From the NCBI GenBank assembly GCA_964401135.1, contig CAYNXC010000002.1, positions 16,457-80,456 of the forward strand: a stretch of DNA of 64,000 bases, in the 5' to 3' direction. The position numbers were made by a program, and so were the translations under genes. The notes under the pieces are model-generated. The model worked only from the letters and a program-made list of their open reading frames with translations. It did not search any database and was not told where the DNA came from. Origin of the DNA: an uncultured Candidatus Saccharibacteria bacterium (lineage in GTDB: Bacteria > Patescibacteriota > Minisyncoccia > Phycocordibacterales > UBA9988). Below are positions 1-64,000 of the stretch, piece after piece (within the stretch, counting starts at the first letter, position 1; each line of letters starts with the position of its first letter).

Positions 1-651
1 CCTGTGGTGAGCTATCTGATTCAGGGGGGGAAGTGTCGTGGCTGTGGCAGTAAGATATCCACACAATATCCACTGGTAGAATTAGGTACAGGTGTGCTCT
101 TTGCACTTACTCTCCAAGAGTTCTGTCCTCTGTTTACTATTGATGGAGCTTCTCTCTATATACCAGTTCTTACCGTCGTCTTTCATCTTGTTGTATGGAG
201 TATTTTGATGGCCATTACCGTGTATGACATTCGCCACAAGATCATCCCAGACGGTCTCGTGTACGCGTTTATTGGCCTCGCCTTTCTCTATGCTGCGCTT
301 ATGGAGGTAGATGCGCGGTGGGTGGGGGCGGCGACCCTTATGGCGGCGTTCTTTGCAGCACTCTGGTTCTTTTCTAGCGGCCGGTGGATGGGCTTTGGGG
401 ACGCCAAGCTCGCACTAGGGATAGGTCTCTTCTTGGGGCCGAGCAGGGGACTTGCGGCGCTCATCCTCGCTTTTTGGATTGGTGCGCTTTTTGGTATCTC
501 GCTACTTCTCTTCCGCGGACGCTATGCTACAATGAAGGTCGAGGTACCCTTTGCTCCCTTTCTGATCCTCGGCACAGTCCTCACCTTTTTCGCACACTTA
601 GATATGCAGGGGGTACTATCTCTCTTCTCATTCACTGATGTACTATACTGA
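1..651 (+). CDS. pilD: Prepilin peptidase (type IV leader peptidase, A24 family), 5' end cut by window edge
   Basis: ORF 4..651; second CxxC of N-terminal Zn-binding region (CRGCGSKIS), multi-TM body, catalytic Asp contexts (YDIRHKIIPD, GFGDAKL). Confidence 0.8.
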   Translation, partial: PVVSYLIQGGKCRGCGSKISTQYPLVELGTGVLFALTLQEFCPLFTIDGASLYIPVLTVVFHLVVWSILMAITVYDIRHKIIPDGLVYAFIGLAFLYAALMEVDARWVGAATLMAAFFAALWFFSSGRWMGFGDAKLALGIGLFLGPSRGLAALILAFWIGALFGISLLLFRGRYATMKVEVPFAPFLILGTVLTFFAHLDMQGVLSLFSFTDVLY

Positions 652-1255
652 CACAAAAAAAAGAGGATTCACGCTGATAGAGATGTTGGTAGTACTTGCA
701 ATAATTGGTGTGATTTCAGCTATACTTATACGACGCGGATCTCTTAACCCGCCAGAGGTAAAGCTAGATCTAGCTGCACAAGACTTGGCCACTGCAATTA
801 GACAGGCGCAGATCTCAGGGTCTACAGGAAGTGGTTTACCTGGATCAGACGCATATGAGCCAATGACTAACAATGAAGATGCATCCTCTATCGCATATGG
901 AGTCTCTTTGCGAAAAGATCAAAAGTCTCTCGCTTTTTTTAGAGACAAAAACAATAGTCATCAATTCGACTATAATGATAGTCTTGTTTTTAGATACTAT
1001 TTTCCTTCTGGTGTGAAATTGACAGATGTGATACTTTCTGATCCTACTAAATGTGATATGGGTGACGCAGTGATATTTTTATTTAAAGTTCCATTTATAA
1101 CTCTTGAAGAACTTTATTGTAAACCTGCAAGTCATAATGGTCTTACAAATATCGATTCTGACTACATCGGTCTAACATTAGGGATAGATGGGAGTACAAA
1201 AAAAAGACAAGTAAAAATAAACCAAGCTGGGTTCATTCAGATCATCAGCATCTAA
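638..1255 (+). CDS. Type IV pilin-like protein (minor pilin/pseudopilin) with class III signal KRG|FTLIEMLVVLAIIGV
   Basis: N-terminal prepilin cleavage/methylation motif G-F-T-L-I-E followed by hydrophobic helix; directly downstream of pilD. Confidence 0.7.
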   Translation: MYYTDTKKRGFTLIEMLVVLAIIGVISAILIRRGSLNPPEVKLDLAAQDLATAIRQAQISGSTGSGLPGSDAYEPMTNNEDASSIAYGVSLRKDQKSLAFFRDKNNSHQFDYNDSLVFRYYFPSGVKLTDVILSDPTKCDMGDAVIFLFKVPFITLEELYCKPASHNGLTNIDSDYIGLTLGIDGSTKKRQVKINQAGFIQIISI

Positions 1256-2082
1256 TGATTATGAGAAGAATAAAAAGAGATCAATTCCTATCAGGTGAGA
1301 TGCATAGCGGCTTTACTCTCGTGGAGCTTATTGTTGCAATCGGAATATTTATCGTTGTCGCATTGATAGTGACTGGGATGATTGTGTCTCTCATGCGCCT
1401 CAACCGATCAAATAGGCAATCTCGTCTATTGCTCACAAGCATGAATACTGTAATGGATGCCATCACTCTTCCAGCTCGCGAGCGCGCTCCTGGTACCGTC
1501 TTCTTCTGTAGATCAGGATCTGAGGACAAAATCGGCGAAGCAATATATTATCCAAAGTGGCGTTATTCCGGAGATATAGCAAGAGAGAGAGAAGTCTCCA
1601 TCAGCGGCATTGTGACCGACTCAAATAATGAATTGCTTTGTATAAAGTGCCCAATTGCGGGTGCCTGCAGCGGGACAAATCAAGTTCCTAGTCTCTATGG
1701 TAGCTCTATCTCATTCCTTTCTCAGGTTAAAGTAGAAGATGAACTTGTATATGAGGAACTGTCGTTCTATCGTAGTGATAGAATACCAGGGAAGGGGGCG
1801 ATTTATATGAGTAAGTGTCACCTTGATAAATCAGATAAAGATGACGCGGACCCACCTTCCACCTCCCGCTGTACAGTATTTAAACAACAGGTCACTCCAG
1901 ATGATGTAAATGTCACGCAGTTTAATATAGTGCCCTTTACTAGTCCTGTGAGCGATGCTTATGCCCCAACATATGGAGGTATAAATCAGCAAGGGGTCCA
2001 AATAATCATTGAAGCAAAGACTATGTCTTCACCTGCCAAAACTATCCATTTACAGACGGCCATTGCCGCAAGGCAATTATAG
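1255..2082 (+). CDS. Type IV pilin-like protein (minor pilin)
   Basis: SGFTLVELIVAIGIFIVVALIV prepilin N-terminus. Confidence 0.65.
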   Translation: MIMRRIKRDQFLSGEMHSGFTLVELIVAIGIFIVVALIVTGMIVSLMRLNRSNRQSRLLLTSMNTVMDAITLPARERAPGTVFFCRSGSEDKIGEAIYYPKWRYSGDIAREREVSISGIVTDSNNELLCIKCPIAGACSGTNQVPSLYGSSISFLSQVKVEDELVYEELSFYRSDRIPGKGAIYMSKCHLDKSDKDDADPPSTSRCTVFKQQVTPDDVNVTQFNIVPFTSPVSDAYAPTYGGINQQGVQIIIEAKTMSSPAKTIHLQTAIAARQL

Positions 2083-2091
2083 GTAGTATAT

Positions 2092-2881
2092 ATGCATACA
2101 ATCCTACGACAATTTCTTCCCTACCGAAAAGGATTCACGCTCGTGGAGACGATTGTGGCTGTTGGAATTATTGTATTAATGATTACTGTACCAATATCGG
2201 TATATATCCGATCTAGCCGGATGATCAGAGAAGAGATGAATGATCTGACTGCATTGTATTTACAACAAGAGGCGATAGAGATTATGAAGATGACTATCAG
2301 GTCTGATAAGCAATATAAAGATGAGGATGCGCTCTCCACATATAAAGAGGATAATATAGATAAAGGGTATTTCTTTGCTCGATGTAATGGGACTTGTGAC
2401 GCTACAGAGAAACTCAACGATATAAGAATCGGGAGTAATAGACCTGTAGGCGATTATCACCTATATAATTGTGGACGGTGGGGAGGTGTACAGAATTACT
2501 GCAATGCAGCACCGAAAAGCATAACTTCTTTTTTTGCTGATAGTTTCTTAAATGCGGGGACGAGGGTAGCAGATGTAAATAATGGAGGATATACCTATAC
2601 ATTAATAGAATGCGGCAGTCCTTATTACGCATATAAAGAAGGATGTAGTCCAAGTTATAAGCGTACCATCTTTAGTCGGAATGTGTCGATAGAGTTGCAA
2701 TATACTGGAATCCCCTATTTCTGTTACAAGGATTTTGAGACAGCGACTGTGAATCCACCTTATAAAGATAAGTTAGATAATCAATTTTATGACTCCGTCA
2801 GACTTACCTCCAGTGCGACATGGAAGGGCAGGAAGGAAAAATTGCCGGAATTATCAACTGTTATGTATAGGCCATTCTTAG

Positions 2882-2895
<14 letters not shown>
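2092..2895 (+). CDS. Type IV pilin-like protein (minor pilin)
   Basis: KGFTLVETIVAVGIIVLMI prepilin N-terminus; Cys-rich C-terminal part. Confidence 0.65.
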
Positions 2896-5463
<2,568 letters not shown>

Positions 5464-5475
5464 TAGGATTCGCGT

Positions 5476-5772
5476 ATGCAGAACAGTGTCATAACGCGTG
5501 ACGATGTGGAACGGCTTGCAGAGCTTGCTCGTCTTGAGTTGACGGGAGAAGAAAGAGAAGTGCTCACAAAGGACCTCACATCCATCCTCTCATATGTCTC
5601 TGAACTCAATTCAGTAGATGCGGTAATTGAAATGGGGCGAGAGGCAACTCACAATACAATGCGAGAGGACAGTAATCCACACGAGCCGGGAATCCACACT
5701 GACGATCTGTTATCTGCCGCGCCGAAGGTGGAGAACGGATACCTTTCAGTTAAACAAATTCTTTCAAAATAG
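5476..5772 (+). CDS. gatC: Asp/Glu-tRNA amidotransferase subunit C
   Basis: 98 aa, DVERLAELARLELTGEE motif typical of GatC; followed by gatA. Confidence 0.8.
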   Translation: MQNSVITRDDVERLAELARLELTGEEREVLTKDLTSILSYVSELNSVDAVIEMGREATHNTMREDSNPHEPGIHTDDLLSAAPKVENGYLSVKQILSK

Positions 5773-5773
5773 T

Positions 5774-7186
5774 ATGGCAGTCTCTCTTAGTGCACTTACC
5801 ATACAGAGTGCGAGTACTCAACTCTCCGAGGGCTCACTGAGTGCTCAAGAATTGACCGAAGCGTACCTTGCGCGCATTGGCATAGAAGATAGTGAGGTAC
5901 ACGCATACCTTGAAGTGTTTAGTGACGCGCTCGCGCAAGCAGAAGCTCTTGATGAACGGAGAAAGAGAGGGGAGCGCCTTGGCGCTCTTGCAGGCATCCC
6001 ACTTGCGGTGAAGGACAATATCTTGATCAAAGGAAGGAAGGTGAGTTCTGCGTCAAAGATTCTTGAAGGCTACACCGCCTCCTATGATGCGACGGTAATA
6101 CAAAAGTTACGAGAGGCTGGCGCTATCTTTCTTGGCCGAACCAATATGGATGAGTTTGCAATGGGCGGATCAACAGAGAACTCTGCCTTTGGTCCCACAA
6201 AGAATCCACGAGATACCAGTAAGGTGCCCGGTGGATCTTCGGGAGGCTCTGCGGCGGCCGTCTCTGCAGATATGGCTCTGGCGGCACTGGGGTCTGATAC
6301 GGGAGGGTCAATCCGTCAGCCGGCAGCCTTTTGTGGTGTGGTGGGCTTAAAGCCTTCTTATGGGCGAGTCTCGCGCTCCGGGCTTATAGCGATGGCGTCC
6401 TCTCTTGATCAGATTGGGCCATTTACAAAGACAGTTGCTGACGCAGAACTCCTGTTTAATGCGATTATAGGTATTGATCCAATGGACTCTACGACCGTTG
6501 ACCCTTCACAGGTATTGGTGAAGGCGGGAGGGAAGAAGATTGGCGTCCCAAGGCATTTTTTGGAGAAGGGAGTTGATCCAGATATACTCGCGCGTTTTGA
6601 AGAAACGCTCACAGAGCTCCGTGCAAAGGGCTATGAAGTATGTGACATCAGTCTCCCCGCAATTACTCACTCGCTCGCCGTCTATTACATCCTGATGCCG
6701 GCAGAAGTCTCTACCAACCTTGCGCGCTTTGACAGTGTGCGCTTCGGTCTGCATGTAGATGGTAAGGATCTCCTTGATGATTATATGAAGACGCGCGGAG
6801 CTGGATTTGGCAGGGAGGCAAAGCGCCGTATTATTCTCGGTACCTATGTGCTCTCTGCGGGCTACTATGATGCCTACTACGCACGGGCCAGTGCGATGCG
6901 CTCGGTGATACGGCGAGATTTTGAGACAGCCTTTACCTCGGTTGACGCGATTGCCATCCCCACGACTCCTTCGCCCGCATTTGCGCTGGGTGAAAAGGCA
7001 GCTGACCCGCTCCAGATGTATCTAGAAGATATTTTCACCGTGCCAGCAAATATTGCCGAGCTCCCTGCCATCTCTATCCCCTCGGGGATGACGAAAAAGG
7101 GATTACCGGTCGGATTCCAACTGATTGCGCCGTACTTTGGCGAGTCCACACTCTTTAGCATAGGTAAAGACATCAATGTGGGTTGA
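5774..7186 (+). CDS. gatA: Asp/Glu-tRNA amidotransferase subunit A (amidase)
   Basis: Amidase signature GGSSGGSAAAV, GIPLAVKDNI; ATG at 5774 one nt after gatC stop (track ORF starts earlier at 5627). Confidence 0.9.
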   Translation: MAVSLSALTIQSASTQLSEGSLSAQELTEAYLARIGIEDSEVHAYLEVFSDALAQAEALDERRKRGERLGALAGIPLAVKDNILIKGRKVSSASKILEGYTASYDATVIQKLREAGAIFLGRTNMDEFAMGGSTENSAFGPTKNPRDTSKVPGGSSGGSAAAVSADMALAALGSDTGGSIRQPAAFCGVVGLKPSYGRVSRSGLIAMASSLDQIGPFTKTVADAELLFNAIIGIDPMDSTTVDPSQVLVKAGGKKIGVPRHFLEKGVDPDILARFEETLTELRAKGYEVCDISLPAITHSLAVYYILMPAEVSTNLARFDSVRFGLHVDGKDLLDDYMKTRGAGFGREAKRRIILGTYVLSAGYYDAYYARASAMRSVIRRDFETAFTSVDAIAIPTTPSPAFALGEKAADPLQMYLEDIFTVPANIAELPAISIPSGMTKKGLPVGFQLIAPYFGESTLFSIGKDINVG

Positions 7187-7760
7187 CGCACTATTTTACT
7201 ATTTCTACCAACTCCTCCGCTTTGTGCGCGGGCTTGCCTTGGCGACATGGGATGGAGATATTCTCCTTGTCCCTGCAGTTGCAAATGCATTTTTTTGGTA
7301 CAAACTAATCGTGGTTATTTTTTCTGTCACTGCTGCGTCGTTGATTGCGTGGTATGTGTACAAAATTATTTTGATGGATATTGAGAAAGAGAGAGGAGAG
7401 CGCGCTGAAGCAGAAAAAGTTACTATAGAAAAAACACGCACAAAAAATGAGATACGCTGGAACTTCATTCAAGAAAAACTTAATTCTGATAATGAGTCAG
7501 ATTGGCGGATTGCCATTATTGAAGCGGATACTATCCTTGATGAGATTGTTGGCACCATGAACTTAAATGGAGGGAGTCTTGGTGAGAAGATGAAGGTTAT
7601 AGAGAAGAGCGACTTCAACACATTGGACGATGCGTGGGAGGCGCACAAGGCTCGCAATAGGGTGGCACATGACGGGAATGCGGTCCCGCTCTCGTCACGA
7701 GAAGCGAGGCGCATCATCGGTCTGTACGAGAATGTGTTCCGTGAGTTTGGATATGTCTAA
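7176..7760 (+). CDS. Hypothetical membrane-anchored protein with C-terminal HEPN-like motif (AHKARNRVAHDG, R-x4-H)
   Basis: One predicted TM helix (LIVVIFSVTAASLIAWYVY), charged linker, C-terminal helical region containing RNxxxH. Confidence 0.4.
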   Translation: MWVDALFYYFYQLLRFVRGLALATWDGDILLVPAVANAFFWYKLIVVIFSVTAASLIAWYVYKIILMDIEKERGERAEAEKVTIEKTRTKNEIRWNFIQEKLNSDNESDWRIAIIEADTILDEIVGTMNLNGGSLGEKMKVIEKSDFNTLDDAWEAHKARNRVAHDGNAVPLSSREARRIIGLYENVFREFGYV

Positions 7761-7784
7761 TTGTATGCTATAGTCATCTCGTAT

Positions 7785-7861
<77 letters not shown>

Positions 7862-7867
7862 ATGAAA

Positions 7868-7905
7868 AACGCCAATACTACATTGGCGTTTTTCTGTTTT
7901 TATGG
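7868..7905 (+). terminator. Hairpin plus T-run between the two CAU tRNAs
   Basis: AAACGCCAAT-loop-ATTGGCGTTTTTCTGTTTTT. Confidence 0.35.
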
Positions 7906-7944
7906 CACTATGGGAGTCGTCAGGAGAGAGATAGAAAATGTCTT

Positions 7945-8018
7945 GCCGGGGTAGCTCAGTCGGTTAGAGCGTGGGACTCATAAACCCAAGGTCGTGAGTT
8001 CGATTCTCACCCCCGGCA
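7945..8018 (+). tRNA. tRNA-Met (CAU) elongator, or tRNA-Ile2 (LAU) precursor
   Basis: Cloverleaf GCCGGGG...CTCATAA...GGTTCGATTCT..CCCCGGCA; G1-C72 paired; anticodon loop cuCAUaa; CCA not encoded. Confidence 0.7.
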
Positions 8019-8065
8019 CGAGGTTCCTGTATATTCTTTGAGCTTTTTGCTAGGATGATGTCGTT

Positions 8066-8142
8066 GCAGATGTAGCTCAACTGGTTAGAGCACCCGCCTG
8101 TCACGCGGGAGGTTGCGGGTTCAAGTCCCGTCGTCTGCGCCA
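8066..8142 (+). tRNA. tRNA-Asp (GUC)
   Basis: Anticodon arm CCCGC-ctGTCac-GCGGG; acceptor GCAGATG/CGTCTGC; CCA encoded. Confidence 0.85.
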
Positions 8143-8223
8143 GTTCTTAATGTTTAAGGACAGCCCTAAAACATTCACCAGAGGCGAATGTTCGGGCGGA
8201 CAATTTCCATAGGAAACTGTTTT

Positions 8224-8296
8224 GCCGTTGTAGCTCAGTTGGTAGAGCAACTCCATGGTAAGGAGTAGGTCGTCGGTTCAATTCCGACCAACGGCT
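8224..8296 (+). tRNA. tRNA-Thr (GGU)
   Basis: Anticodon arm ACTCC-atGGTaa-GGAGT; resembles E. coli thrV. Confidence 0.85.
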
Positions 8297-8308
8297 CATA
8301 ACAATAAG

Positions 8309-8381
8309 GCCACCTTAGCTCAGTTGGCAGAGCGGCGCATTCGTAACGCGCAGGTCCCCAGTCCGATTCTGGGAGGTGGCT
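8309..8381 (+). tRNA. tRNA-Thr (CGU)
   Basis: GCGCA-ttCGTaa-CGCGC anticodon arm, resembles E. coli thrW; acceptor GCCACCT/AGGTGGC. Confidence 0.8.
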
Positions 8382-8431
8382 CAACATAAGTCTTATTCCA
8401 CCGTTTTGCGGATATATCCTGCTCGTATATA

Positions 8432-9331
8432 ATGTGGTTGATGGCAGAGACAGGTGCCCGGGAGGCGCTTACAGAAAAGATTTCCGCTGTGGAAGCACGG
8501 ATGGCCGACCCGCACTTTTGGGAGGACAAGGATCGTGCACAAGACTTGCTGAAGGAGTACAGTCAACTCAAACAAGAACTACGCGATCTGAATCCATACG
8601 ATAAGGGGAATGCGGTCTTAACCATCTTTGCCGGAGCCGGCGGAGATGATGCAGAAGATTTTGCCGCTCTGCTCTTTAACATGTACAGTCGCTTTGTCGC
8701 TCGTAAGGAGTGGAGTATCCGTACGCTCCATGAGAATGAAAATGACCACGGTGGCTACCGCAACATCACTGCAGAGATCAAAGGAGCGGGGGCCTACGGG
8801 ACACTTAAGCATGAGTCGGGAGTGCATCGGCTGGTGCGCATTTCGCCTTTCAACGCCAAAAAGCTCCGCCACACCTCATTTGTGATGGTTGAGGTGGTCC
8901 CGGAGTTCACTCGTGTGGAGGATGTAGAGATTCCAGAGAGCGATCTCACGATAGAGTATGCAAAGTCATCGGGGCCTGGCGGACAGAATGTGAATAAACG
9001 CGAGACTGCGGTGCGCATTGTCCACAACGCGACAGGACTCTCGGCTCACTGTGAGAGCGAACGCTCGCAGGCACAGAACAGAGAGAAGGCACTCGCCATC
9101 CTTCGTGGTAAACTCTATCGGAGGTTGGAAGATGAGCGAGTCGCCAAGGTGGAGAGTATGTACATCAGTAAGACGACGGATGCCGAGTGGGGCAATCAAA
9201 TCCGCTCGTATGTGCTCCATCCATACAAAATGGTGAAAGACCATCGGACTGAAGTGGAGACGCACAATGTGGATGCAGTACTTAGAGAAGGGGAGCTTGA
9301 TGAATTTATTGCCGCAGAACAAACACTATGA
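8432..9331 (+). CDS. prfB: Peptide chain release factor 2, short form (299 aa)
   Basis: SPF tripeptide (RISPFNAK), GGQ motif (SGPGGQNVNK); no in-frame extension possible upstream (stop at ~8387, tRNA ends 8381). Confidence 0.85.
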   Translation: MWLMAETGAREALTEKISAVEARMADPHFWEDKDRAQDLLKEYSQLKQELRDLNPYDKGNAVLTIFAGAGGDDAEDFAALLFNMYSRFVARKEWSIRTLHENENDHGGYRNITAEIKGAGAYGTLKHESGVHRLVRISPFNAKKLRHTSFVMVEVVPEFTRVEDVEIPESDLTIEYAKSSGPGGQNVNKRETAVRIVHNATGLSAHCESERSQAQNREKALAILRGKLYRRLEDERVAKVESMYISKTTDAEWGNQIRSYVLHPYKMVKDHRTEVETHNVDAVLREGELDEFIAAEQTL

Positions 9332-10008
9332 TTGTCTTTGATAAAGTAAGTAAGATATATTCAGACAATTCAAAGGCGCTTGATTGCGTCAGTTTTGAGA
9401 TTGAGTCAGGTGACTTTCTCTCTATTGTGGGGCAGTCTGGGGCAGGGAAGTCCACCCTCCTCAAACTTATTTTGGTAGAAGACGAGCCTAGCGATGGAAC
9501 TGTCTTTTTTGATAAAATTGATGTGCATAGGCTGACTCGCCGAGAACTCCCACACTTACGCAGACGCATAGGGTCAATCTTCCAAGACTTCCGACTTTTA
9601 CCAGACAAGACAGCCTATGAGAACATTGCCTTTGCCATGGAGGCGGCAGGGAGGAGTGATGAGGAAATCGAGTCTGATGTTCCGCATGCGCTTGATCTGG
9701 TGGGATTAAAGCAAAAAATTTGGAGCTTCCCCCGCGAGATGTCTGGAGGAGAGAAGCAGCGCGTAGCCATTGCTCGCGCTATCGTCAATCAACCTGATCT
9801 CATTATTGCAGATGAGCCGACAGGGAACTTAGATCCGCTTAACACCTTTGAAATTGTGCAGATCTTGAAAAAAATCAATGACCTCGGGACTACGGTCATT
9901 TTGACCACTCACAATAAAGGGGTCATTGATTCATTAAAAAAGCGCGTCATCACGCTTGAGAATGGTCGCATAGCGCGCGATGACTCACACGGTAAGTATG
10001 TACTATAA
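9328..10008 (+). CDS. ftsE: Cell division ABC ATPase FtsE
   Basis: Walker A GQSGAGKST, ABC signature LSGGEKQR, Walker B IIADEPTGNLD; ATG overlaps prfB stop (ATGA). Confidence 0.85.
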   Translation: MIVFDKVSKIYSDNSKALDCVSFEIESGDFLSIVGQSGAGKSTLLKLILVEDEPSDGTVFFDKIDVHRLTRRELPHLRRRIGSIFQDFRLLPDKTAYENIAFAMEAAGRSDEEIESDVPHALDLVGLKQKIWSFPREMSGGEKQRVAIARAIVNQPDLIIADEPTGNLDPLNTFEIVQILKKINDLGTTVILTTHNKGVIDSLKKRVITLENGRIARDDSHGKYVL

Positions 10009-10013
10009 GTAAT

Positions 10014-10940
10014 ATGTTCTGGGTATATATTCGTCGCACAATCAAATCGGGATTCATCAGTTTTTGGCGTAACAGTACTATCTCGCTTGCTGCCATTCTC
10101 GCTATGATTATTACCCTCACGGTGGTGGGGTCTCTGATGATTGGTAATGTGTTTCTCTCCGCATTTCTAGATACCGTGAAAGAGAAGGTGGATGTAACGG
10201 TCTACTTTACTATTGACGCGACAGAGACCGATATTCTTGCCTTGAAAAAATCTCTAGAAGCGCTCTCTGAAGTACGGCGTGTAGAGTATGTCACACGCGA
10301 GCAGGCACTCTTAGCATTTAAAGAACGCCACAAGGACGACGCAGTGATGCTTGCCGCTCTTGATGAGGTAGGAGGTAATCCTCTGCGTGCCAGTCTCAAC
10401 ATTAAAGCGAAGGAGCTCTCACAGTACGAGGGTGTGAGCAAGTTCCTGGAAGGAGATTCCGCGCTTGCTCCTGGTGGAGGAGATATTATTGAGAAGGTAA
10501 ACTATCGGCAAAACAAAGTGGTGATAGAGCGGATGAACACCATTCTTGCCTATACAAGAAAGGTGGGTGCTGGTATCTCTATTGTACTCGCCATTATGTC
10601 TATTATGGTGACAGTCAATACTATCTCGCTCGCACTCTACTCATCTCGAGACGAGATCTCGGTGATGAAGTTGGTGGGTGCGGCAAACAACTTTGTGCGC
10701 GGTCCTTTTATGATGCAGGGAGCGATGTATGGTGCCGTTTCTGCCATCCTTGCCACTGCACTCCTTTACCCAGCAACATTTTGGCTAGGGCGGAGTACGG
10801 AGGACGCTTTTGGGGGGTTGAATATCTTCCGTTACTATATTGCTGATTTTGGACAGCTCTTTCTTACTCTACTTGGAGTGGGGATATTCCTCGGGATGAT
10901 ATCTAGCCTCTTTGCTCTCTCCCGCTATCTGAAGGTCTAA
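10014..10940 (+). CDS. ftsX: Cell division permease FtsX
   Basis: N-terminal TM, periplasmic domain, 3 C-terminal TMs; follows ftsE. Confidence 0.8.
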   Translation: MFWVYIRRTIKSGFISFWRNSTISLAAILAMIITLTVVGSLMIGNVFLSAFLDTVKEKVDVTVYFTIDATETDILALKKSLEALSEVRRVEYVTREQALLAFKERHKDDAVMLAALDEVGGNPLRASLNIKAKELSQYEGVSKFLEGDSALAPGGGDIIEKVNYRQNKVVIERMNTILAYTRKVGAGISIVLAIMSIMVTVNTISLALYSSRDEISVMKLVGAANNFVRGPFMMQGAMYGAVSAILATALLYPATFWLGRSTEDAFGGLNIFRYYIADFGQLFLTLLGVGIFLGMISSLFALSRYLKV

Positions 10941-10941
10941 T

Positions 10942-12618
10942 ATGCCAAAGCGCCATAAATACATCTTTATCCTCGGCGGTGTCATGTCAGGAGTAGGGAA
11001 AGGTGTAACGACTTCCTCCATTGCAAAAATTCTTAAAGCACGGGGCTACAAAGTCAACCCAGTTAAAATTGATCCATACCTGAATGTGGATGCCGGCACC
11101 ATGAACCCTATTGAGCATGGAGAAGTGTTTGTATTGGACTCTGGGCTCGAGTGTGATCAGGATATGGGCAACTATGAGCGCTTCTTAGATCTCACCCTAC
11201 CTCCAGAGAACTATATGACGAGCGGTATGGTCTACAAGCACATTATTGATAAAGAGCGTGCTCTTGGTTATGGTGGGAAGTGTGTGGACCCGGTACCTTA
11301 TATCTGTGAAGAGATTCATCGTCGCCTCAAGCGCTCGGAAGAGAAGACGGTAGCAGACATTACGCTTGTTGAGATAGGAGGGACCGTGGGTGAATACCAG
11401 AATACAATGTTTATTGAAGCGGCGCGCATTCTTAAGCTCAAGCATCCAGACGATGTGCTCTTTGTGTTAGTGAGCTACCTCCCCGTGCCTGGTAAGATCG
11501 GGGAGATGAAGACAAAACCAACACAGTACGCGGTGCGCACTATGAATAGCTACGGAGTGCATCCAGACATCATCATTGCGCGGAGCGACCGACCTTTGGA
11601 TAAAAAACGCAAAGAGAAGATTGCCGTCTCAAGTAATATCGCGGTGGAAGATATTATCTCTGCACCAGACACAGAGAGTATCTATGAGATCCCACTCAAT
11701 TTTGAAAAGGATGAACTCTCAAGCCGTCTCCTTGGACGATTGAAGCTCCGTCCAAAGCAGACTGATTTGAGTGACTGGCGAGCCATGTCTGCCCGTACAC
11801 AAAGAGCAAAAGAGGAAGTGTCAATCGCGATCGTGGGGAAGTACTTTAAGACGGGCGACTTTGTACTCTCTGATGTCTACATTTCAGTGATTGAATCGTT
11901 AAAGCACGCGGGCTCTGCGCTCAATAAGAAGGTTGTCATTAGCTGGCTGGATTCAACAGAATATGAGCCTGCCTCGCCGGAAGGTATGAAGGACGCAGAG
12001 AAGCCGAAAGGTCTATCGCAGTATGCAGGCATCTTGGTTCCTGGCGGTTTTGGCGAGCGTGGGGTGGAGGGCAAGATTAAGGTTATAGAGTACGCGCGTA
12101 CGCATCGGGTGCCCTACTTTGGCATCTGTTACGGCATGCAGTTGGCGGTCATTGAGTATGCACGGCATATACTTAGACTTCCCGGAGCGCATACGACAGA
12201 AATTGATCCGGAGACTAAACACCCCGTCATAGATATTATGCCAGAGCAGAAAGGACATATGCGTGATGCAAAGTATGGTGCAACGATGCGCCTAGGTGCA
12301 TTCCCAGCAGAGCTTACTTCTGGCACCATTGCCGCGCTCGCGTATAGGCAGAGTTCCATCAGTGAACGCCACCGACATCGCTATGAGGTGAACTCTGACT
12401 ATGTAAAACAGATAGAGGATGGAGGTGGGGTCTTTTCAGGGAAGTCGCCCAATGGAGTGCTGATGGAAATTTTTGAACTCCCTACAAGAGTACATCCATT
12501 CTTTGTGGGGACGCAGTTCCACCCCGAGTTTAAATCATCGCCACTCAATCCGCATCCACTCTTTGTCGCTTTTATCAAAGCGGCGGCACGATCTAAAGTC
12601 TCTCGACGAAGAAAGTGA
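10942..12618 (+). CDS. pyrG: CTP synthase
   Basis: N-terminal synthase motif GGVMSGVGKGV, C-terminal glutamine amidotransferase (GICYGMQ, HPEF). Confidence 0.9.
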   Translation: MPKRHKYIFILGGVMSGVGKGVTTSSIAKILKARGYKVNPVKIDPYLNVDAGTMNPIEHGEVFVLDSGLECDQDMGNYERFLDLTLPPENYMTSGMVYKHIIDKERALGYGGKCVDPVPYICEEIHRRLKRSEEKTVADITLVEIGGTVGEYQNTMFIEAARILKLKHPDDVLFVLVSYLPVPGKIGEMKTKPTQYAVRTMNSYGVHPDIIIARSDRPLDKKRKEKIAVSSNIAVEDIISAPDTESIYEIPLNFEKDELSSRLLGRLKLRPKQTDLSDWRAMSARTQRAKEEVSIAIVGKYFKTGDFVLSDVYISVIESLKHAGSALNKKVVISWLDSTEYEPASPEGMKDAEKPKGLSQYAGILVPGGFGERGVEGKIKVIEYARTHRVPYFGICYGMQLAVIEYARHILRLPGAHTTEIDPETKHPVIDIMPEQKGHMRDAKYGATMRLGAFPAELTSGTIAALAYRQSSISERHRHRYEVNSDYVKQIEDGGGVFSGKSPNGVLMEIFELPTRVHPFFVGTQFHPEFKSSPLNPHPLFVAFIKAAARSKVSRRRK

Positions 12619-12651
12619 TGCGATAGTCTTGCGAGAAGGAGATCTTTTCTC

Positions 12652-13104
12652 TTATCTACCGAGCGTAATCGGGATCTCCATAGCGTCATCGTTCTCTGGC
12701 AAGCCGGAGGCATTACTCTTTTGTAGGATGAGCGAGCCACGGCTGGAGTAGCGTTCCTCTTTTGTGTCAAAGGTGAGTGTGGCGGTGAAGGGGACATAGT
12801 CAGTGGTCATCCAATCACTCTGCGCGGTGGCTACTCCCTGTGCAATGATCCTCCCATCCCAGTCAACAAGCACGACGGGGAAGGTGGCTTCAAAGTACCA
12901 CTGTCCGCGCGCTTCTCCTTTTACCGTGAGTGGACTCGTGATGGAGTCTCCCGCCTTGGGGTAGCTTACGCGAATGAGTTCGCTTTGCATTGGCTCAGAC
13001 ACAGGCACCTCTCCTGTCCTAGAAACATAAAGAAGCCCAATACCTGCGATGAGTATAATCACCGAAATAGGTATGAGAGTGCGTGCGTAAGGGGAGTGGG
13101 ACAT
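12652..13104 (-). CDS. Membrane-anchored Gmad2/Ig-like domain protein (alt TTG start 13155)
   Basis: N-terminal TM, then beta-rich domain resembling germination-associated Gmad2/GerM-like fold; family call is tentative. Confidence 0.4.
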   Translation of the reverse strand: MSHSPYARTLIPISVIILIAGIGLLYVSRTGEVPVSEPMQSELIRVSYPKAGDSITSPLTVKGEARGQWYFEATFPVVLVDWDGRIIAQGVATAQSDWMTTDYVPFTATLTFDTKEERYSSRGSLILQKSNASGLPENDDAMEIPITLGR

Positions 13105-13191
13105 ATTATCTTTTACGCCCCCATTGTAAGCGGGGCTTTTCTCCGTGCTCTCCAATAATACTCATACGGTAAAGGAAGCACAAGTTCAATA

Positions 13192-13262
13192 CTGCCGGGC
13201 AGGGACTCGAACCCCAATACCATGCTCCAGAGGCATGTGTCCTACCATTAGACGACCCGGCA
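13192..13262 (-). tRNA. tRNA-Gln (CUG)
   Basis: Minus-strand cloverleaf TGCCGGG...CATGC-ctCTGga-GCATG...TTCGAGT...CCCGGCA; U1-A72 as in bacterial tRNA-Gln. Confidence 0.8.
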
Positions 13263-13502
13263 ATAGCGTTCATACTCTACCACTTATATGATGCCTTTTC
13301 CATAGCCTTTCACCGCTCGTCTTAGGATAAGAAGAGAGTATAGTGAGTACAGAGCACATTTCTTTGAGATATATTAGACTAGAATAGTACCCAGTTATAC
13401 TCACATATCTTTCTCAAGTAGTACCATTCGCAGAAGTACGCATAAAAGATAATCCATCTGCGCTGGCGCGAGAGGGTACAGTGAACAAGAAAAGAATTAC
13501 TT

Positions 13503-14201
13503 ATGCTATCGCGCACTAGACGAGCAAAAATAGTCTCGCAAGAGTTAAAAAGACTTTTCCCGGGTGAATTAAAAACTCCACTCCACTACCGCACACCTTG
13601 GCAATTGCTAGTCGCGGTTATTCTCTCTGCGCAGTGTACTGACGAGCGAGTGAATGAGGTAACAAAAAAACTTTTTAGGAAGTATAAGAGTATCCACGCC
13701 TTTGCTTTAATTAAGCAAAGCGAGCTGGAGCAGGATATCTATTCAACAGGCTTTTACCGCAACAAGGCACAGAGCATCATCGGTGCAATGCGTGTGCTTG
13801 AGCATCGCTTTCACAGTACCTTACCAAAAACAATCCCAGAGATGCTCGTCATCCCCGGTGTAGGGAGGAAGACGGCCAGTGTGGTGCTTGGGCATATCTA
13901 CGGAGTGGTTGATGGAATTGCGGTAGATACGCATGTGCGTCGACTCGCGCGGAAGTTTGGGTTATCAGAGGAGTATGATCCTGGGAAGATAGAACGGGAC
14001 CTTATGGTACTGATCCCTAAAAAAGAGTGGTGGGATGTCGCCTGTCGACTCAAAGCATATGGGCGCATCTATAGTCCTGCTCGGCAAGGAGATGATGACC
14101 CTATATCTATCTGCCTTCAGCGAGGCAAGAAAAAGCCCCAACGCGCGAGTGCGGTTGGGGCTACAGAAAAAAGATCAAACAAAGATACTAGGCTACATTA
14201 A
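13503..14201 (+). CDS. nth: Endonuclease III-like HhH-GPD DNA glycosylase lacking the C-terminal 4Cys Fe-S loop
   Basis: LVAVILSAQCTDERVN, HhH-GPD (IPGVGRKTASVVL...VDTHVRRLARKFGL); C-terminus has only 2 Cys plus a basic tail. Confidence 0.75.
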   Translation: MLSRTRRAKIVSQELKRLFPGELKTPLHYRTPWQLLVAVILSAQCTDERVNEVTKKLFRKYKSIHAFALIKQSELEQDIYSTGFYRNKAQSIIGAMRVLEHRFHSTLPKTIPEMLVIPGVGRKTASVVLGHIYGVVDGIAVDTHVRRLARKFGLSEEYDPGKIERDLMVLIPKKEWWDVACRLKAYGRIYSPARQGDDDPISICLQRGKKKPQRASAVGATEKRSNKDTRLH

Positions 14202-16661
14202 CTAATAGACGATCAGCTTTCTTCCGTACATATGCGGGAAGAAGTAGACACTGGGCCATGTGGCTCCGATTTCACCGGGACTCTTACGAGCCCCTCCGAA
14301 GGTGAAGATCCCACCCCACTTATCCAGTGTGTAAAAACCTTGAGGGCAGGATGGCGAGAAATCAAACTCTGTGAAGATTGATTCAGCATCAATCCCGTAG
14401 AGTCCCTCGTCTCCCTCATCTTGAGGTGTGGATGGGTCGTCAAACCCGTTCACGACATAAGGCATGCCGACGATGGTAATGAGCGACCCTGGATGAGCTG
14501 GATCGTCATTCCTGGTGAAGTAGACAGGGTTAGTGACCTTGTCTACGGGTACAGGATGTATTCCCCCCCATCCATCAAAGATAACGAGTCCTCTTTGACT
14601 TGGATGGAGCTCAATATCGCGAGCAATATCAAGTCCGGGAAAGAATGGCCACACATACGATTCTCCATCTAGGAGCTTGAGCGGATCGTCATTGGGACGA
14701 TCCGAGTATGTTCCTGGGAGCACTTCGGTGCCGTTCGCGTCAAGAAGGAATCTGCCCCCCTGACTATCTAGGATAATATACCCCTCGGCTGAATCATCCT
14801 TGTTGGGATTGATGACTGCAAAGGCGACAGCCCGGATGGATGCTCCTCCTGGATTTGGAAACCCAGCATGGCGCATCTGACCGAAAGGGATGTCGTAGCC
14901 GATAGGGAGCTGGTCGGTGTGCGGCACCAAGGCTCCTTGCCCTGGCACCTTCGCCGTCCCAGCTCGGTAGATACCACCAAAGTCGGTAAGTACCCAGAAG
15001 CCGTCTCCGCTCGGCGCGACTGTGAGATCTACTGCGCGCCCCATAGAGAATTGACCTCCCACTTGAAAGAAGAAGTCTTGCGTCGGTGTACTCACCGGAT
15101 TATTGATGAAAGTGGCAACGCCACTCCCATCAATGATTGCAAGATCTTCATCCTCTCGCACTCGTTCAGCATCAATTGCAACTCCCTGAGAGGACGCATA
15201 GCCCCCATTCATCACTGGCGGATTACCCGCCTTGTGTAGACTACCGAAGTTGTCTAGTACATAGAAGCCTCGGTCGCAGAAACTTTGGGTTTCTGTAGGG
15301 GTTGCAGACGGCGTGTTGGTTGGCGGGATAGTTGTACTTGTTGGCGTAGCAGTCGGTACAGAAGTCTTTGTCTGTGTTGCGGTCGGAGTCGGGGAGTGAG
15401 TATGTGTTGGTGTATTTTCCGGGCAACATCCTTTAGCGAGAAAACGACTGGCACGATTGTCCGATTCATTTTCTTCATCAATGAGATTGTCCGGGTCTAC
15501 TTCAACAGTAGCTCCATAACCACCGCTGCATACGGGATGGAATGGATCGTTTTTGATGACCCATACCTTCTCTGTATTTGGAGCGATCTCTCCATCCACG
15601 ACATCTTCGTAGTCTTTACCAAACAAATTGGCGAAGACACGAATATCTTCTACCGCCACAGACCCAGTGTTCATAATGTGAACGCGCAGAGCGTACACTG
15701 TCCAGTCTGCAATACATCCTCCTTCGGGAAATGCTTCCAGATCACTAGAGAGCAGTTCAAACCATGCCGAGAGGTTAGATTTTCCTGCTTGTGTCCCTGT
15801 TGCAGTTGCCGTCGCTGTGCTCGTAGGAGTAAATGTCTTCGTCGTTGTCGGTACAGAAGTCTTTGTCTGTGTTGCGGTCGGTACCCCAGTCTCTGTCTTG
15901 GTCGGTGTTGAAGTCTTTGTTGAAGTTGCCGTCCTCGTGTTGGTCTCTGTCTTTGTTGTAGTGACCGTCTTAGATGCCGTAGGCGTCCTCGTATTGGTCA
16001 CAGTCGGAACTCCTGTGTAGGTCTTGGTCTTACTCGCCGTCTTGGTAGGCGACGATGTAGGCCACAATGTGGCCGTCTTTGTTACCGTCGGCTCCCTCGT
16101 CTCTGTTTGTGTGGATGTGAGGGTTGCCTCCGCTTCTGATGCTGTTTTGGTAGCTGTACTCGTAGGAGTTTGCGTACTGGTGTGTGAGGCCGTGGGGGTG
16201 GGAGTTCTCGTTGCTGTATCACTCGCCACACTTGTTGGAGTGCTGGAAGGCGCCGCGCCTGGGCAATCACACGGGAAGTATGAGAGCCCGTTCTTGGCAT
16301 TATCCGCTCCCTCTGACACTTCCACCACACTATTATCCACATCAACAATGATACGGATGCCGTAGCGTTGGCATGGTGCATCTGTTGGGAGCACCCGATC
16401 AACCTCTAGGGTCTTTGTTTCCCCTGGAGCGAGCGAAGCTATCTCAAAGAATGTTTCTTCACCGTACATGGTGATGAGAACCCGGAAGTCTCTAGCTTCA
16501 GCGTCTCCGACATTTTTGATGACTCCGCTACCGTGATACGATTGTCCCCTCACGAGGCACCCAGTAGCGAAGTGATTCGCTACTGTAACCTGCAAGTCGG
16601 GGAGTGCGTATGCGGCAGAAGTCACACACAATACAACAAGCATCTCAACTATTTTCTTCAT
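14202..16661 (-). CDS. Large secreted surface protein: signal peptide, two CARDB-like domains, Thr/Pro-rich linkers, six-fold (F/Y)xxLDxxGG repeat (propeller-like) region
   Basis: MKKIVEMLVVLCVTSAAYA signal; repeats FYVLDNFGSLH, FWVLTDFGGIY, YIILDSQGGRF, LVIFDGWGGIH, FYTLDKWGGIF; TPTxT low complexity. Confidence 0.7.
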   Translation of the reverse strand: MKKIVEMLVVLCVTSAAYALPDLQVTVANHFATGCLVRGQSYHGSGVIKNVGDAEARDFRVLITMYGEETFFEIASLAPGETKTLEVDRVLPTDAPCQRYGIRIIVDVDNSVVEVSEGADNAKNGLSYFPCDCPGAAPSSTPTSVASDTATRTPTPTASHTSTQTPTSTATKTASEAEATLTSTQTETREPTVTKTATLWPTSSPTKTASKTKTYTGVPTVTNTRTPTASKTVTTTKTETNTRTATSTKTSTPTKTETGVPTATQTKTSVPTTTKTFTPTSTATATATGTQAGKSNLSAWFELLSSDLEAFPEGGCIADWTVYALRVHIMNTGSVAVEDIRVFANLFGKDYEDVVDGEIAPNTEKVWVIKNDPFHPVCSGGYGATVEVDPDNLIDEENESDNRASRFLAKGCCPENTPTHTHSPTPTATQTKTSVPTATPTSTTIPPTNTPSATPTETQSFCDRGFYVLDNFGSLHKAGNPPVMNGGYASSQGVAIDAERVREDEDLAIIDGSGVATFINNPVSTPTQDFFFQVGGQFSMGRAVDLTVAPSGDGFWVLTDFGGIYRAGTAKVPGQGALVPHTDQLPIGYDIPFGQMRHAGFPNPGGASIRAVAFAVINPNKDDSAEGYIILDSQGGRFLLDANGTEVLPGTYSDRPNDDPLKLLDGESYVWPFFPGLDIARDIELHPSQRGLVIFDGWGGIHPVPVDKVTNPVYFTRNDDPAHPGSLITIVGMPYVVNGFDDPSTPQDEGDEGLYGIDAESIFTEFDFSPSCPQGFYTLDKWGGIFTFGGARKSPGEIGATWPSVYFFPHMYGRKLIVY
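15352..15386. repeat. 35-bp perfect intragenic direct repeat, copy 1 (copy 2 at 15847..15881)
   Basis: GTCGGTACAGAAGTCTTTGTCTGTGTTGCGGTCGG occurs twice ~495 bp apart inside the T/P-rich linker coding region (encodes PTATQTKTSVPT twice). Confidence 0.6.
15847..15881. repeat. 35-bp perfect intragenic direct repeat, copy 2
   Basis: Same 35-mer as 15352..15386. Confidence 0.6.
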
Positions 16662-16808
16662 TTTACCATCCTCCTCTTTCGTCTCCGTCGGTTTTTATTT
16701 GTAGTTGCCTAGCAACTCTGTGTCAAAGACCTGTCTATGCCGCTCTTGCAGCATCCTCCTATTATAGCATAAGCAAATTAGTTTGGCAAGTGGTTAGCCA
16801 GCAGAGAA

Positions 16809-16837
16809 TTGACATCATATTGGAAATATGCTATAGT
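16809..16837 (+). promoter_or_regulatory. Sigma70-like promoter TTGACA-17-TATAGT for the divergent + strand surface protein gene
   Basis: ttgacatcatattggaaatatgctatagt in the 16662..16900 divergent intergenic region. Confidence 0.45.
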
Positions 16838-16919
16838 TGGAAAACCCTGAAAAGGATTGACATTTTGGGGATTTACTAGTAGGGTCGTCGTGTTAGACAT
16901 GATAAAGCTAAAAATTACT

Positions 16920-18158
16920 ATGTATAAGCAAATATTCGCAAGTTCTCTTGTCGCTATCGCGCTCATCGCGCTTAGTGCAGCTCTCATACCAGCTTCACCA
17001 GTTCATGTTGCGCTTGCTGAAGAGGGGTTTTGTGGTGATCAGGTCGTTAATCAGTCATCGGAGGAGTGTGACGGCGGTGCTGGATGTACCAGTGGCTGTG
17101 TCTATGCCTTCTGCGGTGACGGAGTAGTGAATCAGGCGGCAGAGCAATGCGATGGTACTTCTGGAGTAACATCTGGTTTTAAATGCACCAGCGGCTGTAT
17201 TCTTACACCCGTGTCTGAAGCTCCATTTTGTGGAGATGGTATCGTGAACCAGCCTGACGAGAAATGTGACGGCGGTGCAAACTGTACCAGTGGCTGTCTT
17301 CTCAAAGAGGAAGGTGGTAATGGTGGTGGCGGTGGTGGGGGAGGTGGAGGTGGAGGTTCAAGTGGCGGCTCCTCATATCCTCGTCTCTCTGTTGCACAGA
17401 ACGGCGCTGTTCCCCAGGTTCGCGCTAATTCCAATACCGTCGGTTCTCTCTCTATCCGTAACTACGGCAGAGTGACTGCTCAGAATGTTGAGATATCCAT
17501 TGCTTCTCTCCCTGTAGGATTCTCTTACAACGGAAAAACTGCGGTTATCTCCACTTCTACTGTGTGGGTCATTACTAGCAATGATTTTACTAGCTCCACA
17601 GGGAGTGGATGGTTGTATCCTCGCCTCTGGCGCATCGGCAACCGACCGAATGGCGATATAGCGATCATGAACATTCCTCTTACTGTTGGTCCGAGCGTAA
17701 AGCCGGGGACCTACGAGATTAGAGTGAATGCTCACATCAGTAACGCAATGGTGATCGACAGAAATGTTCCTGCAACATTTAAGATTACTGTCGTTGCTGG
17801 GGCAACCCCTGTGGTAAAAGTTCCTGCTAAGACAGTCGTGAAGGCTCCCGCTAAGAAGCAGGTCGCGGCAGTTACCAAGCCCGCTGTGAAGCCTAAGGCG
17901 ACTTCAACCATCTGTATCCCGACAGACGAGTATGCTGCACTTATGGCGGCATCAACAACTAGTGTTGTCACCGAGCCTACGAATGCACTTGCCGCCCTCG
18001 GTCTTCTCTTTGACCTTGGGACGGGGAGTCCGTGCTTCGGCCTCCTCGTGCTCCTTCTGATTATTCTCGCGGTAATTATTGCCATCCGGCTCATCTTCCA
18101 CTATATGGATGCTGGGACTGATGGAGCTCCGCACAATCAGATGCCACTCATCAAGTAA
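16920..18158 (+). CDS. Secreted/membrane-anchored protein with 3 Myxococcus-type Cys-rich repeats (FCGDGxVNQxxExCDGGxxCTSGC), poly-Gly linker, CARDB-like domain, C-terminal TM anchor (track ORF from TTG 16857)
   Basis: Signal peptide MYKQIFASSLVAIALIALSAALIPASPVHVALA; three CGDG..C repeats; GGNGGGGGGGGGGGGSSGGSS; C-terminal LLVLLLIILAVIIAIRLIF. Confidence 0.65.
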   Translation: MYKQIFASSLVAIALIALSAALIPASPVHVALAEEGFCGDQVVNQSSEECDGGAGCTSGCVYAFCGDGVVNQAAEQCDGTSGVTSGFKCTSGCILTPVSEAPFCGDGIVNQPDEKCDGGANCTSGCLLKEEGGNGGGGGGGGGGGGSSGGSSYPRLSVAQNGAVPQVRANSNTVGSLSIRNYGRVTAQNVEISIASLPVGFSYNGKTAVISTSTVWVITSNDFTSSTGSGWLYPRLWRIGNRPNGDIAIMNIPLTVGPSVKPGTYEIRVNAHISNAMVIDRNVPATFKITVVAGATPVVKVPAKTVVKAPAKKQVAAVTKPAVKPKATSTICIPTDEYAALMAASTTSVVTEPTNALAALGLLFDLGTGSPCFGLLVLLLIILAVIIAIRLIFHYMDAGTDGAPHNQMPLIK

Positions 18159-18169
18159 AGTAACTCCAA

Positions 18170-18202
18170 CAAACATAAAGACCCGCTTCAAGAGCGGGCT
18201 TT
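18170..18202. terminator. Bidirectional hairpin terminator between convergent genes
   Basis: aaagacccgcttcaagagcgggcttttat. Confidence 0.4.
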
Positions 18203-18215
18203 TATGTTGCGCGGC

Positions 18216-18665
18216 TTAAAACAGCGACTCTACAATTTTTTTAACTTCTGTCCCATCCGCATTTCCACCGAGCTCTTTCATGACCGCGCCAACGAGGATC
18301 CCGACTTTACCCGTGTCACTCATCCCCAGTTCCGCCTTTTTCGCTTCTGCAATGCGGCGGATATCATCCTCTCCCGCATTCTTGGGGAGTAAGGGTTCAA
18401 TATAAGTAAGCTCCTTTTCCTCTTGTGCTACCAGGTCGGCACGGCCACCTGCCGAGAATTGCGCAATGGAATCTTTATGTTGCTTGACTGCCCGTCTAAT
18501 GACGCGTAGTGCCAGCTCATCTGGCACGGGACTGTCGGGCGCTTTTTTTTCCGCAACCAGCTCGTTGGTGAAGGCGGCAAGGAGTGACCTCAAGGTATTG
18601 ACCTTAGTTGTATCCTTCTGTCTCATTGCCTCCTTCATATCATTTTTGACGCTTTCTTGTATCAT
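18216..18665 (-). CDS. GatB/YqeY domain protein
   Basis: 149 aa; typical YqeY-like composition (LRSLLAAF...AKKAELG...KELGG). Confidence 0.7.
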   Translation of the reverse strand: MIQESVKNDMKEAMRQKDTTKVNTLRSLLAAFTNELVAEKKAPDSPVPDELALRVIRRAVKQHKDSIAQFSAGGRADLVAQEEKELTYIEPLLPKNAGEDDIRRIAEAKKAELGMSDTGKVGILVGAVMKELGGNADGTEVKKIVESLF

Positions 18666-18686
18666 AGGTAATCATTCTAGCATCCT

Positions 18687-21656
18687 ATGCGTACACAGAA
18701 AAGCACCTTCTCTAAACTTTACACGGCGCTCAATTCACGCCAGCGCGAGGCCGTGGACGCGATAGAGGGTCCAGTAATTGTGATAGCGGGGCCTGGGACG
18801 GGGAAGACGCAGGTATTGACGCTGCGCATTGCAAATATATTGAAAGAGACCGATGTGGGGCCGGAGGCAATCCTTGCTCTTACCTTTACCCAGTCAGCGG
18901 TTGCCACGATGCGTGCTCGTCTTGCCGAGATTGTAGGGAGCGCCGCCTACCGTGTACACATGTACACCTTCCACGGCTTTGCCAACTCCATCATTAAGCG
19001 TTACCCCGAGTACTTCCCGCGGATTATCGGATCGCGTACCGCAGATCGCATAGACTCGCTCCGTATTGTGGAGCAGGCGGTACTCACTCGCAGGCTTAAG
19101 GCAATTAAACCTTTCGGTAACCCGCTCTACTATGTGAGCTCCATTGTCCGAGCCATTGAAACATTAAAACGAGAAAATATCTCTCCTTCCGTATTTGCCG
19201 CACTTCTGCGTGCGGAGGAGCGAACACTTAAGCAAGGTGTGCCAAAAGGAATCCGCGCATCAGCGTGGGCTTCTCGTCTCAAACGCCATGAACGGAATCG
19301 CGAACTCATACTGGTGTACCGTGCCTACGAGGAGACGCTCAAGCGCGAACGACTCTACGATTACGGTGATATGATCATGGAAGTGGTGCGCGTACTCTCT
19401 GAAGAGAAGGATCTCCTCCTCTCTCTACAAGAAGAGTACATCTATATTCTTGCTGACGAGCACCAAGACGCAAATCAAGCGCAAAATAAAATATTGGAAT
19501 TACTCGGTAGCTTTCACGAGAATCCAAATCTCTTTATCGTGGGAGATGAGAAGCAGGCAATCTACCAATTCCAGGGTGCCTCGCTGGACAACTTTCTCTA
19601 CTTTACCAAACGCTTCCCAACAGCAAAGATTATTGAGCTCTCTGATAATTACCGCTCTACGCAAACCATCCTTGATGCGGCGCACTCACTTGCTAATGCC
19701 GCACCGCCGGACAGCCGCTTAAGTACAGCGCGACTTACCGCAAAGAAGATGAAGGGGGAGGATCCTATCTCCCTTCTCTCTATCCCGCGGGGTGATGAGG
19801 AGCCTAAGTACATTGCTGGAAAGATCAAGGCACTCATCACTCATGGCGTCCCAGCAGAAGAGATTGCGGTGCTCTACCGAGATAACGGTGATATGGCGCC
19901 TTTTGCATCAGCACTTGCCACAGAGGGAATAGAGACGCTAATCAGTTCAGACACAGATGTACTGGACGACCCTGCACTCAAGGAGCTCCTCATCCTTTTG
20001 TATGGCGCAGAGTATATGGATGAAGATAAGCGCCTTGCAGAACTCCTCTGCCTCCCGCTCACACAGGTGCCTGCGCATATACGCTATGCACTCTACGCGT
20101 ATGCGGCTGACGCAAAGATGCCTCTCTACCGAGTTCTTGCCCACGCGGATCAGGTAACTACTCTGCGTGAAGAGGAGGTGAAAGAGGCGCTACATTTTTC
20201 TCGGAAATTGTCACAGATGAATGCCATCGCACACACCTATGCGCTCCCTGCAAGTGTGGATTGGCTTATTAATAAGAGCGGTTACCGAGAAGCAGTCCTT
20301 ACCTCCACGACTGACGCAAGCGCGACATTGGAAAGACTTTCTAGCTTCTTTGCGGAACTGAAGCACTATGCAGAGCGCTACCCTAACCACAAACTAAAAG
20401 AATTTCTTGAGTATATCACCGCGATACAGAATCACGGTCTCTCTATACCCGAGCGCACGGTAGGGAAGCGCGGTGTCCGTCTCATGACGATGCACCGATC
20501 AAAAGGGCTTGAGTTTGATGTCGTGTTTATTGTCCGAGCCTTCCACGGACATGTGGGTGGGCGCGCCTCGCGTGAGCGTTTTGACTTACCGTTGCGTGGG
20601 AGTGCCTTAGGAGAGAGGATAGGAGTAGACGACGAGCGGAGACTCTTTTATGTGGCACTTACGCGGGCGCGTAAGCAAGCACTCCTCTCCTACAGCAGTA
20701 GTGCAGAGGATGGAACCGCACTTTTGCCAACCCAGTTTGTCTCGGAGTTGGATCAGCTTTACCTAGCTTCTTCTCAAGTTATATTAAAAAAAGAAAAAAA
20801 TAAGACCTTGGCTCCTCTCTCATACACTATACGGCCGGCTCATACTGTGCCGGATAGGGAATACCTACGGACACTCTTTTTGGAACGAGGATTCTCGGTC
20901 ACACATCTCAATAATTACCGGAGCTGTCCGTGGAAATACTTTTTTGTGAATCTCTTACGCATCCCAGAGGCAAAGAGTAAACACCTTATTTACGGGAGTG
21001 CAATCCATGCCGCGCTCAAAGAGCTGTACGGTAGTGTGGGGAGGGGAGGAAAGATCTCTCTCACTCGCGTCGTCCATGTGTTTGAAGAGCTTGTAGCACA
21101 AGCCCCTATCTTGCCCATAGAGCGTGAGGAACTCCTCGCTAAAGGGCGTGCGGCGCTCCGCGGTTATGTACAGACTCATCAAGGCGCGCTACCGAAAGAG
21201 GTGCGCACTGAGTACGCAGTACGAGGGATACCTTTCCCTATTGATGGAAAAGATGTAGTGCGTTTAAACGGTGTGCTGGACAGGATCACACTGCTACCGG
21301 ATGGGACGGTACTGGTGAGCGATTACAAGACTGGACACTATAAAACACATAATGAACTCCTTGGTAAAACAAAAAATGCGGACGGGAACTACTGGCGTCA
21401 ATTAGTGTTTTATAAACTACTCTTGGATACGCAAGGCGTCTTTACAATGAAAGATGGGGAGATTGTCTTTGTGGAGCCGGATGAAAAGGGCCGCTATCGT
21501 AGTGAGCGTTTTACCATTACACTGGAGGATGTGGAGATACTGAAAACAGAATTAACGACAGTACTCAATGATATTGCTACGCTCGCATTCTGGGATCGTA
21601 GTTGCTCCGACCCTGACTGTGAGTACTGCACACTCGCGCAGTTGATGAAAAAATAA
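18687..21656 (+). CDS. UvrD/PcrA-like SF1 helicase fused to C-terminal PD-(D/E)xK (RecB/AddA-type) nuclease domain with terminal Cys cluster
   Basis: Walker A AGPGTGKT, helicase motifs, C-terminal DRITLLPDGTVLVSDYKTG... and CSDPDCEYC. Confidence 0.8.
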   Translation: MRTQKSTFSKLYTALNSRQREAVDAIEGPVIVIAGPGTGKTQVLTLRIANILKETDVGPEAILALTFTQSAVATMRARLAEIVGSAAYRVHMYTFHGFANSIIKRYPEYFPRIIGSRTADRIDSLRIVEQAVLTRRLKAIKPFGNPLYYVSSIVRAIETLKRENISPSVFAALLRAEERTLKQGVPKGIRASAWASRLKRHERNRELILVYRAYEETLKRERLYDYGDMIMEVVRVLSEEKDLLLSLQEEYIYILADEHQDANQAQNKILELLGSFHENPNLFIVGDEKQAIYQFQGASLDNFLYFTKRFPTAKIIELSDNYRSTQTILDAAHSLANAAPPDSRLSTARLTAKKMKGEDPISLLSIPRGDEEPKYIAGKIKALITHGVPAEEIAVLYRDNGDMAPFASALATEGIETLISSDTDVLDDPALKELLILLYGAEYMDEDKRLAELLCLPLTQVPAHIRYALYAYAADAKMPLYRVLAHADQVTTLREEEVKEALHFSRKLSQMNAIAHTYALPASVDWLINKSGYREAVLTSTTDASATLERLSSFFAELKHYAERYPNHKLKEFLEYITAIQNHGLSIPERTVGKRGVRLMTMHRSKGLEFDVVFIVRAFHGHVGGRASRERFDLPLRGSALGERIGVDDERRLFYVALTRARKQALLSYSSSAEDGTALLPTQFVSELDQLYLASSQVILKKEKNKTLAPLSYTIRPAHTVPDREYLRTLFLERGFSVTHLNNYRSCPWKYFFVNLLRIPEAKSKHLIYGSAIHAALKELYGSVGRGGKISLTRVVHVFEELVAQAPILPIEREELLAKGRAALRGYVQTHQGALPKEVRTEYAVRGIPFPIDGKDVVRLNGVLDRITLLPDGTVLVSDYKTGHYKTHNELLGKTKNADGNYWRQLVFYKLLLDTQGVFTMKDGEIVFVEPDEKGRYRSERFTITLEDVEILKTELTTVLNDIATLAFWDRSCSDPDCEYCTLAQLMKK

Positions 21657-21669
21657 ATTATTTATCGTC

Positions 21670-21751
21670 AGAATACTGTTCATTTTTCTCGCGCTTTACC
21701 CACTTCTGTGGGCTCCGACGCGCCTCAAAAAATGAACAGTATTCTTTTTTT
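21670..21751. terminator. Long inverted repeat (18-bp arms, ~40-nt loop with inner hairpin) plus T-run; bidirectional terminator
   Basis: AGAATACTGTTCATTTTT ... AAAAATGAACAGTATTCT followed by TTTTTTT between convergent helicase and MFS genes. Confidence 0.5.
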
Positions 21752-22916
21752 ATCGCGTGTCAGTAAGTGATAGAGCGAAGCGGATACTTACAAGGAGTAC
21801 TACGCCGAGTATAAAAAAGAGTGAGGGGATGAGCGTAACGGTAAGTACAAGCGCGGCAAGGAGCGGTGCAATGACATACGAGAGCGGCATCATATTCCGT
21901 GAGAGAGCAATGATTGCGGTATCGTGTCCATCAACATGCTTAAAGAGGTAACTCTCCTTCATCACCTCTAAGAAGCTTGCCCCAACGCGCGAAAGAAAGA
22001 GTATCCCCATCCACACGAGCACACTGCTTGAGTCGGTAGACCACACAAGAAAGCTTGCAAAAGACATCATCAAGAGTCCCGCAACCATAAACTCTTGTTC
22101 ACCAGTGTAGCGGTCTGCCAAGCTCCCCAATACATACTGAAAGAGGACAAAGGGAGTGAGCATCACTGTGAAGATGAGTCCGAGTTGTTCCCACGAGAGG
22201 CCGAGCGAGCGCAGGTAGAGAGGAATGTAGATAACCATAATGGCGTAGAACACATTGAGCATGAGATCCAAGAGGAGCGCGTTGTAAACATTTCGCGTGT
22301 GGCCAGTACGGCCTCGGATGATGCGCATAAACGCTCGCGCGAGAGAAGGGGTGTGGATCGGGGCACCTTCTTTTCCGTCTCGCGTGGTACTCCACAAAGC
22401 AATGAGCGTGGCGATGAGTGCCATACTTGCGGCTGTAAGGTACACGAGCGAGATCGTCTGTGTTGCAAGCACTCCTGCGAGAAAAGGGGAGAGAAGCCAC
22501 GCTGTATTGACGACGGTGAGGTAAAGCCCGCGTATCCTACCCGTCTTAGTATCTACCGAGAGTTGTTCAAGCCGTAGATCTAACGAGAACATCGTGATTA
22601 TGCCAAGCGCATAGAAGACGATGAAGGCAAGGGTTGAGAAAAGAGGAGAAGTAGAGCCGTAGAGTACCAGGAGCGCCGCTGCCGTCGCTACCATCAAGAG
22701 CGTTGCTAAGTGTTGGACGCCAAGTTTGGTAAGGATGTGCGGGAGCGCGCTCATAGAGACGATAGTGATGAGCGCGGCGATCGTGTACACATAGCCGACT
22801 ACAGTCTCACCAACAAGCGGAGAGAGGTATGAGGAGCCAACATAAGCAGAGAGTGCCATGGTGGCCGCAAAGAAAAAACCAGTCACATGGAGCAGGGAAA
22901 TATTTTTTGAACGCAT
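21750..22916 (-). CDS. MFS transporter
   Basis: 12 predicted TM helices, MFS-like loop motifs. Confidence 0.75.
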   Translation of the reverse strand: MRSKNISLLHVTGFFFAATMALSAYVGSSYLSPLVGETVVGYVYTIAALITIVSMSALPHILTKLGVQHLATLLMVATAAALLVLYGSTSPLFSTLAFIVFYALGIITMFSLDLRLEQLSVDTKTGRIRGLYLTVVNTAWLLSPFLAGVLATQTISLVYLTAASMALIATLIALWSTTRDGKEGAPIHTPSLARAFMRIIRGRTGHTRNVYNALLLDLMLNVFYAIMVIYIPLYLRSLGLSWEQLGLIFTVMLTPFVLFQYVLGSLADRYTGEQEFMVAGLLMMSFASFLVWSTDSSSVLVWMGILFLSRVGASFLEVMKESYLFKHVDGHDTAIIALSRNMMPLSYVIAPLLAALVLTVTLIPSLFFILGVVLLVSIRFALSLTDTR

Positions 22917-22924
22917 CTCCCTTA

Positions 22925-24760
22925 TTATACTTCAATCAGGACCGGTAGGATGATAGGCCGCTTGTGAGTTTCTTGGAAGAGGAGTCTGCCAACACTCTCG
23001 CGTACCTCGTTACGCACATAATCAAAGTTGATTGGATGCTGTCGTTCTGTAGCAGATTCAATAGTCTTTTTTACCAGGAAGCGCACCTTACGCAAGAGGT
23101 CTTGTGACTCTTTGAGGTACACAAAGCCGCGAGAAATAATGTCAGGAGACTTGCGCACTTTACCCGTCTTCAAGTTGATAATGGCGACAATCATAAAGAT
23201 GCCTTCTTCAGAAAGCATCTGCCGGTCGCGGATCACGACATCCTTTACATCTCCGGTGCCGAGGCTGTCTAACATCACAATTCCTGCGGAGGCGTTCTCT
23301 TTGCGTTTGATAATGCGCTTACCCCCATCGGTAATTTCAATCACACTACCGTTGTCTGGCACGATGATGTTTTTATCGGGCATGCCGAGCCTCTCCGCCA
23401 TATCTGCATGCACACGGAGCATGTGGTGATGTCCGTGCACGGGGATAAAGAAGCGCGCCTGTACCATGGAGTGTACCCACTCCAGCTCACCGCCGTAGGA
23501 GTGGCCCGATGAGTGCACATCAGCAATGTTATTGTGAATGATTTTTGCCCCCTGTCGAGCGAGGTTGTCCTTCAACTTCTGTACAGCCTTCTCATTTCCA
23601 GGGATTACCGAGGAGGAAAGAAGGATCACATCACCGCGCTTTAACTTGACCGTCTTGTGCTGACGGTTAGCAATGCGCATGAGCGCCGCATACTCGTCGC
23701 CCTGCGCGCCCGTCGCCAGTACAATAATTTTATTGTCCGGATAGTTCTGCATCTCCTCTGCTGGAATGATGGTGCCGCGCCGGATTGAGAGGAGTCCGAG
23801 CTCTTTTGCAATCTCTACATTTGTTTTCATAGAACGACCTTCCACAACAATCTTCTTTCCCATCTCTTCTGCGTCTTTGATGATGAAGATGATGCGCTCT
23901 AAGAGTGAGGCGAAGGTACCCACAATGAGCCGTCCCGTTGCCTCAGAGAGTATTTTGTGAAGGTTGATGTGCACATCACGCTCGGAATAGGAGAAGCCTG
24001 GCTTCTCAACATTAGTTGAGTCGGCGATGAGGAGAAGATTTTTTTCTTTTCCAATCTTCCCATAAGTCTCTACTTCGTTGGGCTCCGGTGTGCCGTTTTT
24101 GTGATCTATTTTAATGTCACCAGTTATGACGATGTCCCCGTAGGGGGTATGCATAATGACGCCGATAGTGTCGGGGATGGTGTGTGTGGTACCGAAGAAT
24201 GAGAGAGAAAAGCTCTTTCCAATACGCAGTGATTCTCCTGCGGCAACTACCTCTATGGCGAGCTTAGGGAGGTGAGGGAACTCCTCTTGCCGCTTCTTAA
24301 TCATCACTGCGGTGAGGAGTGTGGTATAGATAGGAGGGTTACCAATCTTCCCGATAACAAAAGGGATGCCACCGATGTGATCCAGATGCCCATGGGTGAT
24401 GACAACCCCCTTTACCATAGACTTACGCTCTTCAAGGTAGGAGGTGCCGGGTACAATGTAGTCAACCCCCGGCGTCTGCTCGTCGGGGAATTGCACACCA
24501 ATATCTACCACAATAATCTCATCGCCAAACTCAATGGCGGTCATATTTTTGCCAATCTCTTCTACACCTCCTAATGGAATGATACGGATGTCTCCGTGGG
24601 CAAGCTTAGGTATTGGGGCTTTCTTACGCTCCTTAGGCCCCCTCTCTTCATCATTGTTGACACTGTAATCGGATGGGTTGCTCCCGTGAGCGGCAGTCTT
24701 TCGCATTATATGCGGAGAGGAGCGCCGCATGCGCCGTTCTTTCTGTTGTTCTTTTTCCAT
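22925..24760 (-). CDS. rnj: Ribonuclease J (metallo-beta-lactamase/beta-CASP), with basic N-terminal extension
   Basis: HGHLDHIG motif, beta-CASP region, RNase J C-terminal domain; first ~50 aa Lys/Arg-rich. Confidence 0.85.
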   Translation of the reverse strand: MEKEQQKERRMRRSSPHIMRKTAAHGSNPSDYSVNNDEERGPKERKKAPIPKLAHGDIRIIPLGGVEEIGKNMTAIEFGDEIIVVDIGVQFPDEQTPGVDYIVPGTSYLEERKSMVKGVVITHGHLDHIGGIPFVIGKIGNPPIYTTLLTAVMIKKRQEEFPHLPKLAIEVVAAGESLRIGKSFSLSFFGTTHTIPDTIGVIMHTPYGDIVITGDIKIDHKNGTPEPNEVETYGKIGKEKNLLLIADSTNVEKPGFSYSERDVHINLHKILSEATGRLIVGTFASLLERIIFIIKDAEEMGKKIVVEGRSMKTNVEIAKELGLLSIRRGTIIPAEEMQNYPDNKIIVLATGAQGDEYAALMRIANRQHKTVKLKRGDVILLSSSVIPGNEKAVQKLKDNLARQGAKIIHNNIADVHSSGHSYGGELEWVHSMVQARFFIPVHGHHHMLRVHADMAERLGMPDKNIIVPDNGSVIEITDGGKRIIKRKENASAGIVMLDSLGTGDVKDVVIRDRQMLSEEGIFMIVAIINLKTGKVRKSPDIISRGFVYLKESQDLLRKVRFLVKKTIESATERQHPINFDYVRNEVRESVGRLLFQETHKRPIILPVLIEV

Positions 24761-24766
24761 ATCTAC

Positions 24767-26464
24767 TTAATTGTAATAGTTTGCAAATATCTTCCAGACG
24801 CGATCGCTTGCGTAGTGCCACTCACTGACGCGAGAGAAGCGATCTGAAGGTGTGGTGATGGGCGGCAGGGCGACTCCTTTGAGAGAGTCAGGTATGATAT
24901 AAATAAATTGTGGAGCGTAGAGGAAGATAGCTGGTGTCTCTTCGCGAATGATTGCCTGAAACTCCTCTATTTTTTTGCTCCGCTCGATATTATCAGAGAT
25001 GCCGCGAGCTTTTTCTAATAATGTATCAGTGGAGGCGTTCGTGTAGAGGGCGATATTTAACCCTGGATCTAGGCGCTGAGATGAATGCCAGAAAGAGAAT
25101 GGGTCTGGATTTCTCCCCACGACCTCACCAAAAAGGAGCGCATCGTACTTGCGTGGGCGGATGACGAGATTTTTCAGATCACTCTCCTCATAGTATTGCG
25201 TACGCACTGAGACGCCGATACTTTCCCACGCCTCTTTCAAAAGCTCCGCACTTGCTTTGAGTTCAGGTATGTTTGAAGTGTCTAAAGTAAACTCTAATGT
25301 CTCTGTCCCACTCTTGCTTGTCTTTGCGCGGACGCCGTTTGCGTTAAGGACCCATCCATTTTTTTCTAGGAGCTCCTCCGCTTCTCTTACTTGCACAGAA
25401 TCCACAGTACTTGAGCTTGTATATCCGAGCGACCCTGGTGGGATAGGTCCATCAATCTCCACTCCATAGCCGTAGAGTACCTCGTTCACGATGCGTGTGC
25501 GTGGTGCTACGAGGGAGAGCGCTTCGCGGACTTCTGTATGGGTAAAGATTGGTGCCTCGCTCTGATTAACAAAGACGCCAAAAATACGAGGGAGCGGTGC
25601 CGTGCGCACTGAGATACCACGCTTCGCAATCGCTCGTGCTATGTCAGGGGAGACTGCCCCCATACTCTCAATATCTCCTTTCTCGTAGGCGGCGATTATG
25701 TCCTCACTCTTCCCATAAAAGCGGATCGTGATAGCAATCTTCGCATCGTCATGCACAGTCCGCTGTGCAGGTACAAGCTCGTAACTGGTAGGGATACCAT
25801 TATTATCTCTGGTGACAGAGGCTACTTTGTATGGCCCAGAACCTATAGGGACGACATTGTGCTCACTGAATTGGAATTGTTCCGCATCTACTCCTGCCCA
25901 CTTATGTTTTGGGAGTATGCCCATCGTCGTATTTTCTAAAAAGCTGGCGTACGGTTGGCGTAAGGTGAACTCAACCGTGTGAACATCTATCTTAGCAACG
26001 GTCACTCCTTCCCAACTTGCGCGCTTGGGGCTCTTAATACTTGAATCTAATGCTTTTTGTACTGTAAATACAACATCGTCGGCAGTAACTGGCTCGCCAT
26101 CATGCCACTTCTCGCCTTTTTTTAAGGTGAAGATGTAACTGGTGCCGTTGGGGCCTATTGTCACCTTTTCTGCGAGATCGGGTTCTAGGCTCCCGTCCTC
26201 GCGTACACGCATCAGTCCTGAGTATACAAGAGCGGTAAGATCACGGTCTGCATCAGATGCGGCAAGCACGGGGTTGATAAAGTGTGGGATGCCGATGACT
26301 CCCTCAATGAGGACCCCGTCTGTGATTGGTACTTCAATAAGTGCGTATTGATTCAGCTTCCACAAGAATCCGAGCAAGCTTACGACCGCGAGTGTTGCGA
26401 GTGAGAAAAGGCCAACCCGACCGTAAAGGCCGAATGATTGATTAACTGTGTGTATCTCAGCCAT
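24767..26464 (-). CDS. ABC transporter substrate-binding protein, family 5 (peptide/nickel OppA/DppA-like), membrane-anchored (track ORF extends to 26590)
   Basis: N-terminal TM (LFSLATLAVVSLLGFLW) then SBP_bac_5-like domain; start chosen at ATG 26464 (MAEIH). Confidence 0.7.
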   Translation of the reverse strand: MAEIHTVNQSFGLYGRVGLFSLATLAVVSLLGFLWKLNQYALIEVPITDGVLIEGVIGIPHFINPVLAASDADRDLTALVYSGLMRVREDGSLEPDLAEKVTIGPNGTSYIFTLKKGEKWHDGEPVTADDVVFTVQKALDSSIKSPKRASWEGVTVAKIDVHTVEFTLRQPYASFLENTTMGILPKHKWAGVDAEQFQFSEHNVVPIGSGPYKVASVTRDNNGIPTSYELVPAQRTVHDDAKIAITIRFYGKSEDIIAAYEKGDIESMGAVSPDIARAIAKRGISVRTAPLPRIFGVFVNQSEAPIFTHTEVREALSLVAPRTRIVNEVLYGYGVEIDGPIPPGSLGYTSSSTVDSVQVREAEELLEKNGWVLNANGVRAKTSKSGTETLEFTLDTSNIPELKASAELLKEAWESIGVSVRTQYYEESDLKNLVIRPRKYDALLFGEVVGRNPDPFSFWHSSQRLDPGLNIALYTNASTDTLLEKARGISDNIERSKKIEEFQAIIREETPAIFLYAPQFIYIIPDSLKGVALPPITTPSDRFSRVSEWHYASDRVWKIFANYYN

Positions 26465-26528
26465 CGTCGGCAGTAGACGCCGAGGGGCTTCTTTCTCTAT
26501 AGTGTTCACAAGTAGAAAAACGGTGCGT

Positions 26529-26774
26529 CTAGCGAGCCAGATAGTTGATGAGCTCCGGCGCGAGCGCAGAGAGGGCAAACAAAACTGCAATTACTATTGT
26601 AGCAATAAACATAACTTTCTCAATACCGCGTTTGCGAAAGTTGGGACCGCTTGAATCTCCACCGCCAAATGCCGATCCAAGCCCCGCCTCGTTTTGCTGA
26701 AGCAGAATAGCTCCGATCATTAAAACCGAGAGTGCAACCTGAATCCACGGGAGTAGCGGGATGAGACTAGACAT
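26529..26774 (-). CDS. secG: Preprotein translocase subunit SecG
   Basis: 81 aa, two TMs flanking GGGDSSGPNF-type Gly-rich loop. Confidence 0.7.
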   Translation of the reverse strand: MSSLIPLLPWIQVALSVLMIGAILLQQNEAGLGSAFGGGDSSGPNFRKRGIEKVMFIATIVIAVLFALSALAPELINYLAR

Positions 26775-26801
26775 GTTGGGTGTACATTAGCAGAGAGAAA
26801 G

Positions 26802-26829
26802 TTGACAGTCAACCATTGCTCATTATAAT
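26802..26829 (+). promoter_or_regulatory. Sigma70-like promoter TTGACA-16-TATAAT upstream of groES
   Basis: ttgacagtcaaccattgctcattataat; no canonical CIRCE (TTAGCACTC-N9-GAGTGCTAA) found. Confidence 0.5.
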
Positions 26830-26872
26830 ACGAGTGCTTACGAGGTAATTACTAGTATAATATAAGCACACT

Positions 26873-27187
26873 ATGGCACAAAAAATACATATCAAACCAC
26901 TCGGAGACCGCGTTCTTGTTGAGCCGCTTAAGGAGGACGATAAGGGAGGTAAGACCAAGGGGGGGATCATTATCCCAGAGACTGTGAGTAAGGAGCGTCC
27001 AGAAGAAGGGCGCATCGTTGCGTGCGGTGAAGGGAAGCGCGGAGATGACGGAGTATTGGTCCCGCTTTCCGTACGGAATGGGGATAGAATTATTTTTTCA
27101 AAGTATGGACCGGATGAAATAAAGGTTGACGGGAAGGAATACTTGATCGTGAGCGAGTCGAATATTTTAGCAATCATTGGAGAGTAA
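26873..27187 (+). CDS. groES: Co-chaperonin GroES
   Basis: IKPLGDRVLVEP...GGIIIPE mobile loop. Confidence 0.9.
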   Translation: MAQKIHIKPLGDRVLVEPLKEDDKGGKTKGGIIIPETVSKERPEEGRIVACGEGKRGDDGVLVPLSVRNGDRIIFSKYGPDEIKVDGKEYLIVSESNILAIIGE

Positions 27188-27209
27188 GATAGACGCAGAT
27201 CAAAAATTT

Positions 27210-28871
27210 ATGGCGAAACAAATACTATTCAATAATAATGCTCGCAAATCCCTTAAGAAGGGGATAGATACACTTGCTGAGGCAGTCAAGATGACCCTCG
27301 GCCCCCGTGGTCGTGCGGTGGTCATTGATAAGGGTTACGGTGCACCACAGGTCACCTTGGATGGAGTAACGGTTGCAAAGGCGATAGAACTTGAAGATAA
27401 GTTTGAGAATGTAGGCGCCGATCTCATCAAGCAAGCGGCAGACAAGACAAACGATAAAGTTGGTGACGGGACGACCACCTCGGTGGTACTTGCTCAGGCC
27501 ATTATTGAGGGTGGAGAGAAGGCGGTTGCCGAGAAAGGATTTAATGTGATCCACCTCGCTGACGAACTGATGCGAGAGAGTGAGTCAGTGATTGCCGCAC
27601 TAGAGGATCAGAGCGAGTCAATTGATGACACGAAGAAAATTGAGGAAGTAGCCACACTCTCGTCAAAAGATTCTGACATCGGCAAGCTTATTGCTGATGT
27701 GATCAAGAAGGTTGGTAAGGACGGCGTGGTGACAATTGAGGACTCTAACACGGGGCTCAACTCATCTGAGCTGGTGGAGGGTATGCAGTTTGATAAGGGT
27801 TATGCCTCTCCATATATGATTACTAATCCTGACCGAATGGATGCGGAGTACGAGGATCCATATATTCTTATCACAGATAAAAAGATCTCTGCTATTAAAG
27901 AGATACTTCCACTCCTTGAGTCGCTCGCTCAGAAGGGGAAAAAGGATTTGGTGATTATTGCTGATGATGTGGATGGCGAAGCTTTGACCACACTCATTGT
28001 GAACAAACTTCGTGGCACCTTTAACGCACTTGCGGTGAAGGCGCCTGCCTTTGGTGATCGCAAAAAGGAGATGCTAGCAGACATCGCAGTACTCACGGGT
28101 GGGAAGGTTGTCTCTGAGGACATAGGTTTGAAATTGGAGAACATTGATATGTCGGTACTCGGTCGCGCACACCGGGTAATCTCTACCAAGGACTCCACAA
28201 CCATCGTGGGCGGTAAGGGGAAGAAGAGTGATGTTGAGGAGCGTTCTCTTGCCATCAAAAAGCAGATAGAGAATACAGAGTCAACCTACGACAAGGAGAA
28301 GTTGCAAGAGCGCCTCGGCAAACTCTCGGGTGGTGTTGCGGTGATTAAAGTGGGTGCGCCAACAGAGTCGGCACAAAAGGAGCTCAAACAGCGCGTGGAG
28401 GATGCCGTTGCGGCAACTAAGGCGGCTATGGAGGAGGGAATTATCCCCGGAGGTGGTATTGCACTCTTTAATGTGGTACTCGGCCTCACAGAAGAAAAGA
28501 CTCCAGACACGATTAACGCCTATGCGCGGATGATACTACGCCGAGCGGCCGAGTCACCTATCATCGCTATTTTTGAAAATAGTGGTGAGGATCCAAAGAA
28601 GTGGATGAAGGAGCTCGCAGAGCGGAAGTCTACGATGAAGGGGAAGGCGGAGCGCTCATGGATCGGATTTAACGCCAAGAGTAACACGGTAGAAGATCTG
28701 AAAAAGGCGGGAATCATTGACCCTCTTAAGGTCACGAAGACTGCCTTTAGAAATGCGGTCTCGGTGGCATCTAACTATCTCACCATCGGCGCGGCCGTTA
28801 CCGACATCCCTAAAAAAGAAGAGCCATCGCACGGCCATGGCGGTGGTATGGGTGGCGGGATGGATTACTAG
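27210..28871 (+). CDS. groL: Chaperonin GroEL (track ORF begins 27177)
   Basis: [15 protein letters not shown]..., C-terminal GGMGGGMDY. Confidence 0.9.
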
Positions 28872-28906
28872 CCCGAATATCAAACACTCGGTGTTTGATA
28901 GAAAAA

Positions 28907-28933
28907 GCTCCTGTTGAACAGGAGCTTTTTTGG
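28907..28933 (+). terminator. Rho-independent terminator after groEL
   Basis: agctcctg-ttcaa-caggagct followed by tttttt; second perfect palindrome atcaaacactcggtgtttgat just upstream. Confidence 0.6.
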
Positions 28934-29071
28934 TATGATATGGTATAATACAGGCATTAGTAGCAGAGTGGCTCTTGTGACTGTCTCTGATTTTGCGTCT
29001 CCCAATCAACAGCGGACGCTTGTCGGATCAGACCTTGGTACAGTCCGATTTATTAAATAATTAGCATAGTC

Positions 29072-29629
29072 ATGTCACCCACATATATCATTCTCGGGCT
29101 ACTTGCGGTCATTATCATCGCGATCGCTATTGTATACAACAGCCTAGTGCGGCTCGCAACGCGCACCAAGGAGGCCTGGGCCGACATTGAGGTCCAACTA
29201 AAACGACGCTACGACCTCATCCCTAATCTTGTCAGCACCGTGAAGGGCTACGCCTCACACGAGTCAGCCACTTTTGAGAAGGTGACGGAAGCGCGCACCA
29301 AGGCCATGAGCGCGCAGACGCCGGCCGAGCACGGCGCAGCAGAGAATATGCTCTCTGGCGCCCTTAAGAGCATATTTGCTCTCTCGGAGGCCTACCCCGA
29401 CTTGAAGGCGAACCAGAACTTCCTAGAGCTCCAACGCGAGCTTGCCGACACGGAGAACAAGGTCCAGGCGGCGCGCCGCTTCTATAATGGCAATGTGCGT
29501 GACCTCAACATCAAGATCGATTCTTTCCCTAGTAATCTGATTGCGGGGAGCTTTGGTTTTACCAAGCAGGAATTCTTTGATATTCCCGACAACGACGCGG
29601 CTCAACAGCCGGTGGAGGTAAAATTTTAA
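29072..29629 (+). CDS. lemA: LemA family membrane protein
   Basis: N-terminal TM then LemA-like helical domain. Confidence 0.8.
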   Translation: MSPTYIILGLLAVIIIAIAIVYNSLVRLATRTKEAWADIEVQLKRRYDLIPNLVSTVKGYASHESATFEKVTEARTKAMSAQTPAEHGAAENMLSGALKSIFALSEAYPDLKANQNFLELQRELADTENKVQAARRFYNGNVRDLNIKIDSFPSNLIAGSFGFTKQEFFDIPDNDAAQQPVEVKF

Positions 29630-29631
29630 GT

Positions 29632-31539
29632 ATGGATGCGCGTAACACTCTTGTTACGCTTGCCGTCTCGGCTCTATCTCTGTGCGCATTTACTGTTTCT
29701 GCACAGGAGAACCGGCAGTACTGGTATAACGCAATAGATACGCGTATTGAAGTGAATGCCGACTCTACACTCTCGGTTGAAGAGCGGCAGAACTATCGCT
29801 ACGAAGGTGAGTACCATAAGGGCTGGCGCTCCATTGCTCTCAAAGACATTAGTTATATCTCTGAAGTTGAAGTCTATGACGGAGCGACAGGAAAAAAATT
29901 ACAATGGAGCTCATCAAGACTTGATAAGACGAATCCAAACAGCTGGGGGCATTACACCACATACAAAGGGAATGGCGCACAGGTAATTGAGTGGTACTAC
30001 AATCTACGCGACACTTCTCACATCTGGGTACTGCGCTACACTGTGCATGGAGCAATCACATTTGGAACGCAGTTTGACCGCCTCTACTACAACCTTTTTA
30101 CCGACTACGATGTGCCAGTACACACTGCGTCGGCAAGCATCATACTTCCGCAAGGACTCTCAAGCAGAGATGCACTCTACGCATACCGTGATGGAGTAAA
30201 TAAGTCTCTGATAAACAAATCTGTAGAGCAGACGGGCGCTTCCGATGTGTATGTCGTCAATGGAGCACTCTTTGATCCAGGAGCAGACTTTACCATTGAT
30301 CTCTCGTGGCAGAAGGGTTATGTGCTGCGGTCAGCGTTTTGGAAGGATTGGTTTGCCCACAATTATGGGTATGTACTCGGGAGTCTTATTGTGCTTTTCT
30401 CTATTCTCTACTGGATTGTCTACTTTGTGCGTAAGGAAGTGTTACCAAAGGGCCGCGGTACCATCATCCCACAGTATGAGCCACCGCGTGGCTTGCGTCC
30501 TGCGCTTGCCGAGCTTTTGATAAAAGAGGGGGTATCACGGCGAACTTGGCCAGCGACCATCGTTGATCTTGCTGTGCGGGGTTATGTGGAAATCAAAGAG
30601 GAAAAGGGGCGGACAATAGTAAAAAATATTTCTTTACTCATTATAGTGATAGCTCTAGCGGTGCTTGCTATCGCTAGTTTTAATCCCTTTTACTTTGTGA
30701 TGTTTGTAGTTGTTGCAATCTATTTTTTCAAAACAGGACTTAAATATAGCTCGCAGTACGAAGTTAAAGGCATAAAACCATATGAGACCGATATGCAATT
30801 AGAGTCGTATGAGCAATCATTTCTTAAAACACTTTTTTCTTTGAATGACGAAAATGTTTTTCGCACCAAAGATCTCACGAGTATGCACTTCAACACGGCT
30901 AAGTATGTGCAGTTTGGAGAAGATATGCAGAAACTCCCCCAAGTATTGAAAGACAGAGCAGGCCAAGAAGCATGGTTTGCCGTGGACTTTAAAAAAGAAG
31001 GGAAGGGTCAGGGGATTGGCTGGTTTCTTGTTTCTGCCGCCATTGTACTCACTATCTATTTTTGGAATTCCGATTTTGTGCAGATAGCGGAAATTGTCTC
31101 ATCCGTATTAATTCTTTGTGCGGCAATATTTTTCCTCGCCCCCTCCGAGGCACGGCTCTCGCAGGAGGGGAGGGAACTGCGTGAGGAGTGGCTTGGCTTT
31201 AAACTCTACTTGGAGACTGCCGAGCGCTATCGTCTGCAAAATCTTACTCCCGACTTGTTTGAAAAATTCTTGCCCTACGCTATTGTTTTTGGAATTGAGA
31301 AGAAGTGGGCCAAGGCCTTTGAGGGGATGCAGGTCCCACCACCCTCGTGGTACCATGGAGCCCTGGTTGCGGGGAGTATGGGGGATGGCGTATCTGGTGC
31401 GGGCTTCTCGGCAAGCGCGTTTAGCTCCAGCTTCTCGTCATCATTTGCAAGCGCCTTCTCATCCTCCGCGGGGAGTGGCGCCTCGGGAGGGGGCGGAGCT
31501 GGTGGTGGTGGGGGAGGTGGGGGTGGCGGCGCAAGTTAA
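29632..31539 (+). CDS. DUF2207-type membrane protein (LemA partner) with C-terminal poly-Gly tail
   Basis: Signal peptide, extracellular domain, multiple TMs, tail SGASGGGGAGGGGGGGGGGAS; conserved lemA-DUF2207 adjacency. Confidence 0.7.
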   Translation: MDARNTLVTLAVSALSLCAFTVSAQENRQYWYNAIDTRIEVNADSTLSVEERQNYRYEGEYHKGWRSIALKDISYISEVEVYDGATGKKLQWSSSRLDKTNPNSWGHYTTYKGNGAQVIEWYYNLRDTSHIWVLRYTVHGAITFGTQFDRLYYNLFTDYDVPVHTASASIILPQGLSSRDALYAYRDGVNKSLINKSVEQTGASDVYVVNGALFDPGADFTIDLSWQKGYVLRSAFWKDWFAHNYGYVLGSLIVLFSILYWIVYFVRKEVLPKGRGTIIPQYEPPRGLRPALAELLIKEGVSRRTWPATIVDLAVRGYVEIKEEKGRTIVKNISLLIIVIALAVLAIASFNPFYFVMFVVVAIYFFKTGLKYSSQYEVKGIKPYETDMQLESYEQSFLKTLFSLNDENVFRTKDLTSMHFNTAKYVQFGEDMQKLPQVLKDRAGQEAWFAVDFKKEGKGQGIGWFLVSAAIVLTIYFWNSDFVQIAEIVSSVLILCAAIFFLAPSEARLSQEGRELREEWLGFKLYLETAERYRLQNLTPDLFEKFLPYAIVFGIEKKWAKAFEGMQVPPPSWYHGALVAGSMGDGVSGAGFSASAFSSSFSSSFASAFSSSAGSGASGGGGAGGGGGGGGGGAS

Positions 31540-31544
31540 AACAT

Positions 31545-32429
31545 ATGTACAAATCATACGATAGCAATGTGCGGATGACCTGGCTCTTAATGACAGTATT
31601 CTTGCTCGTGGTGATAGGGATTGGCTTCTCTTTTGCACAAGTCTACGGTGATCCGGCAATCCTCTACGGCGCAGTACTCTTTGCGCTCATAATGAACTTT
31701 TTCTCATACTGGTACTCGGACAAAATTGTGCTCTCTATCTCTGGTGCGCGCCCCGCAGATAAAGAGACCTACTGGGATCTCTACACGGTGACAGAGAATC
31801 TTGCCATCACTGCCGGCATCCCAATGCCAAAGCTCTATGTGATCCCCGATGCGGCACCGAATGCCTTTGCAACAGGGCGTAATAAGGAGCACGCGGCGGT
31901 TGCGGTGACGGAGGGGCTCCTGGGGATACTCAATCGGAGCGAGTTGGAAGGTGTGATTGCCCACGAGCTCTCGCATATAAAAAATCGCGACATTCTCCTC
32001 TCCACGATTGTAGTGGTGCTTGTTGGCTTTGTCTCCATTCTCTCCGATATGTTTTTGCGTGGTGCGGTCTGGGGTGGGGGAGATAGAGAGAATCGCGCTG
32101 GTGGCATCTTGGTACTTGCTGGCTTGATACTTGCAATACTTTCTCCCATTGCAGTGACACTCATCCAACTTGCTGTCTCGCGTAAACGAGAGTTCCTCGC
32201 CGATGCCTCTGGTGCGCTCCTCACGCGCTACCCTGAAGGGCTCGCGAGTGCGCTTAAAAAAATATCCAGTTACCCTGGCGAGCTCAAGAGTGCGCGGCAG
32301 GCAACAGCACACCTCTACATCAGCAATCCTTTTAGGGGAAAGCATGTCGCAAAACTTTTTATGACCCATCCGCCGGTAGAAGAGCGTATCCGTGCACTCA
32401 TGGGACTTAAAACCGAGGCCGAAGTTTAG
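31545..32429 (+). CDS. htpX: Zinc metalloprotease HtpX (M48)
   Basis: HELSHIKNRD zinc motif, 4 TMs. Confidence 0.85.
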   Translation: MYKSYDSNVRMTWLLMTVFLLVVIGIGFSFAQVYGDPAILYGAVLFALIMNFFSYWYSDKIVLSISGARPADKETYWDLYTVTENLAITAGIPMPKLYVIPDAAPNAFATGRNKEHAAVAVTEGLLGILNRSELEGVIAHELSHIKNRDILLSTIVVVLVGFVSILSDMFLRGAVWGGGDRENRAGGILVLAGLILAILSPIAVTLIQLAVSRKREFLADASGALLTRYPEGLASALKKISSYPGELKSARQATAHLYISNPFRGKHVAKLFMTHPPVEERIRALMGLKTEAEV

Positions 32430-32503
32430 CTTTGGGATGGTTGCGAGAGCATCAGATAAAAAGGTATAAAGGGGGAGAGGCGTTCAAACGCTTAATAAGC
32501 AAT

Positions 32504-32588
32504 GGAGGGGTCGCATAGAGGCCTAGTGCGCGCGCTTGGAAAGCGCGTAAGGGTTACACCTTCGAGGGTTCGAATCCCTCCCTCTCCG
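32504..32588 (+). tRNA. tRNA-Ser (GGA)
   Basis: GGAGGGGTCGCATAG... anticodon arm CGCGC-ttGGAaa-GCGCG, long variable arm, T arm GAGGGTTCGAATCCCTC, acceptor CCTCTCC. Confidence 0.85.
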
Positions 32589-32666
32589 CACTAAGAACCT
32601 GGTAGTTTTGTGACCCAAGTACCTAAGGTTGTAGGGCGACCCAGGTACCTAGTAATTACCTGGAAA

Positions 32667-33911
32667 ATGCCCGACGAATATCGCAATCATCATTACGTAC
32701 CACAGTGGTACCAAAAGAAGTTCATGCTACCGAACGAGCATGAGTTATTTCACTTGGATTTAAAACCCGAGACGTTCACCGATCCTCGCGGCGTGGTTCA
32801 TACCAAGAAGCCATTACGGCGACAAGGTAGTAAAAAGTGTTTCGTCCAAGAGGATCTTTATACGACGAAGATTCAAGGTATCGAAACAAAGGATATAGAG
32901 AAATATTTCTTCGGCGATATTGATACCAAAGGTCGTCCTGCTGTCGAATATTTCGAGGGGTTTGATTATCCCCTTAAACCCTGGGGTGAATCACTTCAGG
33001 ACATCATGCGTTACATGAGTACACAGAAGCTCAGGACTCCGAAAGGTCTATCATTTCTTAGCGAGAAAATTGGAAGTAAGGATAAGGACGCGATTCTACG
33101 CAATATGATCCGAGTGCGTAATGTTCATGCCGCTATTTGGATGGAATGCGTCTGGCTTATTGCAGACGCTTCACAGTCGGAGACTAAATTCATCATCTCA
33201 GACCATCCCGTTACTGTTTATAATCGTGAATGCGGTCCTCGATCCAGTTACTGTCGAGACTCAAATGACCCCGAGATATGGCTTCAAGGTACGCATACAA
33301 TTTTTCCACTTTCCATAGATAAGGTTCTCATTCTCACAAATTTATCCTGGGTGCGGAATCCATATCAATCCGCAACCAATCTACGACCGAATCCAAATCC
33401 ATACCGCAATGCGATATTCAAATTTACTGACGTTCAGGTTCGACGACAATTAAGTGAACAAGAGGTACGAGAAATCAATTTCATCATAAAAAGCCGAGCT
33501 TCCCGATATGTAGCCGCAGCCAAAGAAGAATGGCTTTACCCAGAAAGACATGTATCCAAATCAGATTGGAACAAATACGGTCATGGATATCTTTTGATGC
33601 CCGATCCTCGCGCTATTCATTGGGGAGGAACCATAATGTGGGGCGGTGGCCCAGGCGGTCCAGGTGCAATGGATGAATATGGAAGACTGCCCGGAGATCC
33701 TGATTTTGAAGCAGAGACAACCAAAGGTAAGGAGTACCAAACGCTCCCTTGGTTTCAGGGAGAATTTGCAAAGCTGTTCGGTCCTTATCGCCGAGGCCGT
33801 TGTATGCAACATATTGAAATTGAAAAGGAACGGGACGATGATGAATTTCACCAGTACCATCTCGGTCTTCAGAAAAAGAGCTATAAGGAACGACACGGCA
33901 AGAAGAAATAG
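32667..33911 (+). CDS. DUF4238 family protein (track ORF from GTG 32610)
   Basis: N-terminal HYVPQWYQKKF hallmark of DUF4238; ~415 aa with C-terminal extension. Confidence 0.6.
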   Translation: MPDEYRNHHYVPQWYQKKFMLPNEHELFHLDLKPETFTDPRGVVHTKKPLRRQGSKKCFVQEDLYTTKIQGIETKDIEKYFFGDIDTKGRPAVEYFEGFDYPLKPWGESLQDIMRYMSTQKLRTPKGLSFLSEKIGSKDKDAILRNMIRVRNVHAAIWMECVWLIADASQSETKFIISDHPVTVYNRECGPRSSYCRDSNDPEIWLQGTHTIFPLSIDKVLILTNLSWVRNPYQSATNLRPNPNPYRNAIFKFTDVQVRRQLSEQEVREINFIIKSRASRYVAAAKEEWLYPERHVSKSDWNKYGHGYLLMPDPRAIHWGGTIMWGGGPGGPGAMDEYGRLPGDPDFEAETTKGKEYQTLPWFQGEFAKLFGPYRRGRCMQHIEIEKERDDDEFHQYHLGLQKKSYKERHGKKK

Positions 33912-33914
33912 TTT

Positions 33915-35225
33915 TTAGTTGGAGTCCTCTGTAAGCAGAGTAATCTTCTTATCGTTCAGCACCAATCTGCTTCTTAGATGACCCATCAGTTCACGCTTCT
34001 CAAGCGGTGTACCCTCGCGGAGTACGTATTTTGCATATTCCTTTGTCGCAATATCGTCTTCATCGATCTGCATCTTGGGCTTGCCTTTGACCGCAAGTCT
34101 CTGCAATCTATTGAATCGCTTAATTTCTTCTTCGAGCTTCATCCGCATGCCAAGCTCGTTCATGGTGAGCTTGTCGATAATCTTGAATAGTTCCTCGACG
34201 AGTTCTTCCTCGCGGATATATTTGTTCTTGCAGTTCCTGTCTCTCGCTTTCGAGCAAGAGTAGTAGACGTACTTTGCATTCGTGCCATCTTTGAGCAGTT
34301 TGTATTTCTCCTGCGCCGTGATGCCCGATCCGCACATGCCACAGGTAAATAATTTGGTGAAGGCAAACTCTCTGTTCTCGCGCACAACTTTGTCGCGCTT
34401 CAATTGCTCCTGCACTTTCTTGAATAATTCCTCGCTGATTAGCGGCTCATGTGTTCCTTGATACCAGTTGCCGCTGTTCTTTGGATACTCGAATGGTCCG
34501 TAATAAATGGGCATCTGGAGCATGCGATATACACCAGAGAGTGTGAGTGGCTTGTTACCTCGCGTATAGAAGTTAAGCTCGAAACGGAGCCAGTTGTACA
34601 CTTTTCTACCGCTCCACAAATCGTATGCCACTTTTTCAAACATCTGCTTCACGATCGGTGCACGTTGCGGATCAATAACGATACGGCATTTCTTTTCTAT
34701 CAATTTCTGGTTGAGATATCCGAGCGGCGCCATGCCCGGCCACAACCCCATCTCCACTCTCGTTCTCAAACCTCGCTTCACGTTGATGCCCCGGTTGTCG
34801 TTCTCGAGCTTCGCCTGCGATCCAAGGATCATGAGGAGGAATTTTTCATTCGGATTATTAGTAAACTTTTGTCCGTAGGTGCGTATTTCCTTGAGCTTTC
34901 CAACGTCCATAAGATCGATCACTTTGCCGAGGTCGCCTGCGTTACGGCTGATGCGATCCGGCGCCCATGTGAGGATACCGTTGTATTTGTCATCCCTAAT
35001 TTCTTCGATGATCTCGTTAAATACAGGGCGCTGGCCAGTCTCCTTGGCGGAGTGAGATTCTCGCTTCATTGTCACAACTTCCAAATTTTCTCGCTCTGCT
35101 AGCTGGAGCATCTCCTTGATCTGGGAATCGATAGAAAGCGCCTGTCGTTCCTCCGCTTCGCTCGACTTGCGGGCATACAGGCAATATCTGATTGGTTTCT
35201 GTTCCTTTACGGTTGCGTTTTCCAT
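33915..35225 (-). CDS. Large serine recombinase (resolvase/invertase catalytic domain + recombinase domain + zinc ribbon)
   Basis: Catalytic Ser context YARKSSEAEE...SIDSQ, recombinase domain, CGMCGSGITAQEK...YYSCSKARDRNC zinc ribbon. Confidence 0.85.
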   Translation of the reverse strand: MENATVKEQKPIRYCLYARKSSEAEERQALSIDSQIKEMLQLAERENLEVVTMKRESHSAKETGQRPVFNEIIEEIRDDKYNGILTWAPDRISRNAGDLGKVIDLMDVGKLKEIRTYGQKFTNNPNEKFLLMILGSQAKLENDNRGINVKRGLRTRVEMGLWPGMAPLGYLNQKLIEKKCRIVIDPQRAPIVKQMFEKVAYDLWSGRKVYNWLRFELNFYTRGNKPLTLSGVYRMLQMPIYYGPFEYPKNSGNWYQGTHEPLISEELFKKVQEQLKRDKVVRENREFAFTKLFTCGMCGSGITAQEKYKLLKDGTNAKYVYYSCSKARDRNCKNKYIREEELVEELFKIIDKLTMNELGMRMKLEEEIKRFNRLQRLAVKGKPKMQIDEDDIATKEYAKYVLREGTPLEKRELMGHLRSRLVLNDKKITLLTEDSN

Positions 35226-35349
35226 GCATACACGAACATACCGGATACGGGTACGAAGTCTAGCCGCATACGAAACACAGAGCAGAAGCGGGAGGAAGTC
35301 AACTACACAAAAATCCCGAGGGAAGCTAAGGTCTTTTAGGGGGTGAGAA

Positions 35350-35562
35350 TTAAAAACTAATGAGATTGTTCACTTTAAGCCCTAGTGCTTTGGCGATCTT
35401 CTCCATGTTGGTGAGTGTAATGTTTTTCTCGGCACGTTCAATCATACCGATGTATGTCCTGTGGACTTTAGCCAACTGCCCTAAGCGCTCTTGAGAAATA
35501 TCGCGTTTCAGTCGTTCTTCTCGGACTCTTTTGCCAAATTGTATGAGAATAGTCTTGTTCAT
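35350..35562 (-). CDS. XRE-family HTH transcriptional regulator (Cro/CI-like)
   Basis: 70 aa, HTH_3 pattern LSQERLGQLAKVHRTYIGMIERAE. Confidence 0.8.
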   Translation of the reverse strand: MNKTILIQFGKRVREERLKRDISQERLGQLAKVHRTYIGMIERAEKNITLTNMEKIAKALGLKVNNLISF

Positions 35563-35661
35563 CTACACCGTTAAGTGTAGGAATTTGCTAACTTTGGTTC
35601 TATATACTATAGTTAGCATATATTCTTGAGAATTTTCATTGCAAAATTCTCGGGGGGGGGG
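35563..35661. promoter_or_regulatory. Divergent promoter/operator region with three inverted repeats and a G10 homopolymer
   Basis: ctacac-cgttaa-gtgtag; tgctaact-N17-agttagca; gagaatttt-cattgc-aaaattctc; then GGGGGGGGGG. Confidence 0.4.
35652..35661. repeat. Poly-G homopolymeric tract (10 G)
   Basis: ctcGGGGGGGGGGtaaaattgag ~20 nt upstream of ATG 35682. Confidence 0.85.
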
Positions 35662-36514
35662 TAAAATTGAGAACAATATTCATGAATAAAATCTTTAAAA
35701 GACTACTCGTATTTGCGGTACTATTTGCTCTTACTTCTTCGAATGTTTTTGCTGCAACTAAAACCTGGGACTTTTCCACTTCGTCGGACTACACTTTTGA
35801 TACTACTAAAATTGAAGTCATAGGAGGACAAGCACAATTGAAAGCTACAACAACTCCTGCTTGGTATGACACCAGTTGGAAATATAGAAAGAAAATATCA
35901 ATTGACCATACAAAAATATCGTCAGATTTAACAGATTTTCCTGTTCTCGTTAATCAAACTTCTGACTCAGACTTGGCAGCCAAAGCGTTAACGTCAGGTA
36001 ACGATATATTTTTCACTTCATCTGATGGAGTTACAAAACTAAGCCACGAAATAGAGACATATGCATCAACAACAGGAGCTTTAGCTGCATGGATTAAAGT
36101 TCCTACAGTATCCTCTTCTGTAGATACTGATGTTTATATGTATTATGGTAATGCTGCAGCTTCTGCTCAAGCGAATGCAAATGGAGTATGGGATAGTAAT
36201 TCAATTGTTGTTCAACATCTTAATGCTACTACTAGCCCAGCACTAGACTCAACATCTAATGCGAATAGTGGAGTTCAGTCTGGAGGAGTTACTTTCAGTG
36301 CAACAGGCAAGATAGGTAATGCTGTGAGCATGGACGGTGTTAATGACAAACTATCCTTAACAAGTAATAGTGGCTTAAACGCAACAGGCACCCTAAGTAT
36401 TAGTGCATGGGTAAATAGAACTGCATCGGGCAAGATGAGGGTAGTTGCAAAAACAGTTACTACTGGAACAACTGACAACCCATATGATTTTGGTATAAAT
36501 ACGGATAATACACT

Positions 36515-36522
36515 TTATTTAA
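36515..36522. repeat. 8-bp target site duplication TTATTTAA (left copy)
   Basis: Identical octamer abuts the outer ends of both terminal inverted repeats (right copy 39496..39503). Confidence 0.75.
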
Positions 36523-36548
36523 GGGAACTATATACAATGTTACCCTAA
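36523..36548. repeat. Left terminal inverted repeat of IS
   Basis: gggaactatatacaatgttaccctaa. Confidence 0.75.
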
Positions 36549-36551
36549 AAA

Positions 36552-37085
36552 TTAATTAGATTTTGGTTTGTCTAAATCTTCCAAAGAAAAGCCCAGGTCA
36601 GGAAAAATAAGATTTCTTAGATAAATACTCCCTGCAAAAAGAACGGTATTAATATCAACTCCAGACTGGAAAGCCCCTTGTTTGAGTGATTCTACAACAT
36701 CAGGACAATGTATTGGTAACTCCATCATTATCTCGGATATTACTTTCTCTGCATCATAAGGATTAGTCGTATTTTTACTTTGAACTAATTTTAGAAGTTC
36801 GTCTTTTTTTGCGTCAATAATTTCTTTAATTCCGCTATCATCTAAGATAGCTTGCCCTCTTGAGTTTAATTGTCGTGGAGAATTAGCAGGTGCAATTTTG
36901 TCTTTCCATAGAATATCCAGTTTAGGGAACATATCTGCCACTTTGGGTTTAATGTCTTTAATATCTTCCAGCATAAAATTTGTTCTTTCATCAATCCTCG
37001 CAATCAATTCACGAGTATTACCCAACAGGATAGCAGAAATCCAGTTACCTGCTTTTTTGGCTAAATTAAGGGCTTGTTGTTCCAT
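36552..37085 (-). CDS. Hypothetical protein (177 aa), passenger gene of the IS element, reading outward through the left IR
   Basis: ORF inside IS boundaries; no recognisable family. Confidence 0.5.
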   Translation of the reverse strand: MEQQALNLAKKAGNWISAILLGNTRELIARIDERTNFMLEDIKDIKPKVADMFPKLDILWKDKIAPANSPRQLNSRGQAILDDSGIKEIIDAKKDELLKLVQSKNTTNPYDAEKVISEIMMELPIHCPDVVESLKQGAFQSGVDINTVLFAGSIYLRNLIFPDLGFSLEDLDKPKSN

Positions 37086-37197
37086 AGGATTATTACATTA
37101 CTAGTATATCAAAACGGCTGTTGCAAGTTAATACTAGTCAAAAAGTTACCCCCAATTATTACTTGACAACCCTATTGTGATCGTATAAGCTATAGGT

Positions 37198-38115
37198 ATG
37201 GATAGCCGATACAAAACCTTGGTAGAGTTCCTCGCCCACTTTAAGGATGAGGAAACCTGTCAAAAATACTTTGAGCAAATCCGCTTCTCCCAAGGCGAGT
37301 ATTGCCCTCATTGTAACCACAGTAAAATCAACCGCTTTTCAGACGGCAAACGCTTTCGCTGTGCTAAGTGCAAAAAGGACTTCACTATTAAGACCAAGAC
37401 CGTCTTTGGCGAAAGCAAAATCTCAATGCAGAAATGGTTTGTCGCAATTTACCTTTTGTCCGTCAATAAGAAAGGCATTAGCTCTATTAACCTAGCCGAG
37501 CAAGTGGGCGTTACTCAAAAGACCGCGTGGTTTATGGATCATCGTATTCGTAAAGCCTTGAAACAAAATAGCGGTCAGTTGTTTGGCACAGTAGAAATAG
37601 ACGAAACCTATATCGGCGGCAAGGAAAAGAACAAGCACGCCCACAAGCGAACCAAGCGCACCCAAGGCCGAAACACTTTGACCAAAACCCCTGTAATGGG
37701 AATGATACAGCGAGGCGGTGCAATGAAAGCCAAAGTGATAGATAATGTAAAGATGCGAACCTTGGAAAGTCTGATTATTGAAAATGTAAAAATTGGGACA
37801 CAGCTCTACACAGACGAGTTTTTGTCTTACTCCAAAATCGGCAGTCTCTTTGCTCACGAGGCCGTGTCACACGGCAAAGGCCAGTATGTAAAAGGTGATA
37901 GCCACTCCAACACCGCCGAGAGTTTTTGGGCATTGTTTAAGCGTGGCTACTACGGCACTTACCACAACATGAGTAAGAAGCATTTGCAGAAGTATGTGGA
38001 CGAGTTCGTGTATCGCTTTAACAACCGAGCCGTGGAGCTAGCCGATGTATTCACTGATGTCGTGGCGAATGTAGCGGGTAGCGAGAAGCTGGCTTATAAG
38101 ACTCTTACCGCTTAA
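37198..38115 (+). CDS. IS1595-family (ISXO2-like) DDE transposase with N-terminal zinc finger
   Basis: CPHCNHSKINRFSDGKRFRCAKCKKDFT zinc ribbon; ISXO2-like transposase core. Confidence 0.85.
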   Translation: MDSRYKTLVEFLAHFKDEETCQKYFEQIRFSQGEYCPHCNHSKINRFSDGKRFRCAKCKKDFTIKTKTVFGESKISMQKWFVAIYLLSVNKKGISSINLAEQVGVTQKTAWFMDHRIRKALKQNSGQLFGTVEIDETYIGGKEKNKHAHKRTKRTQGRNTLTKTPVMGMIQRGGAMKAKVIDNVKMRTLESLIIENVKIGTQLYTDEFLSYSKIGSLFAHEAVSHGKGQYVKGDSHSNTAESFWALFKRGYYGTYHNMSKKHLQKYVDEFVYRFNNRAVELADVFTDVVANVAGSEKLAYKTLTA

Positions 38116-38116
38116 T

Positions 38117-39025
38117 ATGTCCCCACGAGAACGCAAATATCACGAGGGGTTAGGGGTAGACTTTAATCAAGCTCTTGTCTCTATTGCTGGTGAGAACCGA
38201 ACCGAGCGGAGTATCGCCGCCCGACCATTTCTAAAGTGGGTCGGTGGCAAGCGGTCAATCCTGCCAGAGCTTCTAAAGCGGTTGCCGACCAAGTATGACG
38301 CTTACCATGAGCTGTTTCTAGGCGGTGGTGCGTTGTACTTCGCCGTCCAGCCAGAGGAGGCTTATCTGTCTGATGTAAACTTCCACCTCATCCTTACTTT
38401 CAAGGCGGTGCGAGATGATCTGGACAGCTTAATCCGTCAGTTAAAAATCCACGAACGATTACACAACAAGGAATACTATCTCAAAGCTCGCCAGAAGCTC
38501 TTTAAGGAAAAGGACACCACCAAACTGGCGGCTCTCTTTATCTACCTCAATAAAACTTGCTTCAATGGTCTTTACCGAGTAAACAAGGGGGGTGGCTTCA
38601 ATGTCCCGATGGGCGACTACAAAGACCCAAACATTTTAGACGAGGAAAATCTGCGTAATGCTTCAAAGGTTTTAGCGACCGCCGAGATTAAACAGCACGG
38701 CTTTGAGCATACCAAAATCTACAAAGGCGACTTCTACTATCTTGACCCGCCCTATCACGAAACCTATAGCGGTTATGATGGCTCTGGCTTTGGCGATGAA
38801 CACCACCGCAAGCTCGCCGAGTTCTGCAAACAGATAGACCAAAAGGGCAGTTACTTTATGCTCTCCAACAGCGACACGCCATTTGTCAGAGAGTTATATA
38901 AGGGCTATACTATTGAGCAAGTAGAGGCTTCACGAAATGTCTCTTGCAAAGCCCACCAGCGAGGCAAAGAAAATGAGCTTATCATCCGAAACTACACCAA
39001 TAACGGGGGGCGGACAAGCCAATAA
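38117..39025 (+). CDS. DNA adenine methyltransferase, D12 class (Dam/DpnM-like)
   Basis: Motif I FLGGGALYF, catalytic DPPY (YYLDPPYHETYSGYDGSG); start 1 nt after transposase stop. Confidence 0.85.
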   Translation: MSPRERKYHEGLGVDFNQALVSIAGENRTERSIAARPFLKWVGGKRSILPELLKRLPTKYDAYHELFLGGGALYFAVQPEEAYLSDVNFHLILTFKAVRDDLDSLIRQLKIHERLHNKEYYLKARQKLFKEKDTTKLAALFIYLNKTCFNGLYRVNKGGGFNVPMGDYKDPNILDEENLRNASKVLATAEIKQHGFEHTKIYKGDFYYLDPPYHETYSGYDGSGFGDEHHRKLAEFCKQIDQKGSYFMLSNSDTPFVRELYKGYTIEQVEASRNVSCKAHQRGKENELIIRNYTNNGGRTSQ

Positions 39026-39473
39026 AACGGGCAGTGTTTTAGAGCTATTTATCAAGCGACTTTTAGAGGACAACGGCTACACCGCCTTTCCTAACCACAA
39101 AGCCCAGCTATTCGCCAATCGTAAAACTGTCGGTGGTAAGCAATACTCTACCCAAGTTCCTTGTGGTACGAGTATCTACGAAACCCAGCGTAAATGCGAC
39201 TTCTTGATCATGAACCAAGACAAGTTCCCCGATGGACTGGTGATTGAGTGCAAGTGGCAACAGTCTACTGGCTCGGTAGACGAGAAGTACCCTTTTACCT
39301 TGTTTAACATCATCAAGATCGGCGTGCCAACCATCATTCTGCTGGACGGCAACGGCTACAAAAAGGCGGCGATGAAGTGGTTAAAAGACCAAGTGAACCC
39401 ACAGAGAGCCTTAATCGGCGTTTACAATATGGCCGAGTTTCAAGCTATGGTAAATAAGGGGTTTTTAGGTTAG
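38973..39473 (+). CDS. Small PD-(D/E)xK nuclease, putative restriction endonuclease partner of the MTase (track ORF from 38937; start uncertain)
   Basis: CDFLIM...LVIECKWQ (D...E-x-K) core; overlaps MTase 3' end in another frame; stop codon lies within the IS right IR. Confidence 0.5.
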   Translation: MSLSSETTPITGGGQANKTGSVLELFIKRLLEDNGYTAFPNHKAQLFANRKTVGGKQYSTQVPCGTSIYETQRKCDFLIMNQDKFPDGLVIECKWQQSTGSVDEKYPFTLFNIIKIGVPTIILLDGNGYKKAAMKWLKDQVNPQRALIGVYNMAEFQAMVNKGFLG

Positions 39474-39495
39474 GGTAACTTTGTATATAATTCCC
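39470..39495. repeat. Right terminal inverted repeat of IS
   Basis: ttagggtaactttgtatataattccc. Confidence 0.75.
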
Positions 39496-39503
39496 TTATT
39501 TAA
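39496..39503. repeat. 8-bp target site duplication TTATTTAA (right copy)
   Basis: Matches 36515..36522. Confidence 0.75.
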
Positions 39504-42190
39504 ATCGTGCAGATTCAAGTGTTGTAAATTTTCTATCAAGTTCAACAACTGTACCGACAAATTCATGGACAAAAATTGAAGTAATTGATGACACTGTCGT
39601 TAAAAGTGCTTTCAACAGCGTCTCAAAATTAGTCACCCTAGCGACATCTACAAGAGCGTGGCAGGGGGTAGCAAGTGATGGGACTTATATCTATGCAATT
39701 GGACAAAATGCTATTTCGCAGTTTGATATGCAAGGTAATTTTATAAAAGAAAAGAATAATGTATACAGTGGTTTTACTGGTGGCAACATCCTAGGTAATG
39801 GAACAGTAATTAATGGAAAGTTATATGTCGGGGCATATAATGCGAATACTTTAGGAGCGTCAACAAATCCTAATTACACTCCGTTATCAGATCTTCAATC
39901 AAAAATTGCTGTCTTTAGCCTATCTGATTTTTCATTAATTGAAGATTTTAACCTTGGTACTCAAGTAAAAATTGCTGAGGGTGTTGATTATCACAATGGT
40001 TACTTTTGGGTAGTTGATGGATGGTTTGATACTTTCGTCGTAAAAAAATACGATACTAGTTTTAATTTAGTCTCTACGTATAGCTTGCCTGTAGCAAATG
40101 CTTTCGCTGGAGAATTAACATACCAAAATATTAATTGGTATGGGAATGACATTTTTGTTAATTGGCATGGCTCAAATTCTTTTGGACAAACCTATGCTTA
40201 TGGGTTGGATCATTATTCTTTTGACGGAACAAATTTTAATTTTGTAGAACGATTAAGACCAGTAACATATGGTGCAGGTCAAGGTATTGCAATTGTCGGA
40301 AATACGTTTTATTGGGCAGATAGACCTGGAAATGCGATCTACAAATCAACATATGTTGGAGCTGGAAATGGTGATGATGGTATTGATCCATCACATACAA
40401 AATTTTTCATAAATGGAGTTGGTGAGCTTGCTCATGTAAGTACTGGCTCTCTCACTGTGCTTTCACCTACAAGTAATACCAGTCCAACGGTTATTGGAAC
40501 TAGGGGCGATTCAAGTAGTTTTTATAAAGGTGTCATAGATGAAGTTCGAATTTCAAATGCGGCAAGATCAGATGCATGGGTCTCGGCAAGTTACGCCAAT
40601 GAAAACTCACCAAGTACATTCTATTCGATGGGTTCGGAACAAAAAAATTATGCAGCTACTAACCCGACTGTTAATCCCACATCATTAAATGCGCAAGCCT
40701 TCTCATCCCTGTCAGGCTTTTCAGCAGTTGAAGTAAGTAATGGAGGAAATATAAAGTATCAAGTTTCAAATGATGGAGGAACCACATGGTATTGGTACAA
40801 CTCTGGCTGGAATACAACAACTTCAGGATACTCTGAGACAAATGCATCTTCAACTATAAATACAAATATCGCTTCTTTACCTGTAGGAAGTGGATCATAC
40901 TTATTTAAAGCATATTTAAATTCTGATGGAACGCAGCAACCTCAGATAGACAGTGTGGTGCTCACATACTCTGCGCCACTTGATATTACAGCTCCTATTA
41001 TATCTGCGATAGCGTCTTCTACATCCCAAACTTCAGCAACTATTACCTGGACGACCGATGAATCAGCCACATCAACGGTAAATTATGGTCTTAACACTTC
41101 ATACGGTACAGCGTCATCCTCATCATCTCTCGTTACCTCTCATTCGATATCCTTGTCAGGATTAACCGCATCAACCGCATACCATTTCCAAGTAGCATCA
41201 GCTGACGCTTCTGGAAACGTTGCAACTTCTTCAGACTATACATTCACCACAACAGCAGTGCCTGACACAACGCCTCCGGTCATTTCATCAATTTCTTCCG
41301 GTTCACTTTCAACTTCAGGAACAACTATAACTTGGACCACTGATGAAGCTGCGGATTCCCAAGTTAACTACGGCACAAGTGCCTCATATGGATCACAGAC
41401 GACCCTTGATTCAACACTAGTGACGAGTCACTCCATTGTAATTTCAGGTCTTTCTGCAGGAACGACGTATCACTACCAAGTAGTGTCAAAAGATGCTTCT
41501 GGAAACACAGCTACATCTTCTGACCAAACCTTTACCACTTCAGCACAGCCTTCGAGCGGGGGTTCATCAAGCGGATCATATTCCGGAGGAGGCTCAATCC
41601 TTATCCAACCTTCTGTGCCGGGCTGTCCTACAGGATTCAATTGTGTAGTAAATCCAACCCCTACCATTTTACCAAATACTTTTACTCGTGATCTCACCAT
41701 AAAAAGTACTGGTAGTGATGTGAAGGTATTGCAGCAGTTCCTGATCGCTAAAGGCTTTCTTGCGAGCGGCAATGACACGGGATACTTTGGTCCTCTGACG
41801 CAAGCTGCTCTCGCGCAATACCAGCTTTCGATGGGTATTAAACCATCGGTTGGATATTTCGGCTCACTTACTCGTGCAGTCATTGCTGTCTCGCAGAACA
41901 TATCACCTACTACTCCATCAATATCAACAAATCCGACGGTACTTCCAAGCACGTTTACTCGAGATCTGTATTTCGGCATGAGTGGAGACGATGTAAAACT
42001 CTTGCAAAAGTTCCTTAATGACCATCAATTTATAGTCAGCCAAACTGGCGCAGGATCTCCAGGACTTGAATCAAATTATTTCGGCCCAGCCACCCGAGAC
42101 GCCCTTATTCGTTTTCAGACTTACAATCACATAGTCCCTGCAGTAGGGTATTTTGGTTCGCTTACACGCCAATTCGTAAATGGTCAGTAG
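39504..42190 (+). CDS. 3' portion of the IS-disrupted surface protein gene: LamG C-terminal part, two Fn3 domains, Ser/Gly linker, two C-terminal peptidoglycan-binding (PG_binding_1-like) domains; first in-frame ATG at 39728
   Basis: Frame stays open from 39491 upstream of the ATG (…LNRADSSVVNFLSSSTTVPTNSWTKIEV…); GVIDEVRISNAARSDAWV LamG end; TWTTDE...TYHYQV Fn3 x2; GYFGPLTQAALAQYQ PGBD x2. Confidence 0.7.
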
Positions 42191-42233
42191 GAGTGGATAA
42201 CCCGACTACACAAATCTAAAGAAGGAAGCTAAG

Positions 42234-42596
42234 TTACTTACGTTCGTCCTCAGGCCATGGCTTTGGGCCGAACATCTCGTCGATCTTCTTGATCTCGTCT
42301 TCTGTAAGTTCGCGCTTCGGAGGCCGTTCCGGTACTGGGTCTCCTTTGTACTTCGGCGGCTTTCCGTCCATATGCTCCCAGATGAGCTTGATCATCCGAT
42401 GATCGCCGTCCAGTGCCATCCTTATGATTTTCTCAACCAACGCATCTGCAATAGTCTTGTCTTTATCACTCACAATCCTTTTACTGAGTATCTCTTGGAA
42501 TTGGCTCGTTAGTGTTTTGCCCGGAGGCCTTCCGTTCAAGTTTCTTCTCGGGTCGAATCCGCTTTGGAATGGCTTGAGGTTATTGATGTTGCCCAT
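42234..42596 (-). CDS. Small basic protein with N-terminal MGNINNLKPFQSGFDPRRNLNGRPPG motif (DUF5681/phage-like); paralog A
   Basis: 121 aa from internal ATG of track ORF 42234..42689; shares motif and architecture with the upstream paralog. Confidence 0.5.
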   Translation of the reverse strand: MGNINNLKPFQSGFDPRRNLNGRPPGKTLTSQFQEILSKRIVSDKDKTIADALVEKIIRMALDGDHRMIKLIWEHMDGKPPKYKGDPVPERPPKRELTEDEIKKIDEMFGPKPWPEDERK

Positions 42597-42945
42597 GGTC
42601 GTTTCGTTTAAAATACTTCTCAAAATCCGCCTGTTCTTCGGGCGTGTACTCGACCTTTTCTTGCGGTACAAATGGGGTAGGTACCACAAACTCGTCAGGC
42701 ACCTTGCCGTCCACTTGGTCGATGACCATACTCATGGCTTTCAGGTTGCCCTTGGCCGCCTTCCACACAAGCTGCATTACGATAGCCTTATCCTTCCGTG
42801 CCATCTTGCCGTTGAAGTAGACTTTCTCCTTCAATATTTCCATAATCACGGTTCTCACATTCCGAGAACCCTTCGGTCTACCCTTGGTATTCCTTCTTGG
42901 ATCGTACCCTGATTGAAAGGGCTTCAATGTTTTTATATTTCCCAT
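42580..42945 (-). CDS. Small basic protein with N-terminal MGNIKTLKPFQSGYDPRRNTKGRPKG motif; paralog B
   Basis: 121 aa from internal ATG of track ORF 42580..43098; 3' end overlaps the start of paralog A. Confidence 0.5.
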   Translation of the reverse strand: MGNIKTLKPFQSGYDPRRNTKGRPKGSRNVRTVIMEILKEKVYFNGKMARKDKAIVMQLVWKAAKGNLKAMSMVIDQVDGKVPDEFVVPTPFVPQEKVEYTPEEQADFEKYFKRNDHGQHQ

Positions 42946-43252
42946 ATCTGGTATTTTACCGGCTTTTTTGTTTGTAAAGGGGTGCATTACTTTCTCGCAG
43001 TTATTTTCACAGATAAAAGGGTGAAAAACGGCTTCTTTTAAGCCTTCGATTTTTCCCGTAATTTCACAGTATTTACGGGTATTTTGACCCCGACCCACAA
43101 ACCTCCTTCGGCTTCCCGAAAAAGTGCTAGAATACCCTTACGACACCTAATCATATGGGTACCGTACCCATAGCCCCCGCAAATTGAAACTTCCTGTTCC
43201 GAAAGCCGAATTGACCGTTGCATGAATAGTATTATCGTCCTAATATATATAC

Positions 43253-43651
43253 ATGAAAGGATACACAGCAAATATTGAGAAGGATACGGTAGCAAACAGT
43301 AGCTTCCGTAAGGTGCTCTATACGGGCAAGCACAGCCAGTTGGTACTGATGAGCATCCCGCCCAAGGGAGAGATTGGTCTGGAGACGCATACAGACAACG
43401 ACCAGTTTTTCCGTTTTGAGAAAGGGGTGGGGAAGTGCCTCATTGATGGTAACGAGTACGCGGTAGGGGACGGTGTCGCGGTGGTGGTCCCTGCAGGAGC
43501 AGAGCACAATGTTATTAACACATCAGAGATCGATGATCTCAAGCTTTACACTATTTACTCGCCATCACATCATAAGGACGGGATCATCCGTGCGACGCGA
43601 GAGGAGGCAGAGGCCAATGAGGCAGAGTTTGACGGCGTGACGAGTGAGTAG
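43253..43651 (+). CDS. Cupin domain protein
   Basis: Two-motif cupin pattern (GLETHTDNDQFFRFEKG ... VVVPAGAEHNVIN). Confidence 0.6.
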   Translation: MKGYTANIEKDTVANSSFRKVLYTGKHSQLVLMSIPPKGEIGLETHTDNDQFFRFEKGVGKCLIDGNEYAVGDGVAVVVPAGAEHNVINTSEIDDLKLYTIYSPSHHKDGIIRATREEAEANEAEFDGVTSE

Positions 43652-43656
43652 TAGAG

Positions 43657-43845
43657 TTGAGAGATATGAAGATAGATACAACAACCAAGTGGCTTATCGG
43701 AGCCTTTATCGTCGCTGTCATCCTCGCGTATGGATGCTATGCTAAACGGCCCCTCACGGAGCAAATAGGGGATCCTGACGGCTATATAGCCCCCTCTGGT
43801 TCCCCAACAACCACCGCTCCTACCACCACGCCACCAGCATTCTAA
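43657..43845 (+). CDS. Small membrane protein with Thr/Pro-rich tail (hypothetical)
   Basis: One TM (WLIGAFIVAVILAYGCYA) then PTTTAPTTTPP. Confidence 0.3.
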   Translation: MRDMKIDTTTKWLIGAFIVAVILAYGCYAKRPLTEQIGDPDGYIAPSGSPTTTAPTTTPPAF

Positions 43846-43853
43846 GGGGAGTC

Positions 43854-44420
43854 TTACTCTTGCACTCGCTCTACATATTCACCCGTCTCTGTGTTGATAC
43901 GCAAAATATCACCCTCGTTTACAAAAAGTGGTGCATTAATTCCCGCTCCAGTCTCTAAGGTGACTAGTTTAGTCCCGCCCTGAGCCGTATTCCCTTTGAT
44001 CCCTGGAGGCGCTTCTTTGACTTTTAGTTCAACTTTTATGGGTAGTTTGACTCCGATATTCCGTTCTTGGAATGAGAGGAGCTCTACTAAGGAGTTGGGC
44101 TTCATGAACTTGCCTTGGACACCGATAAAGTCTTCAGAGAGTGAGAAGCGCTTGCTCGGATCATCTTTCTCACAGAACCAGTATTCTCCTCTATTGATAT
44201 AGATATACTTTACTTCACGAGATAGGATCTCTGCTTCCTCTGTCTTCTCACTTGCGTGGAAGGAATACTCCATCACTTTACCTGTCATCAAGTTTTTAAG
44301 TTTTGTGGCGTTGACCGGCTTGCGCATCTGCTTACGAAATACATGCGATGAAAGCACTTCGTACGGCTCCCCCTCCATCACCACATATTTTCTTGGCTTG
44401 ATTTCATTATAGTCCAACAT
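43854..44420 (-). CDS. efp: Elongation factor P (track ORF extends to 44459)
   Basis: 188 aa from MLDYNEIKP; KOW-like N-domain with KLKNLMTG, two OB domains. Confidence 0.85.
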   Translation of the reverse strand: MLDYNEIKPRKYVVMEGEPYEVLSSHVFRKQMRKPVNATKLKNLMTGKVMEYSFHASEKTEEAEILSREVKYIYINRGEYWFCEKDDPSKRFSLSEDFIGVQGKFMKPNSLVELLSFQERNIGVKLPIKVELKVKEAPPGIKGNTAQGGTKLVTLETGAGINAPLFVNEGDILRINTETGEYVERVQE

Positions 44421-44507
44421 ACGAGAGCCACTGTACCCTAAGCGACCTTTGGGAGTCAAGGAGCGTTAGCGTATAATAAAGGTCGAATAGCTTTATCTCT
44501 ATACAAC

Positions 44508-45092
44508 ATGCGTATGCTCTCCGACGAAAAGTACCAAGCGCTTATGGCAGAACCGGATGAGGTGGTGCTTACCGCATCTCTCACCTCTCCGCGAGCATTT
44601 GAAATAATCGTCTCTCGCTACCAAGTGGCTTTTCGTCGGAAGGCACGGCGTATTCTTGGAGACCGGCCAGAAGTGGATGATGTTGTTGTAGATACCTTCG
44701 CAAAAATTTATTTTAGCGCACAGAGTTTCCATGCTACTTCGAGTAGCTCATTCCGCTCATGGGGCTATCGCATTCTTACCAACACCGTACTCTCATCGTA
44801 CCGCGCACTTAAACGGTCTGGGCGTCTCTCCGCACAGAGTGCTTTTGACGAGCGATGGTATGAAGAAGTCCCCGATCCTCGTGACGAGTATGCAGCTCAC
44901 GGCCTTACAGACTATGTAGCGTCAGTCTTGCGGCGCTTGCCGGGGCATTTCTCTCGGATTCTTTCTTATTATTTTATTGATGGTCGTCCCCAGCGTGAGA
45001 TCGCACGCATTGAGGGTATTTCCATCTCGGCGGTAAAGACGCGCCTCCTGCGTGCTCGGAGAGAGTTTCGTCGCGTTGCCGAGACTCTGTGA
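44508..45092 (+). CDS. ECF-type sigma-70 family RNA polymerase sigma factor
   Basis: Region 2 and region 4 HTH ([26 protein letters not shown]). Confidence 0.75.
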   Translation: MRMLSDEKYQALMAEPDEVVLTASLTSPRAFEIIVSRYQVAFRRKARRILGDRPEVDDVVVDTFAKIYFSAQSFHATSSSSFRSWGYRILTNTVLSSYRALKRSGRLSAQSAFDERWYEEVPDPRDEYAAHGLTDYVASVLRRLPGHFSRILSYYFIDGRPQREIARIEGISISAVKTRLLRARREFRRVAETL

Positions 45093-45453
45093 TACAATTG
45101 TTATTAGTATGACTACCGCAAATCCAATCATGTTGCGCACGATGCGTCGCGTCTACTTCTCGTGGATATGTCGCATCTTCACAAACCCTACCTTCGTTAA
45201 GCTAGGGCTCTTTCTCTATGCCTGCGGTCACCTCAGTCTCTATGTCTCGTACCGTTCAGTGCTCAATAATGTACCCAGCTTCTCCTTAGACAGAAGTGCC
45301 CCCTACCTGCGTGACGCTTTTCTCCATACAGAGATGTTTACGCAGACGCTCATCGCGCTTGCACTCATTGTCGGACCCTTTCTCGCTTATGACGCGGGTC
45401 GCAATCTTTCTCTCTATCTGCGCCGTCGTATGATCACAGGTTCTTTTCAGTAA
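45052..45453 (+). CDS. Hypothetical small membrane protein downstream of sigma factor (possible anti-sigma factor)
   Basis: Two predicted TMs; position immediately after ECF sigma gene. Confidence 0.3.
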
Positions 45454-46453
45454 AACTTGCTTTAATCTTCTTTACGAGCTCAGCTCGTACTTTTGGATTC
45501 TCTCTCAAAAAAGTGCGTGTTGCGTCGTAGCCCTTACCAAGTTTCGTATCTCCGGTAGAGTATGAGGCGCCACTTTTAGTGATGGCACCAATTTTTTCTG
45601 CAAGTGCAATGATCTCACCCTCCGGTGAAATCCCCTCGTTGTAGAGGATATCAAACTCTGCCTGTTTAAATGGCGCAGCGACCTTGTTCTTAACAACTTT
45701 GACACGGGTACGGTTGCCTACCACTTCTTCCCCTTTCTTAATCTGTGCGAGACGGCGCACATCTAAGCGCACTGACGAGTAAAACTTGAGCGCTTTTCCA
45801 CCCGGGGTCGTCTCTGGATTCCCAAACATAACCCCAATCTGCATTCGTATCTGGTTGATGAAGATAACCACCGTCTTAGAGCGTGCCACAATTGCTGTCA
45901 TCTTGCGGAGAGCCTGTGACATCAGCCTAGCTTGTTTGCCCACATGTTGGGCGCCGACATCACCTTCAATCTCATCTTTTGGGGTGAGTGCCGCCACTGA
46001 GTCTACGACTACCACATCGACAGAACCAGAGCGGATAAGCGTCTCTGCAATCTCGAGTGCCTGTTCCCCGTAATCGGGTTGTGAGATGAGGAGTTGGTCG
46101 GTCTTTACCCCAATCTTTCTCGCATAATCAGGATCCAAGGCGTGCTCCGCATCAATATAGGCACAGACGCCGCCTTTCTTCTGTGACTCCGCAACGATGT
46201 GGAGTGCGAGTGTAGTTTTCCCCGATGACTCGGGCCCAAAGATTTCAATGATGCGTCCGCGGGGCACTCCGCCAATCCCCAAAGCATCATCCAAAGATAG
46301 GGATCCGGTAGGGATGGCATCGATACCTACCTTAGGCCGCTCGCCCAGCATGAGGATGGCGCCGTCGCCATATTTACTCTGTATTGCTTTGATGGTGTTC
46401 TCTATCGTACCGACGCCTGATTTCTCTACCTTTTCTTTTTTGCTGAATGCCAT
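45434..46453 (-). CDS. recA: Recombinase RecA
   Basis: Walker [15 protein letters not shown]1/L2 loops, 339 aa. Confidence 0.9.
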
Positions 46454-46454
46454 A

Positions 46455-46802
46455 TTATTTCAGAATTACATGTAATATCTCTTTTGTCTCTCGATTAAAA
46501 CGGTCTTGAGCTACGACGGTAATCACATTATACCCCGGTAATAGCAAAAGTGAGTCACGAAAGAGACCTTGCTCATCAGTAAAAATTCTCCTACCGTTTA
46601 CGGTGAGACTGGCTATATTTTTCGCATATCCTCTGAGGATGACGACAGGTTTCTCTAAGGTCTCACCATCCGTGGGAGTGTCTACAGTGAGTACGGGTCC
46701 TGCAATAAATGCGGCACTCCGATTGACTGCATATCCAACAATAATGAGAGCTATGAGCGCCCCTAATCCCCACGAGAGCCAGAGTGAGCGGTTCTGTATC
46801 AT
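46455..46802 (-). CDS. Hypothetical membrane-anchored protein
   Basis: N-terminal TM then ~90-aa beta-rich domain. Confidence 0.4.
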
Positions 46803-48985
46803 AGTACTTCAGCCTCTACTTCTCCGCCTTGTCTCCCGTACACTTCTCGCGGCTTTGCTCCATCAGCGGGGCCGATAACCCCTCGTTCTTCCAGCATATC
46901 AAGGAGCCGTGCGGCACGAGCATAGCCTACCTTAAGACGGCGCTGGAGGTATGAGGCAGAGGCCTTTCCCGCTTCCATAATAATTTCTCGCGCTTCTTCG
47001 TAGAGCTCATCATCATCCCCACTATCCATCTCATTATCATTCCAAGCTCCCGCACTGGTTCCGCTTCCTGCGTCAGCCCCAACAGAGATATCTTGGGGGA
47101 TTTCATCACGGTAGTGATCACGGAGCCATGAGACAACATGCTTCACTTCTCTCTCAGATATGAAGGCAGATTGAAGTCGTATTGGCTTACTCATATCTCC
47201 CGAGAGATAGAGCATGTCACCAGAGCCAAGTAATTTTTCTGCTCCCGCCATATCAAGAATGGTCCGTGAGTCAATCTGCGAAGCAACTTGGAGGGCAATG
47301 CGTGAAGGGATATTTGCTTTAATCAAACCGGTGATAATTTCTACACTTGGTCGCTGCGTAGATAGGAGAAGGTGTATACCAACCGCGCGAGACATTTGTG
47401 CGAGACGCACGATCCCTGCTTCCATCTCGCGTGGGTAGGTGGTCATAATATCGGCGAGCTCATCAATCACGATGACGATGTACGGCATCCGGTCAGGGAG
47501 ATCAGTCTCATCTCCTCCTTTCTCGTAGGCTGGCTCAACCACATTTTTATGGTAAGACTCAATGTCACGCACTGCCTCTTTCTCAAGAATGTCGTAGCGC
47601 CGATCCATTTCTTTAGCCGCCCACTTGAGTGACATAATAGCTTTTTTTGCGTCAGTTATGACGGGGGTAAGGAGGTGTGGAATATTGTTGTATACCGTGA
47701 GCTCAACTCGCTTTGGGTCTACCATAATGAAGCGGAGTTTATCTGGTGCGTTACGGTACAGGAGGGATGTAATAATGGCGTGAATGGTGACTGACTTTCC
47801 TGATCCGGTTGCACCTGCGACGAGGAGGTGAGGAGCCCTTGCGAAGTTTGCAAAGTGTGCGGTGCCAGCAATCGCTCGGCCAAGAGAGATGAGGAGCGGG
47901 TGATGTGACTCGGCAAACTCTTTTGCGCCAATGAGCGAAGCCATACCCACTTTAATCTTTGAAGTATTTGGTATTTCAATGCCGACGAGAGATTTACCTG
48001 GGATGGGCGCTTCGATGCGGATAGGGTGAGCGGCAAGAGCAAGTGAGAGATCATTCTGGAGTCCTACAATGCGGGCAAGTTTTACTCCCTCTGCAGGTTT
48101 GAGTGCGTAGCGGGTAATAGATGGGCCGATGGAGATCTCATCCATCTCTACAATGATGCCAAAGTTTGCGAGTGTGCGTTTGATGATGTTCGCATTCGCT
48201 TTAATGTCTCCCACACCCGGTTTACCCGAGTCTCCCTCTAAGAGGTCTAATGGGGGTGGTATGAAGCCTTCTGTATTTGCCTTTCCCTTAAACCCAACGA
48301 GGCGGCTGAAGGCGCCCAAGTCTTGTGTGCCGCCGGAGCCGTCATTGATTTTGATTGGGCGTTCCTCTTGCCCCTTACTACCGCTTGTCTCGGTGACTAT
48401 GTTTTTATCTCCACCCAGTACAGTAAGAGGAGTGGTATTGTTTACATCCTCTTCTGAACCATCCTCATCATCTCCTCGGCGGAGCACCTTTCCAAATAGT
48501 TTCCAATCAAGAGTGAGATTAGTCTCAAACATAATAAAGATTGCAATAAGCAGTACAGCAGAGAGAATTGCGAATGCCACATATTGCTCAAATAGATTAA
48601 CTAGTGGACGAGCAATGAGTCCTCCCACCATCCCCCCCGCCGGCTCCCCTGCTGTGAGGTAGAGAAGTCCGAGACTTGAAGCAAAAATAAAGATACTGCT
48701 GATGGTTCTCCATGAAGAGACCGAAGGGTCAGAGAGACGGAAGAAGGATGCGGCTAAGAGAAGGCAGAGTGCCGGTAGTATTAAAAAGCCTCCACCAAGG
48801 ATATGAGAAAGAGATCTGTAGGTGAGTACTCCGGCTGGACCAGCTTTCTCAAAGAAGGCGAGCACAAAGAATATTGCGGCTACAATCGCAAGTACACCAA
48901 GGATGCCGTGCCGAGTTTCTTCCTTCATCTTACGCACTGGCTGTTTTAGCTCCCTTGGCTCGTGTTTTTTTGATCTGCGCGCCAT
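46799..48985 (-). CDS. ftsK: DNA translocase FtsK/SpoIIIE (track ORF extends to 49066)
   Basis: 4 N-terminal TMs, linker, motor domain with Walker A AGATGSGKS, C-terminal gamma winged-helix domain. Confidence 0.85.
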   Translation of the reverse strand: MARRSKKHEPRELKQPVRKMKEETRHGILGVLAIVAAIFFVLAFFEKAGPAGVLTYRSLSHILGGGFLILPALCLLLAASFFRLSDPSVSSWRTISSIFIFASSLGLLYLTAGEPAGGMVGGLIARPLVNLFEQYVAFAILSAVLLIAIFIMFETNLTLDWKLFGKVLRRGDDEDGSEEDVNNTTPLTVLGGDKNIVTETSGSKGQEERPIKINDGSGGTQDLGAFSRLVGFKGKANTEGFIPPPLDLLEGDSGKPGVGDIKANANIIKRTLANFGIIVEMDEISIGPSITRYALKPAEGVKLARIVGLQNDLSLALAAHPIRIEAPIPGKSLVGIEIPNTSKIKVGMASLIGAKEFAESHHPLLISLGRAIAGTAHFANFARAPHLLVAGATGSGKSVTIHAIITSLLYRNAPDKLRFIMVDPKRVELTVYNNIPHLLTPVITDAKKAIMSLKWAAKEMDRRYDILEKEAVRDIESYHKNVVEPAYEKGGDETDLPDRMPYIVIVIDELADIMTTYPREMEAGIVRLAQMSRAVGIHLLLSTQRPSVEIITGLIKANIPSRIALQVASQIDSRTILDMAGAEKLLGSGDMLYLSGDMSKPIRLQSAFISEREVKHVVSWLRDHYRDEIPQDISVGADAGSGTSAGAWNDNEMDSGDDDELYEEAREIIMEAGKASASYLQRRLKVGYARAARLLDMLEERGVIGPADGAKPREVYGRQGGEVEAEVL

Positions 48986-49064
48986 AACGGTGGATCCATT
49001 GTAGCACAGCCACCGCGGTGAGATATGCACACGCGTTGACTTCAGCCATGTCCGATATATAATC

Positions 49065-49757
49065 ATGGTTAAAGACAGTCATACAGATGATGTCCCAGAA
49101 ATTATGCTCAAGGACAATGCTAGGGACAATAAAAGACTAAACGATATTCTCTCTTTTGTTCGTGTAAAGATAGAGAGGTTAACCGTTGCTACATACCGAG
49201 TCAGTGATTTTTTGAACGATGCTGAACCGCTCAAGAGACGGCTACGAGAGTATGCACTCAAGACACTCACAGAATCTGGAAGAGAAGATGCTCTCTCTGT
49301 CCTCTCTCCTACCCTTCGTACGATGACTCTCTTATGTGACACTGCGTCTGTAACACGGGTTGGATCGACTATGAACTTTAGTATCCTCTCTGACGAGTAT
49401 TCTTCTCTTATCACACTCATCAGTGATGAATTACTCATCCCTTCTCTCTCTGGGGTGAAGGAGGTTTATCTCTCGTCGTTTACTGTCCCCGTACCACAGA
49501 TTCAAGCAGTACCTTATAAAGGACACCAAAAGGACATAAAGGACAAAGAGATAAAAAATGGCAGTGCAGATCGTTCGGATCGGATTATTGCCTATATCAA
49601 GGACCATCCAGGATCGGGGATAAAAGTTATATCCAAACTTTTTCCCGGGGTAAGTGAGAAGACGGTCCAGCGTGAGTTATTAACCCTCGTCTCTCGTGGG
49701 ATTTTGCAAAAAGAAGGTGAGCGTCGCTGGAGCCGTTATAGCTTAAAAACAGGTTGA
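49065..49757 (+). CDS. Hypothetical protein with C-terminal winged-HTH-like region (start likely internal, ~49104)
   Basis: C-terminal IAYIKDHPGSGIKVISKLFPGVSEKTVQRELLTLVSRGIL resembles DeoR/wHTH. Confidence 0.4.
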   Translation: MVKDSHTDDVPEIMLKDNARDNKRLNDILSFVRVKIERLTVATYRVSDFLNDAEPLKRRLREYALKTLTESGREDALSVLSPTLRTMTLLCDTASVTRVGSTMNFSILSDEYSSLITLISDELLIPSLSGVKEVYLSSFTVPVPQIQAVPYKGHQKDIKDKEIKNGSADRSDRIIAYIKDHPGSGIKVISKLFPGVSEKTVQRELLTLVSRGILQKEGERRWSRYSLKTG

Positions 49758-50067
49758 CTTTTGGGGCTCAGTGCGGTACCCTTGAGTCTGACAGTACTGA
49801 GCCGTGCGGTTATCCACACGCTCTCTCTTTGCGGAGAGTGTGACCCGCACTATAATTGACTGTATACAGTAATGGTTCGTACTCGGCGTGTCTTGAACAT
49901 TGACAAGTAAATAGTGAAATTCATTTCCAATTGTTATTAACCCGTTGGCGCAATGGTGTGCCGGCGTGTTGGTAAGTAGGTGAATCGCGAATGCGAGTCG
50001 AAGCGCGCGATGATCCGGTATTAAAAAAGGCTTATTAGAATTATTAGGTTATCAGTATTATTAAAAC

Positions 50068-52104
50068 ATGAAAAAAATTGCATTGCTTACCGTTGCAGTG
50101 CTTGCACTTGGTGCTGTCGTAGTGCCCGCTTCAGCGAGCGCGTTGACCGCAAATGAAATCTTGCAAGCGTTGTCAGCGGATCCAGCCCTGCTCTCGCAAC
50201 TACAGGCACTCCTCGGTGGTACAGCCACAACTGGCGGTACATCATCAGCAGGAAGCCTTGCTGCAGTTCAGGCACTTACTAAAGATTTGACTATCGGTTC
50301 AAAGGGTGCGGATGTAACCGCTCTCCAGACCTGGCTCGTAGAGGAAGGATACATGGTAATGCCGGTAGGCGTTCCTATGGGATACTTTGGGACTTTGACA
50401 CAGAAGGCCCTCGCACAGTGGCAAGCAGAGAATGCAGTCACTCCTGCAGCAGGATACTTTGGTCCTAAGACCCGAGGCGTTATCGCTACACTCTCAAGCA
50501 CAGTCACTCCTGGCGGCACCTTGCCAGCAGGTTGTACTTCAACAGCTGGTTACAGTTCCACAACTGGTGCAAAGTGTGATGGTTCCACAACTGGTTCAAC
50601 CACTGGTGGAACAATCTCAACACCCGGTGTTGAAGGTACGCTTTCTGCAACACAGTCAACATCCGGAATCAGTTCAACTATCTATGAAGGTGATGATCAG
50701 GTAGCTATCCTCGGTGTTAAACTTGAGGCAGACAGCTCTGACATCATGGTTCAGAGAGTGAAGATTGACCTTGGTACAACCACGAAGATCTACAACAAGA
50801 TCTACTCAAAGTTGTATGTCACTGAAGGAGGTAACCTCCTTGCAGAGGCAGCACTCAACTCATCCACAGTGGTGAAAGAGAGCGGCCGCTACTACATTAC
50901 GATCTCAGGCTTCAACCTCCTTGTTCCTAAGGATGGTTCCAAGACGGTCGTAATCAAGGCGGATGTGTACTCAAGCATTGATTCAACAGATCGTAGCGCT
51001 GGTGACATTACCCTCTCATGGGGTGTTCGCCTAGCTTCAAATGGTTTCCGTGGTGTTGATGGTGCTGGTATTGACCAGTACGCAGGTACAACTTCAATCG
51101 GTAAGTCGATTACTATATCGGCAAGCCTCGTTGAATCAGCAACACTTGACCTCGCAGATAACTCAAGCTCTCCTTCAGCAGCCGATGTAGTTGCTGCAGA
51201 TGGTTCAGCAAACAATGAACTTGATAAGTTGACCCTCCTCACTTTCAACCTTACTGCAAAGAAGGATGATGTGACAGTGACCGACCTTGCAATTGATATT
51301 GACAAGGGAGGCACCGGTGGAGCAACAGCTTCAACAACAGTGTACCTCTATGAGGGTGACACTGAGCTCGAAAACGCAACTGTTGATAGCAGTGCTGCAA
51401 ACGGCAGCTATGTAGTCTTCTCAAGCGACGAGCTCTTCACAGTTTCAAAGGATGCGACCAAGACCTTGACTGTTAAGGTTGATGTCCGAAACGCTAATGG
51501 AACAGTGTCGACGCTGTCAGCGACTGCTTCTTCATCTGGTATCACTGCTGAGAACTCACAAGGCGACACAGTGTCAGTCAGTGGTTCAGCAACTGGCGAG
51601 TCACAGTATGTACGTAATGTTGGTCCAGTGTTCACATTGGTATCAAAGAGTGTAGAGCGCTCAGTTTCAACTGACAATCAAATCTCTACAACCACATCAC
51701 AAGCAACCTTCACCGTTAAGGTAAAGGCAGTAGGTGGCAGTATCACCTTTGGTTCTGTTGCTTCTACCGCTCCGATGTTTGGTAGCTCAACTCCGTACTT
51801 CGTGACCTATGTCAACGGTGCAGCGCAGACGCTCCTGGTCGCTTCATCCACAGACTTCTCAATCCCTTCATCGGGAGTGACCACGTCTGGATTGGATAAC
51901 AGCTTCACCTTGGCAGAAAACAATGAAGTAACCATCCCAGTATCATTCACCTTTGTCAGTAAGACTGCGGCTGGCGCAAATGCGTTTACAGGTTCAAACT
52001 CTGTCGCGACTGCGCTTGAGCGCATCCGCTGGGCAGGTGCACAGACCACGACCTTTATGGCTGGCGACACTGATTGGAGAGCTTCAAGCGTAACAATGCC
52101 GTAA
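50068..52104 (+). CDS. Secreted surface protein with N-terminal peptidoglycan-binding domain and long Thr/Ser/Gly-rich beta-rich region
   Basis: Signal peptide; LTIGSKGADVTALQTWLVEEGY...GYFGTLTQKALAQWQ PGBD-like. Confidence 0.55.
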   Translation: MKKIALLTVAVLALGAVVVPASASALTANEILQALSADPALLSQLQALLGGTATTGGTSSAGSLAAVQALTKDLTIGSKGADVTALQTWLVEEGYMVMPVGVPMGYFGTLTQKALAQWQAENAVTPAAGYFGPKTRGVIATLSSTVTPGGTLPAGCTSTAGYSSTTGAKCDGSTTGSTTGGTISTPGVEGTLSATQSTSGISSTIYEGDDQVAILGVKLEADSSDIMVQRVKIDLGTTTKIYNKIYSKLYVTEGGNLLAEAALNSSTVVKESGRYYITISGFNLLVPKDGSKTVVIKADVYSSIDSTDRSAGDITLSWGVRLASNGFRGVDGAGIDQYAGTTSIGKSITISASLVESATLDLADNSSSPSAADVVAADGSANNELDKLTLLTFNLTAKKDDVTVTDLAIDIDKGGTGGATASTTVYLYEGDTELENATVDSSAANGSYVVFSSDELFTVSKDATKTLTVKVDVRNANGTVSTLSATASSSGITAENSQGDTVSVSGSATGESQYVRNVGPVFTLVSKSVERSVSTDNQISTTTSQATFTVKVKAVGGSITFGSVASTAPMFGSSTPYFVTYVNGAAQTLLVASSTDFSIPSSGVTTSGLDNSFTLAENNEVTIPVSFTFVSKTAAGANAFTGSNSVATALERIRWAGAQTTTFMAGDTDWRASSVTMP

Positions 52105-52199
52105 ACAGCTACTTGTGATAGCTTCAAAAACACCCCTTCGGGGGTGTTTTTGTTTTGTATTTTTTTGTGTAGTAATGGAGGATGTATTAAAATGAATAT

Positions 52200-53189
52200 A
52201 TGGCAGATGCTCCCCCTCCGAGTCCGCAAAATATGGACGGGTTTTGGCTCATTGCAATTCTCTCTCTCGTCTTTTTTGTGTGGGTGTCACAAGGTGGACC
52301 AACGCAATTTGAAGCAGGGAAGAACGCGACCAGCACTTGGCGTAGAGCAACGACAAATACTTCTTCACGCACAACAAAAACACCATCAAATACGAGTAGC
52401 ACAAAAGGCAGTACTACGAGTATAAAAAATTCCCCATACGCAGGGAAAGTAAGGATTACGAGTAAGGGGAGCGCCGCATCAGCAATTCAAGTCAACCAAG
52501 AGTATATTACCCTTCAAAATACAACACGAGACGAGTATATTGCTATCTCGGGATGGAAGCTCGTTAACGGTCGTGACTCACGCTACTACTCGACCAGTAG
52601 CTCTACACAACTTATCTATTACAAACCAGACTCGGTGGTGATCCCCTCTGGTACGCGCTATTTGACAGGGAAGACAAAAAACACCCTCTCCCTCATTGTG
52701 CTTGCACCAAAAGATCGCGCCCATATTGTTACGGGGAAGATGCCCAACCAATCCCCCTACGCAATCCCCTCAAGTTTTAAGTTGAACAAATGTGTCGGGT
52801 ACATTGAGGCGCTCTCTCTGTATAAATTCACTCCAGCAGTGAGTCTGCAGTGCCCTGCCCCTTCAAAAGAGACAGATATCAATAATCTAGAACAATCGTG
52901 TTACGACTATGTCCGGAGACTCTCACGCTGTCACACTCCAGAATTCAGGGTGGTGGAGGGGATTGATTATGTTGACTCAACCACAGGCCTGTCAGAATAT
53001 TGCAAGCGCTATGTGAGGGAGCGATTTTCGTACGATGGCTGTCTGACGCGATATGCAAGTGATGAAGATTTCTTGAGCCCGATATGGTATGTGTACCTTA
53101 ACTATTCACACCAACTCTGGGATGTGAATCGCGATCGGATTTTGCTCTATGATGCACAGGGTAAGCTGATTGATGAGTTAAAGTACTAA
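52200..53189 (+). CDS. Membrane-anchored protein with lamin-tail-domain (LTD)-like region and Cys-rich C-terminal domain
   Basis: TM near N-terminus; GKVRITSKGS...EYITLQNTTRDEYIAISGWKL resembles LTD; 8 Cys in C-terminal half. Confidence 0.45.
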   Translation: MADAPPPSPQNMDGFWLIAILSLVFFVWVSQGGPTQFEAGKNATSTWRRATTNTSSRTTKTPSNTSSTKGSTTSIKNSPYAGKVRITSKGSAASAIQVNQEYITLQNTTRDEYIAISGWKLVNGRDSRYYSTSSSTQLIYYKPDSVVIPSGTRYLTGKTKNTLSLIVLAPKDRAHIVTGKMPNQSPYAIPSSFKLNKCVGYIEALSLYKFTPAVSLQCPAPSKETDINNLEQSCYDYVRRLSRCHTPEFRVVEGIDYVDSTTGLSEYCKRYVRERFSYDGCLTRYASDEDFLSPIWYVYLNYSHQLWDVNRDRILLYDAQGKLIDELKY

Positions 53190-53193
53190 GGCT

Positions 53194-54489
53194 ATGAAAT
53201 ATATCTCGCTCATACTCTCCGGACTGGCACTTACAAGCGGTACAGCGGTCTTTGCAGCGACAAGTGCGATTACAACAATTGAGGTAACATCAGACGCGCA
53301 AACAGTTGCACCGAATGCTGTATCAGGAAAGATCACCGTCTCTCTCAAGAATGCAAGCGGGGAGTCAGAAAAGATAGATGAGTCATCAAATAAACTTTCT
53401 CTCATCAGCAGTTCAGCTACTGGTGAATTTTCTTCCAATGCGGATAATTGGGAAAAAATAAACGAGCTTACGGTGAATAAAAATACCGCAAGTCGCGGTT
53501 TTTATTATAAAGATGGTACTGAAGGACTTCATATACTTTCCTTTGTGCTTACTAGTGGAGAGACGGGAAAGAACTGGTCTACTACGCATAAGATTACTAT
53601 TGGGAGCGGGGGAACGGCGAGCTCAACAGGGGATGCGAGCACGACAACAGCAACTACTGCCAGTACCACCGCTACTAACAATGTAAACTCTTCTTCTGCT
53701 GGTGGATCTAGTCTCTCCTCCCACGAGAGTTCAGCAAGAGTTACAAATATACTCCTCGCGCCTCCCTTCTCCATATCAGCTGGTCGTGAGCGTTTGGGAA
53801 ATACCGGTGCACCACTCCTCTTTCATGCAGTGAGTAACATTAAAGAAATTGGAGGAGTGAACTACCGTTGGTCCTTTGGAGATGGGAGTGGTGGCACTGG
53901 AGCACTGATTTCTCATCAGTATCAATTACCCGGTCTCTATACAGTCGTGCTCATGGGTACGCGCGGTACTGAAGAAGCAGTATCTCGGACCCGTGTTCGG
54001 ATTATTACTCCTGATCTACATATCATACGCACCATGCGATCGGCTGATGGCGCACTCTCTCTTGTGGTAAAGAATCGTAGTGACTATGAGTGCAACATTG
54101 GACGATTTGCCGTACGGGCAGGATCTAGTACTGAGACATTTGCTCCCGACACCATTATCCCGGCACAGAGCGAAGTCTCTCTTGTTACGGGCGTTCCTTA
54201 CCAGAGCGGAGTACCGGTATCTCTCGTTGCACCGAATAGAGCCATACTCACGACGGAGACCAGAACAGACTCATCGTTACAGAGACTCGCAATAGCACTG
54301 AGGAGTCTCCCCCGTCAAAACATCTCTCCTCACAATCCCTCTCTCCCTCCTCAGATTCTTGTTGGCAGTACTACTTCTGTTTTTCTTCGTGCATCAGGAG
54401 AGAGTCAGCGGGCCGGGCTTATAGTGGTGCCAAAGAGTAAAGAGCGTGGATTCTTAGAGAAGTTCTGGAAACGATTGTGGGATAGGTGA
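53194..54489 (+). CDS. Secreted protein with PKD domain
   Basis: Signal peptide; NYRWSFGDGSGGTGALISHQYQLPGLYTVVLMG PKD signature. Confidence 0.6.
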   Translation: MKYISLILSGLALTSGTAVFAATSAITTIEVTSDAQTVAPNAVSGKITVSLKNASGESEKIDESSNKLSLISSSATGEFSSNADNWEKINELTVNKNTASRGFYYKDGTEGLHILSFVLTSGETGKNWSTTHKITIGSGGTASSTGDASTTTATTASTTATNNVNSSSAGGSSLSSHESSARVTNILLAPPFSISAGRERLGNTGAPLLFHAVSNIKEIGGVNYRWSFGDGSGGTGALISHQYQLPGLYTVVLMGTRGTEEAVSRTRVRIITPDLHIIRTMRSADGALSLVVKNRSDYECNIGRFAVRAGSSTETFAPDTIIPAQSEVSLVTGVPYQSGVPVSLVAPNRAILTTETRTDSSLQRLAIALRSLPRQNISPHNPSLPPQILVGSTTSVFLRASGESQRAGLIVVPKSKERGFLEKFWKRLWDR

Positions 54490-54723
54490 TATACTACAGG
54501 CACTATGCGTTATTTTAATGGGACTTTCTGGAAAATGTTTGCCGGATTTCTCTGTATTATTCTTCTCGGTGTTGTGGGGGTACTACTCTTGGGCTCTGCA
54601 TCCAAGGACGCCCCGCAAGAGGGCTTTACAACGAGTATTGGATAGGATATATTCTTTAGGAACCGGAGACAGTAGGCATTCAAGTCCTACCGAGGGGTCG
54701 AACGGTTTTTAGTAGCCGTTTTT

Positions 54724-55230
54724 TTGTTCAATAGTATGGCAATTAGTAGAGAGAAAAAGAAAGAAATTCTTGGAAGATTACAACGAGTGATACGCGATTC
54801 AGCCTCTCTCGTCTTTGTGAACTTCCATGGCTTACACTCAAAAGACACAGCACTGTTACGGAAAGGACTCCGAGAGAAAGGTGTGTCGTATACAGTTGCG
54901 AAAAAGACACTGATAAAAAAAGCACTTGAAGATACTCGGGAAGCAGGTGCTCTCCCTGAACTCGGCGGTGAGGTAGGTATCGCCTACGGGGATGATGCTC
55001 TTGCACCTGCTCGAGAGATATGGCAGTTCTCAAAGACGCGCAAGGATGCACTCCGTATTCTTGGCGGCCTCTTCGAGGGTTCTTTTCGAGATGCGGGTAG
55101 TATGATAGAGATTGCGAGTATCCCTGGTAAGGAGATTCTGTACGGGAAGCTTGCCTTCTTAATCCAGTCGCCACTGACAAGATTAGTGGTAGCTCTTGAT
55201 CAGATTGCACAGAAAAAAGATAATAATTAA
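54724..55230 (+). CDS. rplJ: 50S ribosomal protein L10
   Basis: [15 protein letters not shown]... typical L10; followed by rplL. Confidence 0.85.
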
Positions 55231-55235
55231 TCACT

Positions 55236-55613
55236 ATGGCAGACGAAAAATTCAAGGATATCATTGAAAAGATAGAGTCACTCTCCGTACTTGACCTGCA
55301 TGAATTGGTCAAGGCGTTGGAGGAGAAGTTTGGTGTGTCAGCAGCTGCTGTCGCGGTAGCCGCACCAGGAGCAGGAGCCGCAGGAGCTGAGGCTGAGGCA
55401 AAGGACTCGTTCACTGTTGAGCTGACTTCAGCGGGTGATAACAAGATTGGGGTGATCAAGGCATTAAAAGAGGCTCTTGGTCTAGGACTGAAAGAGGCAA
55501 AGGATCTTGCAGAAGGTGCCCCTGCCGTCTTAAAGGAGGGAGTGAAGAAGGAGGATGCCGATGCGCTCAAGAAAGCTCTTGAAGATGCCGGCGGAAAGGT
55601 AACACTGAAATAG
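55236..55613 (+). CDS. rplL: 50S ribosomal protein L7/L12
   Basis: N-terminal dimerisation helix, Ala-rich hinge, C-terminal domain [20 protein letters not shown]. Confidence 0.9.
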
Positions 55614-55632
55614 CCCATATACTATAATTTCC

Positions 55633-55691
55633 GAAGTCGGACTTCCGCCTCCGGGAGGTGGTCCGACTTTGTTCGTATTCTTTGATTTTTT
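55633..55691 (+). terminator. Rho-independent terminator after rplL
   Basis: gaagtcggac-ttccgcctccgggaggtg-gtccgacttt followed by T-rich tract. Confidence 0.6.
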
Positions 55692-56326
55692 ACTACCTCG
55701 GGTGTAGGATGGCTCTAATGGAAATACTGCCAAAGCTCTTCGGCCCTGTCCGGCTTAAGGTGCTCCGATTCTTTCTCCAGCATCAAGATGGCCTCTATGA
55801 GGATAAAGATATTGCCAAGCGCCTCAAGGTCTCTGTTCCTGCTCTTCGAAAAGAGTTGAAGTTGCTTGAGAGTGTCGGTCTTATTAAGCACAAGTTAGCC
55901 CATGCCCCCGTCACTTCTACCCGTGGAGGGCGGCGCACTTTTAATGGATGGTTCCTCCAGCGCATTTCTGTTATCGGGCCACTGAAAAAATTCATATTCA
56001 ATTCCGTCCCGTTTAAGAATGATGAAGTGGTAAAGCGCCTACGAGGGGTTGGCAAGATTAAATTGTTAATCGTATCAGGCGTCTTTATTCAAGCAGACAT
56101 GACACCTGCTGATATTCTGATTGTGGGAGATAATTTACGACGGGGAGTAGCAGACGGCGCCCTTCGTACAATGGAAGCAGAAATTGGTCGGGAGCTCAAT
56201 TACGCATTATTTGAAACACACGATTTTCTCTACCGTCTTGAGGCCTACGATAAATTCATTCGAGAAATATTTGAAGGACCGCATATAAAGATCATTGATC
56301 GCCTGGGATTGAAAGAGCAAGAATAA
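55658..56326 (+). CDS. Hypothetical protein with N-terminal wHTH-like region (start probably ATG ~55709)
   Basis: LKVLRFFLQHQDGLYEDKDIAKRLKVSVPALRKELKLLESVGLI resembles ArsR/MarR-type HTH. Confidence 0.4.
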   Translation: MVRLCSYSLIFYYLGCRMALMEILPKLFGPVRLKVLRFFLQHQDGLYEDKDIAKRLKVSVPALRKELKLLESVGLIKHKLAHAPVTSTRGGRRTFNGWFLQRISVIGPLKKFIFNSVPFKNDEVVKRLRGVGKIKLLIVSGVFIQADMTPADILIVGDNLRRGVADGALRTMEAEIGRELNYALFETHDFLYRLEAYDKFIREIFEGPHIKIIDRLGLKEQE

Positions 56327-56440
56327 GTAAACGGTTATCCACAACTATAGATACTAGGGAAGCACAACATCCGCGCTGGAGTGTTATCATAGAGGTTGGT
56401 CATCAAAAGCATTTTATCAGTAGTATAATTCTTTGTATCT

Positions 56441-57199
56441 ATGTACGATTCTATCACGGCAGCTGTCGCAACAACGGCACCTCAAGTGGTGGGTACGACC
56501 GGAGCTTTTTCAATTCTCTCTGACTCCGGGGCGGCACTCACCTCATCGTTTGAGAAAATCGCGGCTGGTATTTATATCTTCGCACCTCGTATCATTATCG
56601 CAATCCTTATCCTTGTTCTTGGATGGGTCATTGGTGCATTCTTGGAGCGAGCAGTGAGGGAAGTGCTACGCTCACTCAAGATGGATCGCGCTCTCGCTAA
56701 TGTGGGGGTTGACGAGCTCGTCTCTCACACCGGAATGCAGCTCAATAGCGGCTCTTTCATCGGTGGGCTCATCAAGTGGTTTATCATCGCGGTCTTTCTC
56801 GTTGCTGCGGTTAATGTGCTTGGCTTGGTTGATCTCAATGTCTTTTTGAATGTCATTGTGCTCTCCTTCCTTCCAAACATCATTGTCTCCGCGCTCGTCT
56901 TAATGGTTGCCGCGATACTCTCTGATGCAGTGCAGCGCCTTGTATACTTTTCTGCAAAGGGGACGGGAGTAAAGTCAGCACACCTCTTAGGGCTCATCGC
57001 AAAGTGGTCAATCTGGATCTTTGCTCTCTTGGTAGTGATGAATCAACTCAATATCGGAGCAGAGTTTGCTCAAATCCTCTTCACTGGGATCATCTTTATG
57101 GTAGCGCTCGCAGGAGGTCTTGCCTTTGGTCTTGGAGGACGGGATTGGGCAGCAGGCATCTTGGAGCGGGTTACTGATGATTTGGGTGGCAAAAAGTAG
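56441..57199 (+). CDS. Membrane protein with repeated conserved TM-helix motifs (MscS N-terminal-like TM_helix repeats)
   Basis: Four hydrophobic helices each followed by charged loops; repeat-like internal similarity. Confidence 0.45.
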   Translation: MYDSITAAVATTAPQVVGTTGAFSILSDSGAALTSSFEKIAAGIYIFAPRIIIAILILVLGWVIGAFLERAVREVLRSLKMDRALANVGVDELVSHTGMQLNSGSFIGGLIKWFIIAVFLVAAVNVLGLVDLNVFLNVIVLSFLPNIIVSALVLMVAAILSDAVQRLVYFSAKGTGVKSAHLLGLIAKWSIWIFALLVVMNQLNIGAEFAQILFTGIIFMVALAGGLAFGLGGRDWAAGILERVTDDLGGKK

Positions 57200-57247
57200 T
57201 ATTCTCTAGATGTAAGAATGGTGTCAATGAAGCCCTTTTTGGGCAGG

Positions 57248-57275
57248 TTGACACCATTTTTTGTTAGTATATAAT
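57248..57275 (+). promoter_or_regulatory. Sigma70 consensus promoter TTGACA-16-TATAAT upstream of 23S rRNA; -35 lies in a 9-bp-arm inverted repeat
   Basis: ttgacaccattttttgttagtatataat; tggtgtcaa...ttgacacca palindrome. Confidence 0.5.
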
Positions 57276-57485
57276 GGCCTCAATGTCTATAGGGTATCAA
57301 CTAATGTTCAAACGGCGATGAGCTAGAGGGATATGTCTGGTGCTCGAGAGCCGCTTGAACGAAGCGGATTTTTTTACCCCAGCGACAGAAGACTTTCTTT
57401 GAAAACTGAATAGCAGGTAACATCTGTAAAGAGAATTAGAATTGTAAGAGAAAGATGATGTAAAGATTTCCTAATAGGAAATGGC

Positions 57486-60474
<2,989 letters not shown>

Positions 60475-60529
60475 TAGGAAACCTCTACATCATTTATCGT
60501 TCTCTTCACTCTGATCTTCTGTATTTTGT

Positions 60530-60635
60530 TCTGGTGGTTTGGTGGAGGGGTCACACCCGGCTCCATTCCGAACCCGGCAGTTAAGCCCTCTAGCGCCGAT
60601 GATACTCGTAAGGGGAAAGTAGGTGACCGCCAGAA
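60530..60635 (+). rRNA. rrf: 5S ribosomal RNA
   Basis: TCTGGTGGT...CCGAACCCGGCAGTTAAGCCCTCTAGCGCCGATG...GACCGCCAGA with helix I pairing. Confidence 0.75.
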
Positions 60636-60668
60636 CAAAGTTCAGAAGATCTGCTATACTTATATAAT

Positions 60669-61436
60669 ATGGATCCATGGGCACGCAGGCGACAGACCAT
60701 AGTCCTAGGTATAGTTACATTTGTTGCACTCGGTATTGCCGTTGGTGCGTATTTTTTGTACCGCCCAGCTCCCTCGTGTAGTGATGGCATACAGAATCAG
60801 GGTGAGCTTGGCAGAGACTGTGGTGGTCCCTGTGCTCCTGTGTGCCAAGGAGAGGCGCGCCCTTTGGTTGTTGAATGGGTGAGAGTTTTCCCCGTAAGCA
60901 GTGGTCTCTATGATATAGTTGCACGGGTGAGTAATCCAAACGAGGCGATTGGCACACCTACATTCTCATACACATTTGAGCTATTTGATAGTGAAAATCT
61001 TTCTATTACCAGAAAAATGGGTACGACATTCGTCAATCCAAACGAGTCGTTCTATATCTTTGAGAGTCTTATCTCTGCGGGGGCTCGCATCCCCGCGCGG
61101 GCAGTGCTCACCATCGATACTACACACGCATGGTCTCGCTATACCGATACCGTCCCCAAGCTCTCTATTGTAAATAAGCAGTATGTAGATGTTCCTGCGC
61201 CACTTGCATCCGCAACGCTCATCAATAATACGCTCAAGACATTGACCAATATCCGCGCGCTAGTAGTCCTATTTAACGAGGATGGGATTGCCTACGGTGC
61301 CAGTGCTACGATGGTGAAGACTTTAGCAAAAGATGCACAAGAACCTCTCTCGTTCACCTGGCCATCCTCTTTCGGCATCGATCCTGCACGAGTAGATATG
61401 CAGTCTCGTGTTTCTGTCTGGGGTGATCTGCTGTAG
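60669..61436 (+). CDS. Hypothetical membrane-anchored protein
   Basis: N-terminal TM, Cys-containing segment then ~200-aa beta-rich domain. Confidence 0.4.
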   Translation: MDPWARRRQTIVLGIVTFVALGIAVGAYFLYRPAPSCSDGIQNQGELGRDCGGPCAPVCQGEARPLVVEWVRVFPVSSGLYDIVARVSNPNEAIGTPTFSYTFELFDSENLSITRKMGTTFVNPNESFYIFESLISAGARIPARAVLTIDTTHAWSRYTDTVPKLSIVNKQYVDVPAPLASATLINNTLKTLTNIRALVVLFNEDGIAYGASATMVKTLAKDAQEPLSFTWPSSFGIDPARVDMQSRVSVWGDLL

Positions 61437-61438
61437 TT

Positions 61439-62575
61439 GTGACGACTCTGACACAATTTTTTGGGCGCGTACGCATTGATTGGGTCCTCTTCTGCGCCGT
61501 GCTCCCGCTCCTTGCCGCTGGGCTGGTAACAATGGAGTCGTTTGAGAGTGGAGCGGATTACTTTTTTGTGCGGCAATTAGTGTGGGTACTCATTTCAGTC
61601 GCAACATTCCTTTTCGTGAGTGCGGTAGACTGGCGTTTTTTGAAGCGCAGCGGCGTGTTGACAGGACTATTTATTGCGATGGCGCTTGTGCTCCTTGCCC
61701 TTTTTGGCCTGGCGCACACGGTGCGTGGCGTGCAGAGTTGGCTCATCTTTGGCGGGGTCTCTTTTCAACCGGCTGATTTTGCGAAGCTTATCTTAATTAT
61801 CCTTCTCGCAAAATATTTTTCTCGTCGACATATTGAGATCGCCAATGTCCGCCATATCCTAGTCTCTGGTGTGTACGCATTTATCTTTTTTATACTCGTC
61901 TTTCTTCAGCCAGATTTTGGCTCTGCGATGATTATTTTTGCCATCTGGTTGGGTATGGTACTGGTGTCGGGGATTAGTAAACGGCACTTACTTATTGTGT
62001 TTCTGATTGGAGTGGCGACATTTCTCTTCGCGTGGACGAGCGTTTTGGAGGATTATCAAAAGGCGCGTATAGAAACTTTCTTAGACCCACTCTCCGATAT
62101 CCGCGGCTCCGGCTACAATGTGTACCAGAGTATGATTGCCGTTGGGTCGGGTCAGCTGGTGGGAAAGGGAGTTGGACTGGGAACACAATCTCGACTCAAG
62201 TTCTTGCCAGAGTACCAGACTGATTTTATTTTTGCAGCCTTTGCCGAGGAGTGGGGCTTTGTAGGGGTAATTATCCTTTTCTTACTCTACGGTATTGCCT
62301 TCTGGAGAATTATTGTGACTGCGCGACAGGGAGCGACTAATTTTGAGTCGTTCTATGGACTGGGTATCGCCATAATGTTTTTGAGTCACTTTGTGATCCA
62401 TGTGGGGATGAACATAGGACTCCTGCCTGTCACGGGCTTGCCGCTCCCCTTTATGAGCTACGGCGGGTCACACCTTCTGATGGAGTTTGTTGCTCTTGGT
62501 ATCCTTATGAGTCAGCGCCGCTACACGCGTGCCTTTCACCGCGACGACATGCAGAATGAGTTTGTGGGGGTATAA
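61439..62575 (+). CDS. ftsW: SEDS-family peptidoglycan glycosyltransferase FtsW/RodA (GTG start)
   Basis: 10 TMs; conserved loop VGSGQLVGKG...QSRLKFLPE...DFIFAAFAEEWGF. Confidence 0.8.
   Translation: MTTLTQFFGRVRIDWVLFCAVLPLLAAGLVTMESFESGADYFFVRQLVWVLISVATFLFVSAVDWRFLKRSGVLTGLFIAMALVLLALFGLAHTVRGVQSWLIFGGVSFQPADFAKLILIILLAKYFSRRHIEIANVRHILVSGVYAFIFFILVFLQPDFGSAMIIFAIWLGMVLVSGISKRHLLIVFLIGVATFLFAWTSVLEDYQKARIETFLDPLSDIRGSGYNVYQSMIAVGSGQLVGKGVGLGTQSRLKFLPEYQTDFIFAAFAEEWGFVGVIILFLLYGIAFWRIIVTARQGATNFESFYGLGIAIMFLSHFVIHVGMNIGLLPVTGLPLPFMSYGGSHLLMEFVALGILMSQRRYTRAFHRDDMQNEFVGV
62524..62575. repeat. ~52-bp direct repeat, copy A (3' end of ftsW); copy B at 63331..63382
   Basis: cacgcgtgcctttcaccgcgacgacatgcagaatgagtttgtgggggtataa vs cacgcgggccttccaccgcgacgacatgcagaatgagtttgtaggggtgtga (~47/52). 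Confidence 0.7.
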
Positions 62576-62592
62576 ATAAAATATGGCTTAAC

Positions 62593-62613
62593 TATGGAGG
62601 TGAGACTTCCATC
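62593..62613. repeat. REP-like palindrome, degenerate, inverted orientation (overlaps RAYT stop codon)
   Basis: tatggaggtgagacttccatc (19/21 to revcomp of the REP consensus). Confidence 0.6.
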
Positions 62614-63262
62614 AATCAATGGATAACTCGTTATGACTCGAGTCTTCGCGTTCTTGTGCAAGCCAATCGAGAGTCTCTTGATAAAATCGTTCAGGCGTCT
62701 CAAACCATTGAGAAAGAAAGGATGTATCAACAACTTTTATACGACCATTATCATATGCACCGTCCTTCTTAGATAAATAATCTTGGAAACTTGACCAAGG
62801 GTAGGTGATAATGGAAGTCTCACTTCCATCAAAAGGATTACTATGAATGTAATGAGGGAGCCAATTAAAGTGCTCGTCAGAGATCACTGGCTTAGACTTG
62901 AACCTCCCTTGGAAAAGTGCACCGACTCGACTGTATCTCAAGTTAAAATAATTAGTATAACCAGTGCCAAGTTTTCTCATAAACTTAGTAAGCCCATATT
63001 CAACTCGTTGCCGTATCATAAGGTGGTAATGATTTGGCATTAAGCAATAAGCCATCAGCTCAACTAGTTGCCCATCCAATTCATGGCTAAGTGATGGAAG
63101 TCTCACTTCCATCAGACGGTGTGCGTTTGGATCAGTTGCTTCGGTAGAGTTAAAAAGTATTAAGGATGCAATAAAACGAGATCGATCGGCATCATCTAAA
63201 AATATGTCTCTTTTTTCAACCCCTCTATTATAGATATGAAAAATTGTGTCTGTATCATCCAT
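62612..63262 (-). CDS. REP-associated tyrosine transposase (RAYT; IS200/Y1-like transposase_17 family)
   Basis: HuH motif YCLMPNHYHLMI, catalytic Tyr region (RVGALFQGRF), YPWSS motif; 216 aa. Confidence 0.8.
   Translation of the reverse strand: MDDTDTIFHIYNRGVEKRDIFLDDADRSRFIASLILFNSTEATDPNAHRLMEVRLPSLSHELDGQLVELMAYCLMPNHYHLMIRQRVEYGLTKFMRKLGTGYTNYFNLRYSRVGALFQGRFKSKPVISDEHFNWLPHYIHSNPFDGSETSIITYPWSSFQDYLSKKDGAYDNGRIKVVDTSFLSQWFETPERFYQETLDWLAQEREDSSHNELSID
62810..62830. repeat. REP palindrome copy inside RAYT coding sequence
   Basis: aatggaagtctcacttccatc (20/21); translated on minus strand as DGSETSI. Confidence 0.65.
63093..63113. repeat. REP palindrome copy inside RAYT coding sequence (perfect)
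   Basis: gatggaagtctcacttccatc; translated on minus strand in another frame as LMEVRLPS. Confidence 0.7.
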
Positions 63263-63276
63263 GCGTCTCTATTATT

Positions 63277-63297
63277 GATGGAAGTCTCACTTCCATC
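63277..63297. repeat. REP palindrome copy ~15 nt upstream of RAYT start codon (perfect)
   Basis: gatggaagtctcacttccatc. Confidence 0.7.
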
Positions 63298-63330
63298 AGA
63301 GTGAGGTGAATAGGATAGATGATGCTGCCA

Positions 63331-63382
63331 CACGCGGGCCTTCCACCGCGACGACATGCAGAATGAGTTTGTAGGGGTGTGA
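63331..63382. repeat. ~52-bp direct repeat, copy B (duplicate of ftsW 3' end) between RAYT and the convergent pilin gene
   Basis: See 62524..62575. Confidence 0.7.
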
Positions 63383-63388
63383 TCAGGA

Positions 63389-63982
63389 TTACTTGCAGGG
63401 CATACCCCAGGTGACTGTTCTATCCTTAGCATTTGTGGATGAGTTATCTTCTGGATTATAATCATACTTCTTACCATCACAGAGAATCACCCCATCAGAC
63501 CCTTCAGACGGGTTTATCATCTTTTCTAGTTTAAATACAATCATATAACATGCGCCGTTTGGACAATAGTTACCCGATGAGTATTGTGAATAATATGCGT
63601 AGATAAAATTATTACCCGTATCATTAGTAGGAGGATTCTTACTAGAGACAGCTGTATTTATTGGATCAGTAGGAAGTTTCGGAAGATATTTTGACAAATT
63701 ACTCTGCAATGAGTCCCATTCTGCAGGCACATTGCTTTTCAGCCAGCCGCTGCTGATGGTAACATGTGGATAATGCCCATTATCAGCACGATATAATTCT
63801 AACGCATTCATTATCTGTCTCACCTCCTGAAGTCTTTTTGTATCCCTCGCCTTCTTTCTCGCATCATCCACACTCACCAATACAATAGACGAAAGTACCC
63901 CAATGATGCCAATCACGACCAAGAGTTCTATGAGGGTAAAACCCGTCTTACGGGACGGGCCCCATACATTTACATGCGCCAT
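63389..63982 (-). CDS. Type IV pilin (class III signal RKTG|FTLIELLVVIGIIGVL), likely major pilin
   Basis: Prepilin N-terminus, C-terminal Cys pair (CPNGAC ... C...C). Confidence 0.75.
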   Translation of the reverse strand: MAHVNVWGPSRKTGFTLIELLVVIGIIGVLSSIVLVSVDDARKKARDTKRLQEVRQIMNALELYRADNGHYPHVTISSGWLKSNVPAEWDSLQSNLSKYLPKLPTDPINTAVSSKNPPTNDTGNNFIYAYYSQYSSGNYCPNGACYMIVFKLEKMINPSEGSDGVILCDGKKYDYNPEDNSSTNAKDRTVTWGMPCK

Positions 63983-64000
63983 ATGATGATGATAGAGAGA

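What the first reader, a model, noticed from the sequence alone, without database searches (positions are those of the whole stretch)
32504..35562. tRNA-Ser-adjacent accessory module: DUF4238 protein, large serine recombinase and XRE regulator
Immediately after tRNA-Ser(GGA), where the housekeeping run ends, sits a protein with the HYVPQWYQKKF hallmark of DUF4238. As far as I recall, this single-gene family was reported as anti-phage (the Rst_DUF4238 system) in phage-satellite defence hotspots. It is convergent with a 436-aa large serine recombinase driven from an upstream XRE-family gene. Together with the downstream R-M-carrying IS and the phage-like small genes, this region, tRNA-Ser through ~43.2 kb, looks like a defence/mobility island in an otherwise streamlined genome. 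The region between tRNA-Ser and the DUF4238 ATG contains near-repeats AGTACCTAAGGT and AGGTACCTAGTA.
Basis: partly seen in the sequence, partly recalled or inferred. Interest (0 to 1): 0.6.

Follow-up and report, generated by a model that had tools for sequence, protein, structure and literature searches.

The report
Serine-integrase defence island at tRNA-Ser
The flagged genes belong to a 10.6-kb mobile island inserted at the very end of a serine tRNA gene; it appears to use an integrase type not usually linked to tRNA targets, and its DUF4238 gene sits where sister islands carry anti-phage systems.

Summary
tRNA-Ser(GGA), a DUF4238 protein, a convergent large serine recombinase (LSR) and an XRE gene lie at the stated coordinates. 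The DUF4238 gene starts at ATG 32667 (414 aa), not at the GTG that gives 433 aa.

The island reading is now backed by direct evidence. Contigs from five other sequencing runs join the tRNA-Ser 3' end directly to the sequence right of 43180, so an empty site exists. A 99.85%-identical copy sits behind a different tRNA-Ser (TGA). The element is therefore window 32590-43180, with CCGC at both junctions.

The LSR is the only integrase candidate. Its relatives face a tRNA-Ser 3' end in 38 of 61 loci that have at least 1 kb of sequence downstream. The gap between tRNA and LSR is a variable cargo slot holding Shedu, Qat, PARIS, type IV/IIG restriction and other systems; here it holds DUF4238.

This DUF4238 is a distinct, highly conserved 414-aa subfamily. 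It does not match the model built on the experimentally validated Rst_DUF4238 protein and has no structural relative in the PDB, so its defence role rests on context only.

An IS1595-family element carrying a Dam methylase and a nuclease (36523-39495, 8-bp duplication) has split a 1175-aa surface-protein gene inside the island.

The parts
32504..32589 (+). tRNA-Ser(GGA), the integration target (attB left half). It remains complete after insertion.
   Evidence: ARAGORN. Its last 27 nt are joined directly to the cupin flank in the empty-site contigs L091, L092, L094, L096 and L097.
32586..32589 (.). attL junction core CCGC (CCGCA is shared with attR)
   Evidence: Identity between the window and L001 begins here, while the tRNA bodies differ (GGA versus TGA isoacceptor).
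32590..32666 (+). Element-side arm of attL (P' arm). It includes the direct repeats GACCCAAGTACCTA (32612-32625) and GACCCAGGTACCTA (32638-32651).
   Evidence: Repeats: 2 matches against 0.03 expected. Sequence related to (A/T)GACAAyTTAGTATCGG-N-GACCCrAGTrCCT is seen by eye in most of the 38 sister loci, directly after the tRNA-Ser 3' end and whatever the cargo gene.
32667..33911 (+). DUF4238 protein, long (414-aa) subfamily. It is the single cargo gene in the slot between attL and the integrase.
   Evidence: Pfam PF14022 at 62.6 bits. No PADLOC or PHROG hit. 2400 homologues; the 120 listed are 58-100% identical. AlphaFold2 model pLDDT 90.3 with no PDB match.
33915..35225 (-). Large serine recombinase, the inferred integrase of the element
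   Evidence: Resolvase, Recombinase and Zn_ribbon_recom domains. phrog_95 integrase, E=3.7e-65. The Y-x-R-x-S motif is invariant. It is the only recombinase in the IS-free 7.6-kb copy L001. Relatives face tRNA-Ser.
35350..35562 (-). XRE/HTH_3 regulator upstream of the recombinase. Its closest profile is the R-M controller (C) protein.
   Evidence: Pfam HTH_3 E=2.4e-13. PADLOC Control_protein E=1.5e-21. It is present in IS-free copies, so it is not tied to the IS-borne R-M.
35586..35618 (.). Perfect 8-bp inverted repeat TGCTAACT-N17-AGTTAGCA in the divergent region between the XRE gene and the surface-protein gene. It is a candidate operator.
   Evidence: Read directly from the sequence. Not tested further.
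35682..36522 (+). 5' part of the interrupted 1175-aa DUF2341/LamG/fn3/PG_binding surface-protein gene
   Evidence: The gene is intact in L001, L088 and L090. Pfam DUF2341 hit.
36523..39495 (+). IS1595-family element with passenger genes (2973 bp). It carries a 177-aa unknown ORF (36552-37085, -), the transposase (37198-38115), a Dam-family D12 methyltransferase (38117-39025) and a PDDEXK_11 nuclease (38937-39473). It is flanked by the 8-bp duplication TTATTTAA (36515-36522 and 39496-39503).
   Evidence: Absent from L001, L088 and L090, which read straight through the site. Terminal inverted repeats match at 24 of 26 positions. Pfam and NCBIfam hits above their cut-offs.
39496..42190 (+). 3' part of the interrupted surface-protein gene
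   Evidence: Collinear with L001 4063-6759.
42234..42473 (-). Small DUF5681-like gene (79 aa)
   Evidence: Gene call in L001. Weak Pfam DUF5681 hit, E=1.3e-5, below the cut-off.
42580..42987 (-). DUF5681 gene (135 aa)
   Evidence: Pfam DUF5681 at 36.5 bits against a cut-off of 27.5. phrog_26239, function unknown.
43177..43180 (.). attR junction core CCGC, the right end of the element
   Evidence: Window and L001 are identical up to ...CATAGCCCCCGC and then diverge. Empty-site contigs continue from CCGC into 43181 onward.

Best explanation
Window 32590-43180 is an integrated mobile element of 10.6 kb. Without a later IS insertion it is 7.6 kb. The inferred mechanism is that its large serine recombinase inserted it at the extreme 3' end of tRNA-Ser(GGA) by exchange within CCGC(A), leaving the tRNA complete.

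The element belongs to a family found mainly in Patescibacteria-like genomes and in predicted (pro)phages. In this family the LSR gene points towards the 3' end of a tRNA gene: tRNA-Ser for close relatives and other tRNAs for more distant ones. The space between the tRNA junction and the LSR stop codon is a variable cargo slot. In sister elements that slot holds known anti-phage systems.

In this element the slot holds one gene, a 414-aa DUF4238 protein. It is most likely a stand-alone anti-phage (or anti-mobile-element) protein carried as cargo. Its biochemical mechanism is unknown.

Shown: the boundaries, the empty site, mobility between two tRNA-Ser genes, the LSR-to-tRNA-Ser association, the slot contents in sister elements, and the IS insertion.

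Inferred: that the LSR catalyses the integration, that the crossover lies inside CCGC, that the GACCC repeats are protein-binding sites of the attachment arm, and that DUF4238 defends against phage.

The confidence of 0.8 applies to the element, its boundaries and LSR-mediated integration at tRNA-Ser. For the narrower claim that DUF4238 is a defence protein I would give about 0.55.
For: 1. Empty site. L091, L092, L094, L096 and L097 come from five different runs. Each reads cgagggttcgaatccctccctctCCGCaaattgaaac..., which is the tRNA 3' end fused to window 43181 onward.

2. Same element, different site. L001 is 99.85% identical across the whole element, but it follows tRNA-Ser(TGA) and has an unrelated right flank.

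3. Other elements use the same site. L093 and L095 have different element ends joined at the same CCGC.

4. The junctions share only 4-5 bp and there is no duplicated tRNA fragment. This is what serine-recombinase exchange predicts. The IS-free copy encodes no other recombinase.

5. LSR-anchored scan.
- A tRNA-Ser faces the LSR in 25 of 40 loci with at least 3 kb downstream, and in 13 of 21 loci with 1-3 kb.
- No tRNA-Ser occurs in 297 kb of upstream sequence.
- Four standard tRNA-Ser anticodons are used (gct, gga, tga, cga), plus two genes that ARAGORN labels act.

6. A related sequence arm follows the tRNA in most sister elements, whatever the cargo.

7. The slot holds 0 to 10 ORFs. They include SduA (3), type IV restriction enzymes (2), QatABCD, AriAB, a ThsB-type TIR protein, TOTE/E1-E2 components, PbeA, a type IIG R-M enzyme and DUF4238 (2).

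8. A DUF4238 protein of the same Pfam family is experimentally anti-T7 in a P2 prophage hotspot (PMC9122126). The only structural match outside the family search is a protein of the P2-like phage Smp131.
Against: - No excised circle or attP junction was found (only the viral collection was searched).
- No recombination assay exists for this LSR.
- The attachment-site arms show no clear inverted symmetry, and the repeats are direct rather than inverted, so their role is uncertain.
- The DUF4238 protein fails the model built on the validated defence protein. It aligns with that protein only over residues 5-218.
- No catalytic motif or known fold could be assigned.
- Defence genes among the immediate neighbours of the 414-aa subfamily outside LSR elements are scattered and were not compared with a background rate.
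- The element carries no replication, packaging or transfer genes, so how it moves between cells is unexplained.
Confidence: 0.8

Rival explanations
1. DUF4238 is not cargo but a working partner of the serine recombinase, for example a directionality factor or a factor that recognises the tRNA target. That would explain why the two genes sit tail to tail.
For: In 12 of 80 genomes found through DUF4238, an LSR of this clade lies close by. In nine of them it is convergent and within about 400 bp of the DUF4238 stop, with the stop codons only a few bases apart in most. It is the only recurring neighbour. DUF4238 also often follows a tRNA 3' end where no LSR is present.
Against: From the LSR side, only 1 of 80 relatives (L141) has DUF4238 in the slot. 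Other slots are empty (100-170 bp) or hold unrelated genes. Most DUF4238 loci have neither an LSR nor a tRNA. The family occurs in Pseudomonas, Vreelandella and other genomes without this LSR.
Confidence: 0.05
2. The segment is conserved core synteny of this lineage and not a mobile insertion. The tRNA adjacency would then be coincidental.
For: A related genome (L006/L010) has LemA-DUF2207-HtpX ... tRNA-Ser-DUF4238-LSR in a similar neighbourhood.
Against: Empty sites in five samples, an identical element at another tRNA-Ser, and different elements at the same junction.
Confidence: 0.01
3. The element is a decayed prophage or a phage satellite. On this view the LSR is the phage integrase, DUF4238 is a phage-encoded superinfection-exclusion gene, and the DUF5681 genes and the PG-binding protein are remnants of packaging and lysis modules.
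For: 62 relatives of the LSR (44-85% identity) lie on predicted viral contigs. In 5 of 10 examined, TerS/TerL and a ParB-methylase lie just upstream of the LSR. One DUF5681 protein hits a PHROG of unknown function, and the C-terminus of the surface protein hits endolysin PHROGs through its PG_binding domain.
Against: The fully delimited 7.6-kb element has no capsid, terminase, portal or replication gene. DUF4238 of this subfamily is rare on viral contigs: 10 relatives at 36-44% identity among 2.9 million contigs. This reading refines the best explanation more than it competes with it.
Confidence: 0.25
4. DUF4238 here is not a defence protein. It could be a maintenance (addiction) toxin or some other function that benefits the element.
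For: Conservation across phyla is unusually strong for a defence gene: 47-95% identity from Patescibacteria to Pseudomonas, with a mean column identity of 64%. It fails the validated-subfamily model. Mechanism and fold are unknown.
Against: It occupies the slot that holds recognised defence systems in sister elements. It is a single gene without an antitoxin-like partner. A homologous domain is experimentally anti-phage.
Confidence: 0.2

Closest known systems
Rst_DUF4238 / PADLOC 'DUF4238-Pers' single-gene anti-phage system (E. coli TA007, P2 prophage hotspot; Rousset et al. 2022, PMC9122126)
   Same: It has the same Pfam domain (PF14022). It shares the N-terminal HH(Y/F)(V/L)xQxY and the SD(H/N)P motifs. 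It is a single gene placed in a variable hotspot of an integrated element. hhalign gives probability 86.7% over window residues 5-218.
   Different: The validated protein has 308 aa and this one 414 aa. Pairwise identity is 28% over 87 residues. The PADLOC model does not detect this protein. The C-terminal 195 or so residues, highly conserved here, have no counterpart. No activity has been tested for this subfamily.
P2/P4 prophage and satellite defence hotspots
   Same: A fixed position in a mobile element, flanked by conserved element genes, holds a different defence system in each copy.
   Different: Here the hotspot lies between the attL junction at a tRNA and a serine integrase gene. The elements are mostly in Patescibacteria-like genomes, and many have no phage structural genes.
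tRNA-gene genomic islands of the Islander/TIGER type (tyrosine integrases)
   Same: Integration at the 3' end of a tRNA gene leaves the tRNA intact, and the island carries cargo genes.
   Different: There is no tyrosine integrase and no displaced tRNA fragment; only 4-5 bp are shared at the junctions. [quoted passage not shown]
phiRSM filamentous phages of Ralstonia (small serine recombinase; attP/attB is the 13-nt 3' end of tRNA-Ser(UCG), ACCCTCTCCGCCA; PMC3816273)
   Same: A serine-family recombinase targets the same terminal stretch of tRNA-Ser. The window tRNA ends in ...CCCTCTCCGC.
   Different: That enzyme is a resolvase/invertase-type small recombinase with a 13-bp shared core, on an inovirus. 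Here it is a three-domain large serine recombinase with a 4-5-bp shared core, on cargo islands and predicted tailed-phage genomes.
Tycheposons of Prochlorococcus (bioRxiv 10.1101/2020.12.28.424599)
   Same: Small cargo-carrying elements in the streamlined genomes studied in that work. 27 of the 937 elements described there carry a large serine recombinase instead of a tyrosine recombinase. That they integrate at tRNA genes is my recollection of the work; the passages read show only tRNA genes labelled on the element maps.
   Different: A different phylum. Tyrosine recombinases dominate there. No DUF4238 or defined defence slot next to an LSR was found in the passages read.
IS1595-family insertion sequences with passenger genes
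   Same: DDE_Tnp_IS1595 plus an N-terminal zinc ribbon, an 8-bp target duplication and terminal inverted repeats of about 26 bp.
   Different: It carries a complete Dam-type methylase and PDDEXK nuclease pair plus a 177-aa unknown ORF as passengers.

Membership tests
Pfam DUF4238 (PF14022) | Match to the family HMM above the gathering score, over the whole domain | tested here: met
   62.6 bits against a cut-off of 27; profile positions 1-280 of 281.
Rst_DUF4238 / PADLOC DUF4238-Pers defence system | Match to the HMM built on the experimentally validated protein | tested here: not met
   PDLC03000 scores the validated E. coli protein at 718 bits. It gives no hit for the window protein at E<=10 or E<=0.01.
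Rst_DUF4238 / PADLOC DUF4238-Pers defence system | Single-gene system located in a variable hotspot of a mobile element | tested here: met
   It is the only gene between attL and the LSR. The same slot holds other defence systems in sister elements.
Rst_DUF4238 / PADLOC DUF4238-Pers defence system | Protection against phage (T7 for the validated protein) | not testable with these tools
   Needs a phage-challenge experiment. The only published test is on the 308-aa E. coli protein.
Large serine recombinase (serine integrase) | N-terminal resolvase catalytic domain with the Y-x-R-x-S motif, plus a recombinase domain and a zinc-ribbon domain | tested here: met
   All three Pfam domains score above their cut-offs. 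Y17, R19 and S21 are invariant in nine relatives. The nearest solved structures are SPbeta YokA and the A118 integrase.
Large serine recombinase (serine integrase) | Element junctions share only a short crossover core, with no long direct repeats | tested here: met
   attL ...ctctCCGCActaag and attR ...gcccCCGCAaattg; attB is recovered as ...ctctCCGCaaattg.
Large serine recombinase (serine integrase) | Catalyses attP x attB recombination | not testable with these tools
   Inferred from its being the only recombinase in the delimited element and from the clade-wide tRNA association.
Tyrosine-integrase tRNA island (Islander type) | Tyrosine integrase gene on board and a displaced tRNA fragment at the far end | tested here: not met
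   No tyrosine recombinase among the six genes of the IS-free element. The right end carries no tRNA fragment beyond CCGC.
IS1595 family insertion sequence | DDE_Tnp_IS1595 transposase with a zinc ribbon, terminal inverted repeats and an 8-bp target duplication | tested here: met
   Pfam 149.6 bits and NCBIfam 199.6 bits. Inverted repeats match at 24 of 26 positions, and the duplication is TTATTTAA.
R-M controller (C) protein | Small HTH protein encoded in or next to the R-M operon it controls | tested here: not met
   The profile match is strong (PADLOC Control_protein E=1.5e-21). However, the gene lies next to the LSR, and it is present in copies that lack the IS-borne R-M.

The most novel reading that the evidence does not exclude
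A clade of large serine integrases has specialised on the 3' ends of tRNA genes: tRNA-Ser for the close relatives, and Gln, Glu, Asp, Trp or Asn for more distant ones. It builds small defence islands and prophages in Patescibacteria, with a defined cargo hotspot between the tRNA junction and the integrase gene. Within that hotspot the 414-aa DUF4238 protein would be a new stand-alone anti-phage protein. It has a confidently predicted fold with no solved relative and is unusually conserved across more than ten phyla. The many unannotated slot genes would then be a source of new defence systems from a phylum that is largely uncultured and poorly covered by defence catalogues.
Probability: 0.45. 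Interest if true: 0.7.

Novelty: new variant of a known kind. Interest (0 to 1): 0.55.

Why it matters
Mobile defence islands at tRNA genes are well known, but they are attributed to tyrosine integrases. A standard resource says serine integrases are not known to target tRNA genes (PMC4383910), and a large LSR survey never mentions tRNA (PMC10083194).

Here a fully delimited element, with its empty site recovered from other samples, points to a large serine integrase that uses the last bases of tRNA-Ser. About 40 relatives show the same geometry. This has three consequences.
- It gives a concrete attP/attB pair that could be tested as an integration tool.
- It gives a simple rule (tRNA-Ser, then slot, then LSR) for harvesting candidate defence genes from Patescibacteria.
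- It shows that the label 'Rst_DUF4238' cannot be transferred to this long subfamily without an experiment.

Tried and rejected
- PADLOC on the DUF4238 protein at E<=0.01 and E<=10 gave no hit. This is a real negative, because the model exists and scores the validated protein.
- PHROGs and NCBIfam on DUF4238 gave nothing.
- A PDB sequence search with the family profile gave nothing. Foldseek against the PDB gave a best E of 0.41 and TM of 0.12 or less.
- Exact look-ups of the 433-aa GTG form and of HtpX found nothing. The ATG form and the cupin protein worked.
- The promoter and terminator scan of 32400-35800 was not above chance: 5 promoter-like sites against 5.4 expected.
- An exact search for the predicted attP junction in viral contigs gave 0 matches.
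- I looked by eye for inverted symmetry between the two element arms and in attB. I found only weak, offset similarities (an ACCCA...TAGG pattern, and TTCGAA against TTCCGAA), so I do not claim half-sites.
- DUF4238 as an obligatory LSR partner is rejected, because 79 of 80 LSR relatives lack it.
- The XRE protein as controller of the IS-borne R-M is rejected, because IS-free copies keep the XRE gene.
Full report
**Observation.**
- ARAGORN finds tRNA-Ser(gga) at 32504-32589.
- The next ORF matches Pfam DUF4238 end to end (62.6 bits against a cut-off of 27).
- The convergent 436-aa ORF has the three domains of a large serine recombinase (LSR).
- The 70-aa ORF upstream of the LSR is an HTH_3/XRE protein.
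- The two near-repeats are GACCCAAGTACCTA (32612-32625) and GACCCAGGTACCTA (32638-32651). That is two matches where 0.03 are expected.

One correction applies. Every one of 108 aligned homologues starts at MxxEYRNHHYVP, and the database copy of this protein has 414 aa. The gene therefore starts at ATG 32667, not at the GTG that gives 433 aa.

**The island is real and its ends are known to the base.**
An exact-protein look-up of the DUF4238 protein found contig L001. It is 99.85% identical to window 32568-36522 and 39487-43183, but both of its flanks differ.
- On the left, L001 has tRNA-Ser(TGA) where the window has tRNA-Ser(GGA). The two sequences become identical only at the last bases of the tRNA...tCCGCactaag.
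- On the right, both read ...catagcccCCGC and then diverge.

An exact look-up of the cupin protein just right of the island gave contigs from other sequencing runs.
- Five of them (L091, L092, L094, L096, L097) begin cgagggttcgaatccctccctctCCGCaaattgaaac.... This is the 3' end of this tRNA-Ser joined directly to window 43181 onward, and so it is the empty site.
- Two more (L093, L095) have other, unrelated sequences joined at the same CCGC. Different elements therefore use the same site.
- L088 and L090 are the same genome as the window (99.98% identity) and carry the island.

The element is therefore window 32590-43180, and the two junctions share CCGC(A).

**Who integrates it.**
The IS-free copy (7.6 kb) has six genes: DUF4238, the LSR, XRE, a 1175-aa DUF2341/LamG/fn3/PG_binding protein, and two small DUF5681-type genes. 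The LSR is the only recombinase among them.

The junctions share 4-5 bp and there is no displaced tRNA fragment. A serine recombinase predicts this; the usual tyrosine-integrase tRNA island does not.

I then searched metagenome contigs with an alignment of nine LSRs of this clade. Results:
- Among the 80 best relatives (63-90% identity), a tRNA-Ser gene lies downstream of the LSR stop with its 3' end facing the LSR in 25 of 40 loci with at least 3 kb of downstream sequence.
- The same holds in 13 of 21 loci with 1-3 kb downstream.
- No tRNA-Ser occurs in 297 kb of upstream sequence.
- Four standard tRNA-Ser anticodons are used (gct, gga, tga, cga), plus two genes that ARAGORN labels act.

On predicted viral contigs the closer relatives again face tRNA-Ser. 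More distant ones (44-60% identity) face tRNA-Gln, Glu, Asp, Trp or Asn.

Directly after the tRNA end, most sister elements carry a related arm, roughly (A/T)GACAAyTTAGTATCGG-N-GACCCrAGTrCCT. A second GACCC copy often follows about 25-28 nt later, whatever gene comes next (judged by eye). I take it to be the element half of attL. I could not define half-site symmetry, and the role of the second repeat is open.

**What the DUF4238 gene is doing there.**
Seen from the DUF4238 side, an LSR is the only recurring neighbour (12 of 80 genomes). Seen from the LSR side, only 1 of 80 relatives has DUF4238.

The distance from the LSR stop to the tRNA ranges from 100 bp to 5.8 kb. The 85 ORFs found in that space in 38 loci fall into very few repeated families. 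Pfam and PADLOC recognise among them:
- Shedu SduA (3)
- type IV restriction enzymes (2)
- a complete QatABCD set
- AriAB
- a ThsB-type TIR protein
- TOTE/E1-E2 components
- PbeA (2)
- a type IIG restriction-modification enzyme
- KAP NTPase
- PD-Lambda-3_B
- DUF4238 (2)

The slot is thus a defence hotspot, and DUF4238 is one of its interchangeable occupants. It is not a partner of the recombinase. Upstream of the LSR, sister elements mostly carry restriction-modification systems. A subset carries TerS, TerL and a ParB-methylase and is probably prophage.

**How far the defence label can be carried.**
The published anti-phage DUF4238 is a 308-aa E. coli protein from a P2 hotspot. It protects strongly against T7 and its mechanism is unknown (PMC9122126).
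- PADLOC has a model for it, which scores it at 718 bits. The window protein gives no hit even at E<=10.
- BLASTP finds 28% identity over 87 residues.
- A profile comparison gives probability 86.7% over window residues 5-218 only.

The window protein belongs to a separate, long subfamily.
- 2400 homologues were found; the 120 listed are 58-100% identical.
- 511 relatives occur in species-representative genomes from Patescibacteria to Pseudomonas and Vreelandella, at 47-95% identity.
- The mean column identity is 64%, including a C-terminal region of about 195 residues that the validated protein lacks.
- An AlphaFold2 model is confident (pLDDT 90.3, pTM 0.92). Foldseek finds nothing in the PDB.
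- Among viral models it finds only one protein, from the P2-like Stenotrophomonas phage Smp131.
- The subfamily is rare on viral contigs, with 10 distant relatives.
- Its immediate neighbours in other genomes include scattered defence genes such as GajB, a UG13b reverse transcriptase, a CBASS effector and AriAB. I did not compare this with a background rate.

My reading is that DUF4238 here is a stand-alone defence protein. That rests on context and distant homology. Its chemistry is unknown.

**The IS.**
Comparison with L001 shows that window 36523-39495 (2973 bp) is an insertion into the 1175-aa gene.
- It is flanked by the 8-bp duplication TTATTTAA.
- Its terminal inverted repeats match at 24 of 26 positions.
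- It encodes an IS1595 transposase, a Dam-family methylase, a PDDEXK_11 nuclease and an unknown 177-aa protein.
- Copies of the same genome without it exist (L088, L090), so the insertion is recent.

**Comparison with what is known.**
The kind of thing, a mobile defence island at a tRNA gene with a variable hotspot, is familiar from P2/P4 hotspots and from tyrosine-integrase islands. The unusual part is the integrase.
- The large LSR survey does not mention tRNA at all (PMC10083194).
- One precedent is phiRSM. There a small serine recombinase uses the 13-nt 3' end of tRNA-Ser(UCG), ACCCTCTCCGCCA, which is the same terminal stretch as here (PMC3816273).
- A second precedent is the minority of tycheposons that carry an LSR.
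- My literature search covers only the held library, so earlier descriptions elsewhere cannot be excluded.

**Verdict.**
The finding is correct in observation and largely correct in interpretation. It is a new variant of a known kind. The value lies less in the DUF4238 label than in three things: a fully delimited serine-integrase element at tRNA-Ser, the family of such elements, and their defence slot.

Noticed in passing
window 36523-39495: An IS1595-family element carries a Dam-type methylase, a PDDEXK_11 nuclease and a 177-aa ORF with no match in Pfam, PADLOC, PHROGs or NCBIfam. It splits a 1175-aa surface-protein gene. The element is absent from otherwise identical contigs (L088, L090), so it varies between strains.
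   Followed up: yes
L093 1-27 and L095 1-30: Two further contigs join unrelated element ends (...gttcgaattttgtacaatgaataCCGC and ...tacattcgaacttcgtccaatacacaCCGC) to the same flank at the same CCGC. At least three different elements compete for this tRNA-Ser site. Both of these ends contain TTCGAA about 15-20 nt from the core, like the tRNA T-loop on the attB side.
   Followed up: partly
L040 about 9330-10000 and L046 about 2940-3445: A second, partial copy of the tRNA-Gln 3' end lies just upstream of DUF4238, with a small cassette between the full tRNA and the fragment. From the translated reading of the sequence, the cassette looks HicAB-like in L040 and GIY-YIG-like in L046; this was not checked against any profile. 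It suggests tandem accretion of elements at one tRNA.
   Followed up: no
window 35586-35618: A perfect inverted repeat TGCTAACT-N17-AGTTAGCA lies in the divergent region between the XRE gene and the surface-protein gene. It is a likely operator. The XRE protein's best profile match is the R-M controller protein, although no R-M operon adjoins it.
   Followed up: no
window 32667-33911, residues about 220-414: The C-terminal 195 or so residues (motifs MPDPR, DEYGR, GEFAxLFGPYRRGR and a basic tail) are as conserved as the DUF4238 domain itself across phyla. They lie outside the region that aligns with the validated E. coli protein. Pfam covers only residues 26-306 of the 433-aa GTG-start ORF, which is about residues 7-287 of the 414-aa protein.
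   Followed up: partly
L008 10001-11239 and L009 238-1589: The closest genome copies of the DUF4238 gene (95% amino-acid identity) sit in other contexts without an LSR. L009 keeps a decayed tRNA-like fragment and the TGACAATTTAGTA arm upstream. The gene therefore seems to travel with a remnant of the attachment arm.
   Followed up: partly
L137, L145, L152, L155, L163, L177, L189, L192, L203 (1.5-4 kb upstream of the LSR): A recurring same-strand trio of ORFs lies immediately before the LSR: about 440 aa, about 150 aa, and 440-530 aa. Pooled family counts suggest ParB-N6_N4 methylase, TerS-like HTH_Tnp_1_2 and TerL. That would put the integrase next to the packaging module in the prophage members of the family. 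The individual ORFs were not assigned one by one.
   Followed up: partly
window 33001-43000: G+C content drops inside the island to 0.36-0.42 at 35-37 kb and 39-41 kb, against about 0.47-0.52 in the flanks. This is consistent with foreign origin of the surface-protein gene and the IS.
   Followed up: no

Follow-up and report, generated by a model that had tools for sequence, protein, structure and literature searches.

Insertion sequences (ISs) are familiar agents of surface-structure knock-outs, as with IS1301 in meningococcal siaA and IS256 in staphylococcal ica, where precise excision reverses the inactivation and the insertions serve as phase switches. Transporter ISs (tIS) of the IS1595 family, e.g. 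tISCpe8 and MTnSag1, combine an IS1595-type DDE transposase with inverted repeats of ~25 bp, an 8-bp target duplication, and internal passenger genes (PMC5704250); the transporter IS concept is that of Siguier et al. 2009, as quoted in PMC11891212. In a separate line of work, Furuta, Abe and Kobayashi (2010) described transposon-like restriction-modification units with imperfect inverted repeats and 8-bp duplications by comparison with empty sites (PMC2853133). One of these units had a transposase-like gene (COG3677), while most had no evident intact transposase, and the authors left the mover unassigned (PMC2853133).

The window, a stretch of 64,000 nucleotides, comes from an uncultivated member of the Patescibacteria related to Candidatus Vogelbacteria, and contains an element that resembles each of these systems (Table 1). 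It shares with tISCpe8 and MTnSag1 the transposase type, inverted repeats, 8-bp target duplication and passengers inside the repeats, but its cargo is a Dam-like methylase, a PD-(D/E)XK nuclease and a variable ORF, whereas theirs is lincosamide resistance and an oriT. As in the units of PMC2853133, restriction-modification genes lie within imperfect inverted repeats with an 8-bp duplication and an empty-site proof; in contrast to those units, a full-length IS1595 transposase is encoded in the same unit. Like IS1301 in siaA and IS256 in ica, the element occupies a dispensable surface-structure gene for which IS-bearing and IS-free alleles exist in the population, although here the IS bears a potentially addictive restriction-modification pair. 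Overall, we are highly confident that an IS1595-family transporter IS inserted very recently into a dispensable surface gene, with loss of function. The mechanism is ordinary, textbook insertional inactivation, and the event is well proven because sister strains keep the intact gene. Its documentation is unusually good for an uncultivated CPR bacterium: natural alleles from before and after are available both for the tRNA-Ser island and, nested within it, for the IS in one of the island's cargo genes.

Table 1. Features of the interrupted surface gene, the inserted element and the surrounding island (positions in the window).
Feature	Position	Strand	Evidence or remark
tRNA-Ser(GGA)	32504..32589	+	ARAGORN and Rfam; 3' end forms the island's left junction
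Strain-variable integrated island	32590..43181	.	10,592 bp with the IS, ~7.6 kb without; presence/absence among contigs
Large serine recombinase, presumed island integrase	33915..35225	-	Pfam Resolvase, Recombinase and Zn_ribbon_recom; PHROG integrase E=3.7e-65
Promoter-like match TTGCAA-17-TAAAAT	35639..35667	+	Consensus match only
Surface gene fragment 1	35682..36522	+	Signal peptide 35682-35753; DUF2341 35997-36191; LamG from 36333
Target-site duplication, left copy	36515..36522	.	TTATTTAA; single in empty-site alleles
IS1595-family transporter IS	36523..39495	+	2,973 bp; 23-bp inverted repeats; absent in L002, L003, L086
orf177, passenger gene in left variable slot	36552..37085	-	60%-identical homologue in the same slot of L007
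IS1595-family DDE transposase, N-terminal zinc ribbon	37198..38115	+	PF12762, PF12760, NF033547
Dam-family (D12 class) N6-adenine DNA methyltransferase	38117..39025	+	PF02086, TIGR00571, PDB 2dpm
PD-(D/E)XK nuclease (PDDEXK_11), presumed restriction endonuclease	38937..39473	+	PF20472
Target-site duplication, right copy	39496..39503	.	TTATTTAA
Surface gene fragment 2	39504..42190	+	Same as intact gene; annotated ATG 39728 is internal
LamG N-terminal part, remainder	to 39577	+	Fragment 2
Five-bladed beta-propeller nested in LamG	39599..40378	+	AlphaFold2, Foldseek; no Pfam family
LamG C-terminal part	40385-40585	+	Fragment 2
Conserved module without domain assignment	~40640-40987	+	Fragment 2; Asp-box-like motif SNDGGTTW
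Fn3 domains, two	41012-41233, 41288-41539	+	Fn3/Pur_ac_phosph_N matches
PG_binding_1 domains, two	41708-41881, 41981-42166	+	Both above cut-off

An earlier note on this DNA had proposed that the insertion precisely splits a gene of ~1170 aa in frame, and this is borne out by excision and translation. Removal of 36523-39503, i.e. the element with one copy of the direct repeat, yields a single open ORF of 3,543 nt (1,180 aa) from TTG 35667, or 3,528 nt (1,175 aa) if translation starts at ATG 35682, with the junction reading ...NTLYL|NRADSSVV... at codon 286, counted from TTG 35667. Neither an internal stop nor a frameshift, which the note had named as refuting its claim, was found in the joined ORF, though the note's "giant" overstates a protein of 1,175 aa, which is better called large. 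Comparison with uninterrupted orthologs, as the note had suggested, recovered the intact gene in metagenome contigs from three other samples. In two of these Logan contigs, L002 (SRR27197509) and L003 (SRR27901409), all 3,528 of 3,528 nt equal the excised gene, so that both fragments are identical to the corresponding parts of the intact gene; the empty site carries a single TTATTTAA, with the same flanks at 99.7-99.98% identity. In the third, L086 (SRR27197517), the gene is likewise called uninterrupted at 1,175 aa, and the alignment spans the empty site. These alleles show one evolutionarily very recent transposition, which duplicated the AT-rich 8-bp target.

The IS-bearing allele itself comes from one sample, SRR10580904, whose contig L001 is a separate assembly identical to the window over 8.8 kb (100%), and from the MAG contig, for which the same reads were probably used. 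This single source, together with the higher GC of the transposase-methylase-nuclease (tnp-M-R) part relative to the surface gene and the existence of close IS relatives in other phyla, might suggest an assembly or binning artefact in which IS reads that belong to a different organism were merged into this genome. We find such an artefact scarcely credible, because the perfect 8-bp duplication, single in the empty-site alleles and directly flanking imperfect inverted repeats, is a signature of DDE transposition and not of misassembly. Moreover, the MAG and Logan contigs match base for base over both junctions, and relatives of the element show the same architecture.

The surface gene is itself cargo of a strain-variable island, which also encodes a DUF4238 protein, a large serine recombinase, an HTH regulator and DUF5681 ORFs. 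A core CCGCA occurs at both island ends (32585-32589, the tRNA-Ser 3' end, and 43177-43181), and the recombinase presumably acts on the tRNA-Ser site. In contigs from five samples (L087, L088, L090, L092 and L093) the island is absent and the tRNA-Ser 3' end is joined straight to window position 43182 onward, while two further contigs (L089 and L091) have different sequence at the same CCGCA core. These contigs turn the earlier hint of an accessory surface gene into direct evidence and, since many strains lack the tRNA-Ser island, show the gene to be dispensable. Base composition had been the basis of that hint, both fragments being described as AT-richer than the element and the core genes. 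Island GC is 0.43-0.44, with 0.377 in fragment 1 and 0.409 in fragment 2, as against 0.48-0.49 in the core flanks, so the comparison with the core stands; that with the element (0.439 as a whole) applies only to its tnp-M-R part (0.455-0.482), because orf177 has a GC of 0.348.

The element is bounded by 23-bp terminal inverted repeats that match at 21 of 23 positions, the left being GGGAACTATATACAATGTTACCC (36523-36545) and the right the reverse complement of 39473-39495, GGGAATTATATACAAAGTTACCC; the two ends are the only occurrences of this sequence in the window, where shuffles lead one to expect none. Its transposase matches PF12762 over the full profile (E=9e-44, 1-153/153) and PF12760 (E=6e-11), and scores 199.6 bits against NF033547 (cut-off 75). 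The inverted repeats enclose orf177, the methylase and the nuclease, and such enclosed passengers are what defines a transporter IS. Judged by its sequence, the element is thus an IS1595-family transporter IS with a predicted restriction-modification pair and a further ORF; the earlier label "IS" was right as to an insertion sequence but misses this cargo, which a plain IS would lack. For orf177, searches of Pfam, NCBIfam, PADLOC, PHROGs and PDB returned no match.

The restriction-modification cargo is akin to GATC systems of the DpnII/MboI type. The methylase (PF02086, E=6e-60; TIGR00571, 286 bits against a cut-off of 114.85) shows a DPPY motif in its translation, has M.DpnII as its best PDB match (2dpm, E=3e-57), and is probably GATC-specific. 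The nuclease gene overlaps the methylase 3' end and is assigned to PF20472 (E=3e-38, 131 bits against a cut-off of 23.7); its similarity to the DpnII endonuclease family in Pfam is weak (E=5e-4, 19.9 bits, below the curated cut-off of 23). In contrast to DpnII/MboI-type enzymes it is just 166-178 aa long, the shorter form arising from the alternative start at 38973, and its specificity is a prediction. This pairing of methylase and nuclease is also found as adjacent genes, with no IS, on the Alicyclobacillus plasmid NZ_CP044435.1. In the host genome, GATC occurs at 0.97 of expectation, and this absence of depletion is compatible with recent arrival of the system and equally with an inactive nuclease.

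At least 18 relatives of the IS occur in many phyla, with the tnp-M-R genes in the same order within conserved inverted repeats, and 14 of the 18 are flanked by perfect 8-bp duplications. Most are found in uncultivated lineages, among them Patescibacteria, Acidobacteria and Verrucomicrobia. Across these elements, transposase and restriction-modification genes show parallel divergence; among transposases found on plasmids, the closest reach no more than 43% identity to that of our element. Because the relatives share gene order, inverted repeats and perfect 8-bp duplications, the comparison argues strongly that the whole element, including the Dam-like methylase and PD-(D/E)XK nuclease, would move as a single unit. 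The main interest of the locus lies in this clade of restriction-modification-carrying ISs, which provides many-fold sequence evidence that a DDE insertion sequence can carry a complete restriction-modification pair inside its inverted repeats, and hence offers a concrete vehicle for the transposon-like units that were not assigned to a transposase in PMC2853133. We hypothesize, as a speculative and rather doubtful joint reading, that the elements form an uncatalogued cross-phylum clade of self-transposing restriction-modification units in which the pair is an addiction module of the IS, and that this CPR population gained a mobile defence system at the price of an adhesin that was phase-variable and borne on an island. 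The unit of such a clade may comprise the IS1595 transposase, the Dam-like methylase, the PDDEXK_11 nuclease and a swappable left cargo slot within conserved 23-bp inverted repeats. If this reading were true, each insertion would bring a defence system that is then hard to lose.

The choice of target can be approached from the duplications, which are 92% A+T (n=14), and from the surface gene, in which AT-rich 8-mers are 2.1 to 2.7 times as dense as in the core flanks. The element thus appears to favour AT-rich targets, and this bias would favour an accessory AT-rich gene over the core genome. An adaptive origin of the knock-out might also be considered: selection would have favoured loss of a phase-variable surface protein, possibly a phage receptor or a factor for attachment to a host, and the OFF state would be locked in by the addictive restriction-modification cargo. 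The gene is dispensable and island-borne, the IS carries a restriction-modification pair, and the IS-bearing allele is the only one assembled in its sample. Moreover, a poly-G tract (35652-35661) in the promoter-like spacer is G10 in the window and G9 or G11 in intact alleles; in L084 and L086 nothing else differs in the island's left part, while L003 has one further difference, at 34644. However, the poly-G difference could stem from homopolymer calling, TTGCAA-17-TAAAAT-type promoter matches are consensus matches with no enrichment over shuffles, and AT-rich target preference by itself accounts for the landing site. We therefore regard selection for the knock-out as unlikely.

The intact surface gene likely encodes a secreted protein that is tethered to the wall and serves in binding or adhesion. 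The domain list of the earlier note holds for the signal peptide (Sec type, MNKIFKRLLVFAVLFALTSSNVFA|A, judged by eye), DUF2341 (aa 111-175 of the excised protein), LamG, two Fn3 and two peptidoglycan-binding domains, but it is incomplete in that a propeller nested in LamG was missed. Removal of the IS restores both parts of Laminin_G_3, at aa 223-310 (profile positions 1-84) and aa 580-646 (profile positions 89-151), with the propeller of ~260-270 aa between profile positions 84 and 89. LamG does continue across the insertion, as the note had held, and two homologues (P0037, 48% identity; P0033, 37%) align unbroken over the excision junction; the IS, however, does not halve the domain but lies within its N-terminal part, and it is the propeller that natively splits LamG.

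The insertion would most plausibly abolish function, and it would also break the LamG sandwich. Past the junction, the ORF of fragment 1 reads 8 foreign codons of the IS (RELYTMLP) before it stops at 36548, and would give a secreted 288-aa stub whose last 8 residues are IS-encoded. Upstream of ATG 39728 the reading frame stays open as far as 39491, as noted earlier, without any ATG, GTG or TTG in between; since there is no start before this internal ATG and no signal peptide, any product of fragment 2 would stay cytoplasmic. The nuclease gene faces outward, towards fragment 2, and ends 22 bp short of the IS end; read-through from it could transcribe fragment 2 and so give an 820-aa cytoplasmic product. 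That product could be pictured as a functional, N-terminally truncated protein, given that the ORF from ATG 39728 is intact and that a search between the nuclease gene and fragment 2 found no strong terminator-like site. Yet ATG 39728 lies within propeller blade 1 and is preceded by no Shine-Dalgarno-like sequence, the truncated LamG sandwich would be short of its N-terminal strands, and an unexported wall-binding protein would have no access to peptidoglycan. A functional truncation is accordingly very unlikely, and of the two outcomes left side by side in the earlier note, inactivation is much the likelier because the 820-aa ORF has neither a signal peptide nor an obvious ribosome-binding site.

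The protein otherwise follows the pattern of DUF2341-LamG proteins from Patescibacteria, Actinomycetota and archaea, which have a signal peptide, DUF2341 followed by Laminin_G_3, and a conserved LamG end of the form ...DEVRISN.ARS..W.... In contrast to other such proteins, its C-terminal anchor consists of two PG_binding_1 domains. Canonical DUF2341-LamG units are without the ~270-aa insert, so that the propeller is an insertion relative to them, nested in LamG in this protein and a few relatives (P0037 and P0033); a related module lies between DUF2341 and LamG in P0041 and P0072. The AlphaFold2 model of the propeller has 20 strands (pLDDT 87.5, pTM 0.89), and in a model of aa 166-664 the propeller is again confident while the LamG part has a pLDDT of 30-65. 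Foldseek relates the propeller to glutaminyl cyclases (3nol and 2faw, TM 0.62-0.69) and to NHL propellers (E=3e-10). Homologues also exist as stand-alone secreted proteins. The locus defines an unannotated five-bladed propeller family that occurs both alone and nested in the LamG domain of surface proteins.

An 8-bp direct repeat, TTATTTAA, abuts both ends of the 2,973-bp IS1595-family element that lies inside the DUF2341-LamG surface gene, with a left junction of ...ACACTTTATTTAA|GGGAACTATATACAATGTTACCC... and a right junction of ...GGGTAACTTTGTATATAATTCCC|TTATTTAAATCGTG... The terminal inverted repeats of the element are 23 bp long and identical at 21/23 positions, and a degenerate search for them returned just two sites in the 64 kb and none in 100 shuffles. 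In silico removal of 36523-39503 yields a single stop-free ORF that encodes 1,180 aa if it starts at TTG 35667 and 1,175 aa if it starts at ATG 35682. The second fragment's reading frame stays open as far back as 39491, with no ATG, GTG, or TTG between that position and the annotated ATG at 39728. Both junctions, the excised ORF, and the open frame thus match what the earlier note had described from the sequence alone, and its observation of an IS-split gene is confirmed. Its interpretation is also supported, with corrections that concern a propeller nested in the protein, the nature of the element as a transporter IS with restriction-modification cargo, and inactivation as the probable outcome over functional truncation.

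Other samples contain intact alleles of the gene, so the two ORFs did not start out as separate genes. We located them via the 90%-identity cluster of P0001, the annotated 820-aa fragment, which also groups the left fragment (288 aa) with P0122, a protein of 1,175 aa found in Logan assemblies. P0122 is coded in three other runs (contigs L002 and L084 of SRR27197509, L086 of SRR27197517, and L003 of SRR27901409) and has the same neighbours in all, namely DUF4238, serine recombinase, and HTH genes upstream and cupin, EF-P, sigma factor, and RecA genes downstream. Compared base by base with the excised window gene, the L002 and L003 genes are identical at 3,528/3,528 nt, and their empty site holds one TTATTTAA copy; the 1,175-aa gene is also called in L086, whose alignment runs through the empty site. 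The flanks of the intact alleles are 99.7-99.98% identical to the window. The IS-bearing allele was independently recovered in Logan contig L001 (SRR10580904), which matches at 100% over 8,834 bp with both junctions included; in the records, that exact transposase sequence occurs on a single NCBI contig and a single Logan contig. The absence of substitutions in 3.5 kb indicates that the insertion is very recent.

A poly-G tract located 21 nt upstream of the start codon differs in length among these alleles: the window and L001 have G10, L002 and L086 have G11, and L003 has G9. In the left part of the island it is the sole difference of L084 and L086 from the window, while L003 has one more, at 34644. 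The tract falls within the spacer of a TTGCAA-17-TAAAAT match, a promoter call by consensus match only. It looks like a candidate contingency (phase-variation) tract, with homopolymer calling errors also possible.

Coordinates of features in the window and in the reconstructed surface protein (aa numbering starts at TTG 35667)
Feature	Window (nt)	Protein (aa)	Source or remark
Island at tRNA-Ser(GGA)	32590-43181
Poly-G tract	35652-35661
Surface gene, fragment 1	35682-36522
Direct repeat, left copy	36515-36522
IS element	36523-39495
Direct repeat, right copy	39496-39503
Surface gene, fragment 2	39504-42190
DUF2341		111-175	Pfam
Laminin_G_3, first part		223-310	Pfam, profile 1-84
Nested insert	39599-40378
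Laminin_G_3, second part		580-646	Pfam, profile 89-151
Conserved module between LamG and Fn3		~665-780
Fn3/Pur_ac_phosph_N, two domains		789-862, 881-964	Pfam
PG_binding_1, two domains	41981-42166 (second domain)	1021-1078 (first domain)	Pfam
DUF5681 ORFs	42234-43098		minus strand
Low-similarity region	50636-53659
23S and 5S rRNA genes	57477-60635

The domain composition proposed for the joined protein in the earlier note was recovered: Pfam identified the DUF2341, LamG-like, two Fn3, and two peptidoglycan-binding domains, and the N-terminus, MNKIFKRLLVFAVLFALTSSNVFA|ATK, resembles a Sec signal peptide by inspection. A further conserved module between LamG and Fn3, with the motif GGxIKYQxSNDGGTTWYWYNSGW, has no family assignment. 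The protein is probably an exported, peptidoglycan-tethered binding or adhesion protein. Since the IS sits after aa 285, it lies within the N-terminal LamG part. Both halves of LamG were expected on either side of the insertion and are indeed present after excision, but the gap in LamG itself is native, an insert of ~270 aa that is independent of the IS. Canonical DUF2341-LamG proteins confirm this insert at the level of alignment, as with P0035, whose residues 8-318 and 358-400 pair with query 6-322 and 630-672, respectively. The second fragment does continue LamG when aligned, both in the Pfam profile and in two uninterrupted homologues that are unbroken over the junction, P0037 (48% identity, 484 columns) and P0033 (37% identity, 839 columns), an example at the junction being NPYDFGINTDNTLYLNRADSS versus NPYDFGVLNDH-LYLVRANGS. 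An AlphaFold2 model of LamG and the insert together (aa 166-664, 14-row alignment) was confident for the propeller only, so three-dimensional continuity of LamG rests on the profile and homologue evidence.

No Pfam family covers the LamG-nested insert. Most of its 12 homologues are stand-alone proteins 240-400 aa long, found for example in Paenibacillus and also in metagenomes; the stand-alone forms have hydrophobic N-termini that resemble signal peptides by inspection. AlphaFold2 modelled the insert as an all-beta fold of 20 strands (pLDDT 87.5, pTM 0.89), for which Foldseek returned beta-propellers, with the best superpositions on five-bladed glutaminyl cyclases (3nol, 3mbr, and 2faw; TM 0.62-0.69) and the best E-values to NHL propellers at 10-17% identity. 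The insert is thus modelled as a five-bladed beta-propeller nested in LamG. In P0041 and P0072, two other proteins, a related module is placed before LamG and not within it.

Following the insertion, fragment 1 would yield an exported stub of 288 aa that combines DUF2341 and a portion of LamG with 8 foreign residues. The first start in fragment 2, ATG 39728, falls within the propeller and has neither a signal peptide nor an evident ribosome-binding site, and on these grounds the annotated 820-aa 'gene' is best interpreted as the 3' portion of a pseudogene. The nuclease gene of the element faces outward and could give read-through transcription, though export would still not be restored. Of the two outcomes raised in the earlier note, inactivation or N-terminal truncation, the former is much more likely, and a functional truncation is disfavoured by the internal start without signal peptide or evident ribosome-binding site. 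A promoter and terminator scan of 35200-43300 gave no enrichment over shuffles (19 versus 16.5±3.9 and 10 versus 6.5±2.7, respectively), a result with little bearing on whether the IS drives transcription outward.

The element itself encodes a full-length IS1595-family transposase, a Dam-family D12 methyltransferase closest to M.DpnII, and a PD-(D/E)XK nuclease (PF20472) whose gene overlaps that of the methylase. The nuclease has a sub-threshold likeness to the DpnII endonuclease and no sequence match in the PDB. The methylase-nuclease pair also occurs adjacent, without an IS, on an Alicyclobacillus plasmid, a pairing that supports, by gene arrangement, their reading as a cognate restriction-modification pair. 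On the opposite strand, orf177 gave no match in Pfam, NCBIfam, PADLOC, or PHROGs; its PDB matches were at chance level (E≥0.28).

A transposase scan of one genome per GTDB species returned 80 loci, with a best match of 86% identity; the source genome itself was not among them. The order transposase, methylase, nuclease is kept in 18 loci with transposases ~60-86% identical, in which the cargo (methylase 61-83%, nuclease 57-88%) has diverged in parallel with the transposase; loci without this cargo comprise a few in that same range of transposase identity and all below ~59%. In the 18 loci the inverted-repeat consensus GGGAACTATATACAAAGTTACCC encloses the whole module, and perfect 8-bp duplications (92% A+T) surround the unit in 14/18, which indicates that the IS takes the restriction-modification pair along when it transposes. 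Hosts of the relatives include Paceibacterota, Saccharibacteria, Moraniibacteriota, Bdellovibrionales, Gammaproteobacteria, Desulfobaccales, Planctomycetes, Vulcanimicrobiota, Acidobacteria, and Verrucomicrobia, and the module is also present on two IMG/VR contigs. The closest annotated plasmid transposases are ≤43% identical. The gap between the left inverted repeat and the transposase gene in relatives is either ~105-140 bp or 440-1,080 bp, and the large gaps contain unrelated ORFs. The element is thus not a plain IS; it qualifies as a transporter IS in which the restriction-modification cargo is constant and the left slot varies. IS1595-family transporter IS with 25-bp inverted repeats and 8-bp duplications are known (tISCpe8 and MTnSag1; PMC5704250), and restriction-modification units that resemble transposons and have 8-bp duplications have been described too (PMC2853133), so this kind of element is not new.

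Left slots with unrelated ORFs were seen in loci L004, L005, L013, L015-L017, L019, L022, L043, L046, and L007; those of L013, L019, and L022 have in common a small Cys-rich repeat motif, SQAG..GRHKCxxCAYxxGF. Among the relatives, orf177 has a counterpart in L007 alone (60% identity), and a weaker partial match (37%) lies elsewhere in L044. Locus L095 has the same inverted repeats without restriction-modification cargo.

RecA is 91% identical to that of Candidatus Vogelbacteria, with the next named matches in Paceibacterota/Parcubacteria, which places the host, by sequence, as a CPR/Patescibacteria bacterium. In 5 further samples the 3' end of tRNA-Ser(GGA) (...CTCTCCGCA) is joined directly to 43182 onward (AATTGAAACTTCC...); the two are 10.6 kb apart in the window, with a 5-bp core, CCGCA, at both ends, and 2 other samples have different sequence left of the core (other inserts). 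These island-free junctions identify the surface gene as cargo of a ~7.6-kb island, which also codes for a large serine recombinase, an HTH regulator, a DUF4238 protein, and DUF5681 ORFs, and they prove the earlier guess that the surface gene is accessory. GC content is 0.377 and 0.409 in the gene fragments, 0.43-0.44 in the island, 0.439 in the IS, and 0.48-0.49 in the core, and the surface gene has 2.1 to 2.7 times the core-flank density of AT-rich 8-mers, the preferred IS targets. Insertional inactivation by IS is a known phenomenon, to which this finding adds another case; of greater interest are its by-products, namely the IS1595 clade that carries restriction-modification genes in many phyla, the unannotated propeller family, and the nested island/IS polymorphism within a CPR population.

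The observed/expected ratio of GATC in the host is 0.97, which is uninformative on restriction-modification activity for a recent arrival. Across the window ACGT is strongly under-represented (25 observed versus 249 expected, ratio 0.10), and TCGA (0.37) and CTAG (0.41) are also low; the ACGT depletion suggests, from composition, a long-standing restriction pressure with no connection to the recently acquired element. Two overlapping DUF5681 ORFs (151 and 172 aa) at the island's right end, where callers give only 61-135-aa ORFs in sister contigs, may represent a duplicated or frameshifted phage-related gene. The 23S and 5S rRNA genes have protein-coding ORFs immediately upstream and no 16S in the window, consistent with an unlinked rRNA arrangement. 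Lastly, the low-similarity region, compared with L084 16136-19154, shows no alignment at ~50.6-52.1 kb and 83% identity at 52.1-53.7 kb, with a sharp drop in similarity; it covers genes for PG_binding-, LTD-, and PKD-domain proteins and appears from this comparison to be a second hypervariable surface-protein region.

Follow-up and report, generated by a model that had tools for sequence, protein, structure and literature searches.

Among the described systems closest to this locus are tISCpe8 of Clostridium perfringens and MTnSag1 of Streptococcus agalactiae, which are transporter insertion sequences (tISs) of the IS1595 family with 25-bp terminal inverted repeats (TIRs) and 8-bp repeats, and whose passengers encode lincomycin-resistance and mobilisation functions (PMC5704250). 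Two transposon-like restriction-modification (R-M) units have been established by empty-site comparison: a Type IIG unit of N. gonorrhoeae with 26-bp inverted repeats, an 8-bp target site duplication (TSD) and a COG3677 transposase-like gene described as a likely inactivated derivative, and a Type II unit of X. oryzae with 65-bp inverted repeats and an 8-bp TSD (Furuta, Abe and Kobayashi 2010, PMC2853133). A third point of comparison is provided by IS10 (Tn10) and IS50 (Tn5), in which methylation of the promoter by the host Dam enzyme limits transcription of the transposase gene (PMC4265352, citing Roberts 1985 and Yin 1988). The locus analysed here is best read, with a probability that we put at roughly 0.8, as an autonomous transporter IS of the IS1595 family that heads an operon of transposase, methyltransferase (MTase) and nuclease genes and that may control this operon by methylating itself.

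The window, by which we mean the whole 64,000-nt stretch of DNA that was analysed, contains an element of approximately 3 kb (bp 36523 to 39495), and reading of the sequence, a script, a repeat finder and a pattern search were concordant on its boundaries. The 26-bp left TIR (bp 36523 to 36548, forward strand) is GGGAACTATATACAATGTTACCCTAA, as located by the repeat finder, the script and the pattern search, and the right TIR (bp 39470 to 39495, complementary strand) has the reverse complement GGGAATTATATACAAAGTTACCCTAA. On exact extraction the two matched at 24 of 26 positions, in agreement with the original prediction of imperfect 26-bp repeats with two mismatches, and the perfect 8-bp flanking repeat that it had also claimed was present as TTATTTAA at bp 36515 to 36522 on the left and bp 39496 to 39503 on the right. 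A degenerate TIR pattern allowing up to three mismatches occurred at two sites in the 64 kb, these being the two ends of the one element, and had no occurrence in 100 shuffles. The product of the gene interrupted by the element (bp 35667 to 42190, forward strand) is a secreted surface protein that contains repeats and domains of the DUF2341 and LamG-like types. Removal of the element and one TSD copy in silico gave a single surface-protein ORF of 1180 aa, as was to be expected if the element had inserted within such a gene. Since Pfam detected only DUF2341 and no LamG domain over the insertion junction, continuity at this point was settled by pairwise alignment to a LamG-domain protein of Ca. 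Paceibacterota, which aligned over the junction without a break. The element thus arrived in the surface-protein gene by DDE transposition, with duplication of 8 bp.

The transposase gene (bp 37198 to 38115, forward strand) encodes a 305-aa protein whose DDE domain is accompanied by a zinc ribbon at the N-terminus. Its identification as an ISXO2-like zinc-finger transposase of the IS1595 family was borne out by matches to PF12762 (E=9e-44, profile positions 1-153 of 153), PF12760 (E=6e-11) and NF033547 (E=6e-59, 199.6 bits with the cut-off at 75). The window copy retains C36, C39, C55 and C58, as well as D135, D206, E241 and K248, all of which are conserved in 75 relatives. Together with the zinc ribbon and ISXO2-like DDE domain, TIRs within the range of about 20-40 bp and an 8-bp duplication place the element in the IS1595 family, which was reportedly defined by Siguier, Gagnevin and Chandler in 2009. 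The TIR start GGnnATTAT with the DDEK signature, and GGGAAYTAT, resemble what we take to be ISfinder's consensus for the ISNwi1 subgroup. The description of the element as composite had to be given up: a composite (compound) transposon carries its cargo between two IS copies, but here a single transposase gene and three passenger ORFs lie within one pair of TIRs, and the element is therefore a transporter IS. It shares with tISCpe8 and MTnSag1 the lone DDE transposase of IS1595 type, the TIR length of about 25-26 bp, the 8-bp duplication and the placing of passengers inside the TIRs, and differs from them in that its MTase-nuclease operon is translationally linked to the transposase gene, in its second, variable cargo slot, and in its CPR and phage hosts.

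The D12-class N6-adenine MTase claimed to begin 1 nt after the transposase stop was found as described, the transposase gene ending at bp 38115 and the MTase gene (bp 38117 to 39025, forward strand) beginning at bp 38117. The 302-aa product belongs to the Dam family: it matches TIGR00571 at E=3e-85, with 286 bits where the cut-off is 115, and its matches to PF02086 and PADLOC MTase_II have E=6e-60 and E=2e-88, respectively. The third gene (bp 38973 to 39473, forward strand) encodes a PD-(D/E)XK protein of 166 aa, a putative type II restriction endonuclease that matches PF20472 (PDDEXK_11; E=3e-38); its stop codon lies inside the right TIR in the window and in all copies compared. As for the small overlapping nuclease of the original prediction, its family and its overlap (53 nt with the 3' end of the MTase gene) held, and its start was corrected from 38937 (178 aa) to 38973, probably the true start given homologues of 164-169 aa, a GAGG upstream and a public gene call of 166 aa. 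The suggestion of a single transcript fits the 1-nt gap, the 53-nt overlap and the presence of one conserved promoter upstream of the transposase gene.

A transposase scan yielded 534 confirmed relatives, of which 80 loci were fetched; in all, 88 loci were fetched. In relatives with 56-87% transposase identity, the MTase and nuclease genes lie directly downstream wherever the contig allows. Basic elements of transposase, MTase and nuclease genes are about 2.4 kb long; their insertion sites differ, and most of them are flanked by a perfect 8-bp TSD of their own. As to the TIR, whose search at other loci had been proposed as a check, over 40 related elements show the family consensus GGGAAYTATATAC...TACCCTA. 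Thirteen complete relatives carrying the MTase-nuclease pair have perfect 8-bp TSDs, each on a different contig and at an AT-rich site; these TSDs comprise 12 different sequences, with L015 and L030 sharing ATAATTTT. Copies of the pair without a perfect TSD are those in L024, L026, L027, L047, L051, L053 and L102, and excision in silico restored long ORFs in L007, L015 and L018. Identity to the window proteins co-varies among the three genes (n=22), with r=0.89 for transposase and MTase, r=0.88 for transposase and nuclease, and r=0.96 for MTase and nuclease. Several related elements are located on phage contigs.

With 13 relatives bounded by perfect TSDs and a target ORF restored by excision, the core of the original prediction, that an IS1595-family element with TIRs and an 8-bp TSD carries a Dam-type MTase and a nuclease as passengers and inserted into a surface-protein gene, was supported. 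These comparisons reveal a clade that is abundant in metagenomes of the ultra-small CPR/Patescibacteria and on phage contigs and in which, judging from the sequences, the transposase-MTase-nuclease unit moves whole and its genes co-diverge. Like the units of PMC2853133, the elements hold R-M genes inside imperfect terminal inverted repeats with an 8-bp duplication. Those units, however, occur singly, their transposase is degenerate or absent, and nothing indicates a radiating family, whereas the transposase here is intact, its relatives number in the hundreds, at least 33 distinct elements carry Dam, and the MTase-nuclease pair co-diverges with the transposase; the type of R-M system also differs, being here a Dam enzyme with a small PD-(D/E)XK nuclease. 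As far as the parts of the R-M passenger literature available through PMC2853133 and PMC3467074 and their citations extend, this group of R-M-carrying IS elements is apparently undescribed so far.

A family-conserved, sigma-70-type promoter of the transposase-MTase-nuclease operon lies upstream of the transposase gene (bp 37161 to 37191, forward strand), with the -35 hexamer TTGACA at bp 37163-37168 and the -10 hexamer TAAGCT (TAnnnT) at bp 37186-37191. In the spacer is an invariant TGATC (bp 37178-37182), the GATC itself being at bp 37179-37182. A conservation profile of 33 distinct Dam-carrying elements gave TTGACA-N17-TAnnnT, in which conservation reaches 100% for TTGACA, for TGATC and for the three fixed bases (T, A and T) of the -10, the other spacer positions being variable and nearly random. 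All of the Dam elements (33/33) have the GATC at offset +18 relative to the -35 motif, versus 1/27 non-Dam relatives, a contrast that overstates independence because the Dam carriers are largely one clade. A generic promoter scan did not call the transposase promoter of the window copy, since its -10, which is weaker than in sister copies, matches at only 3/6 positions; promoter rules for CPR bacteria are not established. As in IS10 and IS50, the core promoter of the transposase gene contains a GATC. The Dam enzyme of those elements is that of the host, and their GATC is in the -10; here the enzyme is encoded by the element in the same operon, and the GATC occupies the spacer, at about -19 to -16.

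These features suggest that the element's own MTase controls the transposase and R-M operon through the promoter GATC. The MTase would methylate, or occupy, this site, so that DNA that is unmethylated or has just been replicated would allow strong expression of all three operon genes, which would fall to a low level when methylation was complete. An alternative that we consider unlikely, although it survives best, is that the R-M unit is mobile as described but the promoter GATC is an inherited, lineage-specific promoter or operator feature with no part in methylation control; it could, for example, be part of a protein-binding site that replaced the conserved CCCTA-N6-TAGGG palindrome found at the same place in the spacer of non-Dam relatives. 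That palindrome shows that the spacer is regulatory whether methylated or not, much of the 33/33 can be put down to common descent, and one relative (L097) has the promoter GATC without Dam cargo. Inheritance accounts less readily for a TGATC that stays 100% conserved across transposases of only 56-87% identity in a neighbouring spacer that is near random. Moreover, three elements inside the Dam clade that have no MTase-nuclease genes (L048 and the pair L039/L052) also have no GATC; true co-variation is thereby backed by only two or three nested losses, which were placed on a quick NJ tree. GATC is also exactly the site expected of a TIGR00571 Dam-family enzyme, and control of IS promoters by Dam has precedent (PMC4265352). 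Control by the element's own MTase is our preferred explanation of the promoter GATC.

The window insertion itself appears to be a recent event, as indicated by the intact ORFs and catalytic residues, the perfect TSD and the lack of any new stop in the host gene. It is possible, though improbable, that this copy is instead a dead relic, that is, a genuine IS insertion that no longer transposes or restricts and whose cargo is decaying. There is a single copy in the window, its exact proteins are found on one other contig only, at the same locus of another assembly, its TIRs differ at 2/26 positions and its -10 is weaker than in the sisters. Against decay, all four ORFs are intact and of full length when set against their profiles, the catalytic residues of transposase and nuclease are preserved, and the host gene has no further stop codon over the 1180 codons left after excision. 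The imperfect TIRs do not favour a relic either, as they are the rule among sister elements with perfect TSDs.

The MTase and nuclease are regarded as a putative type II R-M system on the strength of their adjacent, separate genes and of the nuclease's catalytic motif and restriction-enzyme fold, the latter taken from a predicted model whose closest structural neighbours are type II restriction enzymes. The D...ExK motif is invariant among the homologues and intact in the window copy. A match to the DpnII family PF04556 (E=5e-4) scored below the gathering cut-off (19.9 bits against 23) and covered the C-terminal half of the profile only (positions 142-265 of 278), so the nuclease is filed as PF20472 and is DpnII-like at most; a match to PADLOC REase_II was likewise marginal (E=0.0055). 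No sequence relatives of the nuclease were found in the PDB or among GenBank phages, and no characterised member of PF20472 was found. The pair thus resembles DpnII/MboI systems in joining a Dam-family (TIGR00571) MTase to a PD-(D/E)XK nuclease, and differs from DpnII in that the nuclease is only about 166 aa long, against a profile of 278 positions, and belongs to PF20472. The pairing was kept in every context examined, with and without a transposase; a Dam gene followed by the nuclease gene but without a transposase occurs on an Alicyclobacillus plasmid and in L107, which retains a remnant of the right TIR. TnsA of Tn7 is a nuclease of restriction-enzyme fold that cuts the second strand. That the present nuclease is a comparable accessory of transposition, or a MutH- or Vsr-like nickase acting with Dam, and that no true R-M system exists, is nevertheless very improbable, because elements with close transposases, some in the same clade (L039, L048, L052, L063 and others), transpose with perfect TSDs and no nuclease, which is thus not required for transposition, because the constant pairing of overlapping genes, MTase then nuclease, is the signature of an R-M pair, and because the structural neighbours and the weak sequence matches point to type II enzymes and the DpnII family and not to MutH or TnsA.

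As an R-M pair, the MTase would methylate GATC and the putative nuclease would cut unmethylated GATC, a specificity suggested by membership in the Dam family (TIGR00571), the weak DpnII match and the co-variation of the promoter GATC. The 64-kb window showed no depletion of GATC (240 observed versus 249 expected). The pair would give the element a defence and addiction function, stabilising its insertions.

The remaining passenger, ORF177 (bp 36552 to 37085, complementary strand), encodes 177 aa and reads outward toward the left end. It had been listed as cargo of no known family, which was confirmed in that no match was obtained in Pfam, NCBIfam, PHROGs or PADLOC, but it is not part of the basic unit, being absent from all other MTase-nuclease elements fetched, including the basic 2.4-kb ones. 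Its homologues number 138, and those that carry a name come from MAGs of Ca. Paceibacterota and Patescibacteria. In an AF2 model (pLDDT 84) a long helix at the N-terminus is followed by an all-alpha C-terminal domain, and a fold search with it gave no match. L063 and L081 likewise carry members of the family as cargo, and in four GTDB genomes homologues stand alone amid unrelated host genes, with no transposase, MTase or nuclease gene within 8 kb, no credible TIR and, by eye, no recognisable mobile-element genes around them. A consensus scan found a promoter-like site for ORF177 at bp 37103 to 37131 on the complementary strand (TTAACT-17-TATACT with TG), in a region where such sites are no commoner than in shuffles. 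ORF177 is therefore probably best regarded as a passenger that was acquired secondarily and has a promoter of its own, in a variable slot between the left TIR and the transposase promoter; in sister elements the same slot holds other defence-type genes. Our guess is that its role is defence-related or membrane-associated. A 10-nt match, AAAGTTACCC, near bp 37143-37152 was considered as a vestigial inner TIR between ORF177 and the transposase gene and rejected, since it does not extend in an alignment with sister left ends; we take it to be due to chance or part of the regulatory region.

The mobility of R-M systems is a long-standing question for which the evidence has been mostly indirect, with few transposon-like units, these being single cases with doubtful transposases. 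An intact transposase, many independent insertions with clean TSDs, co-divergence and carriage on phage contigs make the transposition of a whole R-M unit directly testable. The strict association of Dam with the promoter GATC suggests a methylation switch that the transposon supplies itself. Only tentatively, and with the balance somewhat against it, do we propose the broadest reading, in which the element is a self-contained epigenetic transposon methylating its own promoter GATC and the clade serves CPR bacteria as a dedicated vehicle for defence genes, its cargo comprising two unrelated types of R-M system, STAND NTPases, Schlafen-domain proteins and the ORF177 family. On this reading the promoter would fire while unmethylated or hemimethylated, either upon arrival in a naive cell, for example with a phage genome, or just after replication. 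A burst of transposition and establishment of the R-M system would follow, and full methylation would then silence the transposase. To our knowledge, CPR bacteria mostly lack CRISPR. The finding flags PF20472, a family of small putative restriction enzymes, and, as a recurrent passenger, the ORF177 family, and it suggests how CPR bacteria, with their reduced genomes, may gain and exchange defence genes.

The element at 36523-39495 was delimited by sequence extraction and a repeat search. Its left terminal inverted repeat, TIR-L, lies at 36523-36548 (GGGAACTATATACAATGTTACCCTAA), and the reverse complement of TIR-R at 39470-39495 (GGGAATTATATACAAAGTTACCCTAA) matches it at 24 of 26 positions. One copy of the 8-bp target-site duplication (TSD), TTATTTAA, is located at each end (bp 36515-36522 and bp 39496-39503), so that the inverted repeats and duplication originally described for 36515-39503 match on exact extraction. 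A degenerate TIR pattern allowing up to 3 mismatches occurs at two sites only in the 64-kb window, both of them element ends, and is absent from 100 shuffles of the window sequence. Removal of the element and one TSD copy fuses a 293-aa ORF, which enters TIR-L, with the downstream ORF to give an uninterrupted 1180-aa ORF. This restored ORF begins with a hydrophobic, signal-peptide-like stretch and aligns continuously across the junction with a LamG-domain protein from Ca. Paceibacterota. Based on the exact repeats, the restored reading frame and this alignment, the insertion into the surface-protein gene is real and recent.

Directly upstream of the interrupted gene are a large serine recombinase gene (33915-35225) and an XRE-type HTH gene (35350-35562), both on the minus strand. 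The same region (32504-35562) contains a DUF4238 gene and a tRNA gene (32504-32588), and possibly represents an integrated element or island. Elsewhere in the window, 23S and 5S rRNA genes and a cluster of five tRNA genes are listed with the spans 57477-60635 and 7785-8381; the 23S match is 2997 nt against a 2925-position model, which may reflect a small insertion.

Four ORFs occupy the 2973 bp of the element. ORF177, on the minus strand at 36552-37085, matched nothing in the libraries searched. The transposase gene (37198-38115) encodes an IS1595-family protein with a zinc ribbon and a full-length DDE domain, in which all residues near-invariant across 75 relatives are intact, including C36/C39/C55/C58 and D135/D206/E241/K248. 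The methyltransferase gene (38117-39025) belongs to the Dam family (TIGR00571, 286 bits against a cut-off of 115), and its start 1 nt past the transposase stop codon, as first noted, is borne out by these coordinates. The nuclease gene most likely spans 38973-39473 (166 aa, PF20472 match), since homologues are 164-169 aa in length and a GAGG precedes the ATG at 38973; it overlaps the methyltransferase gene by 53 nt and ends within TIR-R. A promoter-like TTGTCA-17-TATACT (10/12) is located at 38883-38911, inside the methyltransferase gene and approximately 60 nt 5' of the nuclease start, and could give the nuclease its own transcript, the count of such sites in the region being not above chance. 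The element had been called composite, but as it has a single transposase and a single TIR pair it is a transporter IS (tIS) and not a composite transposon.

A metagenome scan with the transposase gave at least 534 confirmed relatives; 80 loci were fetched, together with 8 from IMG/VR, and the four window proteins were mapped onto all of them (locus handles are prefixed L). Wherever the contig is long enough, transposases 56-87% identical to that of the window are followed directly by the methyltransferase and then the nuclease. Nuclease homologues of 83-89% identity on other contigs also sit in such triads, each with the same kind of TIR at its ends and its own perfect 8-bp TSD, which supports the original prediction of an IS1595 element moving a Dam-type methyltransferase-nuclease pair. 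Complete elements were delimited by anchoring on the TIR start motif, and the basic unit carrying the methyltransferase-nuclease (M-R) pair measures 2.37-2.45 kb. Perfect 8/8 TSDs flank 13 M-R elements, each on a separate contig and at an AT-rich site: that of the window and those of L007, L009, L010, L015, L017, L018, L025, L030, L041, L043, L050 and L055. The 13 elements have 12 distinct TSD sequences, with ATAATTTT shared by two different elements, L015 (907-4283) and L030 (132-3271). The AT-rich TSDs throughout the family suggest a target preference. Precise excision re-creates long ORFs of 515 aa in L007, 357 aa in L015 (reverse-transcriptase-like) and 633 aa in L018; the gene disrupted by the L015 copy has a YCDD motif.

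The identities of transposase, methyltransferase and nuclease to their window counterparts co-vary (r=0.88-0.96, n=22), and the unit has therefore long moved and diverged as one piece. One clear case of module swapping was found, in L010 (4107-6532), where transposase, methyltransferase and nuclease are 67%, 79% and 85% identical to those of the window, suggesting that elements have exchanged the M-R module by recombination. Several copies are on phage-like or IMG/VR contigs, and one is next to a terminase gene of a phage represented by more than 20 contigs. Organism names are attached to homologues in some public sources only; those given are nearly all Ca. Paceibacterota, Minisyncoccia, Colwellbacteria or 'Patescibacteria group', and the host range of the family is therefore essentially CPR, the ultra-small Patescibacteria-type bacteria. 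Two of the four GTDB loci carry the title 'uncultured Gammaproteobacteria'. Overall, for the reading as an IS1595 tIS that moves a Dam/PD-(D/E)XK R-M pair, we put the probability at roughly 0.8 to 0.9 as regards structure and mobility, and hold the enzymology of the pair with less confidence.

Elements of this general kind are already known, since IS1595-family tISs such as tISCpe8 and MTnSag1 have 25-bp TIRs and 8-bp duplications (PMC5704250), and Furuta et al. (2010) reported isolated cases of transposon-like R-M units that have inverted repeats and 8-bp duplications, among them an N. gonorrhoeae unit with 26-bp inverted repeats and a COG3677 transposase-like gene (PMC2853133). Their article also cites the 2009 IS1595 paper on the association of R-M or M genes with IS elements (PMC2853133). 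We found no description of the present clade, its tnp-Dam-nuclease operon or its promoter GATC (see below) in the papers searched, including recent ones on CPR horizontal transfer and methyltransferases.

Compared with the basic unit, the window element has approximately 560 bp of additional DNA, which lies between TIR-L and the conserved promoter and contains ORF177 with its own promoter-like site (37131-37103, minus strand). ORF177 had been counted among the cargo; it does lie inside the element, but as an add-on to the basic unit. The same slot holds extra DNA in other M-R elements (L015, L030, L047, L050, L051), and in sister elements lacking Dam, different cargo is found either in this slot or 3' of the transposase. 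In L033 (3524-6811), L035 (273-3560) and L094 this cargo, upstream of the transposase, is an EcoRI-like nuclease (PF02963) with an N6_Mtase (PF02384); the transposase of this sister IS is 66% identical and its R-M pair is unrelated to the Dam pair. The IS clade has thus captured R-M systems at least twice. Defence-type or unknown cargo was also seen in other sister elements: a STAND/AAA_16 NTPase (PADLOC PDC-S59) in L071 and L077, a Schlafen AlbA_2 + HATPase_c_4 protein in L076, and DUF5343 (PADLOC PDC-M34A), DUF3800 and DUF5655 proteins among L052, L068, L083 and L057. Three elements carry a member of the ORF177 family as cargo: that of the window and two IS1595 relatives without the M-R pair, L063 (5903-6415) and L081 (652-1218), where the gene is 3' of the transposase in one and 5' in the other; in CPR genomes the family also has stand-alone members. 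In the structural model of ORF177, a 60-residue N-terminal helix precedes a confident all-alpha domain, and a fold search with the model gave no match. By eye, some homologues have a hydrophobic, membrane-spanning-looking stretch instead of the amphipathic N-terminal helix. From these associations, a defence-related or membrane role would be a guess.

The Dam gene precedes the nuclease in every case. A role for the nuclease as a transposition factor was ruled out because sister elements move without it. The Dam-nuclease pair occurs without a transposase on an Alicyclobacillus plasmid, and with a PF20472 nuclease in L107 (3157-4530), a 208-kb chromosomal contig. There, a 13-nt TIR-R remnant directly follows the nuclease stop and the pair has its own promoter-like sequence; it looks like an immobilised derivative. 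Together, Dam and the nuclease very probably form a type II R-M pair, with GATC as the probable specificity.

Promoters were compared by anchoring on a motif, ACTTGACAACCC, found 5' of the transposase gene in nearly the entire family. GATC is located at exactly offset +18 in all 33 distinct Dam-carrying elements with the motif, but in only 1 of the 27 Dam-less relatives (L097, whose cargo is a 271-aa protein of no known kind and, by eye, a PIN-like 185-aa protein); it is also found in two of five motif-bearing elements whose contigs stop just past the transposase. Across these 33 sequences, the conservation profile is TTGACA-N17-TAnnnT, with TGATC invariant at spacer positions 10-14 and almost no information in the spacer around it. 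In the window copy, the -35 hexamer occupies 37163-37168, followed by GATC (37179-37182) and the -10 hexamer TAAGCT (37186-37191); a generic promoter scan made no call of the transposase promoter in this copy. Where Dam carriers have TGATC, relatives without Dam (e.g. L073, L074, L085) have a CCCTA-N6-TAGGG palindrome. Given the similarity of its half-site to TACCCTAA, the inner TIR sequence, we speculate that the palindrome may serve as an operator for the transposase.

The Dam carriers group in a single clade on a quick NJ tree; inside it, L048 and the L039/L052 pair have neither M-R genes nor GATC. The raw Fisher P for the association of Dam with GATC is 4e-12, a value that overstates independence because the sequences are related. 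The co-variation is also circumstantial evidence, of an independent kind, that the methyltransferase targets GATC. Host Dam is known to limit transposase transcription in IS10 and IS50 by methylating promoter elements (PMC4265352). In the present family, the simplest reading is that the IS carries its own Dam and would use it to regulate the tnp-M-R operon via the promoter GATC, a self-methylation control that we propose tentatively, at slightly less than even odds.

Follow-up and report, generated by a model that had tools for sequence, protein, structure and literature searches.

The RAYT-like transposase gene of the window, by which the whole 64-kb stretch of analysed DNA is meant, carries one short palindrome on both flanks and at two sites inside its own reading frame. 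Comparison with homologous loci indicates that the internal sites, S1 and S2, are old features of the gene family that follow the palindromes outside the gene and not the encoded peptide. Probably, all copies are cognate sites of the encoded enzyme. An earlier sequence-only reading of the locus is partly supported: it recognized the right element and the right oddity, but gave them the wrong history.

The transposase gene and its palindromes

The locus comprises the following features.

62517..62575, plus strand: 3′ end of the functional rodA/ftsW gene (gene 61439-62575), first repeat copy
62581..62592, minus strand: tail motif GTTAAGCCATAT, directly 3′ of REP-D in gene orientation
62593..62613, no strand assigned: REP-D, degenerate palindrome with 2 mismatches and the loop in opposite orientation; overlaps the TGA stop at 62612-62614
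62612..63262, minus strand: ORF of the RAYT-like Y1 HUH transposase, 216 aa, contains YCLMPNHYHLMI
62810..62830, no strand assigned: REP-S2, palindrome with 1 mismatch and an 8-bp stem; in the ORF, read in another frame as D145-GSETS-I151, just past the Tyr motif
62849-62851, minus strand: catalytic-type Tyr138 (YIHSNP) within the 216-aa ORF
63023-63031, minus strand: HuH motif (H78-Y-H80) within the 216-aa ORF
63093..63113, no strand assigned: REP-S1, perfect palindrome; in the ORF, read as L50-MEVRLP-S57
63277..63297, no strand assigned: REP-U, perfect palindrome with a 10-bp stem and a 3-nt loop; 14 nt 5′ of the ATG, abuts a -10-like AATAAT
63324..63382, plus strand: relic second rodA 3′ end, reads TRAFHRDDMQNEFVGV followed by a stop, TGA at 63380-63382

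The ORF extends from an ATG at 63262 to the TGA stop and matches the Pfam family Y1_Tnp (PF01797) with 32.6 bits at a curated cutoff of 23. The alignment covers residues 67-141 only, which correspond to model positions 41-120. The NCBIfam model REP_Tyr_transpos (NF047646) yields 35 bits, below its cutoff of 80, and a Pfam scan of the 216-aa protein finds no HTH domain in the tail. The AlphaFold model (pLDDT 77.7, pTM 0.78) takes on the expected β-α-β-β-α-β-α core and places Y138 on helix 129-140. Its top match among PDB folds is 4er8_A (E 5.7e-5, TM 0.48/0.61), the E. coli RAYT bound to a REP hairpin (PDB 4ER8; PMC3479197), followed by the TnpA proteins of IS608 and ISDra2. A sequence-profile search of solved structures returns a marginal match in the HuH region (E 0.99) that is useless for placing insertions against 4ER8. 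The sequence-only reading of the gene as RAYT-like in a REPtron-like setting is borne out by the Pfam match and the fold match.

The protein has 5948 relatives at E ≤1e-3 among 6013 word-filter candidates. Nearly all of them are 210-250 aa long, and the few named ones belong to Patescibacteria (Giovannonibacteria, Liptonbacteria, Brennerbacteria, and similar). Attribution of the window to this ultra-small group of bacteria follows from these names and from those of genome records. In a 24-sequence alignment, N77, H78, H80, Y138, I139, H140, N142, and the tail W156-S-S are invariant, and the Tyr motif reads YIHLNP in the family consensus and YIHSNP in the window protein. Judged by its motifs, the ORF is a RAYT-like Y1 HUH transposase, which is assigned to class 2 of Quentin et al. 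2018 via Y---NP (PMC6006769).

The palindrome GATGGAAGT-CTC-ACTTCCATC occupies four sites at the gene and none elsewhere in the 64 kb. The 21-mer GATGGAAGTCTCACTTCCATC was searched over the window with up to 3 mismatches, for which shuffles of the window give an expectation of 0, and a search with the core TGGAAGTNNNACTTCCA at up to 2 mismatches finds nothing in the window beyond the same four sites. The factual statements of the sequence-only reading (a 216-aa ORF, four 21-mer sites, two of them translated in different frames) are all confirmed, and we agree that palindromes inside a RAYT ORF are unusual. REP-U and REP-S1 are 100% identical across 25 nt, and the outer copies form a 23-nt terminal inverted repeat (96%). 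Single-strand folding is strong for three copies (-6.4 to -8.9 kcal/mol, z -4.6 to -5.8) and poor for REP-D of the window (-2.3 kcal/mol, z -0.5), the counterpart of which is perfect in the relatives L016, L033, L035, and L030.

A GTAG foot is absent from the flanks of all palindrome copies. In place of the GT[AG]G foot, a 3′ tail (A/G)TTAAGCCAT is conserved in the clade of the window. REP-S1 is followed by a diverged copy of this tail motif that is read as LSH, and the tail motif of REP-D is also located 3′ of flanking and dispersed copies in related genomes. Across the window, the tail motif TTAAGCCATAT is not enriched (2 matches vs 1.2 expected).

A scan of the window locus for consensus promoters and terminators yields no convincing match at the hairpins. 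An intrinsic terminator at S1 was dropped as a candidate, as no T-run lies 3′ of S1, and so was a CRISPR-like array, for which spacing and content do not fit. An identical palindrome is additionally found in Flavobacteriaceae, where it sits in a 535-aa ORF; an Rfam scan of two such loci matches no family, and this occurrence is treated as unrelated or unexplained.

Internal sites across the family

The comparison comprises 84 homologous loci at 37-87% protein identity, 80 of which are distant (37-62%) and stem from metagenomes. In 38 loci, the codons that align with LMEVRLPS, the S1 site, contain a perfect hairpin with a 3-nt loop. Its loop is centered on query residue 54 in frame 0 in 36 of these 38, down to 38% protein identity. 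The S2 hairpin at the DGSETSI site is found in 18/84 loci, at query residues 145-148 and mostly in frame 1. Eight loci carry both internal sites. Neither is present in 36 loci that still keep their flanking palindromes, so the internal copies are dispensable for the protein. Elsewhere in the ORF, the palindrome of the locus family does not occur in any of the 84 loci.

All members of the clade at 62-87% identity contain both internal copies with a spacing of 283 nt, except for L038, the most distant member (62% protein identity), in which the spacing differs. Close relatives harbor four or five palindrome copies at the same positions as the window. In the distant loci, the S1 stem reaches up to 17 bp and has a different sequence in each lineage. 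The peptide at the S1 columns shifts with the stem and reads, for example, EVGLP, EVKPR, EVQPP, YEIGSR, or SIEIPFQ.

In the ungapped alignment of the 38 S1 hairpins, 13 of the 15 stem pairs display two-sided changes (105 cells). The covariation score exceeds that of every one of 500 shuffles; in this score, the pairing of the inner pairs is inflated by the choice of loci with perfect stems of at least 6 bp. One-sided (G-U type) changes are absent from the nine inner stem pairs. On this alignment, S1 is a Watson-Crick palindrome, as is expected of an element that acts at the DNA level.

In 28 of 34 loci, the 9-nt S1 arm matches that of a flanking palindrome at its own locus at 9/9 positions, and in 33 of the 34 it does so at ≥8/9 positions. 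Between loci, 9/9 identity amounts to 2.8%, and none of 10000 permutations reaches the within-locus count. This match upholds the claim that one and the same element is present inside the gene and on its flanks. In the close clade, the arms of S1 and S2 differ at 0-4 of 36 positions and the rest of the gene at 14-39%; the arms evolve at least 10-fold slower than the remainder of the gene. Third codon positions in the arms are constrained as much as the other positions, and in L033 a compensatory G-C to A-T change in the arm comes at the cost of an S57L replacement. At the level of sequence, it is shown that internal and external copies are kept identical within a genome even as their consensus drifts from one genome to the next, and that the peptide at the internal sites is dictated by the DNA palindrome. 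The sequence-only reading had named one finding that would speak against insertions, namely that the two segments are conserved native sequence. This applies at the level of the alignment. It does not apply to the peptide, as what is conserved is a DNA palindrome.

Age of the internal sites and tolerance of the protein

LMEVRLPS had been described as an extra segment compared to canonical Y1 cores, which agrees with the restricted Pfam alignment and with the AlphaFold model, where it is held by a linker of ~30 residues between helix 24-36 and strand 67-74. The pLDDT drops below 50 at residues 52-56 and averages 69 over residues 141-150. The structural modeling that had been proposed as a check accordingly finds both REP-encoded peptides in weakly modeled linkers, one before the HuH strand and one after the Tyr helix, which suggests that the protein tolerates a peptide dictated by the palindrome.

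The linker that harbors S1, from helix A to the HuH strand, has a median of 40.5 residues with the hairpin and 35 without it (+5). Loci without S1 contain a similar segment at the same columns, often K-E/D-I-K, and their flanking palindromes mostly have other cores (GATTC, GATTT, GGTTT, GGTGT). Of these loci, L080 and L082 have the core GAAAT; L084 has the flanking core GAAAT too, yet keeps S1. At the second site, the S2-encoded (G/R)GS(T/E)TSI replaces the usual PEWREGKIKNY stretch and is not added to it, and the S2-bearing linkers are shorter (median 19 vs 27). In a rough NJ tree, S1 and S2 are each clustered, and ~14 changes are needed per site. The linker comparison, the replaced stretch at S2, and the distribution on the tree argue that the internal copies are old. 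By these comparisons, S1 and S2 are positionally homologous sites that were repeatedly lost (or occasionally regained), and no recent insertion took place in this genome.

Genomic setting, outer copies, and dispersal

The exact protein is encoded on 23 contigs from many samples, and its neighbors are always a type IV pilin-like gene and rodA/ftsW. The exact rodA protein is likewise found on 23 contigs, all of which (23/23) contain the RAYT-like gene; an empty site, with rodA beside the pilin gene and no RAYT gene, does not occur among these 23. The order rodA-RAYT-pilin is kept in relatives at 87%, 75%, and 71% protein identity and in L030. As far as these contigs show, the RAYT-like gene is fixed, vertically inherited, confined to one genomic context, and single-copy. 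An inversion switch between S1 and S2 was dropped as a candidate, as the gene is intact on all contigs.

Matching upstream and/or downstream copies accompany the gene in at least 59/84 loci. In 43 of 56 loci, a -10-like hexamer follows the upstream hairpin within 0-17 nt, and in 19 of these 43 it is preceded by TG. The 5′ side of the same hairpins, used as a control, contains such a hexamer in 12/55 loci, one of them with TG. The argument for a promoter position follows from this family-wide count and not from the promoter scan of the window. The downstream copy is located at about -20 to +46 nt from the stop codon, and in the clade of the window the TGA stop is part of TGATGG. Loop orientation flips freely between copies and between orthologues (GAG/CTC, CGG/CCG); the GAG/CTC loop of S1, for instance, is flipped in the window relative to L016, L033, and L035. 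The loops flip while the (A/G)TTAAGCCAT tail keeps its side, which points to in-situ inversion by hairpin template-switching.

Confinement of the 21-mer to this single place, which in the sequence-only reading would have told against a dispersed REP, is true for the 64-kb window but not for two related genomes with three or four dispersed exact copies each. Candidatus Vogelbacteria MHTL01 has 5 palindrome copies at the gene and 4 elsewhere, and the MAG CAYITB01 has 4 at the gene and 3 elsewhere. The dispersed exact copies in these two related MAGs are mostly lone hairpins just outside of ORFs and come without the gene. In the flanks of 15 other loci (113 kb), 8 distant palindrome copies are found. 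On these counts, dispersal of the palindrome is real but slight.

The duplicated rodA end

A 55-nt direct repeat (62517-62571 / 63324-63378, 91% identical), which the sequence-only reading had not noticed, encloses the cassette. The repeat is the rodA/ftsW 3′ end, with one copy on each side of the cassette. From Thr363 on, both copies read TRAFHRDDMQNEFVGV followed by a stop. Three of the five mismatches in the repeat fall into this part and are all synonymous, and two more synonymous differences lie just beyond the repeat, in the last Val codon and in the stop codon. The other two mismatches, together with one base just upstream, affect three codons before Thr363 (CCH in the relic vs RRY). 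The TGA of the relic is located 6 nt from the stop of the convergent pilin gene and resembles the ancestral gene end.

The duplication is also present in L016 and L033 (45 and 62 nt, respectively), and in L016 the repeated unit consists of the palindrome, the tail, and the rodA end. L038 has no rodA 3′ end downstream of its RAYT-like gene. Substitutions by which genomes differ (C and G in the window, T in L016) are present in both rodA ends of a genome, which shows that the two ends evolve in concert. Short-tract homogenization thus takes place at the locus independently of the REP sequence, and recombinational homogenization alone could keep the palindromes alike.

A probable cognate-site picture and its alternatives

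On balance, we regard the locus as a REPtron-like unit that belongs to a very large family of class-2 Y1 HUH (RAYT-like) proteins specific to Patescibacteria, a probable picture when cognate sites and regulation are included. The cognate element would be a Watson-Crick palindrome that is short and perfect, with 9-10 bp in the stem and 3 nt in the loop. All palindrome copies are putative substrates of the encoded HUH enzyme, which, by homology with 4ER8, may recognize a folded hairpin in single-stranded DNA. Their uniformity would be kept since all copies must stay substrates of the same protein. Copies could be corrected by an enzyme-mediated route or by short-tract gene conversion, in addition to hairpin template-switching, which would also flip the loops. 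Placed at the promoter, in the ORF, and on the stop codon, the copies may restrain expression of the nuclease in cis. This restraint could proceed through bound sites or roadblocks on the DNA or through stable mRNA hairpins. REPs near stop codons restrain expression in E. coli. That the cognate sites are kept uniform appears likely, and they probably act in autoregulation, which is the weakest part of the picture. We infer binding, cleavage, and regulation alike. Several observations further weigh against the cognate-site picture: 36/84 loci lack the internal copies, the non-REP rodA 3′ end also evolves in concert, the stop-codon copy of the window is degenerate, and the palindrome is barely dispersed, with none in the other 63 kb of the window.

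The most serious alternative, which we consider distinctly less probable, is that the internal palindromes are functionless passengers in permissive linkers and stay uniform only via template-switching and short-tract gene conversion. It is strengthened by the concerted evolution of the rodA ends at the same locus. The freely flipping loops between constant flanks are typical of template-switching, both internal copies are missing in the 36 loci mentioned above, and S1 and S2 fall into weakly modeled linkers. But species whose genes have diverged by as much as 39% share the arm GATGGAAGT, a conservation that gene conversion inside one genome does not account for. Position and frame are fixed across the family down to 38% identity, and the outer copies consistently lie at the promoter and the stop codon, which also speaks against mere passengers.

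The cognate-site picture has a stronger form that we put forward tentatively and consider rather improbable as it stands. In this form, the ORF palindromes would be obligatory cis sites, and the enzyme would bind or nick REP-U, S1, S2, and REP-D. This could amount to autoregulation at the DNA level, or the gene could be a protected master copy that seeds and corrects the few REPs of the genome. If this were true, protein specificity and in-ORF target would be physically locked and would co-evolve, and the thousands of family members would offer a natural read-out of the hairpin-recognition code of Y1 HUH enzymes.

It is unlikely that the locus is an autonomous IS200-like insertion sequence, in which the flanking palindromes would be the ends of an 807-bp unit that moved into the rodA 3′ end, with the internal copies as alternative ends. 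Such an element would account for the terminal inverted repeat of the outer copies, for the duplicated target-gene end that brackets the cassette, and for the missing downstream rodA end in L038. However, IS200/IS605 elements are not known to duplicate their target. The gene stays in a single copy at one syntenic place, the exact-rodA contigs include no empty site, and the dispersed copies are lone hairpins without a gene. Additionally, the Tyr motif is Y---NP (class 2) and not the Y---Q of IS200 (PMC6006769 Table 1).

The sequence-only reading had interpreted S1 and S2 as recent in-frame insertions of a mobile REP that report current RAYT activity. This interpretation is largely refuted, and we hold it to be very improbable. 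The full identity of REP-U and S1 over 25 nt and the S1 linkers that are 5 residues longer at the median would fit it, and subclass 2.4 provides documented cases of REPs inserted in-frame into tnpA_REP (PMC6006769). Against it stand the column and frame of S1 that 36/38 loci share, the recurrence of S2 in 18 loci, and the shorter linkers at S2. Every member of the 62-87% clade carries both copies, at constant spacing except in L038, and the exact gene does not vary across 23 contigs that come from many samples.

A coincidence driven by the protein, in which a conserved peptide xEVxLP happens to have self-complementary coding, is refuted despite the ≥90% conservation of V53 and L55 in the 24-sequence alignment, as the peptide changes whenever the stem does (EVxPP, YEIGSR, SIEIPFQ), third codon positions are equally constrained, and the same string recurs outside of the ORF at the same locus.

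RAYTs are textbook examples of a domesticated transposase without a settled function. Here, the genes of a very large family contain the presumed DNA target of their own enzyme in the reading frame, at two constant positions, in genome-reduced Patescibacteria that contain almost no dispersed REPs. As the target inside the ORF changes together with the external copies even between deeply diverged loci, the family provides hundreds of protein/hairpin pairs from which recognition rules may be derived, and the in-ORF target suggests a self-regulation circuit that is testable. Apparent conserved peptides such as EVxLP and GGSTSI can be shadows of a constraint at the DNA level, which matters for annotation and structure prediction.

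Comparison with known systems

The unit resembles the E. coli REPtron (TnpA_REP with REP/BIME; PDB 4ER8, PMC3479197, PMC6006769) in the Y1 HUH fold, the Y---NP motif, and a single-copy gene that is flanked by its own hairpins, with more copies elsewhere in the genome. In contrast to E. coli, the GT[AG]G foot is absent, the stems are short and perfect with a 3-nt loop, and copies are located inside the ORF. The copies number a handful rather than hundreds, and REPIN doublets are not seen.

IS200/IS605 elements differ from the window gene in their Y---Q motif and their multiple near-identical copies; the window gene has Y---NP and a single context on all contigs. The left-end hairpins of IS200 serve as transposase sites and also regulate tnpA expression in cis. 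The likeness lies in hairpins of the type recognized by Y1 enzymes that are placed where the enzyme's own transcription or translation could be limited. In IS200, however, the hairpins are outside of the coding sequence, and the element is a multi-copy IS. An HUH nick site or origin inside the enzyme's own gene is known from phiX174 gene A and pT181 repC. These share with the RAYT-like gene a DNA site of the enzyme that is embedded in its own ORF, but they are replication initiators with one origin, and a replication role is not indicated here.

In-ORF REPs in general are already known. REPs inside other genes were described by Di Nocera et al. 2013 (PMC3733652), and Quentin et al. 2018 titled in-frame REPs in tnpA_REP a “unique feature of subclass 2.4” (PMC6006769). 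The insertions in subclass 2.4 vary in length and sequence and are located between HuH and Tyr; the motifs of this subclass are NH[IFV]H, WQ, and YIxNNP, and its hosts are Cyanobacteria and Bacteroidetes (PMC6006769). Subclass 2.4 and the window gene have in common that cognate REPs lie in the transposase ORF, in peripheral and tolerant parts of the protein, and leave the frame unbroken. In contrast, the window protein has NHYH, FQ, and YIHSNP, with S1 before HuH and S2 after Tyr, and the family displays two fixed sites, a fixed frame, and family-wide co-variation with the flanking copies.

By its motifs, the family is closer to subclass 2.1 (Bertels group 1, TIRYT): NH[YF]H, FQ, Y[IV]HLNP, and the tail SS are all found in the family consensus when compared by eye to PMC6006769 Table 1. 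The length of ~238 aa and the flanking copies that form terminal inverted repeats are also alike (PMC6006769, PMC5581495, PMC3733652). The flanking repeats of subclass 2.1 are low-copy, with ~12 occurrences of the flanking 16-mer per replicon (PMC5581495). According to published descriptions, subclass 2.1 has no REP-like hairpins, and GGGGWSAS is found in its TIRs (PMC6006769, PMC5581495, PMC3733652). Unlike this hairpin-free subclass with its C-terminal HTH-like domain, most loci examined here have palindromic hairpin flanks, and Pfam detects no HTH. A literature search found no relevant paper on RAYTs of this family in genomes of the candidate phyla radiation. What sets the present case apart are in-ORF REPs in a subclass that was described as REP-free and in another phylum, the missing GTAG foot, the near absence of dispersed REPs, the two fixed in-frame sites outside of the HuH-Tyr interval, and their family-wide co-variation.

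Duplicated rodA end around the cassette

The RAYT (Y1 HUH transposase) gene lies between rodA/ftsW and a gene for a type IV pilin-like protein, and its cassette is flanked on either side by a direct repeat of the rodA/ftsW 3′ end, which measures 45-62 nt in the window and two relatives (L016 and L033).

62517-62571 and 63324-63378, window: direct repeat of rodA/ftsW 3′ end
6819-6863 and 7650-7694, L016: direct repeat of rodA/ftsW 3′ end
4874-4935 and 5678-5739, L033: direct repeat of rodA/ftsW 3′ end
63389-63982, window, minus strand: type IV pilin-like protein gene (N_methyl, T2SSG)

Both copies still encode TRAFHRDDMQNEFVGV*, and the relic rodA stop is located 6 nt away from the pilin stop. 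Because lineage-specific substitutions are common to both copies of one genome, the two copies undergo concerted evolution. No empty site, that is, a locus without the RAYT gene, was found among 23 contigs with exact rodA.

The adjoining pilin and glycosyltransferase block differs between samples of the same species: the pilin has 194 or 197 aa, the glycosyltransferase has 375 or 386 aa, and a 68-aa ORF is present or absent. Within the rodA coding sequence (HLLMEF), a 16-nt stretch (62469-62484) matches the flank of the in-ORF palindrome S1 (63108-63123, HRLMEV) in inverted orientation (94%), which is probably due to chance.

Loop inversion in S1

Orthologues differ in the orientation of the 3-nt S1 loop, which reads GAG in the window and, inverted, CTC in L016, L033, and L035, and the encoded peptide therefore changes from EVRL to EVSL.

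63102-63104, window: S1 loop
7134-7136, L016: S1 loop
5153-5155, L033: S1 loop
2770-2772, L035: S1 loop

The stem and 3′ tail stay the same despite the inversion. The same kind of flip occurs among palindrome copies across the whole family, and such flipped loops are a signature of template-switching at hairpins.

More complex arrangements are seen in other family loci. In L063, a single gene is surrounded by two palindrome families, nested one within the other (U96/D+38 against U57/S2), both flanks of L067 carry very long nested palindromes (22-bp stems), and two adjoining S1 hairpins in L107 (1512-1560) jointly make a larger 17-bp palindrome.

Identical palindrome in Flavobacteriaceae

Several Flavobacteriaceae genera contain a palindrome identical to that of the window, extended to 27-29 nt (cATTGATGGAAGTGAGACTTCCATCAATg).

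6204-6224, L012: identical palindrome; also in L014, L020, L023, L024, L026, L027, and L029

It occurs once per genome, within a 535-aa ORF, and is translated as IDGSETSIN, the same peptide as that of S2, the second in-ORF palindrome of the window. An Rfam scan of two of these loci matched no family. The palindrome may be a chance occurrence or a related in-frame element.

Tail motif

A tail, (A/G)TT(A/G)AGCCAT(A/T)T, is conserved on one side of the palindrome in the window clade, dispersed copies included.

62581-62592, window: tail motif; also beside dispersed copies in L011, L013, L019, L021, L022, and L025

S1 is followed by a diverged form that is translated as LSH. This tail may correspond to the foot (GTAG) or guide of classical REPs.
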